Of a stretch of 63,432 bases of DNA, positions 1 to 63,432 are shown in pieces. Below the pieces are notes generated by a model. The model saw nothing but the letters and a program-made list of their open reading frames with translations, made no database searches and had not been told where the DNA came from. Position 1 is the stretch's first letter, and the number at the start of each line of letters is the position of its first letter. Both the position numbers and the translations under genes were made by a program. Source of the stretch: Rhizophagus irregularis (Eukaryota); NCBI RefSeq assembly GCF_026210795.1, contig NC_089433.1, positions 5,766,001 through 5,829,432 on the forward strand, in the 5' to 3' direction.

Positions 1-657
1 TTTTATTGTAAACGAAATCTATGGAAGTAGCAATAACGATAACAATAATGATAATGATAAATTATCTGAAAAGAAAACGATCAAGAAAATATTTTCTAAA
101 CTAGAAAGTAAGGTATATTTAATCTATCAATATTAATATTTGAAGTCAAACTAACTATCGTGCATTCAACATTACTGTACCGTTAATACTTAACCAACCT
201 CATCACTTGAATGTAATTCATAATATAAGCATTACCATTACTCAGATAAATAGTAATAATGTTAACTTTAGTTGTACGCAGTAATTTTTTTAATAAATAA
301 ATAAACCCGTTTATTATTTAACGTTAAGGATATTTATTATTTTTAGATCATTGTGGAATATTCCGTCGTATTTTGAATTCAAATGATTTATCTAATGCTT
401 ATAAAAATAACATTTCTCTAAGTAATGTAATACAAGAAATAATTTTCGGATCACTTTTTGAAAAGTCTTATCATCATTCATTTAACGTTAATTATTTTAA
501 AATATTTAAAAATCTTATATTTTATTAGTTAGGTTTAAGATTATTTTTGTTTATTACTACATAAAATAAAATTTTATACTCAATATAAACAAATTATTGA
601 TCTTAAAATAAAAGTATTATATTTTTAATTTTCATATCACTAGGCTTTTTGAAAATG

Positions 658-895
658 GATCATAGCCACATAATTGTTTAAGCTTTGATATTCTAATTTC
701 TTAGTCGATTATAAATATTTTCTTAGTTTATGAACAGGTTTATTGATATTGATCATAGCCACATAATTGTGTGGCTTTGATATTCTAATTTCTCAGTCGA
801 TTATAAATATTCTCTTAATTTATGAACAGGCTTATTGATATTGTGTGGCTTTTGATATTCTAATTTCTCAGTCGATTATAAAGTTTCCCTTAATT
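658..895. repeat. Degenerate tandem repeat, ~70-93 bp unit, about 3 copies
   Basis: GATATTCTAATTTCT(C/T)AGTCGATTATAAA recurs three times; internal hairpin AGCCACATAATTGTGTGGCT. Confidence 0.8.
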
Positions 896-1667
896 TGAGT
901 TTTTTATGAACAACTGTTTTGGATGGATTTTTGGCTTCCTATTGCTATAGAAAGTTAAGAACCTGTCTAAAGCAAGTTTAAAGAATTTTATTTCTTATAA
1001 TTAACATCGAAAATATACTTTGTCCGCCACGTGATCATTGCCTAATGAAATCGCAAATATAAATTTTTCACTCTGGAGTTCTGGCAGAACGGTTCCAAGC
1101 AGGTTTGCGCATAATTGTTTCAGACCTTTCCTTTAGTAATAATTCTTACTGAATTATTATTACCTTTTTTAGGCTAAGGTTATCATAATTTCGGCCCAGA
1201 AAGAATGCGTGCATTTTACATCACATATCAATATAAAATTCCCAACATAGATGGAATTTATAATAATTACCACACAATTGAAGCTTTTATTCTTTTGTAA
1301 AAAAAAACTTATTGGAATTTGGAAAAATTAACTATTATACTTCAAATACTTGTAACAATGAAGTTAAAATATTTGAAAAATTTCTTAGAATATTTTGAAT
1401 AATTCATGAATTATGCAATGCAAATAATTTTTGGTGCATGTATGAATTTCAAAAAAGTGATTTTGTAGTCAAAAACACAATTGTTTTTGAAAAAATCGTT
1501 GTAATCAGATTGATTCCAAATTTCTTTCAAACATTTATAATAATTTAACATTAGAATAAATAAAATGTGAAATAGATTGGAATGAATATATAAAAATTAT
1601 AAAAAATGATTTTATTAAAAAATGTATTAGAAATAAGAAGGGAGTTTTGGAATGAAAAATTATACTA

Positions 1668-2465
1668 TAGTGCAGAACTTCTACTTATGTATAGTAACAA
1701 TTGATTAATTATAAATTTCTAAAAAAAAAATTTTTTTATATTAAAGTAAAAAATTTAACTGATAGTTTTTATAGATATGATCATTAGCTTTAAAAATTAT
1801 CAGTTATTTTTTTTCTAAATAAAATTTTGGCTAAGTTTTAGCTGTTTAAAAATCTGTAATTTAATTATACTGACCAAATTTAGTTAAAATTGAGACTAGT
1901 CTAATTTTTGCATTACAGATCTTTTTTAGCAACATTTAATATAATATTAATTGTTATTATACTTCAGATTTTTTTTCAATATGCTAAGAAGAAAAAAAAG
2001 TTCTAATATTGCAAAAAAAAAAAATTAATAAACAAAATTGTTTAAATATAGGTCAATTTAATGTTATAAATAATGATATTTAAAAGACAGTTTAGATGAT
2101 AAATTTATACACAAAAGAATTCAAAAACTAAAGTAATTTTACTTTAATTTGGTTAAAAAATGCACATAATAAAATATAAATCTCATTATCATATACCTGA
2201 TTTATCAGTTTATAATGAAATATAATAAACAAATATATTATATAAATTTTTATATCATATAATTAATAAAATCTTAATTTCTGATTGGCTAATATATGTA
2301 TCACGTGATGCTTACATAATCTAAAAATTGAGACTTTTTTTTTAATTTTTAAATCAATTCCTTTTAACAAATAGAATTCAATTCTTTTTATAAAATTAAA
2401 ATTCAATCATAGAATCAAATTTTATTTAAATTTTTTTAAGTTTCTATTATAGAGGTTCTGCACTG
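1668..2465. mobile_element. Non-autonomous Tc1/mariner(pogo)-like element
   Basis: Ends TAGTGCAGAACTTCTA ... TAGAGGTTCTGCACTG form an imperfect 16-bp TIR, flanked by TA on both sides; no ORF. Confidence 0.65.
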
Positions 2466-2609
2466 TAGTTTAATTTATTATGCGAGATTCTTTAAATAAG
2501 TCAATAATTAACGTTAATATAATTGATTTTAACTTCTTTATACCAAAGTTAAACATATTAACTTACGTTTTCTTTTTTCACAAAATACTATTAAAATTAA
2601 CGTAATACC

Positions 2610-2763
2610 TATATCTGATAAAAAAGTACAAGGCTGTACTTTGACTGTGATACATAATATTGTATGTATTACAGAATGTGGATTTTAATAAAAAAGTACA
2701 AACCTTGTCCTTTTTTCTTTGTAAAAACAAAGTACAACCTTGTACTTTTTTTTATCAGATATA
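2610..2763. mobile_element. Small MITE-like inverted repeat
   Basis: TATATCTGATAAAAAAGTACAAGG ... CCTTGTACTTTTTTTTATCAGATATA; internal AAAGTACAA repeats. Confidence 0.6.
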
Positions 2764-2940
2764 AGTACAAGTTTTTTTTATCACATTTTATTTATATGGA
2801 TTTATTTTTGTATGATACGTTCAAATTTTTCCTTTCAAATACCTCATCCGTTCACTCCATAAAATTTTAAATACTTGTTATTTTTCAATATGTCTTCATT
2901 AATGAATCTGTCTTTTAAACAAATATGCACAGAAATTACT

Positions 2941-3322
2941 TTTAAAAATGACCTCGCATTGACCCACAATAGAACCTTTAAAAGTGACCTCACGTTGACC
3001 AGCGCGAGGGAACCTTTTTAAAAGTTACCTCGCATTGAAACGTGCGAAGGAACCTTTTCTTTAAAAAGTTACCTCGCATTGAAACGTGCGAGGGAACCTT
3101 TCCTTTAAAAGTTACCTCACATTGAAACGTGTGAGGAAACCTTTTTAAAAGTTACCTCACGTTAACCCGCGCAAGGGAACCTTTTTAAAAGTTACCTCGC
3201 ATTGAAACGCGCGAGGGAACCTTTTCTTTAAAAAGTTACCTCACATTGAAACGCGCGAGGGAACCTTTTTAAAAGTGACCTTACATTGAAACGCGCGAGG
3301 GTACCTTTTTAAAAATGACCTT
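2941..3322. repeat. Minisatellite, 41-44 bp hairpin-forming unit, ~9 copies
   Basis: Unit AAAAGTTACCTCGCATTGAAACGCGCGAGGGAACCTTTT repeated head-to-tail without spacers. Confidence 0.9.
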
Positions 3323-3517
3323 GCCATTATAAATTTTGACATTAAAAATAAAAATTTATTTTAAATTCTTCAGAATCAAAATGGTCCAACTTCTCTTTAA
3401 ACACAAAAAAAATGTAAAATACATGTAAGTTGTAAGTATAAGATTGTAATATAGTACTGATATCGGTATATGATATTTAAGATAAACCATTTTTTTTAGA
3501 AAAAGAAAGTCAATGTT

Positions 3518-4507
3518 TAGAGCTCCGAATGGGTCAGGTCAAGTCAGGTTAATTGATAAACCTGACCTGAAATTTTTTTTCAGGTCAGGTCAGGTCAGGT
3601 TATATCAGGTTGTCTGTTTGACCTGACCTGACCTGAAACCTGATTAAGTATTGAAAAAAAACGGTACAAAACTTTTTTTTTTTTAATATAACATTATGAA
3701 AAAAATGTTTTCGCAACGTTATTATTGAAATATCAAAAAAAAAATGTTACGAAACATTTTTTTAATATAATATTATGAAAAAACGTTTTCGCAACGTTTT
3801 TTCTCGAAATATTGCGATTCAACATTTTTATATTAAAATCATATAAAAAAGTGAATCCCAATACTGCAATTCACTTTTTTTATATAGAATTAATATAAAA
3901 AAAGTGAGTTGCGGTATTGCGATTCACTTTTTTATATTGATTTTGTATAAAAAAAGTGAGTTGCGGTATTGCGATTCACTTTTTTATATTGATTTCATAT
4001 AATAAAAGTGAGTTGCGGTATTGCGATTCACTTTTTTATATTGATTTCATATAATAAAAGTGAGTTGCGGTATTGCAATTCACTTTTTTATATTGATTTC
4101 ATATAATAAAAGTGAGTTGCGGTATTGCGATTCACTTTTTTATATAGATTCTATATAAAAAAAGTGAGTTGCGGTATTGCAATTCACTTTTTTTATATAG
4201 AATTAATATAAAAAAGTGAATCCCAATATCGCAACTCACTTTTATTATACGAAATCAATATAAAAAAGTGAATCGCAATACCGCAACTCACTTTTTTTAT
4301 ATAGAATCTATATAAAAAAGTGAATCGCAATACTGCAACTCACTTTTATTATATAGTAGAATCAATAGTTTCAGGTTAACAGGTCAATCAGGTCAGGTCA
4401 ATCTTCATACCTGACCTGAATTTTTTTTAAAAATCTCATACCTGACCTGAATTTCAGGTCAGGTCAGGTCAGGTTACCTGAATTTGGCTGACCTGTTCGG
4501 AGCTCTA
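3518..4507. mobile_element. hAT-like non-autonomous element (990 bp)
   Basis: 12-bp TIR TAGAGCTCCGAA/TTCGGAGCTCTA; 8-bp TSD TCAATGTT (3510-3517, 4508-4515); subterminal (CAGGT)n repeats; internal ~53-bp repeat AAAAGTGAGTTGCGGTATTGCGATTCACTTTT in both orientations. Confidence 0.92.
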
Positions 4508-5268
4508 TCAATGTTAAATTTTAAGCCTTACAAACTTTTTAAATTATATTTCTATTTAGGAAATCATAAATCGTGAAAGTACGTTGCGTATTACTTCAAC
4601 AATCTAGCTGAGTCGTTATCTTGTTGACCTAATATTAAAGCGTGGAAATCTATGGTAAATCCATCACGTAATGAATCAACAAGTTAAATATACACAACTT
4701 TGTGTAATCTATTTGTATTAAATGACGCATTTATATATGTCAAATGAACGCTCATATTTTTACTTTAAAGCTTTTTTTTAAAGAAAACTAATTAATATAA
4801 ACAGTGAATGCGCTGGGTGTGATGCTGAAGCCATTTTGAGTTGGAAAATCACGTAATCTTTTGATTCTCTTAGAGCTTATCATCGATTTGTTAATATTTA
4901 TGATACAAGATTTTATCAGCTTCACATAAAATATTTATGATACAAGATAAAGAATTTTTTAACTAAAACAAAATTGCACAATTAAGTAAAATTAAGTTAT
5001 CTCTGAATGCTACCTGAAATTGTGTATTTTAGATTTAGCCTTTATTAATTTTAGATTTTTATAGAAATATTGTGATCTCTATATTATATTTCATATTAAA
5101 CCAATTAGTACTAATTATTTGTTGAATTAAAATATTTTGTTAAACATATTGATATTTAAAAATTCATAAAATGTTTTAATTAAAATACTTGTGTCAATTG
5201 TTGATTTATGGCATAAACTAGTTAAATTAAAATGGCAAGATAACTATAGATTTATTTATTGTTTGACT

Positions 5269-5501
5269 AGGACCCAGAAATATATATAAAAGGGTCAGGT
5301 TTGAGTTTGCGTATTTTGAACTAAAAAAGTCATGAAAATCTTTCCTTTTTTAGATAATTTTTGATAATGCCAGTCAGACTTTTATTTCCTATTATAGTAA
5401 CCGACTGGCATTATCATAATTCTGGCCCTGAAAAAATGCGTACAGCTCATAGTAAAAAATTTTTTTCATCACCTGACCCCTATATATATATTTCTGGTCC
5501 T
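5269..5501. mobile_element. MITE with 8-bp TSD
   Basis: AGGACCCAGAAATATATATAAAAGGGTCAGGT ... ACCTGACCCCTATATATATATTTCTGGTCCT; GTTTGACT duplicated at 5261-5268 and 5502-5509. Confidence 0.8.
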
Positions 5502-5549
5502 GTTTGACTTATTGTTAGACATTATTGACATATAAAATAATAATAACTC

Positions 5550-6190
5550 TGAAAAATATGATTCAATTATATATGAATTATGCTGTTTGTCACAATGCAG
5601 ACACTATTTTATTCTGCAATAGATTCAAAAATTTCTAAAATTTTAAATAAGCGATTTGTTTTTTTGTGATACTTCCACGATGTTAACTGAATTTGTGAGA
5701 ATATTTCTCAATTGAGCTTTTTGTCACAATGCGAACACTTACGCTTTCGGTTAAATTAAAATACAAATTCTAATTTTTGTAACTTCAATCAAAATTAAAT
5801 CTAAAACAATTTGAAAAATATGATTCAATTATATGTGAAGTAGGCTGTCTGTCAAAATGCAGATACTTACGCTTTTACCTAATTTTGCAATGAATCCACA
5901 AATTTTTAAAATTTAAAACAAAGCGATTTGTTTTCTTGTGATTCTTTCACAATATTAATCGTATTTGCGAGAATTTTTTTCAATTAAGCTATTTATCACG
6001 ATGCAAACACTTACGCTTTCACCTAAATTAAAATGCAAATTCTAATTTCTATAATTTAAATTAAATTTAAATTTAAATAAATATGACTTAAACATATAAT
6101 GATAAATATAAGAAATACGATACAATTATAAATTATGTGAATTGAGCTGTCTGTCACAATGCAAACACTTATACTTTTACCTAATTATGT
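5550..6190. repeat. Degenerate tandem repeat (~265-300 bp higher-order unit of ~135 bp subunits)
   Basis: GCTGTCTGTCACAATGCARACACTTACGCTTT-like motif recurs five times; GAAAAATATGATTCAATTATAT recurs. Confidence 0.7.
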
Positions 6191-6320
6191 TTAAAATGTA
6201 TTTTTTCAAAAATTTTACTTGGATTTATTAATTTAAGGAATATAAATAAATGTATTAAAAGTTTAAGACAAAAAAAAAGATAAAACAAAAAAGATTTTTT
6301 ATTTTAAGACTAGTCAGGAG

Positions 6321-6564
6321 TAAGGTTGCTTGTCTAAACCTCTTCAAAATCCTACGATTAGTTTTGTCAAAATTTTACTATAGATTTATTATAGTTTCGG
6401 CAGAGTTTCGGCAGTTTCAGCATTTATAATAAGTTTCGGCAGTTTCGCCTTTCTCCAAAGTTTCGCCAGTTTTTTAATATAACTTTAATATAGTTTCAGC
6501 AGAATTTCGCTTTTCGGCAAAACACCATCTTGCCTAAACCCCTAGGTTTCGGCAAGCAACCTTA
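6321..6564 (+). mobile_element. 244-bp hAT-like MITE, copy 1
   Basis: TIR TAAGGTTGCTTG/CAAGCAACCTTA; 8-bp TSD GTCAGGAG; internal GTTTCGGC repeats. Confidence 0.95.
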
Positions 6565-6574
6565 GTCAGGAGAG

Positions 6575-7135
6575 TATATATATATATATTTTTTTTCAGG
6601 AAGAAGTAACCAATGAAGAGTACATAATAGAAGTAACAACTATTTCTAGCGGATAACTATATTATTATGAATGCTGAGGTTATATATCCCTTCAACAGTA
6701 CCTTACCCTCTGGGCGAAACTACGCTAACAGTAAAACAACACTACTGACAATGGGAAAATGAGAAAAGATAAAATATAAAACGCTCCTAACAATAAATCT
6801 ATATAAAAAAATTAGTAAGTTATCAGTAGATGTTAGAGTATGGTAAAAAAATGCTCGTCGGACTTATATGTGAAATAAAAATAAATTGTGAAAATATTGA
6901 AGTGAGTTTGTGACAGATCGTTGTTAAGAGATGATAACCATGGTAAGTTGTGTAGAAAATTTGAGGACGTGAGGTATATCCATTAATTGTTATTTTCATT
7001 ATGTCTTCTGGAGTCATTTAGCGGGCAATGATAGTGATCGTAATAATTTGTATTGTTGAGAGATCATCTTCTTTTAAAAGAATCCCGTTGTTTTAATTTT
7101 TGGCTTTTTTAAATAATACACTGCACAACTGGCAA
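6575..7135 (-). mobile_element. 5'-truncated non-LTR retrotransposon (ORF2 C-terminus + 3'UTR + A-tail)
   Basis: Minus strand reads WIYLTSSNFLHNLPWLSSL, homologous to WLILCTCNFLHSGGWLSSV at the end of the full LINE ORF2 in this window; ends CTG + A-run. Confidence 0.75.
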
Positions 7136-8371
7136 TAAAAAGTACTTACGTAGACAGGTAGACAACTACAGAAAATTTATTTTTATTTATTTACGTCAAT
7201 AATGTTTAGAAATTGAATAAATTATACTAGTTGCCATAATTAGAGTAATCCAAACCAACTATCCAATACTCTTGTTATCACAAACTTTATGTTATTTAAA
7301 TTATTAATGTATAAAATAAATCAAAAATCTAATTTTATTTTTGAACAAATTCGAACTCTTGCAATTTTGAATTACATGATCAGATAATATTAATAATAAA
7401 ATCAATAATAATGCTTTTATAGTCTTTAACTACCAACTGAAGCTTCTCAATTTATCAAAATATTTTTGATTTGATATGTTAGTTAGAAATATCTCAAATA
7501 AAACTGAAGTGTAAATAAATTTAAAGTATCCAAATTATCACATTGTGAAATCCAGCCTAAAGAATTTATACGAATTATTCGAGAATCAACAAATTCAATT
7601 TATATTTAATAAGTGTTTTCTTTTAATTAATGCTTCCTCAATTTCAATATAAACATCGTCAATTCCATATAACAATTGAATTTCAAGATTTTGTTGCAAT
7701 TCAAAGTAGAAATTTTTAGATCGTAACCTAAGTTCCAGCTAAAAAATTCATATATTTAATATTTTCTGCAATATTAAGCAAATAACAAATAACAATTACT
7801 TACATTTTTTAAATTATTACAAACAACGTTAATTACAAAAAATTTTAAATTGCACTATTGCTCTTACATAACCATTTTTTTTTTATTATAAAAAAGTCTC
7901 GTCAACATAATTTCTGTCCAATAACGAAATATTATGATACATTTGTGAATATGATAAAAAATTTAGCAGGGAGAATAACAATATTAGATTTAGCTAAATC
8001 CATTCAAACATCTGGCCAATAAAATTCAGAATTAATCACGTGACATGAAATCACAAAAATAATTTTTAATATTATCGAGTCGAATAATAAAATTTGAACA
8101 TAATCCTGCACAAAGACACCTTCCAAAGTAACCTCGCAAAGATCCTGCGTGAAATAACCTTACAAAATGTTCTAATTTTATTTTGCGAAAAAGTTTAATA
8201 TGGCTATCTAATATCTGGTATAGAGTATAGACACTTAATTAATAAACTTCAAAATTATGAAAAATTAAATACTTATAACCACAATAATAATTACAAAAAT
8301 GTTTAAAATAAAAAAATATAAACAGTTATAAAAATTGCAATAAAGAAATTTATTTCACATGTTAAAAATCG

Positions 8372-9192
8372 TTATACATCCTCATCATTATCACTTTCTT
8401 CTATATTTTCTATATTTAATTCTTTTAAAAGTTCATCCCATTTTTCATTTTTTATGTCAAGTAAATAAGATGGTCCAATATCACAAACTTGCCATTTTCT
8501 TTTTACACAACTTTTAGCTATTATATAAAAACGATTTGATAATGTTTTGATTCTAGTTCTTTTTTTCTTATTATTGATTAAATCAATTATTATTTTCTTG
8601 ACAAATTTTTTATCGTTATAATATCTTAAAAAATAAAGATTTAGTAAATTCCTATAATAAGACACACCTTTACTTCGATTATTTAAAATATCTAAAATAT
8701 TTCCAATTTTAATTTTAATTTCAAACTCTTCGAGTACTTTTTGAAATCCAGAAAACTCTTCGAATATTTCAATATCATCTTCGACATTTACTTTATTATA
8801 ATTTAAAAACGTGCGAAATTTATCGTAAATCTCAATTTGTGTCGCTTTCCCTCTACTTTTAATTTTATAATTTTTTTTACGTTTTATTTGTCGTACAATT
8901 TGCTTAAACGTATCATCTAATTAATAATAAAAAAAAGAAAAAAAAATTAATAAAAATAATTAATAATAATATAATTATAAAAACAATTGTTATAATTACC
9001 AAAAAATGATTCCGCATTTAATATTTTAGTAAATTCATTAAGGTCAGAGTCTACCCACTCATTATTTTTTTTTTCATAAAAATTGCCTTTAAAATAAGCA
9101 TTATTGTTACTAACAATAGTAGTTTCATTATTTTGTGATAATTTTGTTAGTAAACCTTTGTCATTTGATGAGAGACTTTGCGTATTCATCAT
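8372..9192 (-). CDS. Intact two-exon hypothetical protein (245 aa)
   Basis: Exon1 9192-9000, GT-AG intron 8999-8917, exon2 8916-8372; spliced frame is open (MMNTQSLSS...FF/DDTFKQIVRQIKRK...DIGPSYLLDIKNEKWDELLKEL...). Confidence 0.65.
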
Positions 9193-9608
9193 TAAAGTAC
9201 GGATGTGGAAATACTTGTGGAAATTCAAACTATATTTATACAAAAAATAATTTTTAAAAATGACGTAATTTTAAGGGGCAAACAATTACTAACCATGTGT
9301 CCATGTCACGCGATTTCAGTGGAAGAATTATTGAATTGTAGTCACATTACAAAACTTTTTGCTTTTACCACAAATTCGGAAGTAATCTCTTTTAAATAAA
9401 AGTTGGTGAAAGTTTCTAAAGATTTCGTGTTTAAAAAATTTCAATTAAAATCACGTGTCATGAAACTTTACGTCAAACACGTGATTCAAGTAAACATTTT
9501 TTTTATTGGTGTTCTAAACCAGTTGGAAATTTGCTTTTTGGGCGTAAACAAAATATTATTTAAACCACTCTATTAAGTCTACAAAATTTGATTACAACTT
9601 TCGTTAAT

Positions 9609-11400
9609 ATGGAGATACTTATTAATACTTATATCGCCGAAATTAATGAATATAAAAGTAAAATAAATGATTTAAATAATAAAAATATTCAATTATCCAA
9701 TCTTTTAATCGATATTCAAAAAAATACCAATTTAAATCTCGACAAAGCTCAAGAAAATGTCAGTTCAAAAGGCAAAATTGCTAATTATCGTAAAGAAATT
9801 GAATTTCTTACACAAGTTATAGATTCTTTGAAACATAAAAATGGTGACCTAAATAATAATATCAAAGCTCTTACGATTGCTAACGAAAAATTGATGAATG
9901 ATTTTGTTGTTGTTACCGATAATTATAAACTAGCTATCGGTAACCAAAATGCTTATAAAAAATATATCAAAGATCTTACAACTGTTAAAGAAAAATTGGA
10001 ACTTGAAAATCAACAATATAAGGAAAATATTGATAAGATTACATCTGATAATGACAAATTAAAAGAATCAATCTATAATCTGAATGAAAATGTCAAAGCT
10101 CTGGAATTCGATAATTACAATTTGGAAAATAATTTTATCGTTGTTAACGATAATTTAATTGTAGCTGTCAATAATCAAAAAAAAAAATGAGCTTGAAAAT
10201 CAATAATTAATGAAGATTATTGATAAGATTACATCTGAAAATGACAAATTAAAAGAGTCAGTCTTTAATCTGAATGAAAATGTCAAAGCTCTGGAACTCG
10301 ATAATTACAATTTGAAAAATAATTTTAATGTTGTTAACGATAATTTAAAAGTAGCTGTCGATAATCAAAAAAAATATGAATGCAAAAATCAATAATTAAA
10401 GGAAATTATTGATAAGATTACATCTGAAAATGACAAATTAAAAGAGTCAGTCTTTAATCTGAATGAAAATGTCAAAGTTCTGGAACTCGATAATTACAAT
10501 TTGAAAAATAATTATAATGTTGTTAACGATAATTTAAAAGTAGCTGTCAATAATCAAAAAAAATATGAACTCGAAAATTAAAAATTAAAGAAAAATATTG
10601 ATAAGTTTGCATTAGATAACGACAAATTAAAAGTAGTAGTAATTGATTTAAAAGAAAATGTCAAAGATCTTATAACTGTTAAAGATATATTACAATGCGA
10701 AAATCAAAATTTAAAAGAAAATATTGTTAACGCTACTTTTGAAAATGACAAATTAAAAGTAATAATCGATAATTTAAATGATAATATCAAAAGTCTTACA
10801 AACGTTAACAATGAATTGGGACTCAAAAATCTAACATTAAAGGGAAATTTTGAAAATGGTATTAATGACCTAAAATTATATATTGCAGATCTTACAACTG
10901 TTAACAACAAATTGGGACTCGAAAATTGCAAAGTAAAAGATGACTTTACTGCTATTAACGACTATTTAAATGTAGTCATCGATAATCAAAAAGTATATAA
11001 GGCATTTATCAAAGATCTTACAACTGTTAAAGATACATTACAATTATACTTCTCCGCTAATTAATTACGTCATATTTCGGCGAACAAACCAATTCACTAT
11101 TTATTATAAAATTACTATGAATTAATTACGTCTGTCAAAATACATTACGTCTGTCAAAATAAATTTAATTAGTATTTTGTCATTTTGACGAAAAGTATAA
11201 TTACAATGTGAAAATCAAAAATTAAAAGAAAATATTGGTAATCATTTAGTTGTTAACGACAATTATGAAGTGGTAATTAAAAGGTTGAGAGAAGAGAATT
11301 TGCTTTACACTGGTTTTATGAGAGTGAAAAAACTAAAGGAATAGAATTTAATAAAGAGTTCAAAAATTTTAAGAGAAATTGTGACAAGAAAAATGGTTGA
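9609..11400 (+). pseudogene. Coiled-coil protein pseudogene with ~189-bp (63-codon) internal repeats
   Basis: ATTGATAAG(A/T)TT recurs at ~10030, 10220, 10408, 10597; heptad-rich ORF fragments broken by frameshift, stops and a MITE. Confidence 0.7.
11045..11199. mobile_element. 155-bp hAT-like MITE inserted in coiled-coil gene
   Basis: Ends TATACTTCTCCG ... GACGAAAAGTATA; 8-bp TSD ATTACAAT (11037-11044, 11200-11207); the paralogous empty site is visible at ~10681-10726. Confidence 0.8.
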
Positions 11401-11590
11401 TTTAGTTAGAGTGAAAATCGTTACTTTTTTAAAAATTATATTCAAAGAGATAGTTCAGCTCGTTTATTTTATGAATTTTATTGATTAGAAGAAATTGACT
11501 ATTTGACAATGAAAAAAATAAAATTTATTTTAGTTTGAAATATATCAAACACTCCATCTTATTTACAGTTTAAATAATTTGAATTAAAAT

Positions 11591-12200
11591 TTATTTATTT
11601 ATTTATTTATTTTATTTCAGAGAGGAGAAACCTATTACTAATACATAAAAGAAGTTAACAACTATAAAAGTAAATAACTATACAATTAATCGTGTTGTGG
11701 TTACAATCCCATAGACAGGTTCTCACCCTGTCTGCAGGATACCCTCCGGGTTACACTATTCTAACAGTAAAACTACGCTACTGATAAAGAGATCGAACAT
11801 AAAAAAAAATCTAGGATCCTAAGAAAAGAAATTAGTAGTAACGAATAGTAGGTAGTCTAGTTAGGAAAGGTCATGATTATTGGGCTTATATGTGAAATAA
11901 AAATAAATCTTTGAATATTTGTGAATGAATTTGAGATAAATCGTCATTTAAAGATGACAACCAAGTTAGGTTATATAAAAAGTTGGATGAAGTTAAGTGT
12001 ATCCATAAGTTATTGTTGTCAATTAACCTTCTGGAATCATTTAGAGGGTAATGATATCCATTTTATCATTTGTGGATCTCTTGCTGAAATTGCGTTGCTG
12101 TCTGTGAGATTCTCACTGAAAATTTTTATGGTAATCAATAAAAGATTTTTTTGTTATATTATGTAATTTTTTGGATTCTTTCTATTTAATAACTCTTTGC
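11591..12200 (-). mobile_element. 5'-truncated non-LTR retrotransposon, same family as 6575-7135
   Basis: Minus strand WIHLTSSNFLYNLTWLSSLNDDLSQ; shared 3'UTR words with the 6.6-7.1 kb copy; tail CTG + (AAAT)n. Confidence 0.75.
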
Positions 12201-12971
12201 GAATTTTTTAAAAAATTAACAAACTATAATTTGTAAATCTTCGATTTGATCCTCCACCAATTTATGAAAGAGACAAACCTAATTTTAGCAGAATGTAGTC
12301 ACATCCAACGGTTTACTATTTCCATAAAATTCCAAGCATTTTAATTTTTTACAATTCTTCAATAAAAAAAATAAAGCAGGAAAATTTACAACATCTATAG
12401 TAGCTCACAATTTGGTTAAATTTCATAATGCAATGAAATCTCTAAGCGTTTCCAATTTCAATATAAAAAGCTCTATTACATATAACAAATATTTCTAATT
12501 TTTGGATCATGATCTAAATTCATAATTATCGCTATAAATACATTTGAATTTATTAAATTAGTCAATTCTAAACTAACAATATGTATAACAATCAAATTCA
12601 AATACGAAATCCAAGGATTTTAAACTAGCATACGGACATTATTTTGATAATTTTTTTGCTGAAGCATCTCATGGTCAATTTTATCCAAAATCAGAACTAA
12701 CATATAGTTGATAACAACATCAATCTTGATAAATTAGGTAAAGTTGCATTGGATAGAAATTGATAAAGTATTATCTCGAACATGATTATACTGTTTATGA
12801 TGTATATAATGGACTATACAGTCTACTCTACGTAATGTATGATGTAGTGTTTCTGGAGTCATAATTTAGAATGGGTATTTTATTTTCAAGGTATTCTTAT
12901 TTTTAATTTAAATAAGCAAAATTTTTCATTTTTTACCACCCAATTATTTTACAATTTAACTTCAATCAAAA

Positions 12972-13862
12972 ATGAATTGTACATGTGCCCGATGTGTATT
13001 ATTTTGCTCAACCAACGAAAACAACGAACGCGTGGAGAGAAGAATCGTCTCAATTAACACTTACAACCAACACAACAAACATGGTTGAGTAGTGCGATCT
13101 ATTCATATTACTGAGGCCGAAAAAAAAAAATATCATACATGTTCCAAAAGTATAAACTTAAAATTGGCCCAGAATTATAAAAATGATCAGAACCTACAAC
13201 AAAGGTTCGAAAACAATAAAGTAATTTTTTATCGAAACAAAAGAAATCTAGATAACTTAATTCATGAAATAATACAAGAAGATGTTGCCATTCCTCTCTA
13301 TATCTTTGAGCCTCGTATTTCTTCTCCGTATTTATATCCTTTATCTAAATCACCATCACCAAAATATTTACTTTCCCAACCTCCTTCTCAATCTGCTGCT
13401 TCTTCTTTCGTTGATTTTCTTCAAAACGTCAGTCCAAGTTACTTAGCGCAAAAGCAAAGAGAATTACGACGAAAAATCGAATTAGTAAAAGGAAAATCTG
13501 TTAAGAAAATACAGGACGAAGTAAGCTTAATTGATACTTTATTAAATGCAGTATCTGACCTAACAAAAGAAAATATTGAATTAAAATGACGAATTGTTAC
13601 TATCAAAAAAAGATTATGTGAGTTTAATAAAACTTTAGAAAGACATAACTTAATCGAAACAATTACACTTGATGAGTGAAAGCGCAAGTGTCAGCTCATC
13701 ATTTTATCCAATTTAAAATATCGCTTCGAATTTGATTTATTGAATCAAGATTTTAAGCATCAAAAAATAAAATTATTTTTTTGGTGTATTTGTAAAGCAG
13801 ATAAATCATTACCGTGTAAATTTAATGTACACCATTCTTGTACAAAAGCTAAAAAAGAGTAA
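12972..13862 (+). pseudogene. Hypothetical protein (296 codons) with three in-frame TGA
   Basis: Single frame from ATG 12972 (MNCTCARC...) to TAA 13860-13862, interrupted only by TGA at 13086, 13587, 13677; central coiled coil, Cys/His-rich termini. Confidence 0.65.
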
Positions 13863-14824
13863 AAATGTTTGATAATTTTATGTGGCTTGTTTATTCAAGC
13901 AAAAATAATAAGTGAAATAAAATAATATGGTGTTTATTGTAATATAATAATAAATGAAAAGGACGATTCCTTAAAATTGGAAATTACACCCCTTGCAAAA
14001 TTTTTTAATGATATAAAAACGTATCAATACGTAATTTCATGATAATTAAATGATGCTTGTTTTTCAAGCAAGAATATTAAGTGTAAATAATATGTTGAGA
14101 ATACTTTTTATCATGATGTAACAATAAATGAAAGGGACAATTCCACAAAATTGGAATTACGGTATAGCACCAAAATTCATTTACTAATAAACAAGAATGT
14201 AAAAACTTAATATTTTGCAATCCATTTTTAAAAATTTCTCGCAAAAGTTCACGCGAAAGAAATCGAGTTATTGAATTTTATAATAAACAAAAACACATGA
14301 TACCGGTATATCCTTTTATGAATAAAACTGATTTCTAATAAATCTTATTAAATTACTATCCAAGAACTAAGGCTCCAGCATAATATTGTATTTATGACTC
14401 GTGTTATCCTATTAGTATTGTTAGCATAGTCCTAGTTTCACGCATAATTCGACTGACACGTGAAATTCAGTAGAGAATACAGTTCTGAATACTGTACAAA
14501 TATATTAGTTATTAGCATTTTACTGTAATAATTTGAAATCGAACTGTTCCTTAATGATACTGTAGCCTGTTGGTACTTCTATCAAATTATAAAAAAGTGA
14601 TAACACGTACTTATTACATCAGATATACAAACAAACTATTATTTGTGATAACGTAAATAAATTTAAGAAAAAATTGCTCTTACCTGGTGAATACCTGAAA
14701 TCCTGAATACTAGAAATTGCCTATTATCATGTTAAAGAAATTTAATCCAATTATTCGCATCATGTGACAAATGAAATAAATTTTAACTTTTATTGGTATA
14801 AAAATCTATGATAGATCAAGCTGA

Positions 14825-15279
14825 TTAATAATATAAATCAAAATATTCTAATTCTTTATAAGAAGAAATAACACCATTGATTTTTCCCATTTTATAACTA
14901 AAATATGCATATTTAAATTCTTCAACTAAAGCCCAAGCCTTATGGTAAACTTTATCATATTGGCCGCTCATAAAAACAATGTCATCATTATCTTCGTAAG
15001 TTTTGACAGTAATCGCATGATATTTTTTTCTATTGATACGAACAATTAACATTGTTGTTCCTACAAAATAAATAAAATAGATAGAAAGTTAAATATTTTA
15101 AAATAATCTAATTATTACATGGTCATATTCAGAATATAATTTCACAAACCATAATAATAAACAACTGCTGATCTTAATAAAAGAGGAGATACAATATTTG
15201 GTCCAGTAAAAGTATTAACTATATCATTATGTCCGAAGGCATGAAATGAAATGGTTACTCCAGTATTTTGAATTGTCAT
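14825..15279 (-). pseudogene. Small two-exon hypothetical gene, probably disrupted
   Basis: TATA-like box upstream, ATG at 15279, early stop in exon 1, GT-AG intron ~15062-15118, exon 2 = ORF 14825-15052. Confidence 0.35.
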
Positions 15280-17968
15280 TATTATATGTATTTAGTAAAA
15301 GTCGTAAGTCAAAATAAATAAATCAGTTTAACGAAACATTTTTATATAGATTTATTGTCACGCGTCATATAAAAATTGAGTTAATTGACAGATGTTATGT
15401 AATTTAATTTGCCATTATAAGCAATGATCGAACGTTACAGTCAACTGAACCAATTTTGATAAATAACTTTTGTGTAATGTATTGCATGTAAGGAAAAAAT
15501 CAATAAAGAGTGCATTTTAACTGCGATAGAAACTGTTTTGAAGTAATTTATTATCAAAATGATTAAAAAGTAGCTTTTGAAAGTTCATCAGTTTGGAAAA
15601 AACCGATACTTCTACTTCAAACTGAATTAAAATAAGGTGAATATAATTGTTTATTAATTAAGTCCAGGTTCGAAATTTGAGGACGTCGAACTGTACCTGA
15701 AGGATAGGTTTTATAGATTTATTCTTTATCGTCCTGCTTATTTTTATAAAGAGTATAAATGGTTAATATGTGATTGTATTCACTCAGTTTTACTGACTAC
15801 CTTTTATCTATAGGCAAATGTATTATTTAAATCATCGAAAACGTATAAAGTGAAAGCTTAAAAAAATTGACAATAAGTGTAAAAACACAAATTGTCAAAT
15901 TCGTATTTTAATAATTTTATTAATATTTTTAAATTTAGCAATTTATAAACTTTATTTTGATTTTGCGAAAAATGTATTGATTTATTAATCACTAACGCTA
16001 AATATGCAACAATTTATATTTTAAACGTGTAGTCATTTATAAAAAAATGAATTAAATTAAAATTACTAGGAAAATAATGCTTGATCATGTAACATTAAAG
16101 GGTAATAAAAATCTAAAGATAATTAGTTACAAAAAGAAAAAAAATAATATAGTAAGGTTTAATATATAGGTAAAACTAATATTTCTGATTCTAATTTGAA
16201 TTAAAATTGAAATTAACAAAATAAAATGCGTAATTATATGACAAATCACTACAATATCCCATGCTACACACTTTATAAGTCACTTTTTAATCAATAACAA
16301 TCATATGTACAAAACAAAAACTAGTTAAATAAAATATAAAAAATATTGTTCGCTATATTTCCGACCCTTCCTGACGCAATGCGGTGCAAACGGACCTCTA
16401 CTCTATAGCAAACATATATACTAACGAAAAAATATAAAAAATATTGTTCGCTATATTTCTGACCCTCCCTGGCGTAATTATTAAAAAAAATCAAACAAAA
16501 GCATAAAATATTAAAATTAAATAAAGATAGGATTAAAATATGGATTAAGATATAAAAGCTACTTGATAATGTCTAATTCTTAATTGTAATTGAATATACT
16601 ATGCGAATATATTGTTAAGTTGCTGCAAAATCCTCTGCCATAAACTCTATAAGTAGTATTTCCATTAAATAAATATATAAAAAGTTTCAGAAGATGCTTA
16701 ATGTTAAAGCTTAATGCAAATAAAAAAATAAATAATAAATAAAAAATAAAAAATAAATATCTATAATTTAAAATTATAAAATTTTTAACTTTGTAGGGAT
16801 AATTCAGAAAAACAACAAATAAAATGAACTTAAAAAAAATAAAAAAAAGTCTTAAAAATTCAATAATCCATTTAATAATTTCGTTAAGATTTTTCTTTTT
16901 AATGAATTTTTTTTTTGGTTCGCATTGTAAAGTGTTGGCAAATTTAGACTCATTATCATTTTTTGCATCGATTGTAAAAGAAGACGTATTCTACAAAAAT
17001 TAAAATAATAATTAGTAAAATTCAAATAAAACTATTATTAAAAAACATTAATATATATAACCTGTAAAATAGAAGCAACTTTTTTTTGATTATCATTAAA
17101 TTTTTTCTTTGATTCGTTATTTAAATTTTTGTCAATTTTATTTTCGCTTTCTAATGTCTCGTGAGTAGTTTTATAATTTTCTAAAAGTCGTTTGTTATTT
17201 TCAATATATTAACATTATAAAGTAATTTATTGTAAGTAATTATATCCAGTATGTACAAATTTTTAATTTTGTTATAAGTATTCTCTAATTTCAATTGTAA
17301 TTCCATTTTAATATGAATTGTAAATTTATTTACTTGCCATCTTTACGATTTATTATATTTCTCTGTCTGCATCATAATCAAATTTTGAATAAATGGTCAA
17401 ATGTTCGATATTGTTTGAAATAACTTGTTTCTTAACTTGGTTTTTTTTATTCATACTTGCTCTTGCATTAAAAAACATTGCGAAATTTTCAAATTTATAA
17501 TAAATGAATACTATATCAGACTAGGTCTCCACATTATTACCAAATATAAAATCAAGATGTCATTTGTACATAATCAATTTATTTATGGGGACACTTTATT
17601 ATGAAATTAAAATAGAAAAAGCCAAGAAGGATCACTATAAAATTCGTCGGGATACAAGTTTATCAGCTGAACTGATAAAATCGATTCAGTTGTCAAATTT
17701 ATACAAGAAATACCAGCACTTAGCCAACTTCACTTTTACCACAAATTCAGGTAATTCAATTTTTGAAACAATTCAATCATAAAAAGTCTGAACTTTAATT
17801 TAAAGAGTGTGAGAACATTTACCACATTTGAGAATACTTTACCAGTTTTAAGAAAAATCCAAAGATAAAAATTTAAAAAGGAATATTATTAAAAGGTATT
17901 AAAAGGTGTTGATCCAAATTGGCAAAATTCCGCAGTTTTGCAAATGTTACGTCTTTAAAAGTAATATA

Positions 17969-18212
17969 TAAGGTTGCTTGCCAAAACCTAGGGGTTTAGG
18001 CAAGATAGCGTTTCGCCGAAAAGCGAAATTCTGCCGAAACTATATTAAAGTTATATTAAAAAACTGGCAAAACTTTGGAGAAAGGCGAAACTGCCGAAAC
18101 TTATTATAAATGCCGAAACTGCTGAAACTCTGCTGAAACTATAATAAATCTATAGTAAAATTTTGACGAAACTAATCGTAGGATTTTGAAGAGGTTTAGA
18201 CAAGCAACCTTA
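17969..18212 (-). mobile_element. 244-bp hAT-like MITE, copy 2 (inverted)
   Basis: Same TIR; 8-bp TSD GTAATATA. Confidence 0.95.
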
Positions 18213-18771
18213 GTAATATATTTTAAAGATTTCATTAAATTCTTTGCTATTATTTAAGATAATCATTATTGATGAAGTCAAAATAAAAAACAACTTTGTA
18301 TAAAGAGGTATGTTGCGAATTTTTTTAAAAATTTAACAAACCATCATGTGTAAAGCTCCAATTTGCTCCAATAATTAACTCTACCAAACCATGCAGTATC
18401 AACAAATGCCAGAGATTCCAGATTTTCACAGGAACATTTTTGCTTATTTAAAGCATTTCCGATTTTATAATGAAATTCAGAATTATATAATACCGTCCAA
18501 TAATATCTCACTTTTGTATCCTGACTTAAAATCACATTAATTGTATTTGCAATCATCAAATTCGTCAATTCTAAATTTACTCATAATTTGTATAAACATT
18601 CAATTTCAAATTTAAAATCAAACCTGAATAAAAATTTGCAAAAAATAAAAATATTTTTTGGGGTATTTGTAAAGCAGATGGATCATTAAAAGTTCATTAA
18701 AAGGAAATTGAGTCATGTTTGGTAAGAATCGTAAAATGCTAAGTATTAGTTATTTACTAATCTAGTAGTAT

Positions 18772-19050
18772 CACTGGTAAAAAAATGGTTTATCCTACAC
18801 ATATCCTACACATATCTTACATATATCAGGTACTCAAAATGTAGAAAATCATACACAAATAATACACATATCATACACATATCGGGTACTTATATATATA
18901 GTATACCTATCAGGTACCTAATATATGTATGATATATATATTAGTACCCGATATGTGTATGATATGTGTATTATTTGTGTATGATTTTCTACATTTTGAG
19001 TACCCAATATGTGTAAGATATGTGTAGGATAAATCATTTTTTTACCAGTG
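18772..19050. mobile_element. CACTA-like palindromic MITE (279 bp)
   Basis: CACTGGTAAAAAAATGGTTTATCCTACACA ... TGTGTAGGATAAATCATTTTTTTACCAGTG; 3-bp TSD TAT; near-complete fold-back with ~12-bp subrepeats. Confidence 0.9.
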
Positions 19051-19767
19051 TATATAAATGAGTTATCATCTGAAGGATGATGGCCTATTTATATACTAAA
19101 CTAGATCAGTAAATAACTTTTTTATCATCCTAGATATACTAATTGGTCCGCCAGTTTATAACTGGCGGAAAAAATCCTAAATACCAATTAGTAGCCAGGT
19201 GATAAAATACAGTATTAACTACTGTACTTATATATACACAAAACAAGTTATTAAAGTTTCGAGTCTTCTTTACTTATTAATTTTAAATCACACGCAATTA
19301 CACCCCTTGTACATATGAAACTTTCAAAATTTTTTAATAATATAAAAATGAATCAATACAACTTTTAATCAATAATTTTATGAAATGGCTATTTTAAAAC
19401 AAATTAAAAACGAAGAAAGGAAAGATTGATTTTAAAACAGCGTCGTTTAGAGCTTTATCGATCGTTAATTAATAATCAAATTGGTAATTTTTAATTAATG
19501 CGTTATTTGTTATCATTTTATTTATATTAACTAGTGTTATTAACGTATTATTTTAGGAGACGCAAATTTCTTTACACAATTAATTTTGCTAAATGAACCA
19601 AATCATTTTTCTATTTGAAAAAATTTATAATTTCTTTTTGATTTTTCGTTCTTTTTAAATAAAACAAAAGTAAAACAATAAAATCTGACTGCAAACGTGA
19701 AGCTTGAAATTTTACGAATTCGCATGATTTGAACGTTCTGCAATGTTAACAATATTTTTTCAGACAA

Positions 19768-20022
19768 ATGCTTTATGACAAATTAGAACGTGACATTAAT
19801 ATTAATCTAAATGGAATTGGTGATTCAATAGGCAATACAGCCCAGGATGTAGGCGATTCATTAAATAATGCTGCAAAATATACTGGCAATGCAATACAGA
19901 ATGTTACCAATACAGCTATCGGGGGAATAGATAAACTTGCACAAGAAGCTATCACAGCTGTACTATCAGCCTTTGATAATTTTGTTCTTAAAGTACCTAC
20001 CAATGCCTATTCTTCTCAGTAG
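19768..20022 (+). CDS. Short ORF or fragment with 11-residue amphipathic repeats
   Basis: IGDSIGNTAQD/VGDSLNNAAKY/TGNAIQNVTNT periodicity; higher GC than flanks. Confidence 0.4.
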   Translation: MLYDKLERDININLNGIGDSIGNTAQDVGDSLNNAAKYTGNAIQNVTNTAIGGIDKLAQEAITAVLSAFDNFVLKVPTNAYSSQ

Positions 20023-20377
20023 ATGACACGCGATTCATAGAACACAAAAGCTTACTTTGCTCTTTACTTCGAAATTGTACTGATCCAAGGTTTCATTTTT
20101 AGCTTTCAATTCATTAAATTCGGTGACTTAAGAAATGTAGTTACTTTTCAAAGTAATAAAACAGCATTACTAGATTTCAACAATTGAAATTCAGAATCTA
20201 ATAAAATATTTTCCCGAGTTAAACATTTACAAAGTATCTTTTATGCAAGAATTTTTATTTAATATAACAAAAATAAACAACTAAGCAGAAATATCAGAAA
20301 ACTCCAACAAATTATTATTTTTGATAAAAATAAGATTGAAGAACTTGAAAACTTGGTTGACTTTTATAAAAATAAGG

Positions 20378-21134
20378 TCATTGGAAATCATATGAGTGAT
20401 ATGATTCAAGAATATTCAAAAATATTTTAAAATCTCTTCTTTTTATAAAAAAACTTAAAATTATATGTGAAATATCATTATGAGATTTATCCTTATAATT
20501 GATATCTTGCATAAACTTGTTATTTTCACATTGAAGCCTATTCTTCTTGTTAATAAGTACGCAATTCGCAGAAAATAAACGAGTTGTATGCTCGGTAAGA
20601 TCTCTGACACATTGATTTTTCTCCTTAAGCTCCACTTTAAGTGATTTATTTTCTATTTGAAACACTCCAATTTTTGGCCTAACAACGTTTCTTTTAATTT
20701 GTTTATTACAATCATTGTGTTGTTGCAATTACTCATTCAATCTTTTAATTTCTACTAGTAAGTTTTTTTTTTCGTTTGTTAATTTTTGATTTTGACTTCT
20801 TCTCACGTAAAGCATTAATTTCATTTTGGAGTTTGCAGACTTCAGAATCAAAAACTCTAGTTTCAAATTCCAAAGATTCATTTTTAGCTTTCAATTCTGT
20901 AAGAACGGTTAATTGTGAAATGTAACTGTTTTTTTCAAGTAGCAAATTATTATTACTAGATTTCAACAATTGAATTTCAGAATCCAAACTTGAATTTATA
21001 GATTTCAATGAAATATTATCCTGAGTTAAAGAATCATTTTCAATTTGATATTTTGCGATTTCACTATTAATATCGGCTGTGAAATCTTCAACGAGGCCTA
21101 CAATAATGTCTTTACGATTTGAGTTATTATTCAT
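20378..21134 (-). pseudogene. Coiled-coil protein, frameshifted
   Basis: Consecutive ORFs 21134-20745 and 20728-20378 with heptad composition; part duplicated at ~20090-20235. Confidence 0.5.
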
Positions 21135-22467
21135 ATTGTCTGTTTAATAGATAAATATATATTAATAAAAATCAAAAATTAGTTAATATTCTTGTTTAAA
21201 TAATAAAAATTACTAGTCAACTTATCTGCAAGATTAAATCATTTGAAATTTTCTCATTCAAATTTTAGGTATATATAGTTTGCGCATAGATTATCTGCCA
21301 ATTTGACAAAATCTCATGTGAAAAGTACGCAAATTCAGATTTATGTAACCGTTTAACCTTTTTTATTCGCAGTTGAATCAAGAATTGTAAATAAGAAAGT
21401 GCTGTACTGCTTTGTACGTTTCCTTCAATTTTACTTCATTTATTTGTATAAGATACATATAGCTAAGAGAATTTTTTATATTTACAACTTTACTCCAAGT
21501 TTTATAATATTGGATTTTGCATTTGAATTTGGTTGTTTATTCAAAATGACGAATTTGATGAATGAAAATTGATTCAAATTAATGATTGTAACTTTACTTT
21601 AAGAATCTAAAGTAAGCGAATGGATTTTGAAAGTCAATAAAATCATATCGATATTGGCAGGTGACATCATTTTTGTTTATGATTTATCTAGAATATTGGC
21701 ATACTGCATGTTTGTAGTAATATTAAAATTTGTCAATTTATTAAATTGCAGCAAAATTTCAACTGGATTATTTAGACTGGATTTTACATTGTAGAAATTT
21801 GGAATCCATTTTATTTATTAACACTGAATAAGTTTCACCATTTGTAATTTTGGCTTGCAAATGATTGATAAATATTCTGATTTCCATCGACATATTCATT
21901 ATCATTTGAGTTCCTTTATAAAAAATAATTTTATTTTTAGAATTATTGTATCTTCTATAATTACAAGAACAAATAATGACTTTGTTCTTACCATGATTAT
22001 AAGTAACTTGATTTGTATTATAGGTATCAAAATAATTGTTACAATAATAAGAACTAAAAAGTTAAAGTTCCTTTAACTAAAGTTCGATTTGGCCAATGAC
22101 CAAATTCACATGTAACATAAAAAAAATAAAATATTTCGTGCCTAAAAACTGTGTGCGTTCTTTTTTTCTTGCAATAAATCATTTCCAACTAGTTGAGAAT
22201 ATCTAAAAGTATGAGTTATGGAAATGTGAAAAAAATAATAATATACTTACTACGACTAATATACCCGAAGGAAAAATAAAAAGGTTGTCGAAGAATTAAA
22301 AAAGTTTTTACATTAAAAAAAACTGAATTATTAAATATACATAAGAAGTAAAAACGATAAAATTGAAATTATAAATTAGCTTTATATTTTATGTTATGTT
22401 TAGTTTTAGCTAATAAATCTATTCCTATTTCTAAATTCTTAATATTATTATTCATAATTTCTTTCGT

Positions 22468-22749
22468 TTATTGTATTTGATATTCTAATAAATGAATTGC
22501 ATCATCAACATGTAAATTGTGAGCTTGCATCCGTTCATTTATCATATCTAATTGCACTTGGCACTGACAATTATTATCATAAGAGTTATTTATTAATAAA
22601 AATCCACAAAATACCAATAAAATCATAATGAATCCAATCGCTAATAAATGAATATATTTTTTAATTTCGCGTATAGCTGCTTCATATCTGTAGCACCAAT
22701 TTTCACCAGTTGAAGTAGCAGTTACCTGAGAATCAGACGAATCAGACAT
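22468..22749 (-). CDS. Small single-pass membrane protein (93 aa)
   Basis: Intact ORF with hydrophobic stretch IHLLAIGFIMILLVFCGFLLI; TATA-like element ~100 bp upstream. Confidence 0.5.
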   Translation of the reverse strand: MSDSSDSQVTATSTGENWCYRYEAAIREIKKYIHLLAIGFIMILLVFCGFLLINNSYDNNCQCQVQLDMINERMQAHNLHVDDAIHLLEYQIQ

Positions 22750-22915
22750 ATTAATTTGAATGTTAATAAAATGTTTTAACCGTTGTTGAGAATTATTAGC
22801 GTTTGTAAATCAAATCTTCGCTTAAAATTGATACAAAAAATTCAGTCGTTTATATAATAAATCAAGTTACACTATATGATATAATACAGTATTGATTTCA
22901 GACTAACTTTATATA

Positions 22916-23627
22916 GAGGTCGTCTAAAGCGAAGCTTCCTCAGTATCACCATCACTTTTTCCACCCCACGTGATTTTGTAAAATTCATCACCGGCATCAC
23001 ACCCCACCACGTTTTCACTGTTTATATTTATCTGAAGGACTTAGTTTTTTTTTGCATCACAAAATTATTTTTTTCAAATCCCTTTAAATGTCACCGGTCA
23101 CGTGGGGGTGGAATTTTAATTATAAAAGTTTATTTATTTATTTATTTTATTTCAGATAAAAGCCTGCTTCACATAAAATAAATTTTATTTCAGATAAAAG
23201 TGATGGTGATACTGGGGTAAATTCTAAAGTGGAGTCAAATTACGTGATTCAATATAATATGAATGAACTAATTTTTTTATGAATCAAGTTTAACATAAAC
23301 TTGAAAATCATAAAATAAGTGTATCTTAGCCTGCTTTACGAGTTTACTTAAGGTTAAAAAGTAGATTTTGAATACTGGTTTTCACTTTATATATTAGCAA
23401 AAGCTTTTTTGCCGATCATATCTAAAAATGGATAGACAAAAATGAAAAGTCAAATAAATCGAAAACGGCATTCAAAACTCATTTTGTCATTTTAAGTAAA
23501 CTTGCGGAGCAGGCCAAAATACACTTGGTATATATATTTAAAAGGTCGTATATATATTGTGAAAAATTTTATTTAGAAAATAAATTTTTTTGAAGTCACG
23601 TGATTTGACTCCGCTTTAGACGTCCCC
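22916..23627. mobile_element. MULE-like non-autonomous element with a second MITE nested in its left TIR
   Basis: GAGGTCGTCTAAAGCG ... CGCTTTAGACGTCCCC; degenerate 9-bp TSD CTTTRTATR; inner element ~22935-23221 with IR CAGTATCACCATCACTTTT/AAAAGTGATGGTGATACTG and duplicated TCTAAAGYGRAG. Confidence 0.6.
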
Positions 23628-24729
23628 CTTTGTATGATGTCGATTGTATCACCAAAGAATTAATACTAATAATACACTCTGATAGGATAGAAATAATTCC
23701 TACATTTGAATTGTTGAAAAAATGCAATATTTTAATAAAACAAATCGTACTTCTAAAAAAAATATTAAATAAATTACTTATCAAGGTATTTAACTTGATT
23801 GTATATTTTATATTAAATTATATCTATTGACTTTTTATTTAATAAAGGAAAATCAACTTAAAGATCTTGAAAAAATTGTCAATAATTTACATCAAAATCA
23901 AAATTCAGATGCATTAAACAATGAATCTTATTTATATTATAAAAGATCAAAAAACCAAAAAATTGAAGAAGTTGAAATTTGAAAAATTTATTGGTAACTA
24001 AAATTTATTTATTTGACTTATATTTGTCAATAAAAAATTTAATTAAATTATTTATTTTAGAGGTATACAGCGACTTGAGTATTGAAATTCTATTATATTT
24101 GAATGAAAATAAACATCTTTCATTACATAATATGTATGAAATTGATGCATTTTTGCTAAACAAAGTTTATTTGCTTTTTTTCTTTAAGATAGTAAACGAA
24201 AATTATAAATTTATACGAGTTACTCGAAGAATAATTTATTTCACTAAAGATAAACAATTATTACAATTCAAATATAATTCTAAATTAGATGCATTACTAA
24301 ATAATAATATATCTTTAAATTAATATTATCGTTATATAAATATCTGTGAAAATATAAAAAAGCTTACAACTTACTACATTCAAAAATAAATTTTTAATTG
24401 ACCGAAGTTTATATCAACATTTTGCGAAATACTACAGTTAGTTTGCAAATCTTAATAATAGAATATAATAGTTGCAACATTATGTCTCGAATGAGTACAA
24501 TTAAAAATACAATATTATGTATCATAACGATATTCTTTAAAATTGAATTAGAATTAAATAGCCGAAAATAATAGTAGGTCCGCACTCCGCAGGACCGTAG
24601 TAAATCAACTTTATAAATAAAAGAACCAAACATATTAATCAATATAAGTAATTAAAGCCAAAAATTATTTTATTAAATAATTTTTTGTATTGTATCTCAG
24701 CCTAATGAGCCTATACCATTCGACTTAGA

Positions 24730-25909
24730 ATAATCTTCGCTGACTTTTTATTAAGTAGAGTAATTTTTTTTCCTAGAATTCCATTTCAACTTGTGATAAA
24801 ATTTCTCTGTAACTTTTGCTATAACCCAAGTTTCAATAGTGCAATTCTTAAGAGTTACAATATTTGGATTAAAAATACTCCAAAGTCCAAAATTTGTCAA
24901 CAGATATCCTATTATTGATCAATTCGATTTTTTCGAGATTATAATTATATAAAGTAAAAATCGTTATTGTTATACTATTCCATTTCCAATTTTTAAATAT
25001 TAAGACCTTTAAATTCCTATAATTTTTTATTAAATTCCTTATATAAATAACGAATGTTTCCAATTGTGAATTATGTGAATTATAATCAAGAAATTCAAGT
25101 TCTAACTAAATAATAACAATTATAATAACGATAATATAAAATAGTTAGTAAATGCAGTTTTTTCATCGTAATAAAAAAAAATCGAATCAATTATATACTT
25201 TTTCTATTTGTTCAAGTTTACTTAACATCGACATAGCTTCATAATCCACAAAATTGACTTTAATATTAACTCGTTTCACATTTAATATGGTTTTCTCATA
25301 GCTTTTAAAGGGTATTATTGATTTAGATATCCAATATAATCTTACATTTTCTTTGATCTTTGTTTCCAAATAAAAATTCAAGATTAATAAATTCAATCCA
25401 TCAACTAAAATAATATTTTTTAAAATATATTGTAGGCTTATTTCTAGTTTGTTGGGATATAGATCAAATCGGTTTAAAGTGGGGAGTATTCCGTTTGAAG
25501 CTATGCATAATTTACAAAATGAGCAAATAAATTCATAATAATCGAATTCCTTTAATAGATTTTTAAAACTGATAGTATTTTCTGCAAATTTTTTGAACTT
25601 ATCATAATTAATCTTTTTAGTAGATAGAAAAGATTTAGTAATTAATTGCAAGTCAACTATATGAGTGTTTAAAAAGAATAAATTATCAAGGTCATCAATA
25701 TAGTAAATATATAAACTAACTAATAATCTTTTATATTTGAAGTATTTAAAAGGATTGCTAAAAATAATTTTAAGAATAATGCTATTAAAAATTCTATTAA
25801 CGACGCGCAATTCTAAATAATCATGTTCAAACTGAAGTAAATAAAAGACTTCGTCTATAATTTGTGTGATAATTTCAAAAGATAAGGAATACATTTTATA
25901 TCTGATCAT
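24730..25909 (-). pseudogene. F-box (+LRR-like) protein, likely degraded
   Basis: N-terminus LSFEIITQII...LRVVNRIFNSIILKIIFSNPF resembles fungal F-box motifs; downstream exon with LxxLxL-type segments. Confidence 0.6.
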
Positions 25910-26125
25910 TGAAAAAAAAGCAGATTTATTTTTTATATAAATAATTTAATGCAGATTTAAAAAATGCAAAATATTTTTTTGACGTGTGCTTTTATAAATT
26001 TTATGATAAATCAGTCTTTGAGTAACTTTCTACGTGTTTTTTTATGGTTAATTAAAACTATATATAATAAGCATTTATTTACGATAAAATTTATCCCTAA
26101 CTTCTCTGTCTTTAATTTATTATAA

Positions 26126-26973
26126 TGCTCAGAAAAAAAAAATATAAACCACAAAAAAATACGTTTGATAACAGATTCTATAACAATCCATACTTTTACT
26201 AAAACCCTATAAAAAAAATTTTACTTAAAATATATTTAAAATATATTTAATTTTCTTTAAAATATACTTAATTTTCTTATTTTATACTTAAAATATACTG
26301 AAAATTGAATTTTCGCAAAATTTGAATTAAATTGTATTTAATATATACTTAAAATATATTTAATTTACATTTAAATTTTGCCCATTTCAGTATATTTTAA
26401 GGATATTTAAAATAAGAATATTTTAAGTATATTATTATATACTTAAATTATACTTAAATGATATTTAATTTTTGCCTATTTCAGTATATTTTAAGTATAA
26501 AATAAAATTTTAAGTTTATTTTAAGTATATTTTAGCAAAAATATTTTTTATAGGGAAAAAGTAATACACAAAATGAAAGCAATCTAAAATATAATGCTTT
26601 TATTAGAGATTTACGTTCGGAATTCAGAAATTTACGAAAAGAAAACTATCATTTAATAAATCAATTATCTTTGAAAGTAAAAACGGTTAAAGAACTAGAA
26701 GCAGAAAATGAAATGTTTGGTAAAACAATTGAACTGTTGGAATTAGAAAACGTGTCACATAAGAAGGAACTAGATTTGATTAAGAAAGAAAACGCGTATA
26801 GAAATAACTATGAAGACAAATACGTCGAAAATTTAATTAAAGAAAACACATCTTTAATTGAACAAATAAAAATTTATAATAAAGCAATTAAAATATACCA
26901 AAACAAAATTGCTATGAAAATTTCCAGGCAAGTGAAACCAGAATTTGACTTATATTTCTTAAATTTTGATTAA
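26126..26973 (+). pseudogene. Coiled-coil hypothetical gene interrupted by MITE
   Basis: MLRKKKYKPQ... from 26126 ends in TAA just before the MITE; open frame SNTQNESNLKYNAF... after the MITE runs into ORF 26671-26973. Confidence 0.5.
26205..26555. mobile_element. CCC-ended (CACTA/EnSpm-like) MITE
   Basis: CCCTATAAAAAAA ... TTTTTTATAGGG inserted in an A-run; internal ATATACTTAAAAT repeats; same terminus as 28237-30240. Confidence 0.85.
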
Positions 26974-27349
26974 ATATTCTGTGTTTGGCATAGATTTATT
27001 TTCTCTTTTTTTATATTCGGTCAATCAATTTATAATTTTTTGTATTTTATTTGCAAGTCAGTGTAATAATAAATATGAATCAATAAAAAGTAAACGTTTA
27101 TTACGTGAGTCACATAGGCACTTTATTCGAGTCTTATTAAATATGTTTAATAATCATGAACATAGTGTGAGTGCTCATTGTTAGAGATTAGCAATTCATT
27201 TTTCAAGTATAATGCCGTAATGCAGGTCAAGATTCACGTGAAAGTGGAATTGTATAATTTTGACATAGTAAAAGTGGTTTTTCTTTATTATTCAAATTTG
27301 ATAATATAATCATTTTTTAATTTGTAAACAAACGTTACTTTATTCGACA

Positions 27350-30300
27350 CACAATTACCTATGTCCACTGCGTCTTTTTCGATCTTTTCGAGTTTGTTGT
27401 CTTTGTTCTTTAATTCTATTAGACTACAAAAACAAATTTTTTTGAAAATTTAATTACGATTAATTGTTATAATAAACTCCTATATAATTACCTGTCGAAC
27501 TTTTGAGGTAGGTCTATCGTCATTTATATTTTCAATCTAAAAATTGTAATGATTTAGAAATTTAAAACTATATTAAGTTGAAGTTTATTGTACTATAAAA
27601 ATAATTACCTTTAGTTTTTTAAATAAGGTTGAAAAATTGTCTTGTATTTGGTCATTGTTTTTTTGATTTTGCTCTTTAAATTCTAGAAATTTGGTTCTAA
27701 GTAAACCGATGCTACTTTCATTTTGTTTTTTTAATTCTTCTTCAAGATTGCTAAAATTATTCGCATTTTGACTTGTCAATTCATCTTTAAGATCGTTAAA
27801 ATTTTTATCTGTCTGACTTCTCAAATTATTCTTTAGTTTATCAAAGTCTTTCCTAATTTCTTCAAAATTATCGCACAAATCAGCTTCAAATTTACGCTTC
27901 AGATCAATTACATTAATACTACTAGATATTCCTAGTTCATTTGGAGTTGGTGAACTATTTTGAAAATTCATTATATTATATTCTATCTTCAGATATATAA
28001 CGATTTGGTGTAGTAGGAGATAGAATTTCATTTTTGATAACACCAACGATGCCTGGACTCTCATCTGCCAAATATCCTATAATTTTGTTCAAATTTATTT
28101 CATTTAATTTTCCATGATCATATAATTTTTTCAATATGTTTATAAATGCAAGATTTTCAACATATCGAAAAATGAATTTACTCAACATTTTTGCATCAAT
28201 AGAAAGTAAACTTTTGCAACTTTCAATGTGATTTCTCCCTATAAAAAATTTTTGTCGGATACATTCCAATTTTTTTCCGAATTTGTTGAAAATACTCCGA
28301 TTATACTGATAATATTCCGATTATATTTCAAGTTAAAATTTAGAAGTTTTGATATGGTAAAAAGTATTAGGAAATACTCTGAAAAAATTTTGAAGATATT
28401 CCGAATTTGTATTCAAATTGAAAATGTTCTGATTATATCCCGATTATTTAAAATATTTTTATTTACAATATATTTCAATAATACAATTTGGCCCATATTT
28501 GACCTCAATTAGTAACGGTAAAGATCAGCAATTAGACTCCTAAATCAATTAATTTACACTTTTTTTTAACTTTTTAAACTCTCCTTCATTTTTCTTTCCC
28601 TTCCCTTCGTCCTTTCTTTGTCCTTCCCTCTTTTTGTATTTTCCCTACCATTCCCTTTTCTTTGTCTTTCTTTCTCCTTTCCCACCTCGTACTTTCTGTT
28701 GAAAAAAAATCCTAAACGAAACTTTTAGCCATTTTTTCGGTCTCCTTGAACACGAAATTTTGATAAGTTTTTCAAAATTTTTTTATTTTATTTTAACGAA
28801 CTTTATAGCAGTTTGTCTTTTTTCTTTTTAATTATTCATTTAACAAATGTCTTATTAATGTTTCATTTTTTCTCTTTTTTTAATGGACTAGCCTTGAACA
28901 TATGGAAATTTTGCGTGGAATCATTAATCTTTTAAATGGTAGGAAGGGTTTTTGGACGCGTAAGAATCTGGCGAGCTATTTTCCTGTTCTTTTTATAATT
29001 CATCTATGTTAACAAACGGTACTAACAGTTCATTTCATTTCTTTTTTAGTGGCTCTTTTGGTCTCTGGAGTGTGCATTAGTAAAGTATTTTAACAAAGAA
29101 CATTTCATTTTTTTTTTTGTTCTTTGGAGTATCTGGACATGCAGGAAAATTCGATGAGTAAATATTTTTCCTTTGAATTAATTCTATTTTAAAATAAAAT
29201 GATTGCTAACATGTTTTTTTATTTTTTAGACGACTTCTGATTTCAAAGCACTGGAATCATAGTGAGTTTTTGGAATCTTTCAAAAACTAATTTAAAAAAA
29301 TGTTTATTACTGTAACATTTCATTATTTCTACTTTATAGAGATCTGGTTAAATCTTGATTCTGAATCTTGGGTGAGTTTTTGAAAAAAGTCTGAAACTTT
29401 AATAAAATACGTTAGTATGACACGTTTACTATTTTCTTTTGTAGGTTTTGGCATCTTATTTTTGATCTATAAGCGAAACCTAGTATGTTTTCTAAGTGAA
29501 ACCCTTCAAAAAAAACTAAGAAGCTTTTATCCAAGGTATCAATCCACCTCTTAAGTGCAAAAATATCACACCTAATAAAAAACTCGAGAAAGTGGTATCA
29601 CTACCTATTCCAATTTCTAAGAACGTCACCTGATATACCAATATCTCCAAAAATGGACGAAAATACTCCAATTTCTGAATCATTTCCACATACTGATATT
29701 GCTATTTCATTCATGTCTATTTCTTAATGATCATCAAGTATAGTTCTTACTAAAATAAAAACTAATGACGCCCAATTACCTTTACGAGAAAGGAAAAGAA
29801 GGTCAACATAACCAAAACAACAAAGGTCACACAACACTTGTAAGAAAGCTAGAAATAATGATGGAGAATCTTATTAATATAGAGAGTCCTATTATTAATG
29901 TATCAATTTATTTATGTATTATTGAAAAATACATAGGTCACATTCATGAATACTTTCAGATAATATCCTACAAATATAATTGAAGTGTATCTTGATTGCA
30001 TTCAATAAAACTTACTGAATACTTTCGGATAATATCTGTGTAAATTATCTGATAATATTCCGTTTAAATTTCATAAATTTACTGAGTATAATTTGAGTGT
30101 TTCCGGGTAATAACCTAAAGTATTATTCCGAAAAATGATCACTTTTCGGAATGGAATCATAATAGTAAAAATCGGAACATTTTCGGAATACAAAAACCAG
30201 ATAAAATTCGGAATACTTTCATAAAAAATTTTTTATAGGGTCTGAGTGAATCAAAAACAAATTGTTTAAAAAACTATTACATTGATCATTATTACTACAA

Positions 30301-30650
30301 CCCCAAAATAAATTCCCTTTTTTCGAAACAAATATTTTGCATAAACATAAACAAGTAGTACATTTTACTCCTATAAATTCACATTCTTCATTATTACAAA
30401 TTATGTATTCGTAATTATATTTGGATATTCCACCGGGTGTTACTTTATGGCATACTTGATTACAAAAGCAATAAGCATATTCTTTGAAGCAATGGATACA
30501 AGATTTTACATGAAGATGATTATCCTGACAAATTTCTTTAAATTCTTCGCAATTTTCGCAAGGCGGTACTAAATTATTTCTAGTAAGTAATAAAGGTATA
30601 AGTTGTCCACTATACTGTTCTTGATTTGGTGGGTAACTTTGATCTTCCAT
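27350..30650 (-). pseudogene. Zn-ribbon (GRF/topoisomerase-C4-like) plus coiled-coil gene(s), interrupted by a 2-kb TIR element
   Basis: CFC-x21-C-x4-CEF and CTTC...SKKGNLFWGCSNNDQC motifs; coding continues across the insertion (with a frameshift) as ...DSLRNHIESCK; downstream coiled-coil exons with GT-AG introns. Confidence 0.55.
28237..30240. mobile_element. Non-autonomous CACTA/EnSpm-like element (2004 bp) with internal micro-exon-like cargo
   Basis: TIR CCCTATAAAAAATTTTT; 3-bp TSD TCT; subterminal TTCCGA/TCGGAA repeats. Confidence 0.88.
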
Positions 30651-31869
30651 TTTTATTTAATAATTAGAATTGTTAATTAAAAATTTAAAATCTGGTAGAT
30701 ACTGGCTAGTTATATACAAAATTTTTGTATACAAAACGTGAGTCGTACTATCGTATGGTCGTACAATAAACAAATTAAATTTTAGGAGCGCATAATAGAA
30801 AAGAAAGATTTATTGGATACGTAAACGAAGTCTTCAAGGAATGCTGAAAGATCTGAAGGATCTAATATTAAATTTCATTAAATTTGTTGCATTTAAAAAT
30901 GTGATATTAGTATAGTTCCTTACCTATTTATATACAAGATTTTTTTCAAATTTACGAACTCTTGATATTTATTAAAAGAAGTCTTAGTATTTAAAGAAAA
31001 AGTAAAAAATGAATTATTATAAGATAGCTACCTAAACTACATTTTTTTTTCATTAGGTAATTTATTATAATCTAATATATTAATCGTATCTTTATTAGGC
31101 CGGACCAAGCAAAAAGTTTGTTTAACATAATATATAATACTACAGCCTAGAGGGGGGGGAGGGGGAGTTAAACAACAATAAATGAGTTGAACAAATATAA
31201 TTTTGGCCAGAATTGTTCTTAATTTTGGTCAGAATTATCCTTAATTTTGGTCAGAATTTTAACAATATAAAGTTGTTTTTTATTATCATGTGTAAAAAAA
31301 TTTATTACTATTTAGATCAGATGTAGTCTTCTTTATGTTTTCAATAACTACTACCATAAAACTTATAAATCATTTCTTTTTCTTTTTCGAGTATTAGTTT
31401 TAATTTCAATTCTTCCAAAAAATTCTTTACCCGCAATTTGACATATATTACGTCAAAAATGTCTATGCAAAACATAAGTTATAAAAAATTTTTTGACATG
31501 TTTAGTCACAATTCCTTATATTATGTATTGCATCTATGAATGCGATTTTACTACCATTAGATTCGTCTCGACAAGAGGAATCCGATGAGCTGTGTTTCAT
31601 CTTTCTGTGATCACTGGATGCGAAGTTATTAAATAAAACATTATTGAATATATAAGAAACTATATAAAATGATGATTGTTACACAAACTTTGACAATTAA
31701 TTGGCGCCGATTTACCAATCCGATCATAGTGAAATTTAGTTTAAAAAAATCCTCTAACTAAGGAGATTCCAATAATTTTGTCAAAATTTTTTTTTTAAAA
31801 AATATTTTATAATATTATTATTATTAATTTTAAAAATTTATGTATATTTTAATATATGAAAAAATGTAT

Positions 31870-32184
31870 TTGTAACAGCCTGTTACATATCTTATTTGTA
31901 ACATCCTTTTTTTATTTTTTTTTAATAATAAATTTAATATGTGTTTCACAAATAAAATTTTTATATGCAAAATTTAATTTGGAAAACTTTTACTTAATGT
32001 ATTTAAGACAGTTTCATAGACAAAATTTTAAGTTATAAGCAGTTTCTTGAAATTTTTTAAAAAATTCTTTTGTCTTAATTACACGACTGATCTTTTGTTT
32101 TTGTTTACATTACGCCTGATCTTAAATTTTAATTGGATAAAATTGGGGGTTGTTACAAATAAGACGCGTAACAGGCTGTTACAA
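31870..32184. repeat. Inverted repeat pair (~34 bp), MITE relic
   Basis: TTGTAACAGCCTGTTACATATCTTATTTGTAACA vs TGTTACAAATAAGACGCGTAACAGGCTGTTACAA. Confidence 0.6.
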
Positions 32185-32379
32185 TTAGATTTATCCTTAA
32201 TATATAATTATAAATATATTATTTATATAAAATTAATTCTAAATTATTAAAATTATTGGTTTTTTTTAAGTTTATTTAATAATTTAGGCTATTTAATATT
32301 TAATTTATCATTAAATTTATAATAAAGCATATTGTTAATTTTTATAAAATTATTAATTTATTAAAAATACAAAAAACTG

Positions 32380-32588
32380 CAAAAGTAACGCACCACCTTT
32401 TTTTGACAAAACGTATCATACTAAAAAATTAACCAATCAATTTACATTAAATTTTTACCATATTTTGATAATCATATGATAAATGATTTACATTTTTAAT
32501 TTTATTTTGATTGGCTTTAATTTAATACCACTACATGTGATTAATGATCAATCATTTGCATGGTGCGTTACTTTTGAGAGCCACTATA
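32380..32588. mobile_element. Tc1-like terminus/relic
   Basis: 16-bp IR CAAAAGTAACGCACCA; the right end read on the minus strand is TA-TAGTGGCTCTCAAAAGT, resembling Tc1 TIRs. Confidence 0.45.
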
Positions 32589-33073
32589 TGTTCGAGGATT
32601 ATATATGCCAAATCAGATAACCCTTTATAAGCATGCATTAGTTTATAACGGGTGGGAACTTTTAGAAAAGTATAAAAGATGGGTTTTAAAGCATTTTCTT
32701 GTTCTACTATCAAGAAAAAGAATCATAATCAAGTTTCTACTTTTTTTCGTAAAACACTCAAAAATGATGGTGATTTGCTTAAGAGAAAATCTGCAATACA
32801 GGAGATAATAGAATATGAAAATAGATCACTTTATTTTAATTACAATGTATTATCCAAATCTCCAAAAGTTAAGAGAATTCGCATTAAATAAAAAGAACAA
32901 TTATATTTTATTAATTAATTTTATTTAATAAATACTTTTATTTATTTAGGCGCATTTTTGTATTTGGTTAGTTATTATAGTTAATTAATATATAACGTGT
33001 TTACCAATTTCAATTTTTTATTTATTTTTTTTTTACTCTAATAAGTGATAGAGTAAATACTATATGTCTATAA

Positions 33074-33753
33074 CTATAATACAAAGGATTGTGAAATATA
33101 AAAATTGAAATATATATACCCTGCTGTACATAAATTTCCGTTAATTTCTCTTGATACACGTTTTTTCCATTCCACTAAAATTTCTTCACGCAAAAATTTT
33201 GGCCGCCTAGTTTTCTTGTAATTTTTAGATTGTTGATGAATCAATTGCTCAAGAGGATTTATTTCTTCTGATTGATCATGTGAATTAGAATTCCATGGAA
33301 TAGGATTCAAACATACAACATATGTTTCTTGTTTTTGCGAATAACCTTTTTTTTCTCATTGATCAGAATTCAAAATTTCACTTAAAATTTGATATGCACC
33401 ATCACCATAAAAGATACACTTGTAATTTCCTTTTGCTTTAGAATAATAATGAATATGTCCAGAAAAAATGGAAAAAAAAATACTTTCAGGACATGGTATA
33501 GAACCAACTTCTTTCCCATAGACTTAAAATTTAAAACCAATTTTTTGTGTATCTCCATCACCAAAATTTCTTTAAATTCGGAAATTGTATTAGCAGGTAC
33601 ATCATCAAGACCTTGGCGTTGATTATATTTTTTAATTACCCTAGTATGTTGTGTTAAGTCTCGTGAACTTTTGAATTGTCTTTCACAAGTGGAACACAGA
33701 AAGAAGTTACTTGGTGGAGGAGTATGGGGAAAAGTATGAGGAACCGTTATCAT
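33074..33753 (-). pseudogene. C2H2-like zinc finger protein, frameshifted, divergent from the transposase relic
   Basis: CSTCERQFKSSRDLTQH motif; ORFs 33753-33382 and 33310-33074. Confidence 0.5.
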
Positions 33754-34212
33754 ACTAATGGGTAAAAGAGTGATGAATGGCTGTTGATGAATAAAAAGTT
33801 AATAAATTTGACTATATAATTAATTAGTTTCATATTTACTATTAGAAAAAGCTAGTTTTTAAATACTAGTACCGTAACTATATAAAATTTTACAAACAAA
33901 ACATGTCCAGCTCTTATAAAATATATAAATGCAGTTCTTCTTCGTTAAACTCTATGAAAAGAGATATTTGTAAGTTATTTTCAATAAAAGTTTTGGCTTA
34001 TAATCGCACAGCTTTGTCATTTTCTTCACCTTCAGAATCCAATGGATTTTTGCCGAATCTAATGGGGTTTTTTTAGGGTGTTTTGAGGTGTTTACGAGGT
34101 ATTCTTAGGTATTTAGACGAGGATCAATACGTTTATTGACCAATAAAATTTGAAAATTTGTCGCACAAGAATTCCTAAATAGGATCTAAAATCTGCAGAT
34201 CGGCAGATATGA

Positions 34213-36725
34213 TTGCAATCAATCATTAGGCGAATTGCAATCACTATACTCTATACTGAGGATTCTACTAATGACCAATCATCAGTCATAATTTGTGAAA
34301 TTCTTTATAAGCATCAAGGTCACTGGAAGATAAGGAATGTCGCATATTCCTATTACCATCCTTCTGAATTTGCCCCATTAGAAGAGTCAGACATTAGTCT
34401 TCCAATATATAAACTGTACATCGATTTTTACTACGATAACTTCAGAACATTTCGTAATGTCTACTACTCGTTAGGTAGAGTTTACATCCAAATTGGGAAC
34501 TTACCCTTCGATAAAAGAAAATAACTCAAGTAAGGTTGCTTGTCTAAACCTTTTCAAAATCCTACGATTAGTTTCGTCAAAATTTTACTATAGATTTATT
34601 ATAGTTTCGGCAGAGTTTTGGCAGTTTCGGCATTTATAATAAGTTTTGGCAGTTTCGCCTTTCTCCAAAGTTTTGCCAGTTTTTTAATATAACTTTAATA
34701 TAGTTTCGGCAAAATTTCGCTTTTCGGCAAAATGCTATCTTGCCTAAACTCCTAGATTTCGGCAAGCAACTTTAAACTCAAGAACCATTTTGTATTAGGT
34801 TTCGTTCCATTTGGTGGTTGCTTTGAAGAATTTATAGCTCCATTTGTTACAGAAATGAAGACATTGGAAAATGGAATAACTATAGATGTACAAGGGACAA
34901 AGAGCATTGTAATCGCAAGTCTAGGAGATATAACAGCAGATTTGCCGTAAGGCAATGACTTGGTTGGAGTAAAACGACACAATGCCACAAGAGGTTGTCA
35001 TATCTGTAATGTGACAAAAGACTCCTAGACTTCCAATAATATCAATTTGCCATTGATGTCCTGATATCACCATCTTACTAATTGTCAATTTGAAGAGATT
35101 TCTGCAGTACCGATGATGACAAGATGTAAGGAGATTGCTGCAGAATATAGATTGTGTACACAGCCACCAATACTTGATAACTTAAAAAGAGAAAGACACC
35201 TTCAATCGCCACATGATGTCTATCATGCTATAGCTGGAAAAGTATTAAAATTTCTCAGGATTACTATCGATGCACTCTCTTCAGAAGGAAAATTAGCATT
35301 TATTTTGTCTTGAAAGGTATTCAAGTATCCTAGATCTTGGCAAAAATTGCCAAATCTGAACTCCCACTTAGAAAGTTTTATGATGTCTGACGGCTTACGT
35401 TTGGCTATGGTAATGCCATTTATTTTCAATAGGATTTTGAAGCCTCAAAATTTCAAACAATCCGAAATTGATAAGTTTCGAAGCTGGACAGGTTTTTCTC
35501 GTAATGATTTGGCAATAAAACTTTGGCTGAAGTGTTAGGTACTGGTGGCAAAAACGATGTCAATGGCATTTATGCATTCATTCACCAAAGAAGACTATAT
35601 TAAATTAGAAGAATGCTTGGATGATGAACGGAAGCTCTTGTCACAGGTATTTCATTACTATTCATCTAATATATATAATTTGTTATTGTTAATTTATTAA
35701 TTATTATATTCATTTTTTTACATGTTTTGCAATTATTATTTGTTCTTTCAAAATAAGGTGTTCAAAGATTTTGAAAACTTGCCGAATTTACATATTAACT
35801 TACATTTGATACAACATGTTAAAAACTACACCACTTTATTGAATACTGGCGTAGGGACGAAAGAGATGATGCACAGAATTTTCAAGACCATCATGTCACG
35901 GACAAACCGTAAAAATGTGGAGTTGGATTTGCTAAAGCGCTACACAACATTATTTGCAGTGCGCCATTTATTCGATGGAGGTATCGATAGTCATCTTTCC
36001 ACTACGATTAATACCTTAAATAACCTTCCGCATCACTTAAAAACAACTGATGGATGGCTGGTTTATTGCCAAAAAGTCTTTAGATTTTAACGATGATATA
36101 AGCGAAGGTTTGCTCTAAGTTTACATTAATTAATTAATTTATCTTCGAATTTTATTTTAATTAATATTTTTAAACAGTACATTTACCAGATGAACGTATC
36201 TCAAAGATAACCTTGAAGAAGTGCATATCAAGAAGAAAGGGTGAAGATATTTTGCCGAATGATGCTGATTTTCATAGAGAATTGGCAATATCATACCGGG
36301 ATATGGGTTATCATTTAGCAATTTTTGGCTATTCATGTCAATTCTATGAATATGCATGTTTTTTTGCAGAAGAAAACGATACTAATGTTCTACATCAGCT
36401 ACATATTGGTGAAATTGTCACTATAGTCACCGAAGATGACGAAACTTTTGCAATTATACGGTCAATTTTTAGCCATCAATACAACAACCAACAGTTCGCT
36501 TTTGTTTCTGTTGATGGATTCGAAATTACCAATCGAACAGTGCTGGAATGCCCCGTGTTCAAGCTCCGGTCTACAAATAGGCAATGACGTATCTTTCCTA
36601 TAAGCGTGGTTTGTACAAGTACTACGCATTTTATTCATTATTGTAATGGGAATGAATGCATCGATGGTCACAATCTAGAAAACGAAATATATATACGAAA
36701 TCTTTATTTCTTTAAAGATGTCTAA
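34213..36725 (+). pseudogene. Plavaka/CACTA-like transposase relic with C-terminal BAH-like domain
   Basis: LYIDFYYDNF...VYIQIGNLP..KRK*LK[MITE]NHFVLGFVPFG...ITADLP*GNDLVGVKRHNATRGCHIC...DVYH...PNLH...GTKEMMH; C-terminal LHIGEIVTI...FAIIRSIF; multiple stops; family assignment from motif recall. Confidence 0.7.
34531..34774 (+). mobile_element. 244-bp hAT-like MITE, copy 3
   Basis: Same TIR (one mismatch); 8-bp TSD AACTCAAG; removal restores the transposase frame. Confidence 0.95.
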
Positions 36726-36789
36726 ATATGTATTTTATATATATGCTTTATTTTATTTATGAATGTATTGATTTTACATTTACAATTAA

Positions 36790-37115
36790 TTATTACAAGC
36801 AAATAAATTGACGATTTGAGTTATCTAATACTCAGTTTATGCATGAATAACATTTCAATACGATTTATTGAAGATTTATTATAAAAGCTGTTATAACGTA
36901 ATTAAGATTTATTCTATATGCGCTACAATGTGGTTATGACGTCGTTAAGAAGGCTCTGTAATTTATTAACGACTTGTTAAAGTTTTATTACATAATCTGT
37001 TACAACGATCAACGATTTATTAAATTTTATTTACATGATTAGTTATGACGATGCTATGTTATATTATATAAGCTGCTATCAACGATATTGCGATTTATTG
37101 ACGATTTGTGAATAT
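36790..37115. repeat. Dispersed short repeats (ACGATTTATT), likely subterminal repeats of the Plavaka/CACTA-like element
   Basis: CGATTTATT / GACGATTT motif repeated downstream of the transposase. Confidence 0.45.
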
Positions 37116-37230
37116 CGCCTTAATATCCAGTAACTAAATCTATGACGAAGCCGTGACTAACTCAAGACTAACACATGACTAACATGTGATTAACTCTTTT
37201 CTGATTGTTCACAAGATAGCCATGGCTTGG

Positions 37231-39702
37231 TCACGACTTCGTCTTGGTTTGACATGTTTCTGTAAAGTTCTTCAGACTTTGGTTTTTTCGGCTTTTTTGG
37301 TGTGCGGGATTTGCTTCAATAATTGTTACTTTTCCGGGAATAAACTTTTCTTTTTCAGCTCTTTCCATTATACGTTTGAATCGAGAAACTGTGAAACGCA
37401 ACAGTTTCTGCATGTCATAAATGAAAAAAAAAATAGAGTGAGTGTAAATCTTAAGTCTAAATTGTGGGATGTTACCAACCTTAATTTGTAACATAATGCG
37501 TGCAATTTTAGTTAGCTTCCAAATCTCATCATATGAAGTAGGGATATCGAACTTTCCCAACTCAAATGATGCGTAGAATCCACCTCCTACATATATTATA
37601 AGGACAGCACGAAAGTAGAACCACGATGATGCGAAACCGGGCATAATTAATTTACTACAAGCATTTAAAACTTGCTTTGAAAGTGCTCCCCCACTTTCGA
37701 TAGCAATTGCTTTGACTAGGCTTCTGTGCATATCTCTAAGTGTTTTTAAAACCTTAAGAATGTCTGAAAAATTCTTGGTGTCGTTATCTACTTTAGAGCC
37801 TGCACGCTCACATAAGGAAAATTCTCGGCCATATGATATGTCTATTCCAAGATCATGTTTCTATATGTAGGAATCTGTTAGTAATCAAACAAAAAATATG
37901 AAAACTTCATAAAGATTAATTATACCGTGAACATCCAATCTAGGTGAAACCCTTCAACCTTATCCGGGGCATCTGATGCTTCACTTAGAAATAATCAGTA
38001 TTGTCAATAATGAAAAGTAATTAGGGATGATAATAAAACATACAAATGGGTATCTAGAATATCGTCGAAACAAGCAAAAATGTGTCTTTTGATGAACATA
38101 TCTATGTCCCTTTCGGAGTTTTTTCGTTGCGGAATTCTTTTGTCTAATATTTCACATCTGATTGTAAAGAATTGCAGTATTAGAAGCTGTGTATGCATCC
38201 AAGCTGAAATTTAACAAATGAACTTACGTGTAACGAACCAATTCTAAGATGTATCCCACCTCTTTATCAAGATAGTCATTCTCTTCAAGAACCAATGATA
38301 GTGTTTTATTATTTGTGGGTTCGTCATCAAACAGATCAGGTTCTTCTATGTTCAATTCTTCGATATTTTGGATTATTTTCCGAAGTTTACAAACTCCCCA
38401 TGTATTCCTTCATACTTAACCATTTCACCTATCATACGGATCTGTTCATTATTCAGCTAGAAACGAAATTATGCTAATTAAGATTATCATTTAAAGATCA
38501 AGATGCTTCAATGTCAAAAACTACCTTTGCAAGAGATTGCAAACATCTTTCAGCGACAGGCTCTAACACTGTCCAATCATTCTGATGTCCAATATTAAGA
38601 ACATTTGAAAATATGGCATTAAGTTCTGAAAATTCTTCTTCGGGTATGAAATCCTGTACAATTTTCGGATCTGATGCGTCTATGATTCGCCACCAGATTG
38701 GTCTAAATAACGAAATTGATTAGGACCTGCACAAATAAAAAGGAAAAGTATTCATTAATCACTTACTGTTTTGCTAGTTCGAATTTTTCTAAAGGATCTG
38801 TCTGCGCGGTTGTTAATGTTTTGTGTCGATCCATCGCTTTTTTTAACCAGCTTGGCATCAGTGTATCGAATTCCCAGCCTGACAAAGGTTCCACGTCGAG
38901 AATTTCAGAATCATCGGGAATTTCAATTCTATCATTTTCGCTGGGGCCAGTATATTCATCAAAGGAAACGTTAAACGTTTTGGCCTGTATCGTATTACAA
39001 AAAAATGATATAAGTCATATCTGTACAGAGTTCACAAAACGTGTGTAGACTATACTTGCTTTTTTCGTATCCGAAGTTATAGTTTCACCTTCTCTAGTTC
39101 GTTTTCTCTGGTCTTCTAACAGTTGCTCCCCGACATGTTCATTCTCGTTTGAATACATCGTATATGTTTTTTCGCGACGACTACTTGAAATCTGTATCTG
39201 TCGTACGTTGATACGTTTAAGTAACAATAAAATTCATCAAGAGCAATCAGCTCAAAGGATTTTGTAGCCTACCTTAAATCTTTCCTCGAGAACACAAGAC
39301 CAATCAGATGTATCTTCGACCACCTAATGTTTCAAAATTTTGATTATTTGCGCTTTCCTAATGAGTAGCTAGTCAAAGATGGAATAAGTTGCGCAATCAT
39401 GAGGATGAGGGCGTCACCTATGCCACAGTTCAGGGCGTAACCTGACTGAGGTTCCGACATAATCACTAGGGTGAGGACGTCACCTATATCTGCAGTTCAG
39501 GGCGTAACCTGACCCGATACCCTAATAAACAGAAAAATAGAGTCGAAGATAGAATACTTTCCTTGGAGATGTTCAAAACTGACGCTACATAGGTAAACCG
39601 CTTTGCCCATGCACCTTGCAGTGCTGCAGATTTATTTGAATCCGGAGGTGACCTAGCTACGAGGTCAGTGTTCAAACGAATAAATTCCGACAATGTTGGC
39701 AC
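37231..39702 (-). pseudogene. Multi-exon gene with putative C-terminal PD-(D/E)xK-like nuclease domain, frameshifted
   Basis: About 10 short GT-AG introns; spliced C-terminus SERDIDMFIKRHIF...GFHLDWMFT/KHDLGIDISYGREFSLCERAG...DILKVLKTLRDM; frameshift near 38380. Confidence 0.55.
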
Positions 39703-40142
39703 AAGATTGTTCTCTGATGTCCGTAGGAAATATGATTTTAGAGCTGAAAAAGTTGTTGGTTGGTGTTACATTGGTGAACAAGGTATAGGGTGTCGTTTCT
39801 TTTATTTCTTACCTTCAAAAATATACGGATGGGTAATAATATTACTCATGTTCATTCGCTGTTACGGTAAAGAAAAAATTTAATGGTTGAAGATTAAAGA
39901 TAGATATCATTACGTAATTATGTAATTGTACGGTTTTTAAAAAGTCACGTGACATGTGATTATTGTGATATTTGATTTGTACTACATTATATACTTTTCG
40001 ATAGAAAAAAAACTCTTTCCGACGATCGTTAAATACCAAAAACTCACAGAAGAAATTTCCACCATAAAATACATTTCTTTATAAACAGTGTCATTTTTTT
40101 CTACAAATTTTGGTCTCTACGCTCTTCTCGGAACATTATCAT

Positions 40143-42389
40143 ATGAGTTTTGCTATAAGAAAAAAATTCTCGAACAAATTCCTGAAAAATATAGAAAAAA
40201 CCTATCGTCCTGTTTCCAACGACGAAGATATATATCGTACATACTCGTCACCCAACAAAAAATCCAACATGACTTCCAGTCAACCTATAGGTCCTACTCA
40301 GACTGCTAACAACGCTACAACGGACACAACTATGGAAGAAGCATCATCTTCCTCTCCCGCTCATGCTCTTTCGCACAGCGAAATTGAACTTACATCACGT
40401 GACTTACATGAAAAAGATATTCACACGCAAACACCAATCACTGAAATATTGACTAATATGGATGTAGATCCTATTATTACTAACACAGATAAAGGAAAAT
40501 CGCTGGAAACACAGTCAGCCACACAAACAAATACCCCTAATCCGTTACAAATTACGGTGCTAACAGATATATTTGAACAAACACCACAAGTTTCAAACAA
40601 AGCACACAAAGGATTTATTCCTAGAGATAGTTTCCCACCGAAACTCTCTAACAACGAAATTATCAATCTAATAAAAACGTCATTCATCAAGGATAGCAAT
40701 GCTTTTAGATTTGACGTCAATACAACATCCACCTACAGATATTTTACTATCTATTTCAGAACACGTGACTCGCTTGACTAATACATAGCAAAAAGTCCCG
40801 ATAACCTCAAACATGTAAAAATTTACGAACTCACCAATGAGGCTATCAACACATTAATAGAACAAAAATTCTCTAATCTAGACCAGGCTGTTATAAAAAT
40901 TATGGATATACCATACAACTACGATACATCCATGCTTATCAAGCACCTCGCTATAAAAACAGGCAGCAATATCATAGATCATAAAGAAATTAAAAAACCT
41001 CCAAGAAAGATTTCCAACCGCAGCACTCGCGGTCGCCCTATCTTCATAAAACCTGCTTACAAACAACTTATTGTCCGATTTGACAAACAAGCAGCATATG
41101 ATTATTTCATGAATGAAAACTATTGGAGCCTCGAAATCGAGAACTTCGTAGTAAGAATCTTACCTGGTAACCCCGATGATCCCGAATATAAGAAACGCAC
41201 CAGTCATTACTTCAAAATCACTGGTCTCCCACTCAATTCCACAGCTAAAGACATTGAACCTCTTATTAAACACGTCTACGGACGAACTTGTACATTTACA
41301 CAAACCACCAAATATTCAACCATGAAAAATGCCTATATTTACGTCTCACCAAACAATTATCCGACAGACGCGATCAATGGCGCCTCCTCACTTTTCGAAG
41401 GATACAATCTCCACGTCCTACCAGGACACCTTTCACTAAAGACATGTAATACTTGTGGATCACCACTCCATGAGGCAAAAAACTGCGACGACAAAAATTT
41501 CGACATCGATCAAAACAATCGAAAAATCTTCAAAAAACGATTTATTAATCGTAACGAAGAAAAAATTGCAATTAACGAAAACCACAGAGCTAGATTTAAC
41601 CATGTCATTACTCTGAATGCAAATAAAAGATCTCCCACGATGTCACAAAATCCTAAACCCAACCATACACCACCGCGCAACTACAACAACAAGAATAACC
41701 AACAATCAGGTAGCTTATTATATCCACGACAGACCAAACAACCATATAATAACCATAATAATTATGGCAACAATAACAAGGATTTAAAATATGATAATTC
41801 CTATATCGCCCCTCACCTGGACAATCCCCAAGTGACCGATATCAATCGTTCTGAACAACGAATTACACAATTGGAACAACAAGTCCAATCCCTCTTACAG
41901 AGTGTTAAAACACTCCAAGATGGAAAATCTAAAGTCGATAGTACTATCGCCGATATCCATCACAACCACAATTTAATGAGCTCTTCGCTCAATGACATCT
42001 CCACCAGACTTGACAAATACGACACAATTATCCAACAACTCACGACTAATATTAATTTACTTAGTCAAGAAAAGATTTCAGAACATAAAGAACGTAACGT
42101 CAAAACACCAAAATGACCGTCTCCATACGAACAATCCTCGTATAGAGTAACAAAAAATAGATACAACCTAAGAGGCAATAAACATGGTAATACCACAGCG
42201 GATGACAGCGAACAACCCTTGGCAACCGATGAAGACACCGATGCCCCCGACGAGGCCGTCATGTCAGACGGTGCCGTCTTTGAAGGAATCATTGATGAAT
42301 TGTCAAATACAACACTGACTGAAACTAAATTTTCAGTCAAATCCTACAATCCCCTTAACCTCCTCCCGCAGTTTAATGCGACACGTTAA
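40143..42389 (+). pseudogene. LINE ORF1 (gag-like; CCHC knuckle, coiled coil)
   Basis: One frame with two premature stops (TAA 40779, TGA 42114); CNTCGSPLHEAKNC = CX2CX4HX4C. Confidence 0.9.
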
Positions 42390-42519
42390 TTACGTGCTTA
42401 CCATTAAAACTTATATATCTCCTCTTTATTTTGGATATACTTTTTGGACTTCCCCATTTTGATTCTAACGGTTTAACATTTCTATACACATATTGATTCT
42501 CTTTATATACAATTTTATT

Positions 42520-45500
42520 ATGGAATACACCAATTTACAACCCCCGGCTGACCTCGAAAATCAGCCTTTTGCACCAGTTTTACAATATTCTCATACTAAA
42601 CATAACAAAAACACAAAATCACAAAAAAATTATAAAAAACCCCAAAACCACAAAAATATTAATCAAAACTTTCATACCCCAGACAATAATGATGCACCAA
42701 CAACAAGTTCACGATATTATATTTGTGAACCTCGTAATGATGAAGATGAAAATATGCTAAATTACATTGAACACCATTTATTTGATGACCAGGATACAAT
42801 AGCGTCAACGTCGTCTACCTCTCAAATACACGACACCCCCATATCAACATCTTCTCAATTACGAACACAATTTATTGATTACCATAAATTTGGTACAATT
42901 AATATTCAAGGAGGATTCAATAATAAATTGAATGATATCCTCCATTTTTTCACGCTTCATAATTATGACATACTTATTTTGACCGAAACAGGTCTCCACC
43001 AATATACTAATATAGATATGGACCTTAAGAAAGCAACACATTCAACGCATTCACTTCCAGTACTGAATAATGATAACATTATTCATAATATTCATTTTTA
43101 TATAGATGACAAAGGAAATACCAAAGGTAGTGGAGTTTCTATGATGATCACGGATCAACTGCAAAAACATATTATCAAAATCAACACCTTTCATAGCCGT
43201 ATTTTAACGGTCGATTTATGCTTTAAAGGCAATCATTATATCAAATTTATATGTTGTTATTTACCAGCTAATGCTGTTGACGACAAAGAATTGATTATTA
43301 AATGTTACAAAGAAATTGAAAACATTTTAATCACGGCTAAACACAATTATTTTGAATGTATAGTTTTAGGTGATTTAAATATTAGTTTCGACAAACTAAA
43401 AAAATCTAATCATTACCCTATTTGGAGACGTGAAATCAATACAATCTTTAAAAACTTTGGTCTTAGAGACTTACTTAAATCATTTCACGATCACCCGAGC
43501 CCGACGCATACTACTAAAAGGAAAGAAGGATCAGATATACAATCTCGTATAGATTACATCTTCACCTCACCTAATATCCTTCACTATAGCTTTTATGCTT
43601 ATACTCATAGTGTCTCTGAAGATTTTTTTACCACAGATCATCAGGCTCTTAGTTGCTATTTGACGCAAGATTATTTCAAAAACAAGTCTAACAGCTCTAG
43701 GAAAAGCTTAGAAAATTCACTCACATATAAACCTAATACAAACCCCAAAATTCAATTTAAATATCACTTAATGACCACAGAATCCTGGTCTGATTACAAA
43801 GTTACCAACGGTATTATTTATCGACAACATATTAATGATAAACCAACCCTACCGGATATAACACCAGAACAACAGATCGAATTATATTGGTCTAATATTA
43901 AAGATATTATCAAACAGACAAAAGATCGATGTATCCCTTCTTCCACATATAAAAAATACACGAAACATGATCGTCCATTATCTTTACAACAAAATAACAA
44001 CAAAATACTGATACTTCGTATGATTTTACGAAGATTTTTTAATATTAAAATTAATCGATTACAAGATGATCTTGACAAATGGAAAGATTATTGGAATACC
44101 TGGGATAAATCACGCAAATAAATTCTGGTTATCGACGTTCACTTTAACGCCAAACGTACTATTTGGCTACCATATACTTTGACGCCCAATAATATATCTG
44201 ACGTTAAAAAAGATTTACAAAGCCTTTTGCGTATATCTATTGTCCTACACAAACAAAAAGAAGATTCATGGACTATTAACAAAATTAATAGATATATTAA
44301 TGATAGGAATAATAATTTAATTCATAATCAAAAAAGGATGATTAATAGTATCCTTGACCGTAAACCCCAAAAAATAACATTAGATCGTTTACATTATTAC
44401 GATCATCAAACTAATCAATTTCAATTTACTAACAATCCTCATATTATAGCAGAACAAACTAATTTACATTTTCAATGTTTAGGAAAAGACCTTAACGAAC
44501 TTAATAATGTTAAAAAGTATAAGTCAATTCAAGACCTCCCGTTATATTGGAGATCAACCTATGAACCTATTAACAACCGTGATTGTAAACACATGACGTC
44601 ATTAGCGGATGAATTTTCAATTGACGAATTATCCCAAGTCATCTCATCACTTCCAAACAATAAAGCCGCAGGCATTTCCGGCATTACATACGAAGACATC
44701 AAACATACACACCAAGACTTTAGAGAATACATTAACAAATTTTTCAATTATATTATGCAGGTCCAAATTTATCCACGGGACTGGTTACATGCATTCCTTT
44801 TCCCTATACCTAAACCAAAGGCTTGGGATTGCAAAATAGAAAATACTCGACCTATAGTCTTGTTAGAAACGTTTAGAAAATTGTTTGTCAAAATTTTGAT
44901 ACAAAGGATTAACATCACGCTTACGACATACAACCTGATTAATGAAAACAATCGGGCTGGCCTAACGGGACAATCCACGTTACAACCATTACAAGTCGTC
45001 CAACATATAATTGAATCTGCTTATAAAGATAAAAAACAATTATGGATTGGTCTACAAGACCTCAGCAAGGCTTACGATAGAGTTAATTTATCTCTGTTAC
45101 GATTAGCATTAGAACGCCTACACTTTCCGACTACAATTACCACTCTTTTAATTTCTTTATTTAGTGATCGGAAAAATAATGTTATTTTACCTTTTGGTTT
45201 ATCTGCCGATTTTGATGTACTTCAAGGCATAGACCAAGGAGAAGTCATCAGCCCAATTGTATGGATTATTTATTATGATCCTATGTTCACATATTTGTCA
45301 CAATTAACCGAAAATTTACATGTCACCTCCGTTAACAAGATCAACAATATTTACCAACCTGACTCCGACCTACAGATTAATTATTCAGCATCTGTGGTGG
45401 GTTATCTTGATGATACCAGCTGGTTTGCTTCTTCCAAATCACAATTGGAATCCAACCTCCAAATAGCAAATTCTTTTTATGACATGGCGAACATCACTAT

Positions 45501-48500
45501 CAATCATGACAAATATATCATCCTTACCAACAACCCTAAACTTTGTAATAAGGAGTTACAATTCCAGGTCACCCCTGACAAATCAATAATGATTAAAACA
45601 GCGTCACGGGCCTCATCTAACCGCATTCTTGGAATCTACATTAACGCATTTAATTCACATACGCCAACGCTAAAGAAGATTAAAAAAATAGTTAATCATT
45701 TTGCGTATACAATGCGTTTTAAAAAAATAACTCACGACCACCTTATTTATATTATTAACAAAGTATTATTACCCAAACTGGAGTATATCAATCAATTTAC
45801 TATTTTCACACGTTCGCAATGTGATTCTTTATTAGCTCCAGTTAAAAAACTTTTTAAACAACATTTAAAATTACCAATTTCTACCCATAATAATATTATT
45901 CATAACAAATTATTTCCCTCCATTAATAGTTTTTTTTATAACCAATTTTATTCACATATATCAATTGTTAACGTTATTTTCAACACTCCCATGTTTTCCA
46001 CTATTGGTTTACAAAAGATTTTGAATACACAATATGATTTTTGGATACCGAATTTTCCAACGTCCAAAGACCTATCTAATCCTATTTCTTCAAATTATCA
46101 ATCCCTTTTAACCCGACAATTACGTCTCTTTAACAAGTTTTATATAACTTTTTTACCACACTGTAACACGTCTATCACAGGTGGTAGTAACTCTATAATA
46201 TCGTATTTTAATTCACATGATTCTCTCGATACTTTATCCAGTAACGACCTTCAAAGTTTACGGAAAAAACGTATAATGTTTATGGATCAATTAACTTCCC
46301 TCGACGGTTCTTTTCTAAGTACCTGGAAAGACGTCAAAAAACAAAACCCTAAGGCAAATTTTAAAGGACCTACGCCCAAGTGGTTTCAAAACCTTGAACA
46401 ATTTAATATTCTGGTGGATGACAGTTCACGACGCCTATTACGAAATTTGATAGTTTCGCCTCCGGCCAGATTTGACTCTATGTCTCCCCCTTTACGAAAA
46501 GCTCATAAATACCGCCCTAAGAATGAATGGACCATTTCTTGGGACATGGTACACCAGTGTGAATTATATGGCTAAGGTTGCTTGTCTAAACCTCTTCAAA
46601 ATCCTACGATTAGTTTCGTCAAAATTTTACTATAGATTTATTATAGTTTCGGCAGAGTTTCGGCAGTTTCGGCATTTATAATAAGTTTCGGCAGTTTCGC
46701 CTTTCTCCAAAGTTTCGCCAGTTTTTTAATATAACTTTAATATAGTTTTGGCAGAATTTCGCTTTTCAGCAAAACGCCATCTTGCCTAAACCCCTAGGTT
46801 TCGGCAAGCAACCTTATATATGGCAAGACGATTGAACAACAAAATGATTTATATGGTACTAGCCTTACTTACCGAACACATTATCTTCCTGTGGTTAATG
46901 CAGATATTAGAACCAATTTAACACCCAAAAGAATAACCCCTATTTTACATCCTTGTACAGGACTATGTGGTCATAGTGTACCTTTTAGTGGTGATCTACG
47001 TCCAAAATGTGTTATTGTTTCTTTAACATCACATTTGATTCTTTTTAAAGTTCATGCAAAAACTTTTATACCTAATAAACCTTTTATAAAATTAGAGAAA
47101 TTTTTTATTTTTCCAGTTACACCTTTACATACCCTTCGTACTCAAGCGTTTACATATAGTAAATATAGATTAATTACACCCAATGTTTTACCTCCAACGA
47201 TTCCTGTTTTATCTTCTTTGGACTCATATTTAAATGAGAATTCTTTATTATTTACTAATAATTTGATCAATTTAAATTTAAATATCTCTTCTTCCCTTTT
47301 TATTAAAAATATTTTCGTAGGAAATAGAGATTTAATTATTCAACTTTTAGAAATAGCTAAACAATTTTTGTCACGGAAAAAATTTATTTTTTATACTGAT
47401 GGTTCCTTTGCTTCTATAGATGTTAATTCTTCTACTCAAACTCAAATGGGTTTTGCCTGGATAGAGATTACTGATATAACTCCTGATTCCAGTTCTCCTC
47501 CACCAATATACAAAGGCGCTTTATCTTTTAATCCGTCTTCTACCAAAGCAGAAGTTTATGCGCTTTTAACAGCCATTATTGCTGTACCTGATGCGAGCGA
47601 ATTGGATGTCTTCACAGACTCGCTGAACGTTATTCATACTTTCCATACAGTTACTAATAAATTAACCTCCACAAGAAGAACGTTGAAATGCAATAATCAC
47701 CTAGCGTGGCGCCTAATAGACACGTTAATTACGAAGAAATCATTAATCGTCCGTTTACACAAAGTCAAAGCTCACTCCAATAATTTTTGGAATGATATGG
47801 CTGATAATTTAGCTAATGCTACACGACAACTGGCACCCTATGAAATCAATCCCACAACTTTACCGGGTTCTTTATTGACCCCTATTTGGGCTTCTATAGC
47901 GCCGATTGACCGTGATATCAGAAAATTTTGTCACAATTTAACAGATGTTTACACTTTTAATCAATTTTTGGGTAATTCTTCACTCTCACCCATTTTTGAT
48001 AGATTCCCCTTATCCTCAATACATTGGCCTCTAACTAGAGCGTGGTTGCAATTTAATTCCACACCGGATGTATGTAGCTCCACCAAATCCTCACACCACG
48101 CCTATCGAATTAAAGCACTTAATCATATACTTCCTTGTGGTGATGTTCTTACCAAACATTACCCTGATTTCTACCCCAATAATTATATACCCTGCCCGGT
48201 GTGCAATGACCATCAAGATACTAATGAACATTTGGGAATTTGTTCAAATCTTTTACCTGTAATTAATCACATTTTAGTGGAACACAAGAATATACTACAA
48301 CGTCTCCTTGAGGAGCATACTTCGTACAATCCTGCCCTCATCACACAATCCATCGATCAGTTGGATCTTTTATCACCGATCTCGGAGTCGAACTCTTACA
48401 CCCATCCAATATATTTAATTATACACCAACTTATTTCACAAGATTTTTATAACCTTGTGCGGTCTTTTACCTTTAATGATAAACTTACCCGTTCCATCAT

Positions 48501-49002
48501 ATGGGAATTCTTAATCTTATTTCACGACCAAATCTATCAACAAATATGGCCTAAACATTGTTCTTTGCTGAAATTGTGGGAACAACGTAATGGAATCACA
48601 CCCAAACGCAAACGTGATTTTCGTAAGAAAAAACCTAGGAACTCACGTGATCACCAAACAGCACAGCTTATTACTCAACCTAGAATTGTCTCTACTTCTT
48701 TTCACGGATCACAAAATCTCTCTCCGCCTAGAGCTAGGACGAACTTTTCACCTTCAGATGGTATTTCTCGCCGTTCATCCCACCCTTGGACTTCTTCGGC
48801 CCCGTCTACTCGTCCTTCTCACTTACCGCAACTACCGATGTGGTTGATTTTGTGCACATGTAATTTTTTACATTCCGGTGGATGGTTATCTTCTGTCCGG
48901 CATCCTAGTAGTTTTGAGTTAAATATAGATAATTTTTCTTCTTCATGTAATTTTAATTTTAATTTTTTTAGTTCTTCCTTTTCTTTTGATCGTACTTTCT
49001 GA
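42520..49002 (+). pseudogene. LINE ORF2: AP endonuclease, reverse transcriptase, RNase H, C-terminal Zn finger
   Basis: APE: TINIQG, LTET, GDLN, SRIDY, TDH; RT: PIPKP, RPIVLLE, DLSKAYD, QGEVISP, YLDD; RNH: YTDGS, AE, TDS, VKAH, NDMAD; CPVC...HLGIC; one stop (44119) and one MITE insertion. Confidence 0.95.
46573..46816 (+). mobile_element. 244-bp hAT-like MITE, copy 4, inside LINE ORF2
   Basis: Same TIR; 8-bp TSD TATATGGC; removal gives in-frame ...ELYG-KTIEQQNDLYG...LPVVNAD. Confidence 0.97.
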
Positions 49003-49384
49003 ACTCCCGGTTATGCCTGTTTGTTCGGTTGAATAATGGGCAAGACGACCCCTTCGGGCTTCTTCCGAGAGGTTGGGTATAACACTAGCTTAGAATTCAT
49101 TGATCTCTTAGACCATGTTTATTCCTATTTAGCGTTCGACCCCAGTCGAGTCTATATTTTAAAAATAAAAAATAAAAAATAAAAAAAAATACTTTTCGAT
49201 ATACCTGATACGCAAAACGTCAAAACGTGAAACTTTTTTTTTGAAGTATAATATTGAAGTATTATATTTACACTTTATACTTTTTAATTTTAGCAATGAG
49301 CTCTAAGACATTACAAAGTATAGAAGGTAAGTGTTTATTTATTATTTTCTTGTTAAATTTTTAAGTTTTTTTTCAAGTCTAACG

Positions 49385-50030
49385 AACAGGGCGGACATGC
49401 ATTATATCACAATGTCGATCACTTGCCGATCATGATATAAGTGATATCACGTTAAATTTGAAGCTTTATTCCAAGCAATAAATGTCCTGACAATTTATGT
49501 TAAATTATTTTATTTAATAGTTTAATTTACCAATAAATTAATATAAAAGTATTGTGGCAAAATAAGGTGTGTTTCCAAAGTTAGATTTTATGTCAAATTT
49601 TCAATAATTAATATATATGCTATATATATGCCGATCATCTGCTAACGTGACTTTGAAGCTTTGGGCGAAGCCACAGATCTTCGGGCGAAACTTGAAACTT
49701 TTACAGTATATTATTTAGGTATTCAAGAATCAATGGCTAAAATAAACCTGGATAATTTTTGATAACCCAAAAGTTATCATTAAATAAATGCTTACAATTA
49801 TTGTAAAATTAATATATGTCTGATATTTGACAAAATCTTTATGAATTATTTTAAGAACTAATTTATTAACAATAAATAAAATAAAGTAAATAAAATCGAA
49901 ATTTTTTACATCATTATGTAGAATTTGTGAAAAAACTAATTCAACGGTATTTTTTTATGTGATAATATTAGACAAGTGATCGGCAAAATGATCAGCAATA
50001 TCGTGATAATATGGGGATGTCTGCCCTGTT
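49385..50030. mobile_element. Non-autonomous MULE-like element (646 bp) inserted in the MULE left TIR
   Basis: AACAGGGCGGACAT ... ATGTCTGCCCTGTT, imperfect ~50-bp TIR; 9-bp TSD AGTCTAACG (49376-49384, 50031-50039). Confidence 0.9.
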
Positions 50031-50183
50031 AGTCTAACGTTACATTTTGCTTATTGTTTTATTGACTTATTGATACAAAAAATGAAGAACATAATTACTA
50101 AGTGAAAATAATTGTAATATTATTATATTTTACTTATACCATACATTAAAAACCTAATAAAGAATAATGAATAAAAAGGTAAT

Positions 50184-52856
50184 CTAGCTGTTTATATTTT
50201 TCTTTATGGATTGGGATAAATTGTGCGATAATTTTGAAATTTTTCTCTTTTTCCTAGATGGCATCATATTAGGATCATTCTCTTTAGAATGTTTACGCCT
50301 TTGGATTGAAGCTACTTGTACTGGAATTTTGCGATTTTTCACATTAAATCTTGAATCCAAATTTTGATAATTTTGGTGTAAATATGATACTAGTTGTCCA
50401 TTAGATGTATTCTTAGCTTTTTCATACCCCTTTTGAAAACTTTCCATGCCTAATAATAATTGATCGTTATTTGTAACATCTTGATAAACAGAATCAAGAA
50501 ATTCTTTAATTAACTTGACACGATATTCTCTATTTTGGTGATTAAGTTCTAATTCCGAAGATCTAAAATAAAATATCATAAACACTATAATATCAGACAA
50601 TTTATTTAAAAATTTAAGCATTATTATATATACCTTGCAAAGATTTCCGATGAGTTCGTATCTAACAATCTCAGTGCATTATTTTCCAATAAATTTGCAT
50701 GATTATTTTCTGATGGGCTTGCATTGTTATTGTTATTTTCCAATGGGCTTTCTGGACTTTCTGATGGATTTGTATTATTATTTTCCCATATATTATTTAT
50801 GTTACTATCATTTCCTAATATGTTTGTGGCGTTATTTTCTAAAAAATCCTTAGTTTTTATTTCAGCATGAAATTTTACATAAAAGGATTTGTCCATTACA
50901 CAAATGCCTTGTGCGATATAAGTATAACACATCAAAAATAATGAAGGTATATAGTTGATTGATGATTAATGGCCACAGCTGCTTGATGTTTATAAGGCCC
51001 TCCTGCATTACCTTTCGGACATGTGCATATACCAATATTTGAATCAACTATATAAAATATATCTGACTTTGACGTACTTTGAACATAATACATATGTTCA
51101 ATATTAGCAGAAACAATTTTATTTTGGTCAACAGATTCCCACCTTGGACAAAAAAACCTTTTTGAAATACTGTTTAATTGCTTATTTGCAATAGCTAAAA
51201 GCTTCCTTTCATAAAATCTTTCCATATTACCAATAATAAAAAAATAAATTTGAATAGGATTATAAGCTTTAACTCTACTAAAAATAATATCTTTTATAAT
51301 TCCAAAGCTCCTTTCTACATAATTATTTGTATGATTTCCTCTTGTTGAAGCACCATTACGAAATGATACTGCCCAAAATTCTCTTCTTTCCCAAAGGAGT
51401 GAACAATGCCTTGCCAATTTAGAATACTTATTATACCATTGTAACTGGAATTTCTGGTATTCAACATTCATAATATTTTCTGAATTGGCATATAAAATTC
51501 TTTTAAAATCTGAAATAACTGTTGAACGATCATCTTTTTTAATTTGGTTATTAGCATTCCATAGTCAACGCCATAATGCTTGTAGCACATGAAATATACA
51601 AAGAAACCTTTTTGAATTTGGCCAGCAAAGTTCAATAGCATTACGTTCAGCTGCAGAATCATCAGTCATAAACATAGAAGGATCTAGATCTACTCCTCGA
51701 CCAAAAAATGCATTTGAAGGTAAAATACTTTTTAATTTATTAATGGCAAATTCAATTGTAACTTCTGATTCATCAGAAGTTAAAAAAAGATCAAAAGGAA
51801 GCGCACCAGCAACACAACTGGTATATAATAACGTAATTGAAGTATTTAAAGGATCAAAGCTAGATGATGCATCAAAATAACAGATCTCTCCTGCCTGTCT
51901 AATTTTTTCATGCACTCTTTTCATTAAATTAGTTACAATAGCAAGAATAAATGGTTGCCCAAGTTCTTTATTATATTCACATAGTATTGCATTTCCTAAT
52001 CCTGAATTATAACTTCTTCTTTTAATTTTTCAAACATTCTTGATCCATTACTTGCACCTAAATTAATTTCTCTATATTTTTTAAAGAGATTGTAAACAAA
52101 ATTATAGTCTGAATTTGTTGCTCGGTCAGCCAACAAAGTAATTAATTCCTTTTCATTAGCAGCTGCTAAATGTAAATTATCTTCATAAGTATAAATTGCA
52201 GTTGCTGGTGAGTAACCATTTTTAAATAATTCAATATATTTATCTCAGGTAATTTTGCTAACTGGGCGGAAGCTAAGTGATTCAGCTGAATATGGAATAT
52301 GATTATATATATATTTAATGTGTACATGCATTATTAAATTTTTTTTTTCAATGCGCATTAACATTTTGGATTGACAATTAATATTACGTGTACGAAGGCT
52401 ATTTTCTTGTTTACTAGTTCTTGAACCCTGTTTTGTTTTTACAGTTTTACTATGTATACAATGCCTTTCTTCTTTAAAAACAATTTTTTTTCCTGTTATA
52501 GTTTGCTCTCTAGTTATACATATTGTAGTCTTTGATTTTTCTTAAAATTTTTCAAACCATATCAATGCATCATCTTTTGTTTGAATATTTATTAATAAGT
52601 CAAAGATAAATTGCTTTAACTCTATATCTTTATCAGTAAATAATGATGGAAGTATGTCCATTTTTTCAAGCTGATATTTATAATCACAAGGCAAAATTTC
52701 TTTTAAGTCAGGTGGCAATTCGGACTCTAATAAGCAAAATGTAACGTTAGACTTGAAAAAAAACTTAAAAATTTAACAAGAAAATAATAAATAAACACTT
52801 AATAAACATAAAAATAAAACTATACCTTCTATACTTTGTAATGTCTTAGAGCTCAT
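50184..52856 (-). pseudogene. MULE transposase with SWIM finger, degraded
   Basis: CYFDAS...FMTDDSAAERNA...LCIFHVLQA...TNNYVER; SWIM CTC-x7-[Y]KH (Cys lost); exon 1 52856-52826, intron 52825-52727; stops and frameshifts. Confidence 0.9.
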
Positions 52857-54399
52857 TGCTAAAATTAAAAAGTATAAAGTGTAAGTATAATACTTCAATA
52901 TTATACTTCAAAAAAAAATTTTCGCGTTTCGTATATCGAAAAGTATATAATGTAATACAGATCAAATATCACAATAATCACATATCATGTGACTTTTAAA
53001 AAACTGCACCCACAAAACGGGAGTGCAATTGTACAACTGCTTCTATCATGTAATCTTAGATATTTGCATCAGGAACTTATAAAATTTTCGAAAGCAATTT
53101 ATCAAAAGAAATCAAAATTTTTTGCCCAAATCAAAATTTTTTGCAACAAGTCACATATTAAAATAAATCACATGATAATATTATTATTGGTTCTAGATAG
53201 ATATTATCATGTGATTACATTCAGTAAGCTGGAAACCTGAAGTTCAAAATTCGAAACTCTTCATAATTCCAGCCAGAGACACCTGGTGACTTGAGCTTAA
53301 TTCTGGCCAAAATCAAAATAAATCGAAATTTTTAGTCAACTGAAAGAAATTTTAATTCAAATTGAAATAATATTTACTGGGCTAAAATAAATGCTATAGC
53401 AATAGTATATATAAAACATGCACACACATTTAAAAAATTTGAAGTAAAATCTTTATTATATTTTTGTAAAGTAGTACATGAGAAAGGGTCGGCCAGTTAA
53501 GTAAAAAATGAAACTAATAAGAGATATTGGAGTAGCAGATTGTTTCAAGGAAAGAATTTTGCTAAGCCCCAACCCATATAATGGCAGTTCCTTCCCTGCT
53601 ACTCAGTAACGATGTAAAATCAAGTTGGATAATTGATTTATATAGATATAAGGATATAAAAATTATTAATTATTTTGGTACATTGTGATCAAATTTTGAT
53701 TTCATCGGGAAATTTTTTAAGATGCAGAACTGCGGAGATCTGTAAAATTAGCAGATCTCCGCATTTTTTTTGTGAATTTATGTGGAAGTCTGTGATTTTG
53801 CAGATTTCTGCTTTTTATTTTTTACAAAGTTATGCAATAATCTGCAATTTTGCAAGTTTCCGATTTTTATGTATGAATTTCTGCGGTAATCTGCGATTTT
53901 GCAGATTTCTGCTTTTTTTTATGTGAAATTTATGCGGAAGTCTGCAATTTTGCAGATTTTTGCTTTTTTTTCATTAAAATATCAGTTCGATCTGCAATTT
54001 CATCATTGATTTAATATTTAAACTTTAATTAACTCTAACTTGATTTAATACCTAAATGATTTTTTCTACAATACTCTTTAAAAAGAAAAACTTTACAAGA
54101 CTTTAAAAAAATAATTTTTTCTACAACACTTATTACTAAAGAAAAAAACTTTGTGAAATAATTTTTCTACAACACCTTTTAGGAAATAATCTGTTAAAGA
54201 TTCCAAAGAAAAAATATTTCTATTATTTTTTAAGCTTCGAAACTTATCAGAGAAATTTTTTTTTTAAAAAAAAAAATTTATTTGTAAGGTTCGGAGTCTT
54301 TAAGGCAAATTTGTCTAACATTCGGCACATAATCTATGCAACATGCAGGGAAATTAGAACTAAAAAGAAGTCGTATTCCTTTTTTTTCTTTGAAAAAAA

Positions 54400-57300
54400 A
54401 AATTTTTTTTAATGAACGTCAGTTAACGTTCAGTTTGTAAGTCAAGAACATAATAGAGTCTATTGTCAATTTAATTTGGAGGTATATCACCTCTGAAACT
54501 TTAATTATTTTTAGAGAAAAAAAAATTTTTTTATATTATATAGGTTCCAGATGGAATCTATCGATGATTTTATTTGGAATTCGGAGGTATGCTTACCTCC
54601 GAAATTTAATTTATTTTTTTTAAAAAAAAATTTTTTTTTTATATTATATAGGTTCCGGATAGAACCTATCAAAGATATTGGAATTCGGAGATATGCTTAC
54701 CTCCGAATCTTAATTTATTTTTTTTAAAAAAAAATAATTTTTTTTATATTATATAGGTTCTGGATGGAACCTATTAAAGATATTGGAATTCGGAGGTATG
54801 CTAACCTCTGAATCTTAATTAATTTTTTTTTAAAAAAAATAATTTTTTTTATATTATATAGGTTCCGGATGGAACCTATCAAAGATATTGGAATTCAGAG
54901 GTATACTTACCTCCGAATCTTAATTTATTTAAAAAAAAAATAATAATTTTTTATTTATATTATATAGGTTCTGGATGGAACCTATCGATGATTTTGAAAT
55001 TCGGAGGTATATTAACTTCCAAATCTTTAATTTATTTTTTAAAAAAAAAATAATTTTTATTATATTATATAGGTTCCGGATGGAACCTATTGATGATTTT
55101 TGGAATTCAGAGGTATGCTTACCTCCGAATCTTAATTTATTTTAAAAAAATAATTTTTTATTTAACGAACGCCACTAACGTTCATTTTTCATATTTTTAA
55201 GTCCTGGAAGCCAAAGTACGGCTCAGGACATTTTTTTTTAATTAAGTTATCTAATGAACGTTGCTAACGTTCGATTATAGGTCCTGGACGCCGAAGAACA
55301 GTTCTGGACATTTATTTTGAAGGTAAAACCTTTACTTTCAAAATTTTTTTTTATATTTTTGTTTAACGAACGTCGCTAACGTTCATTTTTTATTTTTTTT
55401 TAGGTCCTGGATGCCAAAGTACGGCTCCGGACATTTATTTCGAAGGTAAAATTTACCTCCGAATTTTTTTTTATTTTATTTATACCTACGAACATTAATT
55501 TACGTTCGTTTTACATTTTATAGGTTCTGGACGCCAAAGTACGGCTCCAGACGTTAATTTCGAAGGTAAAACCTTTACCTTTGATTTTTTTTTTATTATT
55601 ATTTAACGAACGTTAATTAATGTTCGTTTTTATATTTTATAGGTCCTGGACGCCAAAACCAGCTCCGGACTTTACTTTGAAGGTAAAACCTTCGAAAAAA
55701 AAAATTTTTTTTTTTGTTAACTTTATTGACGAACGTTAACTAAGTTTCATCTTATTTTTTTAGATAAAGGAAGCTGAAACTGAGTTCCGGGCTCCTATAT
55801 CGAAGGTAAAATAAACCTTTAAATTTTTTTTTCTTTTTATTTAAACGAACGTTCACTAATGTTCGTTATTCTTTTTTTTTAGGTAAAGGAAGCCGAAAGA
55901 ACTTCCATATCGAAGGTAAAATCTTCGATTTTTTTTTTATTATTTTATTTAATGAACGTTACTAATTCTAATATTCATTTTTTTATTTTTCGTAGGTACA
56001 ACCGTACAAGAAACTGAAAGGCAGGTTCCGGTCTCCTATTTTGAAGGTAAGGCTTCGAAATTTCATTTTACTTTTTTTCTTTTATTTTAGCGAAATGTTT
56101 ACTAACGTTTCGTTTTTCTTTTTTGTAGGACTACAGCACTCTGGACGCTTCGTGGGCTCCATTTCGAAGGTATATTATCCTTTATATTTTTCGAAAGTGT
56201 TTATTTTTATTAGTTTTTTTTACAAACGTTAACTAACATTCGTTTTCATTTTTGTAGGTCCAAGACGCCGAAAGTACGTGTCTCAGATTCAATTTCGAAG
56301 GTAAATAACTTCAAAAAAAAAGGAGTCTCTTTTTTTTTTAACGAACGTTCACTAACGTTCGTTTTTCTTTTTCTTTGTAGGTCCAGGACGCCGAAGGACT
56401 TTAATTTCGAAGGTAAACTTCGATTTTATTTTTATTTTTTATTTAATTTTTTTTTGTTTATTTTAATGAAGCATTATTAACGTTTCAATTTTCTTTTTTT
56501 AGGTTTCTGGCTCTCCTGAATTCTCCTGGACGGAATTTCAAGGTATTTCTTCAAAATTCTTTTATTTTTTTTATTTTATTGTTGTAAAAGAACGTTTCTA
56601 ACGTTCTTTATTCTTTTTTTTTTAGATTTTTGGCTCTCTGGTTTCAGCCTGGACGGAATTTTCAACATGGTTAGTTTCGTAACGAACTTTTCATTACGAA
56701 ACTATTTTTTTTTTTATTTTATTTAAACGAAACGTTACTAATGTTTTGATTTCTTTTTCTTTTGTAAGTTTTCCGGTAGCCACCTGGATTGGACGGGATT
56801 TCAAAGATGAAACTTCGAAATTATTGTATTTTCATTTTTTATTTGAACGAAATGTAGACTAACATTTCGATATTATTTTTTCGTAGGTTGACGGCTTCAT
56901 AATACCCTTTCTTGAAAGAATTTCGAAGGTATACTTCGAAATTCTTTTACTTTTTTTATTATTTTTGATGAAACGTTACTAATGTTTCGTTTTTTCTTTT
57001 TTTTGTAGGTTGACGGCTTCCTGTGAACCTTTCCGATTACAACATTCAAAAAGAATCCACTCTTCCATCTTTCTCCGTCTTCGTGGCGATATGCAAATTT
57101 TTGTTAAAAAACTATTACTTTGGAAGTTGAGTCTTCTGGAATGAATTTTGAAGGTAAACTTTGAAATTCTTTTACTTTTTTTGTTTTTTTTTATTTGAAC
57201 GAAATGTTTACTAACGTTTCAATTTTCCCTTTTTACGGCTTTCCAGATGCCTCCTGGATGAAATTTCGAAGGTAAAACTTTGAAAAAATAATTTTTTTTT

Positions 57301-57831
57301 GTTTTATTTTAACGAACGTTCATTAACGTTTGTTTTTATTTTTGTAGATCCAGGATGCTGCCGGACTTCCATATTGAAGGTAAAACCTTCGAAAATTATT
57401 TTTTATTAATTAATTTATTGACGAACGTTAACTAACGTTCGTATATCTTTTTTTTTAGGTAAAGGAAGCCGAAAGACAAGTTCCAGACTCCCATATCGAA
57501 GGTAAAACCTTTCAAAATTATTTTTTATTAATTTATTTGACGAACATTAGTAACGTTCATATTTCTTTTATTTTAGGTCCTGGGTTCCCATTTAAAGAAC
57601 TTCAAAGGTAAATACTTTGAAGTTTCTTTTTTTTTTACTTCTTTAATGATCGTTATACTAATGATCGTTTTTTCTTCTATGTTTAAGTCCCAGACTGCTG
57701 GGTTAGATATTTCGAAGCTGCTTGCTTCGAAATTTTTTTTCGTTTGTAGGTATCCGTTGTTTGTTGGAATCGAACTAACTGGAACAATGTCCAAACCATT
57801 AACAACATGTAAATGTGCAGTAAAGAGATGA
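54400..57831 (+). repeat. Tandem array of ~28 intron-like repeats separated by mostly 30-50 nt variable micro-exons
   Basis: Unit ~105-125 nt: YAG|exon ending TTCG(A/G)AG|GTA...T-tract...AACGTTNNCTAACGTTCG...T-tract YAG (branch hairpin evident from ~55145 on). Confidence 0.85.
57029..57138 (+). pseudogene. Captured polyubiquitin fragment spanning a monomer junction
   Basis: Translates with small indels as LSDYNIQKESTL-HL-LRLRG(D)/MQIFVK--TITLEVESS. Confidence 0.92.
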
Positions 57832-60301
57832 TGAATAGCAATGACTAGTAATAGATTTCAATTGTATTTGTAAACTTGTTAATATATAATAAAAAAGTAA
57901 TTTTGATTATATAAATAAATTAGTAATTAATGCAATAAATTAATTTGTATTATTGTGACGCAGATTTTTACTGAAAAAAATTGCTGAGGTATTTCGAAGG
58001 TTTTTATTTAAAAATCTGCGCAGAACTTTGTTATTTATAAAATCTGCGCAGTTTTTTATTGGATTTTTCCTCTAATGTTTTGCGCCAGGGTATAAGATCT
58101 GCGCAGATATAATTTCTGAAAATCTGCGCAGATCTGCTCCCCAAAAAATTTCCCGATGTTAAGAATAAAATCAAATTGCTACTTCTTACCATTTTAGACA
58201 CTAACAATTGTGATTTTATTTAAAATAATCTATAATCTTTAATAAATAAATTCCAATATTTACAGTGATTTATGGAAAAAGATTTCAATATTATAACAAT
58301 ATAATTGTCGTGATTAAAGTCACTGGTTAAATGATGAGATATCGGGTTGTGACATATCAGATAAAATCGGAAAAATATCATAAACTGATATGCCACTAGC
58401 AGATCATTTTAAAAATTGAACATAGATTAGTAACCGATAGGCAAGTGATATTTATATGATTATAAATAATTTTTTTAAACTCATATCAACAAGTTATCTG
58501 GTTCTTATTGGATATCTGATAAATTATTGATTTTTATATGATAATAATATAATATTTATATAATATTTATATTATTGTACAAATAATTTTTTAAGATAAT
58601 CGTATTTGAAGTGTTAAAATTTTAGAGTTTTGCCATAGTTTCAGCATTCCAATCTTTTTACTGTATAATAATTTTTTTAATTTCAAACGGTTACCAATAA
58701 ATCTATATGTAATTAAAATTTATTGTAAAATTATTTATTGTAATATTTTTATTTTATTGTATGTAATAAACTGATTTTTTATTGATAAAGAACTTAATTA
58801 ATGATATATGTTGAAGTTCACGTCCTAAAGTAAAAAAAAGAAATATTAATACATTCATTTCTTTGAAGCAATTAAGTAAAACTCCCACTCATACTATCTT
58901 CAAGTCTGGGTTCGATTAAGAATATCTGGTAGAAGAAAAAAAATTAGAGTAAATGTTAGTAATATATAATATATTAATAAAAAAGAACCTCCTCTTCCCT
59001 CTAACTTACATACTTAAAATTCAAATTCGGGTTCATCCAAGAAGTCTAAGGAATATAAATATATTTTTTATTCCTATGCACACACACACCCACCCATCCC
59101 ATTCACCTGTCTGGTTCACGTCCCTACAAAAGACAAGAAATCTAAGAAGCTCAGCATCCTAAAAAATTAGAAAAAAAAACATTAGTATTGTTTCTTTAAT
59201 GAATTAAGCTTTATTTTTACATGTACTGTACATATAACACTCACTTTTTACTTGTATAGTTTATTCAAGTCCGATGTTTGACATCTTACAAAAGAAGAAA
59301 TCCAAAAAGTTGTCCTACAAAAAAAAAAAGTACGGATAAATAATTTTTTTAAAAAAAAATTATCAATGATCAGTAAATTAATTAGGAACTGATCGGAAAT
59401 ATGTATATCATATGATTATGGAGTAATAGAGTCGTATGCATACTCCTTTCCTCTTCTTTTTTTTTTTTAGGTTCAGACCAGTAAGTTAAATATATATATA
59501 TATATATATTAATAAATAGAACCTTTTCTTTATTCTTTTTTTATAGCTTCTGGTCCTCTTTTAAACGCCATTCAGACTGGTAAGTTTAAAAATTTTTTTT
59601 TAAATAGAAGGTGTATAGGCATATACTAACCTTTTACTTTTTTCTTTTTGTAGGTTCTGGACCTTTTTTATACGCTGTAAGTTTTAAAAAAAAATTTTTT
59701 TTTAAATAGAAAGTGTACAGTCAATTCCTTCTATAGTCACTCCCATTATAAACACATTCTACTATATAGTCATACCAGTTAAATGTTCAAAACACTTTAT
59801 TATTAAAATCTATCCTATATAGTCACAATCTATCTATAGTAACTATCACACCTATCCTCAAAAATCTTATATTAAAAAGAACCGTTTATAATCACAGTTA
59901 TATAAAGAATATATTAAATAACTTGACATCTAATAATCGTATAAAAATATATCATAGCTTGTTAGAATTGTCTTACTGAGACGAATTGAATAGTGGTAGT
60001 TTTATCATTTTACTTTGCTAGTGTTAATAGCCAGACCTCCCATTGCCTCTTATGAGACTAATCTCGGGTCTGTGTCCTATCATCTCCATGGGTAACCATT
60101 AAACTGAGTACTTAATTCCTCAGGTAACAGCACCACTTGAAGACATCTCCCATCGGGTCATTTTAGGCTGATCTGAAGCTAGGTACACGCCGCCTACTTA
60201 TCTTATATCCATTGCATGATACTGGTACTCAATTTATTTTACGACCTTTAGAGAGCACCTACTTTCATGGAGGACTTTCAACAGGTAATATCAACCATTT
60301 A

Positions 60302-61141
60302 CATCAGGAAATTTTATAGTGCGAAAAATTGCGTAAGTTTACGATTTTGTAAGTTTACGAAAGTTTATGGCATAATATTTCGAAAAATTTCAAAATATTA
60401 CGTAAGTTTACAATTTCGTAAGATTTATGTGATATTACGGTTAAAATATTACACAAGTTTTCAATATCGTAAGATTTACGCAATATTACGGTTAAAATAT
60501 TTTGAAAATTTACGAAACTGTAAACCTGCGTAATATTACGATTAAAATATTTCAAAAATTTACGAAACTGTAAACCTGCGTAATATTATGATTAAAATAT
60601 TTCAAAAATTTACGAAACTGTAAATCTGTGTAATATTACAGTTAAAATATTGCAAAAATTTACGAAACTGTAAACCTGCGTAATATTACAGTTAAAATAT
60701 TTTGAAAATTTACGAAACTGTAAACCTGCGTAATATTACGGTTAAAAATATTTTGAAAATTTACAAAATTGTAAACCTGCGTAATATTATGGTTAAAATA
60801 TTTCAAAAATTTACGAAACTGTAAACCTGCGTAATATTATGATTAAAATATTTCAAAAATTTACGAAACTGTAAATCTGTGTAATATTACAGTTAAAATA
60901 TTGCAAAAATTTACGAAACTGTAAACCTGCGTAATATTACAGTTAAAATATTTTGAAAATTTACGAAACTGTAAACCTGCGTAATATTACGGTTAAAAAT
61001 ATTTTGAAAATTTACAAAATTGTAAACCTGCGTAATATTATGGTTAAAATATTTCGAAAATTTACGAAACTGTAAACCTGCGTAATATTACGGTTAAAAT
61101 ATTTTGAAAATTTACGAGATTGTAAACCTGCGTAATATTAC
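60302..61141 (+). repeat. 50-bp tandem repeat (~16 units) following a CATC-type TIR
   Basis: Unit GTAATATTACGGTTAAAATATTTCAAAAATTTACGAAACTGTAAACCTGC; preceded by CATCAGGAAATTTT, similar to the TIR at 53703. Confidence 0.9.
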
Positions 61142-61549
61142 TATTCGATCGTTAAAGCTGCATATGCAGTAGAACATATATAAGGGGCATGTGATACTAT
61201 TGAATAATCAAAAATAATATAAACAACTTTTCTTTTATATAAACACCTTTTTTTTAAAGTTTGGGAAAGCAAATTTATTTTTATTTATGAATTTTTTATT
61301 ATTTACAATTTTTATGTTAAAAATTAAAGTAAATTCTAATTTTTATTATAACTTAATAAAAAAATACACATTTGATACTTGTTCGCTACTATTTTATAAA
61401 ATAGTACCTAGGCAATGCGAGGCGTGGATGTCAGTATCAGTCGCAGCCCAAAAAAAACATAGTCTCCAGCCGATATTTGGTACGGACTGGACCTGCTTTA
61501 CTCCTTAATAAATAATAAAAAAAATAATTATCTTCTTACACGATATGTA

Positions 61550-62221
61550 CGCTCCAGGTAAAAAGTATCCAGACCATCTAAAAATTAAAAAATCTTAAAA
61601 AATTCAGTGGGCCCAACAATAAATTTATATTTATTTTAAAAGTTTGAGCATGAGACACTTTTTAAAAGTGTTTTTTTAGCTTAATTATTAGTAAAAATTG
61701 GCGGACATTTTAATTAAAAATGGCAAAATTCTTAACTTTTTAACTAGAAACATTACGGCCAAATGAATTCCAGAAATCAATTCTTTGACTAAAAAATAGC
61801 TTATGTTTAAAAAATCAGAAAGATTGGACTGGTAGTTGCCGAAAAATCCACCACTGAAGATCATAATTTTTATATGTAAAAACGGTAAAATCACCATTTT
61901 TGCCAAATTTTAGTATAAAAATTATGATCTTCGTGGTGGATTTTTACGGCTACGTCCAATCTTTCGATTTTTAAACATAAGCATAGTCCAAAGTTGATTT
62001 CTGGAATTCGATTTGGCCGTAACTGCTCTATTAAAAAGTTAAAGCCATTTTTGAATTAAAAATGTCGCCAATTTTTACTAATAATTAAGCTAAAAAAACA
62101 CTTTAAAAAGTGTCATCATGTCTCAAACTTTTAAAATAAATATAAATTTATTGTTGGGCCAACTGAATTTTTTAAGATTTTTTAATTTTTAGGGTGGTCG
62201 GATACTTTTTACCGGGGAGTG
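61550..62221. mobile_element. Fold-back Tc1/mariner-like MITE (672 bp)
   Basis: TA-CGCTCCAGGTAAAAAGTATCC ... GGATACTTTTTACCGGGGAGTG-TA; the two ~320-bp arms are reverse complements. Confidence 0.9.
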
Positions 62222-62336
62222 TAGGTAAGTTTCTCCTTGCTCTATGATCATCACGCGTGACTAAAATTAATCAAATTTATCAAATTTAAAACATGAACGT
62301 AAATATTAATTATAAAATTTATTATAGTATAATTAC

Positions 62337-62810
62337 CCGGCCTCTCCCAAAATCTCGTTCTAAATTCGCAATAATATCTTTGGCCGGTACGCGTCGCACC
62401 GCCGCCCAGGGGTTACCATTATGATAAAGGACGATAGTTCTAAATATCAAAATCAGTTTGAATATTCGATAAATACATTTAATTTATATGAATGTAATTT
62501 TATTTATTTACTTACATGGTAATCTCTGACGAGGTTCCTCCACTTTTGGCTGCACTGTTGCCCAGAAACCCTCGTTCAAAATATTCTATTTATTCTGATT
62601 CAATTAAATGGATTGGTTAATTTGAATTTAAATTCTTTCTTAAAGAAATTATAGATATTAGTCATATGAACCTATTGGCAACAGAGTCCCAAAAATCATG
62701 GCGGCTTCTACCATTAATATTGTGGTAGGCGCGGTTTCTGTCTCGGCGTATGTCAACAAGTTCGTCCATCATAGCCCAGTTCCAATAGGACCCCGAAGAA
62801 TACATATAAT
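62337..62810 (-). pseudogene. Myb/SANT-like (trihelix) DNA-binding protein, disrupted
   Basis: Spliced reading WNWAMMDELVDIRR...FWDSVAN/RINRIF*TRVSGQQCSQKWRNLVRDYH/...RTRFWERP; three-Trp helical pattern. Confidence 0.65.
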
Positions 62811-63432
62811 ACTGGGATCCAATTTTGTATAAACTTACTATGTAATTTCTTAATAAGTCATATGTTTGAAATTGTATAACCAAATAGCAGTTACGCAAAA
62901 AGTCATATTTTTATTTGTATAACAATAATGATTTTTACAATAAGTAAGATTTTCATTTTGTATAACGGATATTAGAATTTTTTTTATATACGTTTAAAAT
63001 TTTTTAAAGTTTTTTTTATTTTTTGTTTAAGAAATTTTTAAGATATTTTTTAATAAAGAGTTTTTTTATTTGTTTTAAAAAACACTTGAAATATTTTTTA
63101 ATAGAAATTGTTTTTTGTTTAAGAAGTTTTTAAGGGTTCGTTTAAAGACATTTTTTTAATAAAAATGAAGAAATTTTTTTAAAATTCATTTACAAAATTA
63201 AAAAAAATACATTTTATTATATATCTCAGCATCCAGTGATCATAGAGAAATGAAACACAGCTTATTAGATTCGTCTCAATACGATGAGTCGAATGGTGGT
63301 AGTTTCATATTTCTAGGCACGATAGATGCCGAGTTATGTGATAAAATGTAAAAATGTACGATAGACGAAAATACAAAGTGCCGATGTGTGGTATAGCTCA
63401 TCATCTATCACACCTAGAAACACGAAACTACT

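Follow-up and report, generated by a model that had tools for sequence, protein, structure and literature searches.

The window, i.e. the whole stretch of 63,432 nucleotides of Rhizophagus irregularis DNA that was analysed, contains at positions 53703-58158 an element with terminal inverted repeats (TIRs) that encloses an array of short exon- and intron-like units (Table 1). The TIR arms are 37 nt long, imperfect and 84% complementary, and their 16-nt core occurs as an exact match at only two sites of the window, namely at both ends of the element; one additional site with two mismatches is found at 60302, with 0.29 expected. A sequence-only reading of this DNA had proposed that TIRs and subterminal repeats bound the element and that it has no transposase, and both points hold: palindromic repeats accompany the TIR at both ends, and ORFs of 120 aa or more are absent from the element, which therefore has no transposase gene. 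A search of the window with the TIR core showed that also a nearby MULE fragment does not carry the TIR of the element. Target-site duplications were recognised neither in the window copy nor in the second copy described below when the 2-9 nt on either side were inspected by eye, and they may be eroded. In the DNA run X2, the summed contig depth over the left subterminal repeats is 2800-3830, a pile-up that hints at many copies of the element but does not give a copy number. The element is neighboured by a LINE, the ORF of which shares 84-96% identity with proteins of R. irregularis. With code table 6 this LINE has frames of 715 and 2179 codons, but a ciliate code was rejected, as the ORF is most closely related to proteins of this fungus and as 8/8 relatives have Q at the position of its in-frame TAA (44119), which is thus an ordinary C>T nonsense change.

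Table 1. Features of the element, in positions of the window
Feature	Position	Strand	Remarks
Left terminal inverted repeat	53703..53739	+	16-nt perfect core at 53703-53718; homology to L001 begins exactly here
Right terminal inverted repeat	58122..58158	-	pairs with the left arm; ends common to L001
Left subterminal repeats	53731..53971		49-nt period with four TCTGCAATTTTGCAGA-like palindromes at 53788-53957; TRF period 49 x 4.8
Right subterminal repeats	58013..58134		four ATCTGCGCAGA palindromes
TATA-like box TATTTAAA	54015..54022	+	putative promoter for the internal transcription unit
Leader / first exon region	54053..54481	+	X18 contigs 54080-54247 and 54289-54560
Early-type units	54482..55112	+	six introns of 62-67 nt with GTATGC-type donors; exons of 43, 39, 39, 39, 39 and 40 nt
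Long predicted intron	55113..55280	+	encloses the relic of one unit, which lacks a donor
Later-type units, 20 predicted	55281..57749	+	exons of 25-51 nt (one of 145 nt); introns of 75-99 nt
Exon with frameshifted polyubiquitin fragment	57009..57153	+	fragment runs across the border between two ubiquitin units
Terminal exon and first AATAAA	57750..57893	+	57750-57812 is 95% identical to L001; AATAAA (putative poly(A) signal) at 57888

That the element belongs to a mobile family, as had been proposed, is borne out by a second complete member on a soil-metagenome contig (L001), which shares its termini and lies in different flanking DNA. Its homology starts at the first base of the TIR, and the DNA to the left of it is unrelated to that of the window. 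TIRs at both ends and copies at different genomic places are thus found, as in non-autonomous TIR transposons. The family comparison is one of two copies, the window element and L001, which are collinear in the 3' half (56798-57812 of the window and 2603-3593 of L001, 83-88% identity). Also the TATA-like box is conserved in position, 313 nt from the left end in the window and 326 nt in L001. The exons of L001 measure 32, 41, 41, 42, 22, 25, 22, 26, 48, 41, 114, 41, 32, 43 and 32 nt, and its array additionally holds canonical GTGAGT...TACTAAC...TAG introns. The six near-identical 39-nt-exon units at the 5' side of the window array are missing from L001, and together with the tandem period found by TRF (105 nt in 6.5 copies at 54473-55154 with 85% matches, and 120-123 nt further on) this agrees with the earlier suggestion that the array grows by unit duplication. 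Searches with a 20-mer of the TIR gave four single chance matches among genome contigs, all in bacterial MAGs and without other features of the element, and neither the 20-mer nor the hairpin patterns described below had any match in viral contigs.

In the window array, 27 exon/intron-like units are counted, or 28 if the donor-less relic in the long intron is included, in line with the ~28 units of intron-like repeat and short exon read before, and also the exon lengths agree with that reading (43, 39 x4, 40, then 42, 42, 42, 40, 42, 33, 51, 41, 43, 32, 40 and so forth). In later-type introns a GTAAAA-type donor with its donor hairpin is followed by the branch hairpin, which surrounds CTAAC, and by a T tract and TAG. 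The donor GT is present in 24 of the 27 units and has been lost at 54691 (an early-type donor that is mutated to AT), 56807 and 57718; the acceptor AG is present in 26 of 27, as a deletion removed the one before 57235. CTAAC or CTAAT is found in 15 of 27 units and in 14 of these lies 20-27 nt before the acceptor, with a range of -13 to -27 over the 14 later-type units that have it; the fifteenth is a stray match in an early-type unit at 54796, 57 nt before the acceptor. L001 has GT in 15/16, AG in 16/16 and CTAAY in 11/16 of its introns, the latter 20-27 nt before the acceptor in each of the 11, and in all CTAAY units of both copies the zone between branch site and acceptor is free of AG. Donor and branch motifs are much more frequent than chance would give: of the 17 window matches to a donor pattern, 15 fall inside the array, vs 0.85 expected, and of the 15 to a branch pattern all do, vs 0 expected. 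The same layout of TACTAAT, T tract and TAG is found at the end of an ordinary intron on the minus strand of the window (59172-59198).

Splicing of the plus strand at the predicted junctions had been expected, and contigs of run X18 support it for early-type units, which are the units covered, as run contigs were aligned to 53503-55128 only. The joints 54898>55071 and 55004>55071 skip 172 and 66 nt, respectively, and after a shift by two places to the right they read GT..AG, with donors at 54901 and 55007 and the common acceptor at 55072, which are exactly the predicted sites. One X18 contig thus removes the intron 55007-55072 precisely, joining 55006 to 55073, and the other joins 54900 to 55073, which leaves out one exon together with the introns on both sides. 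The skip of 172 does not correspond to a whole number of 105-nt DNA periods. Each of the two GT..AG junctions is carried by one contig of this single run, and among the joints listed there are at least 13 others that have non-GT..AG ends and sides of 20-25 nt in A/T runs and were treated as noise. X18, X19 and X20 have depth 0 in the three bins at 53778-53942, where the DNA run X2 has 3660-3831, which indicates that they are not genomic DNA; that they are RNA runs is a guess which this difference in depth supports. X18 contigs start at 54080, and the contig 54289-54560 keeps the first predicted intron. The X18 contigs at 54678-54743 read from an exon into the intron with the AT donor, as expected if splicing needs GT. 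Two contigs of X20, of 68 and 54 nt, match exon-sized pieces only (54860-54902 and 55071-55114).

The locus is best explained as a non-autonomous TIR DNA transposon of a Rhizophagus-like fungus with an array of tandemly duplicated micro-exons and short introns, the plus-strand transcript of which is spliced at the two junctions seen and would be a non-coding RNA without a role in transposition. The probability of this reading is estimated at roughly 55%. It is likely that the element is Pack-type-like and that the product of the array encodes no protein.

The strongest competing explanations arise from the hairpins. In every unit, short hairpins with stems of 8-14 bp, built from CpG-centred palindromes, follow one another in a chain. 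One of them lies over the 5' splice site and one over the branch site, and both are maintained by compensatory changes. Covariation was counted for the branch hairpin, and for the donor hairpin, the alignment of which mixes two stem registers, arm variants were listed. In the branch hairpin 89.3% of the cells are paired vs 75.6 +/- 1.9 in shuffles, with 0 of 500 reaching the observed value, and 32 cells, which belong to 5 of the 8 pairs, show double changes; slid controls gave 25-48%. Watson-Crick cells outnumber other cells by 223 to 8 in the hairpins of L001 and by 389 to 54 in the window, and stem positions differ between the copies by 8.9% vs 14.8% elsewhere (Fisher p 0.016). CpG is about twofold in excess (the observed/expected ratio is 2.62 for L001 and 1.91 for the array of the window), and CG methylation of transposable elements in R. 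irregularis is described in the text of PMC8647823. Compensation in the branch hairpin, stem conservation and CpG excess in a genome that methylates its transposable elements possibly reflect a constraint and thus a function beyond 'junk'. Hairpin arrays also occur in other repeats of the window, for example at 3520-4200.

Such a function could reside in the DNA. The palindromes, with cores such as TTCGAA, AACGTT and TCCGGA, may be CpG-centred binding sites for the transposase of the family or for a methylation or chromatin factor of the host, and the splice signals and their use would then be incidental to transcription across the sites. This would account for the CpG excess and for the density of perfect hairpins, which per kb is 4.25 in the array, 10.95 in L001 and 0.36 elsewhere in the window, with 0.185 per array in shuffled sequence, and the further hairpin arrays of the window fit as well. 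In L001, about 25 tandem palindromes of the branch type lie at 600-1700 without any exons, and hairpins outlive the splice motifs: GT has been replaced at 57718 and at 3499 of L001, and CTAAC has been lost at 55488 and 55606. Mismatches are 34 G.U vs 24 A.C, which shows no strand bias and nothing that would favour RNA over DNA. Binding sites do not, however, predict that internal palindromes lie exactly on 5' splice sites and branch sites at a constant distance from the acceptor, and the subterminal repeats of the element carry a different palindrome. To our knowledge no protein binds these palindromes, and altogether this explanation is doubtful.

Alternatively, the function may be one of the RNA, either of a spliced long non-coding RNA or of the excised introns. 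The hairpins could regulate or insulate the splicing of near-identical introns, or dense splicing could shield the transcript from silencing. The compensatory changes in both hairpins point in this direction, and so do the folding z-scores of ten units (-1.9 to -6.9), the somewhat better conservation of stems than of remaining positions, the conservation of the TATA-like box and the terminal exon in both copies, and the exon skipping in X18. Against it stand the lack of a G.U excess over A.C on the transcribed strand and the decay of the window-copy hairpins at about the general rate. A small-RNA precursor, which had been considered before, finds no support: the best Rfam scores are 29-32 bits in both copies, with gathering scores of 100-130, so no known small-RNA family is recognised, and Dicer substrates have longer stems than the 8-14 bp seen here. 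A functional RNA of this kind is not very likely either. Still more speculative, and rather improbable, is a mobile 'intron farm', i.e. a family of transposons in arbuscular mycorrhizal fungi by which self-contained spliceosomal introns, with 5' splice site and branch site each framed by a conserved CpG-centred hairpin, are carried, multiplied and moved. It could serve as a reservoir of structured, introner-like introns for host genes or, by dense splicing, as a means to evade the RNA-silencing machinery of the fungus, which is unusually large.

It is quite unlikely that the array is a protein-coding micro-exon gene for repeat peptides, possibly with exon-skip variants, that is intact in master copies and has decayed in both copies seen. 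The observed exon skipping would suit such a gene, as would the exons of the youngest units, which are divisible by three (39 x4 and 42 x3) and open in one or two frames. Orthologous exon lengths, on the other hand, are mostly not multiples of three, and as these lengths are common to both copies they predate the split of the copies. One orthologous exon has a 1-nt indel between the copies, and exons are no better kept than introns (84.1% vs 88.0% identity between window and L001). In-silico splicing gives longest stop-free stretches of 121-141 codons in changing frames for window products and of 106 codons for L001, so that there is indeed no single long ORF in either copy, and the translations have no consistent frame, start context or signal peptide. 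The combinatorial peptide repeat of the sequence-only reading hence finds no support. One exon in both copies contains a frameshifted ubiquitin pseudofragment: all 19 matches of the translated 57001-57141 are ubiquitin or polyubiquitin chains, and translated 57014-57127 has only ubiquitin or polyubiquitin among the best 60 of 215 matches. The matches cross a ubiquitin unit junction in two frames, and the orthologous exon of L001 carries the same polyubiquitin fragment with a different deletion. Pfam gave no match for the ubiquitin-bearing frames, nor did PDB chains for that of L001. Also SP7-like repeat effectors were considered; as far as described in excerpts of PMC11333574, those of the Glomeromycotina have Y[KR]Rx[AP]x[AP] repeats, the first of which is preceded by one conserved intron. 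They were rejected, as this motif is absent from the translations and there are about 27 introns and not one.

The sequence-only reading had named as its null an ordinary decaying minisatellite, without spliced reads and with GT, AG and branch motifs no more conserved than their neighbours; spliced joints are seen, in favour of the array, but in a 30-intron alignment GT, AG and CTAAC are not clearly more conserved than the neighbouring hairpin arms. Although units also persist after losing GT, AG or CTAAC, an unspliced minisatellite that looks like introns by chance is highly improbable in view of two exact GT..AG joints at predicted sites (the 172 nt match no unit deletion), the near-constant branch-to-acceptor distance with its AG-free zone in all CTAAY units of both copies, and the canonical introns in the L001 array.

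For the preferred non-autonomous transposon with a spliced, non-coding array, the following course can be envisaged. A transposase from an autonomous relative would bind the ends in trans and move the element. The internal unit, bounded by the TATA-like box ~310 nt from the left end and the AATAAA ~270 nt from the right end, may be the remnant of a gene of the parent element in which the coding part was replaced, or a captured piece of a host gene. Slipped or template-switching repair could let the array grow and could also be the source of the ubiquitin filler, and the spliceosome would read the array simply because complete intron signals persist in each unit. An inserted copy would then decay, chiefly by CpG transitions.

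If this is true, fungi have a counterpart of the non-autonomous transposons that carry gene fragments, the cargo of which is about 27 complete, working-looking introns in an array that is spliced though it apparently codes for nothing. Introns would be multiplied by tandem duplication within a mobile element, with splice signals inside hairpins that are kept by compensation, and both aspects bear on the origin, birth and spread of fungal introns. Also the handling of transposon transcripts in a genome with CG methylation and small RNAs at transposons is touched by it. For annotation it is a warning, as arrays of such a kind would obtain spliced RNA-seq support, and hence gene models, without being genes.

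Among known systems, CRISPR arrays are similar in look only, in that conserved repeats alternate with variable segments. The CRISPR-like interpretation that had been offered is not supported, since the 'spacers' are related to each other as diverged copies; only one of 27 exons holds a recognisable foreign piece, the ubiquitin insert, which is of host-gene origin. Unlike CRISPR loci, the array lies in a eukaryote, lacks acquisition machinery and shows processing of the spliceosomal kind. Schistosome micro-exon genes encode secreted proteins by symmetric exons (multiples of three) and are not transposon cargo. Long tandem runs of tiny exons and exon skipping are shared with them, but the frames of the array are broken, and its micro-exons are mostly not symmetric and do not hold one reading frame. 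The foldback element Tetris is a DNA transposon with internal tandem repeats, as described in excerpts of PMC4079207. Like it, the present element is a TIR element with an interior tandem array that expands and contracts, whereas its units are exons and introns and are spliced, which is not reported for Tetris-type arrays. Introns born from tandem arrays or duplication of AGGT-containing segments are reportedly the subject of Zhuo et al. (2007, PNAS). The exon borders of the array likewise all read AG/GT, so that a donor and an acceptor come with every repeat; those cases concern one or a few introns in host genes, in contrast to ~27 units that are mobile, apparently non-coding and have hairpin-embedded signals. 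That a segmental duplication can create a working intron is shown in PMC3265369.

Fungal introner-like elements are near-identical, multi-copy spliceosomal introns with stable predicted secondary structures (PMC3609843). The units of the array share the splicing, as seen in the early-type joints, and the stable predicted structure, but introner-like elements are dispersed singly in unrelated genes and the present copies stand in tandem, with exons, inside one transposon. Dispersed copies were not found: within the window, matches to the branch-hairpin pattern are confined to the array, among metagenome contigs they occur in a single one, of the same family, and a covariance model has AT-rich look-alikes as its best matches outside the array. 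In the literature on Rhizophagus introns, micro-exons, non-autonomous TIR elements and long non-coding RNA, no such element was found, and the terms non-autonomous, MITE, intron and hairpin have 0 occurrences in the main text of PMC8647823. The closest relation is to the Pack-TYPE elements (Pack-MULE, Pack-CACTA) of plants, which, according to excerpts of PMC8903248 and PMC6379663, are non-autonomous TIR elements with captured pieces of host genes, including exons and introns, and can be transcribed. The element likewise has TIRs, lacks a transposase and carries a piece that is homologous to a host gene, the polyubiquitin fragment, but its host is a fungus, the cargo is mainly an amplified micro-exon/intron repeat and not a recognisable mosaic of genes, and neither a target-site duplication nor, in the sequences searched, an autonomous relative with the same ends was recognised. 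The earlier statement that no described system is of this kind was thus too strong, since TIR elements with gene fragments, introns from tandem arrays and structured introners have all been described, but as far as searches go, their combination in one mobile element is new.

The element is best explained, with a probability of roughly 0.55, as a non-autonomous TIR transposon moved in trans, the interior of which is a tandemly duplicated, spliced and probably non-coding unit of micro-exon and short intron. A transposase from a relative would be supplied in trans, the interior transcription unit would consist of the duplicated units, these would be spliced because they carry complete host-type intron signals, and the spliced product would probably be non-coding and irrelevant to transposition. 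Slipped or template-switching repair would best account for the growth of the array and for the ubiquitin insert. The sequence-only reading had described the TIR, the subterminal repeats, the intron-like units and the exon lengths correctly in all material points, and its statement that there is no transposase agrees with the lack of any ORF of at least 120 aa inside the element. The 16-nt TIR core matches exactly at the two element ends only, as searched in the window, and the TIR is not shared by the MULE fragment on the left.

Features of the element and of its left flank (window coordinates)
Feature	Position	Strand	Remarks
LINE, nearly intact	39969-49002	+	ORF1; ORF2 with endonuclease, reverse transcriptase, RNase H
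MULE transposase fragment	50932-52029	-	Pfam MULE, E 1.4e-08; 1.7 kb left of element
TIR pair	element ends, 53703-58158		37 nt, 84% complementary
Left subterminal repeats	just inside left TIR		four TCTGCAATTTTGCAGA-like palindromic copies, 49-nt period
Right subterminal repeats	just inside right TIR		four ATCTGCGCAGA palindromic copies
Polyubiquitin piece, decayed	within exon 57009-57153		PDB-chain matches

The first block of the array (54473-55154) holds six to seven 105-nt units of 85% identity with predicted exons of 43, 39, 39, 39, 39 and 40 nt, and the second about 20 units of ~120 nt with GC-richer segments of 25-51 nt and one of 145 nt. Counting all array units, 24/27 have the donor GT, 26/27 the acceptor AG and 15/27 a CTAAC or CTAAT, which in 14 of the 15 lies 13-27 nt before the acceptor (20-27 nt apart from one case at -13) and at -57 in the early-type unit at 54796; none of the 15 has an AG between this motif and the acceptor. 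An ordinary intron 3' end (TACTAAT, T tract, TAG) is found at 59172-59198 (-), in an unannotated minus-strand gene just right of the element, and this normal layout of host introns matches the intron ends of the array units.

A branch-hairpin pattern scan of metagenome contigs returned a single contig, L001 (4214 nt, from soil), which is a complete second element with both termini homologous to the window copy, the homology beginning exactly at the first TIR base. The 3' halves are collinear (window 56798-57812, L001 2603-3593, 83-88% identity); the 5' halves differ, and the units with 39-nt exons are absent from L001. The comparison suggests a family that is mobile or at least dispersed, as had been proposed, and one part of its cargo would be stable and another remodelled through unit duplication, which bears out the earlier idea of growth by duplicating units. 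Many contigs of the DNA run X2 cover the subterminal repeats, which hints at many copies, depth being no copy number. In both copies there is an AATAAA downstream of the conserved last exon and a TATTTAAA box, 313 nt (window) and 326 nt (L001) from the left end, so that a self-contained Pol II unit is plausible. L001 also has three canonical GTGAGT/GTGAAT introns, two with TACTAAC, between exons of 22-26 nt; at 600-1700, ~25 palindromes resembling the branch hairpin stand in tandem, without exon-like parts (CGRAACGTT-loop-AACGTTYCG, T-rich spacers, ~190-nt higher-order period). One stem position of these switches between A:T and G:C, and they would fall inside a 1.1-kb first intron.

In each array unit, short palindromes centred on CpG follow one another in a chain. 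In the donor stem, the last 8-14 exon nucleotides pair with intron positions ~+6 to +17, with GUAAA unpaired in the loop (an alternative register has GU inside the stem), a branch stem of 8-11 bp encloses CTAAC, and many exons add a weaker third stem. Folding z-scores of ten units range from -1.9 to -6.9, and the density of perfect stems of at least 8 bp, per kb, is 4.25 for the array and 10.95 for L001 versus 0.36 for the remaining window, with 0.185 per array in shuffles. In the branch hairpin 89.3% of cells are paired, versus 75.6 +/- 1.9 in shuffles (0/500 as high) and 25-48% in slid controls; 32 double-change cells affect 5/8 pairs, many of them inherited, and at least four independent compensatory events were counted. 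By inspection, the donor hairpin follows the same pattern (GGAGGTA/TACCTCC versus GAAGGT/ACCTTC, CAAAG/CTTTG), and as GAAGC/GCTTC is paired although GT itself is lost, pairing is kept despite loss of the splice motif. As the mismatches (34 G.U versus 24 A.C) have no strand bias, the stems may be maintained by RNA structure, by DNA structure or by palindrome-templated mutation. Two rival readings, palindromes acting as sites at the DNA level and a spliced RNA or introns with a function of their own, are each unlikely. A bolder reading, a mobile reservoir of hairpin-framed introns, is rather improbable. Differences between the copies affect 8.9% of stem positions versus 14.8% of others (p 0.016), weak evidence for stem conservation since the stems were defined on L001.

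The hairpins are near perfect in L001 (223 Watson-Crick versus 8 other cells) and eroded in the window (389 versus 54), and the CpG observed/expected ratio reaches 2.62 for L001 and 1.91 for the window array; elsewhere in the window it is mostly ~1.0-1.1 (3-kb bins 0.58-1.49), with 0.57 for the MULE fragment. These values fit CpG decay after insertion in a transposon-methylating genome, and methylation of transposons in R. irregularis is described in an excerpt of PMC8647823. Further tandem hairpin arrays lie at window 3520-4200 (GACCTGA-type repeats, AAAACGTT...AACGTTTT palindromes and a AAAGTGAGTTGCGGTATTGCGATTCACTTT hairpin repeat of ~60-nt period), and repeats of this genome seem often to be built from palindromes in tandem.

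That the array is a coding micro-exon gene, intact elsewhere, is quite improbable. As the sequence-only reading held, no single long ORF results: after in-silico splicing, no reading frame of either copy is long or consistent, and stretches without a stop reach at most 121-141 codons (window) and 106 codons (L001), with changes of frame. Most exon lengths common to the two copies are not divisible by three, one orthologous exon has a 1-nt indel, and exons (84.1% identity) are not better conserved than introns (88.0%). An SP7-like repeat effector was rejected, as those of R. irregularis differ in signature and gene structure, according to the accessible part of PMC11333574. For two frames of the polyubiquitin-bearing exon, the PDB-chain matches (all 19 for one, the 60 listed of 215 for the other) are all ubiquitin chains, and one frame runs across the boundary between two ubiquitin units. 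L001 carries this insert too, with another deletion, so that the capture predates the split of the copies; it is the mark that filler DNA or gene capture leaves in non-autonomous TIR elements. At window 57090-57110 and L001 2860-2875, a ubiquitin-derived stretch that would resemble the 5' splice-site motif of the array (G|GTAAAAC) is wrecked by different lesions, a deletion of 13 nt (window) and of 1 nt (L001), which may reflect selection against a cryptic donor within the exon, or chance.

Splicing at the predicted junctions, as had been anticipated, finds support in the early units. Contigs of X18, X19 and X20, small assemblies guessed to be RNA and containing ~12% of the element's words, were compared over 53503-55128, i.e. 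the left end and the early units. Two X18 joints, 54898>55071 and 55004>55071 (one contig each), become GT..AG once the cut is shifted two letters rightward and then remove 54901-55072, i.e. intron, 39-nt exon and intron (exon skipping), and 55007-55072, exactly a predicted intron. The skipped length of 172 is no multiple of the 105-nt DNA period, and, among the 15 joints listed out of 25, neither of the two is given for X2. Depth over 53778-53942 is 0 in X18-X20 versus 3660-3831 in X2, which argues against a genomic DNA origin of X18-X20. Two stretches, 54080-54247 and 54289-54560, are covered by X18 contigs, with the first predicted intron kept in the second, and at 54678-54743 in X18 contigs an exon continues into the sole early intron with the donor mutated to AT; short X20 contigs match exon-sized pieces only. 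Transcription of the plus strand and splicing at the predicted sites are thus supported for the early units, and an unspliced minisatellite is very improbable.

The LINE on the left matches R. irregularis proteins at 84-96% identity and has ten in-frame stops, all TAA or TAG, with both frames terminating in TGA. The ciliate code that this suggested was rejected, since 8/8 Rhizophagus relatives have glutamine at the position of the stop at 44119, which indicates an ordinary C-to-T nonsense change under the standard code; the stops are probably such changes in a young copy with slight decay.

Among known systems, the array lacks the defining feature of CRISPR arrays, so that a CRISPR-like reading finds no support, and those of a small-RNA host gene, as no Rfam family reaches its threshold in either copy, and, with no consistent frame in either copy, of a micro-exon gene. 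Dispersal in unrelated genes, which defines introners, was not seen in the window and the metagenome contigs searched. Introns are reportedly created by duplication of AGGT-bearing segments (Zhuo et al. 2007). In the literature searched, including the accessible part of PMC8647823, no account of an element of this kind from Rhizophagus was found. The closest known kinds include, as far as excerpts of these papers describe them, Pack-TYPE transposons (PMC8903248, PMC6379663), introns that arise when AGGT-bearing segments undergo tandem or segmental duplication (PMC3265369) and structured introner-like elements (PMC3609843).

Follow-up and report, generated by a model that had tools for sequence, protein, structure and literature searches.

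In most units of a family of tandem micro-exon arrays, short introns carry inverted repeats at two places, the 5' splice site and the branch site, and the paired arms keep their complementarity while their sequence changes. One member of the family lies in the window, the whole 63,432-nt stretch of Rhizophagus irregularis contig NC_089433.1 that was analyzed, where the array forms the interior of a repeated element with inverted ends, a setting that the preliminary description had missed. We tentatively favor, at a little under even confidence, a reading in which these family-wide hairpins hold the 5' splice site and the branch site, pacing or insulating the splicing of each ~80-nt intron; palindromes maintained at the level of DNA are the main rival.

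Exons in the window array measure 25–51 nt, apart from one of 145 nt, and introns 62–107 nt (Table 1), with a mean column identity of 54% in a 19-unit alignment. Later units carry CTAAC, CTAAT or TTAAC 13–26 nt upstream of the AG, in agreement with U2-type introns, where a branch motif lies 10–40 nt before the acceptor and is followed by a pyrimidine tract, whereas six early 105-bp units are without a clear branch motif. The GT has been lost in four units (54691, 55241, 56809 and 57718). In runs X18 and X20, whose RNA status is a tool's guess, contigs show six exact and two approximate GT..AG joints where borders had been predicted, within a comparison that spanned the array after the early 105-bp units up to 56418. 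These contigs are 90–95% alike to the window copy (a paralogue or another strain), while X4, a DNA run from a different organism, gave zero GT..AG joints over the compared stretch. Because the RNA-like contigs join exons exactly at predicted GT..AG borders, the pattern of U2-type introns removed from RNA (again taking X18 and X20 as RNA on that guess), the array introns are very probably genuine spliceosomal introns. Run X20 holds unspliced contigs alongside spliced ones. The suggestion that the hairpins regulate exon inclusion is unsupported, as the RNA-like contigs join consecutive exons.

Table 1. Features of the array and its enclosing element (positions in the window).
Feature	Positions	Strand	Sequence and basis
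Left terminal inverted repeat	53703..53739	+	starts CATCGGGAAATTTTTT; 84% complementary over 37 nt to 58122-58158
Left subterminal palindromic repeats, period ~49 bp	53731..54000	.	..ATCTGCAATTTTGCAGAT..; Tandem Repeats Finder and sequence
Tandem array, ~28 micro-exon + intron units	54441..57750	+	curated borders; repeat periods 105 and ~120 bp
Early 105-bp units, donor hairpins 10-11 bp, branch hairpin absent	54473..55154	+	repeat and fold analysis
Donor hairpin	54580..54603	+	TTCGGAGGTA-tgct-TACCTCCGAA; fold of 54573-54651: -20 kcal/mol, z -5.0
Intron, seen removed	55323..55403	+	joint 55320>55402, GT..AG, run X18; absent in DNA run X4
Intron, seen removed	55566..55642	+	joint 55563>55641, GT..AG, run X18
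Donor hairpin, one T.G	55676..55696	+	TTTGAAGGT-aaa-ACCTTCGAA; sequence
Intron, seen removed	55806..55882	+	joint 55803>55881, GT..AG, runs X18 and X20
Intron, seen removed	55916..55995	+	joint 55913>55994, GT..AG, runs X18 and X20
Intron, seen removed	56047..56128	+	joint 56044>56127, GT..AG, run X18
Intron, seen removed	56170..56257	+	joint 56167>56256, GT..AG, run X18
Branch-site hairpin, branch A = second base of 3' arm	56340..56363	+	AACGAACGTT-cact-AACGTTCGTT; fold of 56287-56380: z -4.3
Branch-site hairpin variant, C-G to A-T	56587..56609	+	AAAGAACGTT-tct-AACGTTCTTT; sequence
Branch-site hairpin variant, C-G to T-A since split from sister copy L006	56848..56869	+	CGAAATGT-agacta-ACATTTCG; 56853 T/C, 56864 A/G
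Donor hairpin, 14 bp	56915..56947	+	AAAGAATTTCGAAG-gtata-CTTCGAAATTCTTT; fold z -6.3
145-nt exon with frameshifted polyubiquitin-junction fragment	57009..57153	+	LSDYNIQKESTL = ubiquitin residues 56-67, exact
Donor hairpin variant, G-C to A-T and T-A to C-G	57594..57629	+	AAAGAACTTCAAAG-gtaaata-CTTTGAAGTTTCTTT; z -4.3
Branch-site hairpin variant, A-T flipped to T-A, two G.U	57645..57669	+	AATGATCGTTA-tac-TAATGATCGTT; L006 has CpG-intact form
Last exon, ~50 nt in common with L006 and L011	57751..57840	+	sequence comparison
Right subterminal repeats of palindrome	57960..58121	.	TCTGCGCAGA; sequence
Right terminal inverted repeat	58122..58158	-	pairs with left end

All four stems quoted in the preliminary description, including the branch stem, were found in place on inspection of the sequence. 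At the donor, the last 7–14 exon bases pair with the intron from about +6 to about +20, which places the GU either within the loop or in the uppermost part of the stem. When positions −14 to +26 were folded, the stem contained or abutted the junction at 27 of 27 donor sites, and 20 of the 27 folded at −7 kcal/mol or below. Seven whole introns of the window, each with 14 nt of exon, gave z scores from −1.9 to −6.3, and for five of them none of 200 dinucleotide shuffles folded equally well. The branch-site helix joins an 8–11-nt 5' arm to the bases starting at the AAC of ACTAAC; nACU is exposed in its loop, and the second paired base is the branch A. The core motifs are almost confined to the array, AACGTTCGTT (up to one mismatch) with 29 matches against 4.7 expected and TTCGAAGGTA with 31 against 4.4. 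The earlier claim that donors and branch points sit in hairpins holds for most units, with two limits: the early 105-bp units have a hairpin at the donor but lack one at the branch site, and the GT is gone from four units. The reported change of a donor stem from GGAG/CTCC to GAAG/CTTC is genuine, and an intermediate, GAAG/CTCC with an A.C mismatch, is present at 55439–55463.

We parsed 122 introns from 14 loci, the window copy and 13 related arrays from soil metagenomes. A helix score of at least 7 was reached at the donor in 58% of these introns, where shuffles gave 6.1%, and at the branch site in 49%, where shuffles gave 2.5%, while mid-intron control sites stayed at chance (10% in both). 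Exon bodies are unstructured, with a mean z of −0.27 as against −3.0 for the intron plus 14 nt of exon, and the exon-internal hairpins noticed by eye in units 55281–55682 are not a feature of the family. Arms fit their own partners better than swapped ones, the minimum free energy being −9.40 versus −7.27 for donor helices (z −10.4) and −6.55 versus −4.32 for branch helices (z −13.1), and swaps within one locus fit no better than swaps between loci. No complementarity between donor and branch site was seen. Hairpins accompany 70% of 88 GTAWWW-type donors but 26% of 34 GTRAGT donors, and so go with a missing G at +5.

Covariation is strong at the branch helix. Among 24 sequences, 82.6% of cells were paired against 73.6% in shuffles (0/500), percentages inflated by the use of a helix finder to choose the sequences for this and the 31- and 12-sequence donor sets; covariation was 0.320 against 0.152 (0/500), both sides had changed at 9 of 12 pairs (4/500 shuffles), and controls with the register slid were 25–52% paired. 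With the register set from the inner 4 bp only, in 43 of the 122 units, positions 5–11 held 224 Watson-Crick pairs, where 183.6 ± 6.8 were expected and 3000 shuffles reached at most 205. The branch helix therefore shows many pair types, with changes on both sides above the phylogeny-blind and the slid controls. At the donor the signal is modest: among 31 distinct helices, positions 4, 8 and 11 beat all but 0–2 of 2000 shuffles, while a small test of 12 sequences gave 10 pair types against 9.6 and 5 pairs changed on both sides against 4.0, differences without significance on these robust measures, and the helix has an invariant 8-bp core, the AACGTT cores being nearly invariant too. Only subsets of equal length were scored, MAFFT having placed loop gaps at sequence ends, and RNAalifold, given 109 branch segments aligned with MAFFT, returned no structure because register and loop length vary among them.

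The helices are diverse: 63 of 71 donor and 54 of 60 branch helices are distinct, with arm variants that include GAAGCATT/AATGCTTC, CGAAATATT/AATATTTCG and AATGAACGTT/AACGTTCATT, in which complementarity is kept and sequence is not. About 94% of stem pairs are Watson-Crick (885/943 donor, 766/817 branch), paired transversions and paired one-base insertions occur, some arms reach 14–15 bp with unit-specific sequence, and loops range from 3 to 10 nt. The covariation asserted in the preliminary description is thus borne out across the family, whereas the window alone offers few independent compensatory events, several of them CpG decays, where paired changes can come about by chance.

In the mechanism that we propose, short stem-loops in the primary transcript would enclose the 5' splice site as well as the branch site, and U1 and U2 would have to open or invade them. 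The hairpins would form in RNA, selection on founder copies would have preserved the fold, and kinetic control of spliceosome assembly would be its effect. One possibility is that a weak GUAAA-type donor could thereby pair locally and not with a neighboring, near-identical unit.

The element that contains the array (53703–58158) is a single 4456-bp copy of a multicopy element, with CATCGGGAAATTTTTT inverted repeats at both ends; in DNA run X4, 422 contigs align over 1.25 kb. The first 16 nt of the two ends are identical to each other, and this motif also bounds arrays at eight metagenome loci with unrelated flanks; wherever an end was seen, the array was oriented the same way between left end and right end. 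Terminal inverted repeats common to many copies with differing flanks agree with a non-autonomous, cut-and-paste DNA transposon of the TIR type, but no matching flanks that would form a target-site duplication surround the window copy or its sister copy L006. There is no transposase inside the element, and the adjoining Mutator-like element (49223–52929) has different ends.

Comparison with L006 bears on how the stems are maintained. Over 56804–57848, substitutions numbered 13/156 in donor stems and 14/144 in branch stems, against 37/364 in the rest of the exon sequence and 43/381 in the rest of the intron sequence, so that stems change as fast as the remaining sequence. CpG decay affected 12/31 sites in stems and 5/15 outside them, and a single paired change was found among the 27 stem changes, where CpG decay would give about 0.8. 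The window copy appears to be an inactive, decaying relic. Positions 604–1722 of L006 lack exons and contain at least 21 branch-type palindromes arrayed in tandem with a period of ~43 bp, in three variants separated by paired changes and with 95 CpG against 15 expected. Loops are restricted to nACT in arrays with exons and free (TTTT, AAAA, AATA) in this exon-less array of the same palindrome; since nACT is found only where exons are present, branch function and arm pairing are separate constraints.

Several of these observations favor the main rival. On that account, which we find possible but doubtful, template switching during replication makes, extends and repairs short inverted repeats in DNA, the repeats promote slippage that amplifies the units in tandem, and the RNA hairpins merely follow from this and are tolerated by the spliceosome. 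According to PMC8794818, perfect stems can arise, and base pairing can be fixed, through template switching. The process, described there for rRNA genes, accounts for perfect stems, multi-base paired changes and the extension of arms without stepwise selection; the 14–15-bp unit-specific arms are of a kind that it can produce. The CpG-rich, exon-less array in L006 and the equal rates of change in stems and elsewhere point the same way, as do the element ends, where CpG-centered palindromes are abundant. So does the mismatch spectrum: the excess of G.U over A.C expected of RNA helices was not seen among interior mismatches of 115 distinct helices (G.T 22, A.C 18, p 0.64) or in the window alone (9 and 7), and a looser count of 46 G.T against 26 A.C includes helix ends and duplicates. 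Template switching does not explain why the palindromes are confined to the two splice signals and absent mid-intron and in exon bodies, and a rare mutational process alone should not hold stems at ~94% Watson-Crick pairs when units share 54% identity, nor is there a surplus of paired corrections between the window copy and L006 (1/27). The earlier proposal that DNA palindromes are tied to unit duplication gains from the branch-type palindrome standing alone in tandem in L006. Selected RNA structure, also raised there, is still the best reading, qualified by the missing G.U excess and by stems in this copy that evolve no more slowly than its other sequence.

Spliceosome stalling on transposon transcripts triggers RNAi in Cryptococcus. 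The hairpins might analogously mark the transcript for genome defense, with stalled spliceosomes feeding RNAi, or shield it by hiding small-RNA sites, the selected effect then being on silencing. The array travels as cargo in an element that has many copies and defined ends, its spliced product has no consistent reading frame, and unspliced contigs stand beside spliced ones in X20, all of which would suit such a role; nothing links the hairpins to silencing, and stems of 8–14 bp are too short for Dicer, which makes it quite unlikely.

Stems inherited from one palindromic founder, with separate conservation of the end of the exon (formerly coding, ..ISK or ..FRR), of the donor consensus and of the branch consensus, would need no selected structure at all. 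The scarce variation in the inner 8 bp of the donor and in the AACGTT cores, the 15 of 17 later exons that are open in the frame ending ..I/L-S-K, and the agreement between paired changes seen and those that CpG decay would yield by chance fit this account. We nevertheless consider it very unlikely: on the intron side of the donor helix and on the 5' side of the branch helix the arm is as conserved as the signals, with no known splice or coding role, the preference of arms for their own partners is not predicted by shared ancestry alone, and paired transversions and paired one-base insertions have occurred. Least probable of all is that the palindromes are double-stranded DNA sites for a dimeric protein, such as a transposon accessory DNA-binding protein, with paired changes as symmetric half-sites; CpG-centered self-complementary hexamers (TTCGAA, AACGTT) and, at the ends, TCTGCGCAGA do recur many times per element, but one array holds many arm sequences, some without a hexamer (GAAGCATT/AATGCTTC), complementarity and not motif is what is kept, and a fixed dimer would not be expected to tolerate loops of 3–10 nt.

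Stem-loops over single 5' splice sites are known from human MAPT exon 10 and SMN2 exon 7 (TSL2) and from the autoregulation of yeast RPS14B and RPL30. In those cases, as in the array, the intron's first bases are paired with the end of the exon, and U1 competes with a local hairpin. Those sites are single, lie in host genes and are often bound by protein or tied to alternative splicing, whereas the array has dozens of introns per transcript, each with a donor and a branch hairpin, inside a repeated element. Hairpins that are known regulators in single genes thus have a counterpart in a two-hairpin design that recurs in more than 100 introns with natural compensatory variants, a ready series for asking how local RNA structure affects the recruitment of U1 and U2 where introns and exons are very short. 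Yeast zipper stems connect the 5' splice site with the branch point, and downstream stems connect the branch point with the 3' splice site, shortening the distances between them, according to the relevant sections of PMC12350175 and PMC12311795; both are conserved intron structures near splice signals that affect splicing, an effect only proposed for the array, where two local helices each enclose one signal.

Introners, as outlined in parts of PMC9860276 and PMC12130899, are likewise mobile elements with inverted repeats that supply functional splice signals, but there one element gives one host-gene intron. The array element has ~28 introns and its own micro-exons, and its relevant inverted repeats are small and internal to each intron; an introner, removed whole as one intron of a host gene, was rejected as its identity, the element having many introns and exons of its own. 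Sister introns and stwintrons of the Hypoxylaceae resemble the array introns as fungal introns of similar sequence with internal symmetry, a possible double-stranded RNA and a link to intron proliferation (PMC8469720). In the sections of that report drawn on here, terminal inverted repeats of 45–55 nt pair the two ends of the intron, and the copies lie scattered among host genes, with no target duplications, in contrast to two separate hairpins of 8–14 bp at donor and branch site, in tandem copies within an element. A search of main texts for AM-fungal microexons, splice-site intron hairpins in Rhizophagus and fungal introners with inverted repeats found no prior description, which does not prove absence.

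A two-hairpin design within a multicopy, inverted-end element connects the architecture of introns with tandem amplification and with mobile DNA, and the family offers a test of whether paired stem changes arise from selection or template switching. Should the DNA-level account be true, splice-site covariation can arise without RNA function, which would be a warning. Going beyond pacing or insulation of single introns, the element's sole cargo could be a self-contained splicing device whose hairpin-gated introns control how the host spliceosome handles the transcript. We regard this as unlikely; if true, it might allow escape from spliceosome-coupled silencing or titrate splicing factors, and hairpin-plus-signal modules could seed new introns and micro-exons upon amplifying or moving.

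Micro-exon genes of Schistosoma also have long runs of very short exons, symmetric in multiples of three and encoding secreted proteins; exon lengths in the window array are mostly not multiples of three. Its spliced product has no open frame in any of three frames. Metagenome arrays are open across 5–7 exons in three cases (75/75 codons in L008, 79/80 in L009 and 63/63 in L016; p 0.02–0.10 against mononucleotide shuffles), and homologous exon ends lie in differing frames. Repeat effectors of AM fungi, both SP7-like (PMC11333574) and Kex2-processed (PMC6339444), share with the array short tandem repeats and an AT-rich soil organism in the parts of these reports that we cite, and some array exon ends read ..RR in one frame. 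SP7-like genes, in the same parts of PMC11333574, have a signal peptide, repeats ending Y[KR]Rx[AP]x[AP] and a conserved intron before the first repeat. An SP7-like gene was rejected here, since that motif is absent from the three frames of the spliced product, which has neither signal peptide nor open frame, and homologous exon ends of the arrays differ in frame among themselves.

Against Rfam 15 the best match scored 29 bits, below the gathering score of 130. ARAGORN called no tRNA that would bear out the T-arm-like look of the last exon. The 145-nt exon has no Pfam match, and its polyubiquitin fragment is present in the sister copy L006 as well.

The micro-exon array in the window alternates exons of 25–51 nt, with one exception of 145 nt, and introns of 62–107 nt whose donors take the form AAG/GTAAA or GAG/GTATG (exon/intron). 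From 55113 onward the introns also bear an ACTAAC-type branch motif 13–26 nt ahead of a T-rich tract and TAG. A preliminary description had placed hairpins at the donors and branch points of these introns, with apparent covariation between the arms, and all four stems that it quoted are present at their positions. At each of the 27 donors the predicted stem contains or borders the junction, with an energy of −7 kcal/mol or below in 20 of them, and branch hairpins of 5–11 bp are predicted for most introns from 55113 on. Seven introns folded whole gave z scores of −1.9 to −6.3, and two core motifs are nearly restricted to the array, with 29 and 31 hits against 4.7 and 4.4 expected. Alignment of 19 later units revealed a mean column identity of only 54%, the conserved columns being grouped at the exon end and donor and around the branch motif.

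Coordinates of features in the window and in L006, a metagenome locus holding a sister copy of the element
Feature	Position	Strand	Description
LINE-type retroelement	40110-49002	+	successive open frames carry endonuclease, reverse transcriptase and RNase H domains
Mutator-like element	49223-52929		frames on minus strand; inverted ends about 160-185 nt, 91-100% complementary
Inverted repeat, 37 nt	53703-53739 and 58122-58158		element ends
Tandem array, about 28 units	54441-57750	+	exon then intron in each unit
Introns bridged by exon joints in X18/X20 contigs	55323-55403, 55566-55642, 55806-55882, 55916-55995, 56047-56128, 56170-56257	+	GT..AG joints
Two more joints, approximate	55446-55523, 56301-56380	+	X18/X20 contigs
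Exon with polyubiquitin gene piece	57009-57153; L006 about 2820-2900		145 nt (window); piece frameshifted, crosses junction of two ubiquitin units
Second element start	60302-61141		end motif CATCAGGAAATTTT, then 14 copies of 50-bp repeat
Exon-less tandem array	L006 604-1722		at least 21 branch-type palindromes, period about 43 bp

One pattern scan of a metagenome collection returned 16 loci, 13 of which (GC 0.25–0.33) carry the same kind of array; the other three (GC 0.41–0.54) were rejected as chance hits. Parsing by splice motifs alone yielded 136 introns, or 122 with L014, a near-duplicate of L016, left out. Helix scores of at least 7 occur at 58% of donors and 49% of branch sites, versus 6.1% and 2.5% in dinucleotide shuffles, while mid-intron control sites stay at shuffle level (10% versus 10%) and exon bodies are without structure (mean z −0.27). 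The palindromes are therefore specific to the two splice signals. Introns with 14 nt of exon gave a mean z of −3.0, with 73% under −1.64. Most helices are distinct (54 of 60 branch helices and 63 of 71 donor helices), and some lack the usual hexamer, such as GAAGCATT/AATGCTTC.

We joined the upstream half of each unit to the downstream half of every unit and folded the products. Own partners outperformed swapped ones at both the donor (−9.40 versus −7.27 kcal/mol, z −10.4) and the branch site (−6.55 versus −4.32 kcal/mol, z −13.1), and swaps within a locus (donor −7.32, branch −4.69) were no better than swaps between loci. An average advantage of own partners is not expected from shared ancestry if the arms evolved independently. 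Neither this swap test nor the helix-score test on 122 introns involved selection by our helix finder. Among 24 equal-length branch sequences, 82.6% of cells were paired, a percentage inflated by the helix finder having chosen the sequences (as also for the 31- and 12-sequence donor sets), versus 73.6% when shuffled (0 of 500 shuffles). In the same set the covariation score was 0.320 versus 0.152 (0 of 500), both sides had changed in 9 of 12 pairs (4 of 500) and further pair types numbered 20 versus 15.9 (14 of 500); slid controls were 25–52% paired. When the four innermost pairs alone set the register (43 of the 122 units), positions 5–11 held 224 Watson-Crick pairs against 183.6 ± 6.8, the maximum in 3000 shuffles being 205. 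Branch helix position 8 is G-C in 21 cases, C-G in 5, A-T in 4 and T-A in 3. Part of the register-fixed signal comes from a one-base insertion in both arms (CGAACG/CGTTCG versus CGAAACG/CGTTTCG), an insertion that counts as a paired change in its own right. Covariation evidence is weaker for the donor helix, whose inner 8 bp are almost invariant: positions 4, 8 and 11 co-vary among 31 anchored sequences (0–2 of 2000 shuffles as high), and the robust measures of a 12-sequence covariation test were not significant.

Over 55166–56418, contigs from runs X18 and X20 join consecutive exons, their RNA status being a guess from the run search, with no run on record as RNA, and most being 90–95% alike to the window, which points to a paralogue or another strain as source. 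None of these joints occurs over the same interval in the DNA run X4, whose organism differs from that of X18 and X20. X20 also has unspliced contigs. That the array family is spliced is very probable; the contigs display consecutive exon inclusion and no exon choice.

We tentatively propose a mechanism, each step of it predicted, in which two local stem-loops would fold per intron in the primary transcript. In the donor stem the exon end would pair with intron bases about +6 to +20, leaving GUA in or beside the loop; the branch stem would display nACU in its loop, with AAC, branch A included, paired. U1 and U2 would have to invade the donor and branch stems, and the predicted effect is kinetic, pacing assembly on introns only about 40 nt apart. 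Each weak donor would pair locally rather than with the almost identical arms of adjacent units; in the swap test, own arms were about 2 kcal/mol better than same-array arms. An RNA role is favored by the confinement of the helices to precisely the two sites needed for U1 and U2 binding, by the main-class donor helix, which crosses the exon-intron border and so could exist only before the first splicing step, and by the keeping of complementarity rather than sequence. It is also favored by the branch loop, constrained to nACT in exon-bearing arrays and free in the exon-less array of L006, and by the donors that hairpins accompany (70% of 88 without a +5 G versus 26% of the other 34).

The palindromes could instead have arisen at the DNA level. 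The foremost point for this is that same exon-less array, in which three variants (ATCGAAACGTT-N4-AACGTTTCGAT, AACGGAACGTT-N4-AACGTTCCGTT and ATCGGAACGTT-N4-AACGTTCCGAT) differ by paired changes, with 95 CpG versus 15 expected and 1 AG versus 32. The element ends are palindrome-rich too, both subterminal regions consisting of CpG-centred palindromes, and a DNA-level origin would also fit stems that are under no present constraint and lack a wobble excess. Template switching is known to make and repair such stems (PMC8794818), but in our judgement it would be unable on its own to hold about 94% pairing in units 54% identical elsewhere. The L006 array is flanked by a donor with a hairpin at 598 and, near 1722, by a site resembling an acceptor, and possibly constitutes one intron of about 1.1 kb.

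The window copy is probably not alive. None of the three frames of its spliced product is open or contains an SP7-like motif, and four units have lost GT. Compared with L006 (about 90% identical over window 56804–57848), substitutions fall at 13/156 donor-stem positions, 14/144 branch-stem positions, 37/364 positions of the remaining exon sequence and 43/381 of the remaining intron sequence, and CpG decay at 12/31 in stems versus 5/15 elsewhere; the rates are alike, so the window-copy stems drift like the rest of the sequence. The one paired change since the split (56853 with 56864) proves nothing, as about 0.8 is expected by chance CpG decay. We therefore read the family covariation as founder-lineage and private mismatches as later neutral decay, which would explain the lack of wobble bias among interior helix mismatches (G.T 22 versus A.C 18). 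A looser mismatch count (46 versus 26) was lost once duplicates and helix ends were removed.

Single 5' splice-site hairpins are known from MAPT, SMN2 and yeast ribosomal protein genes; they work in the same way as the array hairpins, but each is an isolated case. In yeast, zipper and downstream stems bridge the signals (PMC12350175), whereas the array stems enclose them. Introners supply one element per intron, and symmetrical stwintrons pair intron ends over 45–55 nt (PMC8469720). In the literature searched we found no earlier account of introns with two hairpins each that recur along a micro-exon array carried by a transposon.

The array forms the interior of a repeated element. The first 16 nt of the element's inverted repeat, CATCGGGAAATTTTTT, are identical at both ends, and this motif terminates the arrays in L005, L006, L007, L011 and L015 and begins those in L014 and L016. 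L006 has both end motifs, 3.9 kb apart. Outside the motif the sequence is unrelated in every case, and array orientation is always the same. The family is multicopy, given 422 X4 DNA contigs on 1.25 kb. We found no target-site duplication at the element and no transposase inside it. Its 145-nt exon contains LSDYNIQKESTL, an exact match to ubiquitin residues 56–67, and after frame shifts reads LRLRG-MQIFVK, then KTITLEVESS, which we take to be polyubiquitin. L006 has the same piece, so its capture is older than the split of the two copies. About 50 nt of the last exon (window 57760–57810) are conserved among the window, L011 and L006 and on the opposite strand resemble a tRNA T-arm, GTTGG-TTCGATT-CCAAC; ARAGORN and Rfam called nothing there. 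By eye, the last-exon frame in L011 (about 1135–1400) is open for about 88 codons past the array (..KERNDWDPKWPQTYPWL..). Ahead of the array, a leader segment at 54330–54352, GGCAYATAATCTRYGCAACATGCAG, is common to two element subfamilies and may belong to the promoter or first exon; in L016 (about 880–905) it holds one more perfect palindrome, ATAATCTGCA-aca-TGCAGATTAT.

Another element belonging to the same superfamily begins at 60302. Its 50-bp repeat is TTACG-rich, as in L014 and L016; the element is interrupted by other insertions and has no micro-exon array before the window end. The window is AT-rich (GC 0.22–0.37), the LINE-type retroelement having a GC of about 0.33–0.37 and strong negative GC skew. 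Relatives of the minus-strand frames of the Mutator-like element bear MULE, Transposase_mut or SWIM domains. At 61590–62200, two long inverted arms seen by eye (about 61600–61720 and 62020–62190) resemble an independent small insertion of the foldback or MITE type.

What the first reader, a model, noticed from the sequence alone, without database searches (positions are those of the whole stretch)
57008..57153. Polyubiquitin fragment captured inside one exon of the array
Seen: this exon begins like its neighbour (GTTGACGGCTTC) and ends with the array consensus (GAATTTTGAAG). It contains ~110 nt encoding the ubiquitin C-terminus directly followed by the N-terminus (LRLRG-/MQIFVK). Established: that junction marks a polyubiquitin (or ubiquitin-fusion) source, and TITLEVESS is the fungal/plant rather than animal variant. 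Inference: the array can acquire host-gene sequence, like a spacer or Pack-TE capture, which could produce host-targeting small RNAs.
Basis: partly seen in the sequence, partly recalled or inferred. Interest (0 to 1): 0.8.

Follow-up and report, generated by a model that had tools for sequence, protein, structure and literature searches.

The report
Ubiquitin gene scrap inside transposon exon
A 113-base, frame-broken piece of the organism's own polyubiquitin gene sits inside one mini-exon of an exon-intron array carried by a cut-and-paste transposon; it was likely picked up once during DNA repair and then copied along with the transposon, an ordinary kind of gene-fragment capture with no function shown.

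Summary
Window 57025-57137, inside a predicted 145-nt exon (57009-57153), is a polyubiquitin fragment spanning a repeat junction. Indels leave it readable only in three different frames. Very deep contigs in two runs guessed to be RNA match it at 90% or more and differ by exactly the frame-restoring indels.

The exon belongs to an array of about 26 mini-exon/intron units (54442-57717) inside a 4.46-kb element with terminal inverted repeats and no transposase. Contigs from those two runs join neighbouring exons of close paralogues exactly at predicted splice sites.

The same insert, with the same left junction but different later deletions, sits in a soil-metagenome copy (L001). Contigs labelled as two organisms also bridge it. 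So it was one old capture inherited by copies, now decaying.

No other exon in the three arrays examined is oversized. Spacer-like repeated acquisition is therefore not supported, and small RNAs could not be tested.

Verdict: an ordinary Pack-type gene-fragment capture in an unusual carrier. The array, with its hairpin-framed introns, is the odder object.

The parts
53703..53739 (+). Left terminal inverted repeat of the carrier element (starts CATCGGGAAATTTTTT)
   Evidence: 37-nt arms, 84% complementary with 58122-58158; the 16-mer is exact at both ends; it aligns with both ends of L001.
53740..54000 (+). Left subterminal repeats (TCTGCA..TGCAGA type, 49-nt period)
   Evidence: tandem repeat 53731-54000.
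54442..57717 (+). Tandem array of about 26 mini-exon + intron units. Type A units have a 105-nt period (54482-55111); type B units are about 110-135 nt (55150-57717).
   Evidence: The branch-point motif occurs 15 times against 0.08 expected, all within 54415-57442. Exon edges at 56626-56669, 56769-56806, 57459-57501 and 57688 onward coincide with the ends of pieces of spliced contigs (records 9 and 19).
56929..57008 (+). Predicted intron upstream of the ubiquitin exon. The donor lies in a 14-bp hairpin (56915-56947) and the branch point ACTAAT lies in a hairpin (56967-56991).
   Evidence: MFE -25.4 kcal/mol, z = -4.9, 0 of 200 shuffles as stable. for coordinates.
57009..57153 (+). Predicted 145-nt exon holding the insert. 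The array-type ends are 57009-57020 and 57140-57153.
   Evidence: The L001 orthologue is 2815-2928. Its inclusion in spliced RNA was not seen.
57025..57137 (+). Polyubiquitin-derived insert, in sense orientation. It runs from about codon 54 of one ubiquitin unit to codon 20 of the next; the junction RG/M is at 57088-57093. It is damaged by +1 at 57066, -2 after 57070, -13 after 57109 and -1 near 57028.
57154..57236 (+). Predicted downstream intron. In this copy its acceptor is lost through an 8-nt deletion relative to L001.
   Evidence: alignment columns 454-461.
57718..57810 (+). Conserved tail of the last exon. It begins with a donor-less hairpin, GAAG CTGCTTG CTTC.
   Evidence: 96.7% identical to L001, against 86-87% for the other exons and the introns; contigs run unbroken from 57687 to 57800.
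57960..58121 (+). Right subterminal repeats (ATCTGCGCAGAT type)
   Evidence: 4 matches against 0.05 expected, all within 58014-58133.
58122..58158 (-). Right terminal inverted repeat

Best explanation
A roughly 137-nt piece of the organism's own polyubiquitin gene was likely copied once, as filler during repair of a DNA break, into the middle of one mini-exon of a non-autonomous TIR transposon. It has since been inherited by the descendants of that copy as a decaying passenger.

Shown:
- The stretch is polyubiquitin DNA spanning a repeat junction.
- It is frame-broken.
- It lies in a unit of a transposon-borne array, and the mini-exons of close paralogues of that array are joined at the predicted splice sites in contigs of runs guessed to be RNA.
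- The same insert, with the same left junction, occurs in at least one other element (L001) and in contigs under two organism labels.
- The copies carry different later deletions.

Inferred:
- The way it was captured. Template switching or gap repair is the likely route; a DNA template cannot be told from a cDNA template.
- That it spread by transposition.
- That it has no function of its own. If this exon is spliced in, the element's non-coding RNA would simply carry about 113 nt of sense ubiquitin sequence.
For: Identity of the fragment: (frames and PDB matches). In one search, ubiquitin contigs of depth 14,000-28,000 in X18 and X20 match 57028-57108, lack base 57066, carry CG after 57070, and have ubiquitin-coding loose ends.

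Carrier element: TIRs and subterminal repeats. No open frame exceeds 94 aa and 0 of 102 frames has a Pfam family at E<=0.01.

Splicing of the array:
- X18 record 9 places 56624-56669 directly against 56768-56806 (46 and 39 nt).
- X20 record 19 places 57457-57607 directly against 57687-57800.
- Both cuts fall at predicted GT..AG borders.

One event, inherited:
- L001 2815-2928 has the same exon start and the same left junction.
- It lacks about 54 nt that the window keeps, and keeps 13 + 9 nt that the window lacks.
- It lies in a block collinear with 56798-57808.
- X6 record 24 (organism C) bridges 56953-57121 with 2 differences and no gap.
- X16 record 5 bridges 56708-57298 with 37 differences and 14 gaps.
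- X20 record 18 covers 56915-57093 with no difference.

Decay and lack of coding:
- Three frames are needed to read the fragment.
- The conceptual spliced RNA has 9-19 stops per frame in the window and 7-9 in L001.
- Exons (86.0%) are no better conserved than introns (87.4%).
- Orthologous exons differ by 1-nt indels.

Uniqueness: only this exon is oversized in the arrays examined.
Against: - The ubiquitin-derived positions shared with L001 are better conserved (55 of 56 identical) than the rest of the block (11.9% different; binomial P=0.007; 11 of 816 sliding windows equal it). A pure passenger would not obviously show this. However, the 13 nt kept only by L001 look diverged from the host mRNA, and only two copies were compared.
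- No target-site duplication was found at either element, so mobility rests on the TIRs and on the many similar contigs.
- The kind of X18 and X20 (RNA) is the tool's guess.
- Inclusion of this particular exon in spliced RNA was not seen.
- Nothing here tests small RNAs.
- Only three arrays were read in full, so other captures elsewhere in the family cannot be excluded.
Confidence: 0.7

Rival explanations
1. The insert is kept because it works at the RNA level. Either the element's transcripts feed RNA interference and yield small RNAs that touch ubiquitin mRNA, or homology to an essential, highly expressed mRNA restrains silencing of the element (a 'hostage').
For: The insert is in sense orientation within a transcribed, spliced array. 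A stretch of up to 38 nt (57028-57065) shows no listed difference from the host mRNA contigs (the table is truncated). The shared positions are 55 of 56 identical between two copies that differ by 11.9% elsewhere. The idea is in print for plants: capture sets up cross-talk between silencing of the element and of the gene (bioRxiv 10.1101/777037, abstract only, from the listing).
Against: Each copy has lost a different large part of the insert, which argues against selection on the whole stretch. There is no antisense partner in the window. The only long spliced contig leaves 96 nt between its flanking exons, too little for a 145-nt exon. There are no small-RNA data. The conservation signal rests on two copies and 56 positions.
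Confidence: 0.1
2. The template was not the gene but a cDNA of the very abundant polyubiquitin mRNA, made by a LINE reverse transcriptase and used as filler at a break. This is a variant of step one of the best explanation.
For: Ubiquitin contigs are the deepest objects laid in X18 and X20, at 14,000-28,000 against tens to hundreds for the array. A LINE with endonuclease, reverse transcriptase and RNase H frames lies 8 kb away. The fragment is purely exonic.
Against: The fragment is internal to the mRNA and no A-run follows it at 57138-57153. Polyubiquitin coding repeats normally have no intron (recalled), so DNA and cDNA templates would look the same.
Confidence: 0.25
3. The array is an acquisition device: its exons are slots that repeatedly take up host or foreign sequence, and ubiquitin is merely the one recognisable entry.
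For: Exon cores vary much more between units than the exon ends and introns do.
Against: The cores fall into a few related types with recurring motifs (GTCCTGGACGCC.., GTAAAGGAAGCCGAAAG....CCTCCTGGACGAAATTTCGAAG). They are 22-51 nt long in all three arrays. Orthologous cores in the window and L001 are recognisably the same. The ubiquitin insert interrupts an ordinary core rather than replacing it (compare L001 3014-3054).
Confidence: 0.03
4. The array is a protein-coding gene and the ubiquitin piece adds a ubiquitin-like segment to its product.
For: Open stretches of 93-122 codons occur in each frame of the conceptual spliced RNA. Four of six type A exons are 39 nt long, a multiple of 3.
Against: Each frame has 7-19 stops. 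Exon lengths follow no phase. Orthologous exons differ by 1-nt indels. Exons are no more conserved than introns. The ubiquitin part needs three frames.
Confidence: 0.02
5. Assembly artefact: a ubiquitin read was wrongly joined into a repeat.
For: None beyond the repeat-rich setting.
Against: An independent metagenome contig (L001) and contigs of three runs from three studies bridge the array/ubiquitin boundary.
Confidence: 0.01

Closest known systems
Pack-TYPE transposons / transduplication (Pack-MULE, Pack-CACTA of plants; Turmoil-1 of C. elegans). Abstracts only of PMC8903248, PMC6379663 and PMC2572040, seen in the listing.
   Same: A non-autonomous TIR element with no transposase carries a fragment of a host gene and multiplies it.
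   Different: Only one short (~113 nt), decayed fragment is carried. It lies inside a pre-existing spliced mini-exon array rather than making up the bulk of the cargo. No target-site duplication or superfamily could be shown. The setting is probably fungal, not plant.
Filler DNA / templated insertions at repaired double-strand breaks (recalled general knowledge; no paper read).
   Same: A short stretch copied from an unlinked, highly expressed locus, with a few bases of unclear origin (CTGT) at the left junction and a possible 2-nt overlap (GA) at the right.
   Different: Here the break lay in a mobile element, so the filler was then amplified.
Gene capture and 'epigenetic conflict' in maize (bioRxiv 10.1101/777037; abstract only).
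   Same: A captured gene piece makes element and gene share sequence that silencing small RNAs could recognise.
   Different: No small-RNA or methylation data here. The fragment comes from an essential housekeeping gene and is in sense orientation within an exon.
Introner-like elements of fungi (PMC3609843; abstract only).
   Same: The array's introns are near-identical, about 80-100 nt long, and have stable predicted secondary structure.
   Different: Here they are tandem and sit inside a transposon's own transcript. They were not shown to be dispersed in host genes. The hairpins specifically enclose the donor and the branch point.
Tandem intron + micro-exon arrays
   Same: A repeated unit made of one small exon plus one conserved intron.
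   Different: Those exons are 3-36 nt, keep the frame and build proteins. These are 22-51 nt, follow no phase, and the product looks non-coding.

Membership tests
Pack-TYPE (gene-fragment-carrying non-autonomous TIR transposon) | Terminal inverted repeats | tested here: met
   37-nt arms, 84% complementary; exact 16-mer at both ends; the same ends occur in L001.
Pack-TYPE (gene-fragment-carrying non-autonomous TIR transposon) | Target-site duplication flanking the TIRs | tested here: inconclusive
   The flanks of the window copy and of L001 show no matching duplication of 2-10 nt. The insertions may be old, or the true ends may be mis-set by a few bases.
Pack-TYPE (gene-fragment-carrying non-autonomous TIR transposon) | No transposase of its own | tested here: met
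   The longest stop-free frame is 94 aa. Of 102 frames scanned (87 of the window's 90 listed, 15 of L001's 77 listed), none has a Pfam family at E<=0.01 or above its cut-off.
Pack-TYPE (gene-fragment-carrying non-autonomous TIR transposon) | Internal fragment with an identifiable parent gene in the same organism | tested here: met
   (polyubiquitin); ubiquitin contigs in runs of the same organism label match at 90% or more.
Pack-TYPE (gene-fragment-carrying non-autonomous TIR transposon) | Fragment present in more than one copy of the element | tested here: met
   L001. X6 record 24, X16 record 5 and X20 record 18.
Pack-TYPE (gene-fragment-carrying non-autonomous TIR transposon) | Assignment to a superfamily through an autonomous partner (MULE, CACTA, hAT ...) | not testable with these tools
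   No genome is held. The decayed MULE transposase at 50184-52029 lies outside the TIRs and has no matching ends.
Sequence-acquiring array (spacer-like or small-RNA trap) | Independent insertions of foreign or host sequence in several units | tested here: not met
   One of 25 internal exons in the window and one of 15 in L001 is oversized, and it is the same orthologous insert. None is oversized in L002.
Sequence-acquiring array (spacer-like or small-RNA trap) | Small RNAs produced from the units | not testable with these tools
   No small-RNA run was available.
Functional (poly)ubiquitin gene | Uninterrupted 76-codon units | tested here: not met
   Three frames and four indels. Only about 43 of 152 codons of two units are represented.
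LINE-made processed pseudogene | 3' end of the mRNA with an A-tail, flanked by a duplication | tested here: not met
   The piece is internal to the coding region, and array sequence follows directly at 57138-57153 with no A-run.
Introner-like elements (for the array's introns) | Many near-identical introns with stable predicted structure | tested here: met
   Folds give z = -4.9 and -6.1 for two introns, and -2.9 and -1.9 for two others.
Introner-like elements (for the array's introns) | Copies dispersed as introns of unrelated host genes | not tested
   No genome is held.

The most novel reading that the evidence does not exclude
The carrier is a new kind of transposon cargo. It is a self-contained, transcribed and spliced array of modules in which each intron's donor and branch point are locked in hairpins. 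The ubiquitin piece is not junk: it is kept nearly unchanged (55 of 56 shared bases) because homology to an essential, massively expressed mRNA makes RNA-interference against the element costly for the cell, so the element holds a hostage.
Probability: 0.07. Interest if true: 0.75.

Novelty: new member of a known kind. Interest (0 to 1): 0.4.

Why it matters
Gene-fragment capture by DNA transposons is well documented in plants but rarely described in fungi. This case has clean anatomy: the parent gene is known, the junctions can be read, and two copies decayed differently from one ancestor.

Its practical value is as a marker. The insert tags one lineage of an abundant, expressed transposon family and could be used to date and trace that lineage across strains and species.

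It also gives a ready-made test of whether silencing of a transposon spills over onto an essential host gene. The bigger open question lies around it, not in it: why a transposon carries a spliced array of some 26 hairpin-framed introns.

Tried and rejected
- **Whole genome:** none is held, so no census of copies and no look at the host ubiquitin locus was possible.
- **First read-laying run:** One of the two calls was lost, and 53500-56199 was never laid.
- **RNA runs:** no RNA holder is listed. The kind of X16, X18 and X20 is a guess.
- **Cover of the insert's 3' junction:** no contig of X18 or X20 covers 57118-57171. Nothing can therefore be said about whether the ubiquitin exon is spliced in.
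- **Collection scans:** the 21-mer of the conserved tail gave 0 loci in metagenome contigs. The branch-point pattern gave 2 loci in metagenome contigs, 0 in genome contigs and 0 in viral contigs.
- **Pfam scan for other captured coding pieces:** nothing credible in 102 stop-free frames (87 of the window's 90 listed frames, 15 of L001's 77). The two frames holding the ubiquitin piece were also missed, so the scan cannot see fragments this short and says nothing.
- **Rfam:** no family reached its gathering score in the element (6 weak rows) or in L001/L002 (2 weak rows). No tRNA was found.
- **SP7-like effector genes of mycorrhizal fungi** as a model for the array: dropped. Passages of PMC11333574 describe one conserved intron before the repeats, not one exon per repeat.
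- **Protein-coding reading of the array:** rejected.
- **RNA-level versus DNA-level selection on the donor hairpins:** G-U (14) and A-C (15) mispairs are equally common among 360 stem positions of 40 units, so this cannot be told.
- **Target-site duplication:** none recognisable.
- **Earlier notes of this scan:** none for this genome or sequence.
- **Literature on the array:** one search for transposon, intron and small-RNA work in Rhizophagus returned 15 listed titles, none about such arrays. This is no proof that it is not in print.
- **Depth as copy number:** not used, as the tool warns against it.
Full report
**Setting**

The window is AT-rich, with 22-37% G+C in 2-kb steps, and full of mobile DNA:
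- a LINE-like element with endonuclease, reverse-transcriptase and RNase H frames at 40.8-49.0 kb;
- a decayed MULE transposase at 50.2-52.0 kb on the minus strand.

No whole genome is held, and the scan has no earlier notes on this genome.

Runs that hold the stretch carry three coded organism labels, and several are soil metagenomes. That holder list, the ACTAAC branch points and the S19 form of ubiquitin (the last recalled, not tested) suggest a soil fungus. I could not name it. An arbuscular mycorrhizal fungus is only my guess from recall.

**The carrier element**

Positions 53703-53739 and 58122-58158 are 37-nt inverted repeats, 84% complementary, and their outer 16 bases are identical. 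Inside each end lie short subterminal repeats.

No stop-free frame exceeds 94 aa. A Pfam scan of 102 frames found no credible family. So this is a 4,456-nt non-autonomous TIR element. No target-site duplication could be recognised, and the superfamily is unknown.

**The array**

From 54442 to 57717 the element is a tandem array of about 26 units. Each unit is a predicted exon of 31-51 nt followed by an intron of about 65-100 nt. The intron has a GTAAA or GTATG donor, an ACTAAC-type branch point, a T-run and a TAG acceptor.

The branch-point motif occurs 15 times against 0.08 expected, all inside the array.

Two hairpins frame nearly every intron:
- The last 9-14 nt of the exon pair with intron positions about +6 to +16, leaving G|GUAAA in the loop. 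Over 40 units from three arrays, 302 of 360 stem positions are Watson-Crick.
- The branch point sits in the loop or top of a stem. The stem comes in three types that differ by compensating changes: CGAACGTT/AACGTTCG, GAAACGTT/AACGTTTC and GATCGTTA/TAATGATC.

Predicted stabilities for the intron before the ubiquitin exon and for its L001 orthologue are z = -4.9 and -6.1. Two other units are weaker, at -2.9 and -1.9.

G-U and A-C mispairs are equally frequent (14 and 15). I therefore cannot tell RNA-level from DNA-level selection. CpG is enriched in the array, with observed/expected 1.89 against 1.06 elsewhere in the window.

**The exons are real exons, at least in close paralogues**

Contigs of two runs from two studies, whose kind the tool guesses as RNA, place predicted exons directly against each other:
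- X18 record 9 (653 nt) joins 56624-56669 to 56768-56806.
- X20 record 19 joins 57457-57607 to 57687-57800, while keeping one intron.
- Further pieces of record 9 end at the predicted edges of three more exons.

In the same two runs the ubiquitin bins have depths of 18,600-28,000, against tens to hundreds elsewhere. This is how a transcriptome looks.

This window copy itself is decayed. Donors at 54691 and 56807 read AT, and the acceptor before 57237 is deleted.

The product does not look coding:
- there are 7-19 stops in each frame of the conceptual spliced RNA;
- orthologous exons differ by 1-nt indels;
- exons (86.0%) are no better conserved than introns (87.4%), whereas the 93-nt tail is 96.7% identical.

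No Rfam family or tRNA was found.

**The observation**

The exon 57009-57153 begins and ends like its neighbours. It is 145 nt long because 57025-57137 is polyubiquitin DNA in sense orientation.

It reads NLSDYNIQKESTL, LRLRGDMQIFVK and KTITLEVESS in three different frames. The PDB sequence search matched these to ubiquitin residues 55-67 and to the C-terminus/N-terminus junction. Only poly- or di-ubiquitin chains matched the junction frame, 19 of 19. A ubiquitin-ribosomal fusion gene cannot be the source.

The very deep contigs of X18 and X20 match 57028-57108 at 90% or more. They lack base 57066 and have CG after 57070. Their loose ends run on as ...GKQLEDGRT before the fragment and KTLT... 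after position 57109.

Relative to the organism's own mRNA, the fragment therefore has a 1-nt insertion, a 2-nt deletion, a 13-nt deletion, a 1-nt deletion near its start, and a few substitutions.

**One capture, inherited**

A pattern scan of metagenome contigs returned two loci.

L001 is a complete related element with the same TIRs. Its 3' part, 2603-3590, is collinear with 56798-57808. At the orthologous unit (2815-2928) L001 has the same exon start and the same left junction. It differs as follows:
- it lacks about 54 nt that the window keeps, from QKESTL to MQI;
- it keeps the 13 nt (TLTG) that the window lost;
- it keeps 9 nt of the original exon that the window lost.

Together the two copies imply one ancestral insert of about 137 nt, running from about codon 52-54 of one unit to codon 21 of the next. 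It was placed in the middle of an ordinary exon of the type seen at L001 3014-3054.

Other contigs bridging the boundary:
- X6 (organism C) bridges the upstream intron and the insert with 2 differences and no gap.
- X16 bridges the whole unit with 37 differences and 14 gaps over 577 nt.
- X20 covers the boundary with no difference.

But the sharing is by descent, not by repeated capture.

**No sign of further captures**

In my exon tables, 24 of 25 internal exons of the window are 31-51 nt and 14 of 15 of L001 are 22-43 nt. The L002 exons parsed are 22-32 nt.

The exon cores fall into a few related types.

The Pfam scan for other coding scraps is uninformative, because it missed the ubiquitin frames too.

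**Mechanism**

The most likely history, all inferred:
1. A break occurred in an element copy.
2. It was repaired with a short stretch copied from the polyubiquitin gene or from its abundant cDNA. The two cannot be told apart.
3. The element then spread by transposition, and the insert decayed neutrally.

There is no A-tail and no 3' end of the mRNA, so this is not a processed pseudogene.

**An open point**

The 56 ubiquitin-derived positions shared with L001 differ at only one. The rest of the block differs at 104 of 871 positions (binomial P=0.007; 11 of 816 sliding windows are as conserved).

This could be chance, gene conversion by the host loci, or constraint. The 13 nt kept only by L001 look diverged from the host mRNA, which weakens the case for constraint.

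A role in RNA interference is in print for plant captures, either as small RNAs against ubiquitin or as a hostage that restrains silencing (bioRxiv 10.1101/777037, abstract only). It remains possible but untested. The one long spliced contig leaves only 96 nt between the flanking exons, too little for this exon. No contig of X18 or X20 covers the insert's 3' junction.

**Comparison with what is known**

The finding works like, and mostly qualifies as, a Pack-type transduplication (abstracts of PMC8903248, PMC6379663 and PMC2572040). Of the defining features:
- TIRs, lack of a transposase, an identifiable parent gene and several carriers are met;
- the target-site duplication is inconclusive;
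- the superfamily is untestable.

It is not a spacer-like acquisition array.

The array's introns resemble fungal introner-like elements in being near-identical and structured (PMC3609843, abstract). They are tandem and lie within a transposon's own transcript.

Earlier notes of this scan describe fungal tandem intron plus micro-exon arrays before HET genes (unchecked). Those have 3-nt, in-frame exons.

**Verdict**

This is a real, well-anchored but ordinary gene-fragment capture, and a new member of a known kind. It has moderate interest, mainly as a lineage marker and as a natural test case for cross-talk between transposon silencing and an essential gene. The unusual object is its carrier.

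Noticed in passing
window 54442-57717; L001 1720-3540: Nearly every intron of the array has its donor in the loop of a 9-14-bp hairpin formed with the exon end, and its branch point in a second hairpin. Stem variants differ by compensating changes. The array has twice the CpG expected (o/e 1.89 against 1.06 in the rest of the window).
   Followed up: partly
window 57718-57810; L001 3499-3590: The tail of the last exon is 96.7% identical between the two elements. It is far better conserved than the TIRs (76-78%) or the other exons (86%). It starts with a hairpin whose loop has CT where the other units have the GT donor.
   Followed up: partly
L001 600-1700: A 1.1-kb tract of about 20 tandem AACGTT-centred hairpins with no exons between them. 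It lies where the first intron of that element would be.
   Followed up: no
L001 2200-2560: A third unit type: exons of 22-26 nt with GTGAGT donors, and TACTAAC introns rich in TTTTCG repeats.
   Followed up: no
window 40782-49002 (+): A LINE-like retrotransposon with Exo_endo_phos, RVT_1 and RNase_H frames. The same 27-nt tandem repeat flanks it at 34614 and 46656.
   Followed up: no
window 50184-52029 (-): A decayed MULE/Mutator transposase split into at least three frames. It lies just outside the left TIR of the array element and has no matching ends.
   Followed up: partly
window 60302-61141: A second TIR-like end (CATCAGGAAATTTTAT, 2 mismatches to the element's TIR), followed by 14 copies of a 50-nt tandem repeat. 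L002 carries ends of the same CATCAGGAAATTTTT type.
   Followed up: no
window about 61560-62215: A large inverted repeat (foldback-like), seen by eye in the sequence print.
   Followed up: no
window 54691, 56807, 57229-57237: This copy of the array is itself decayed. Two donors read AT instead of GT, and one acceptor is removed by an 8-nt deletion relative to L001.
   Followed up: yes
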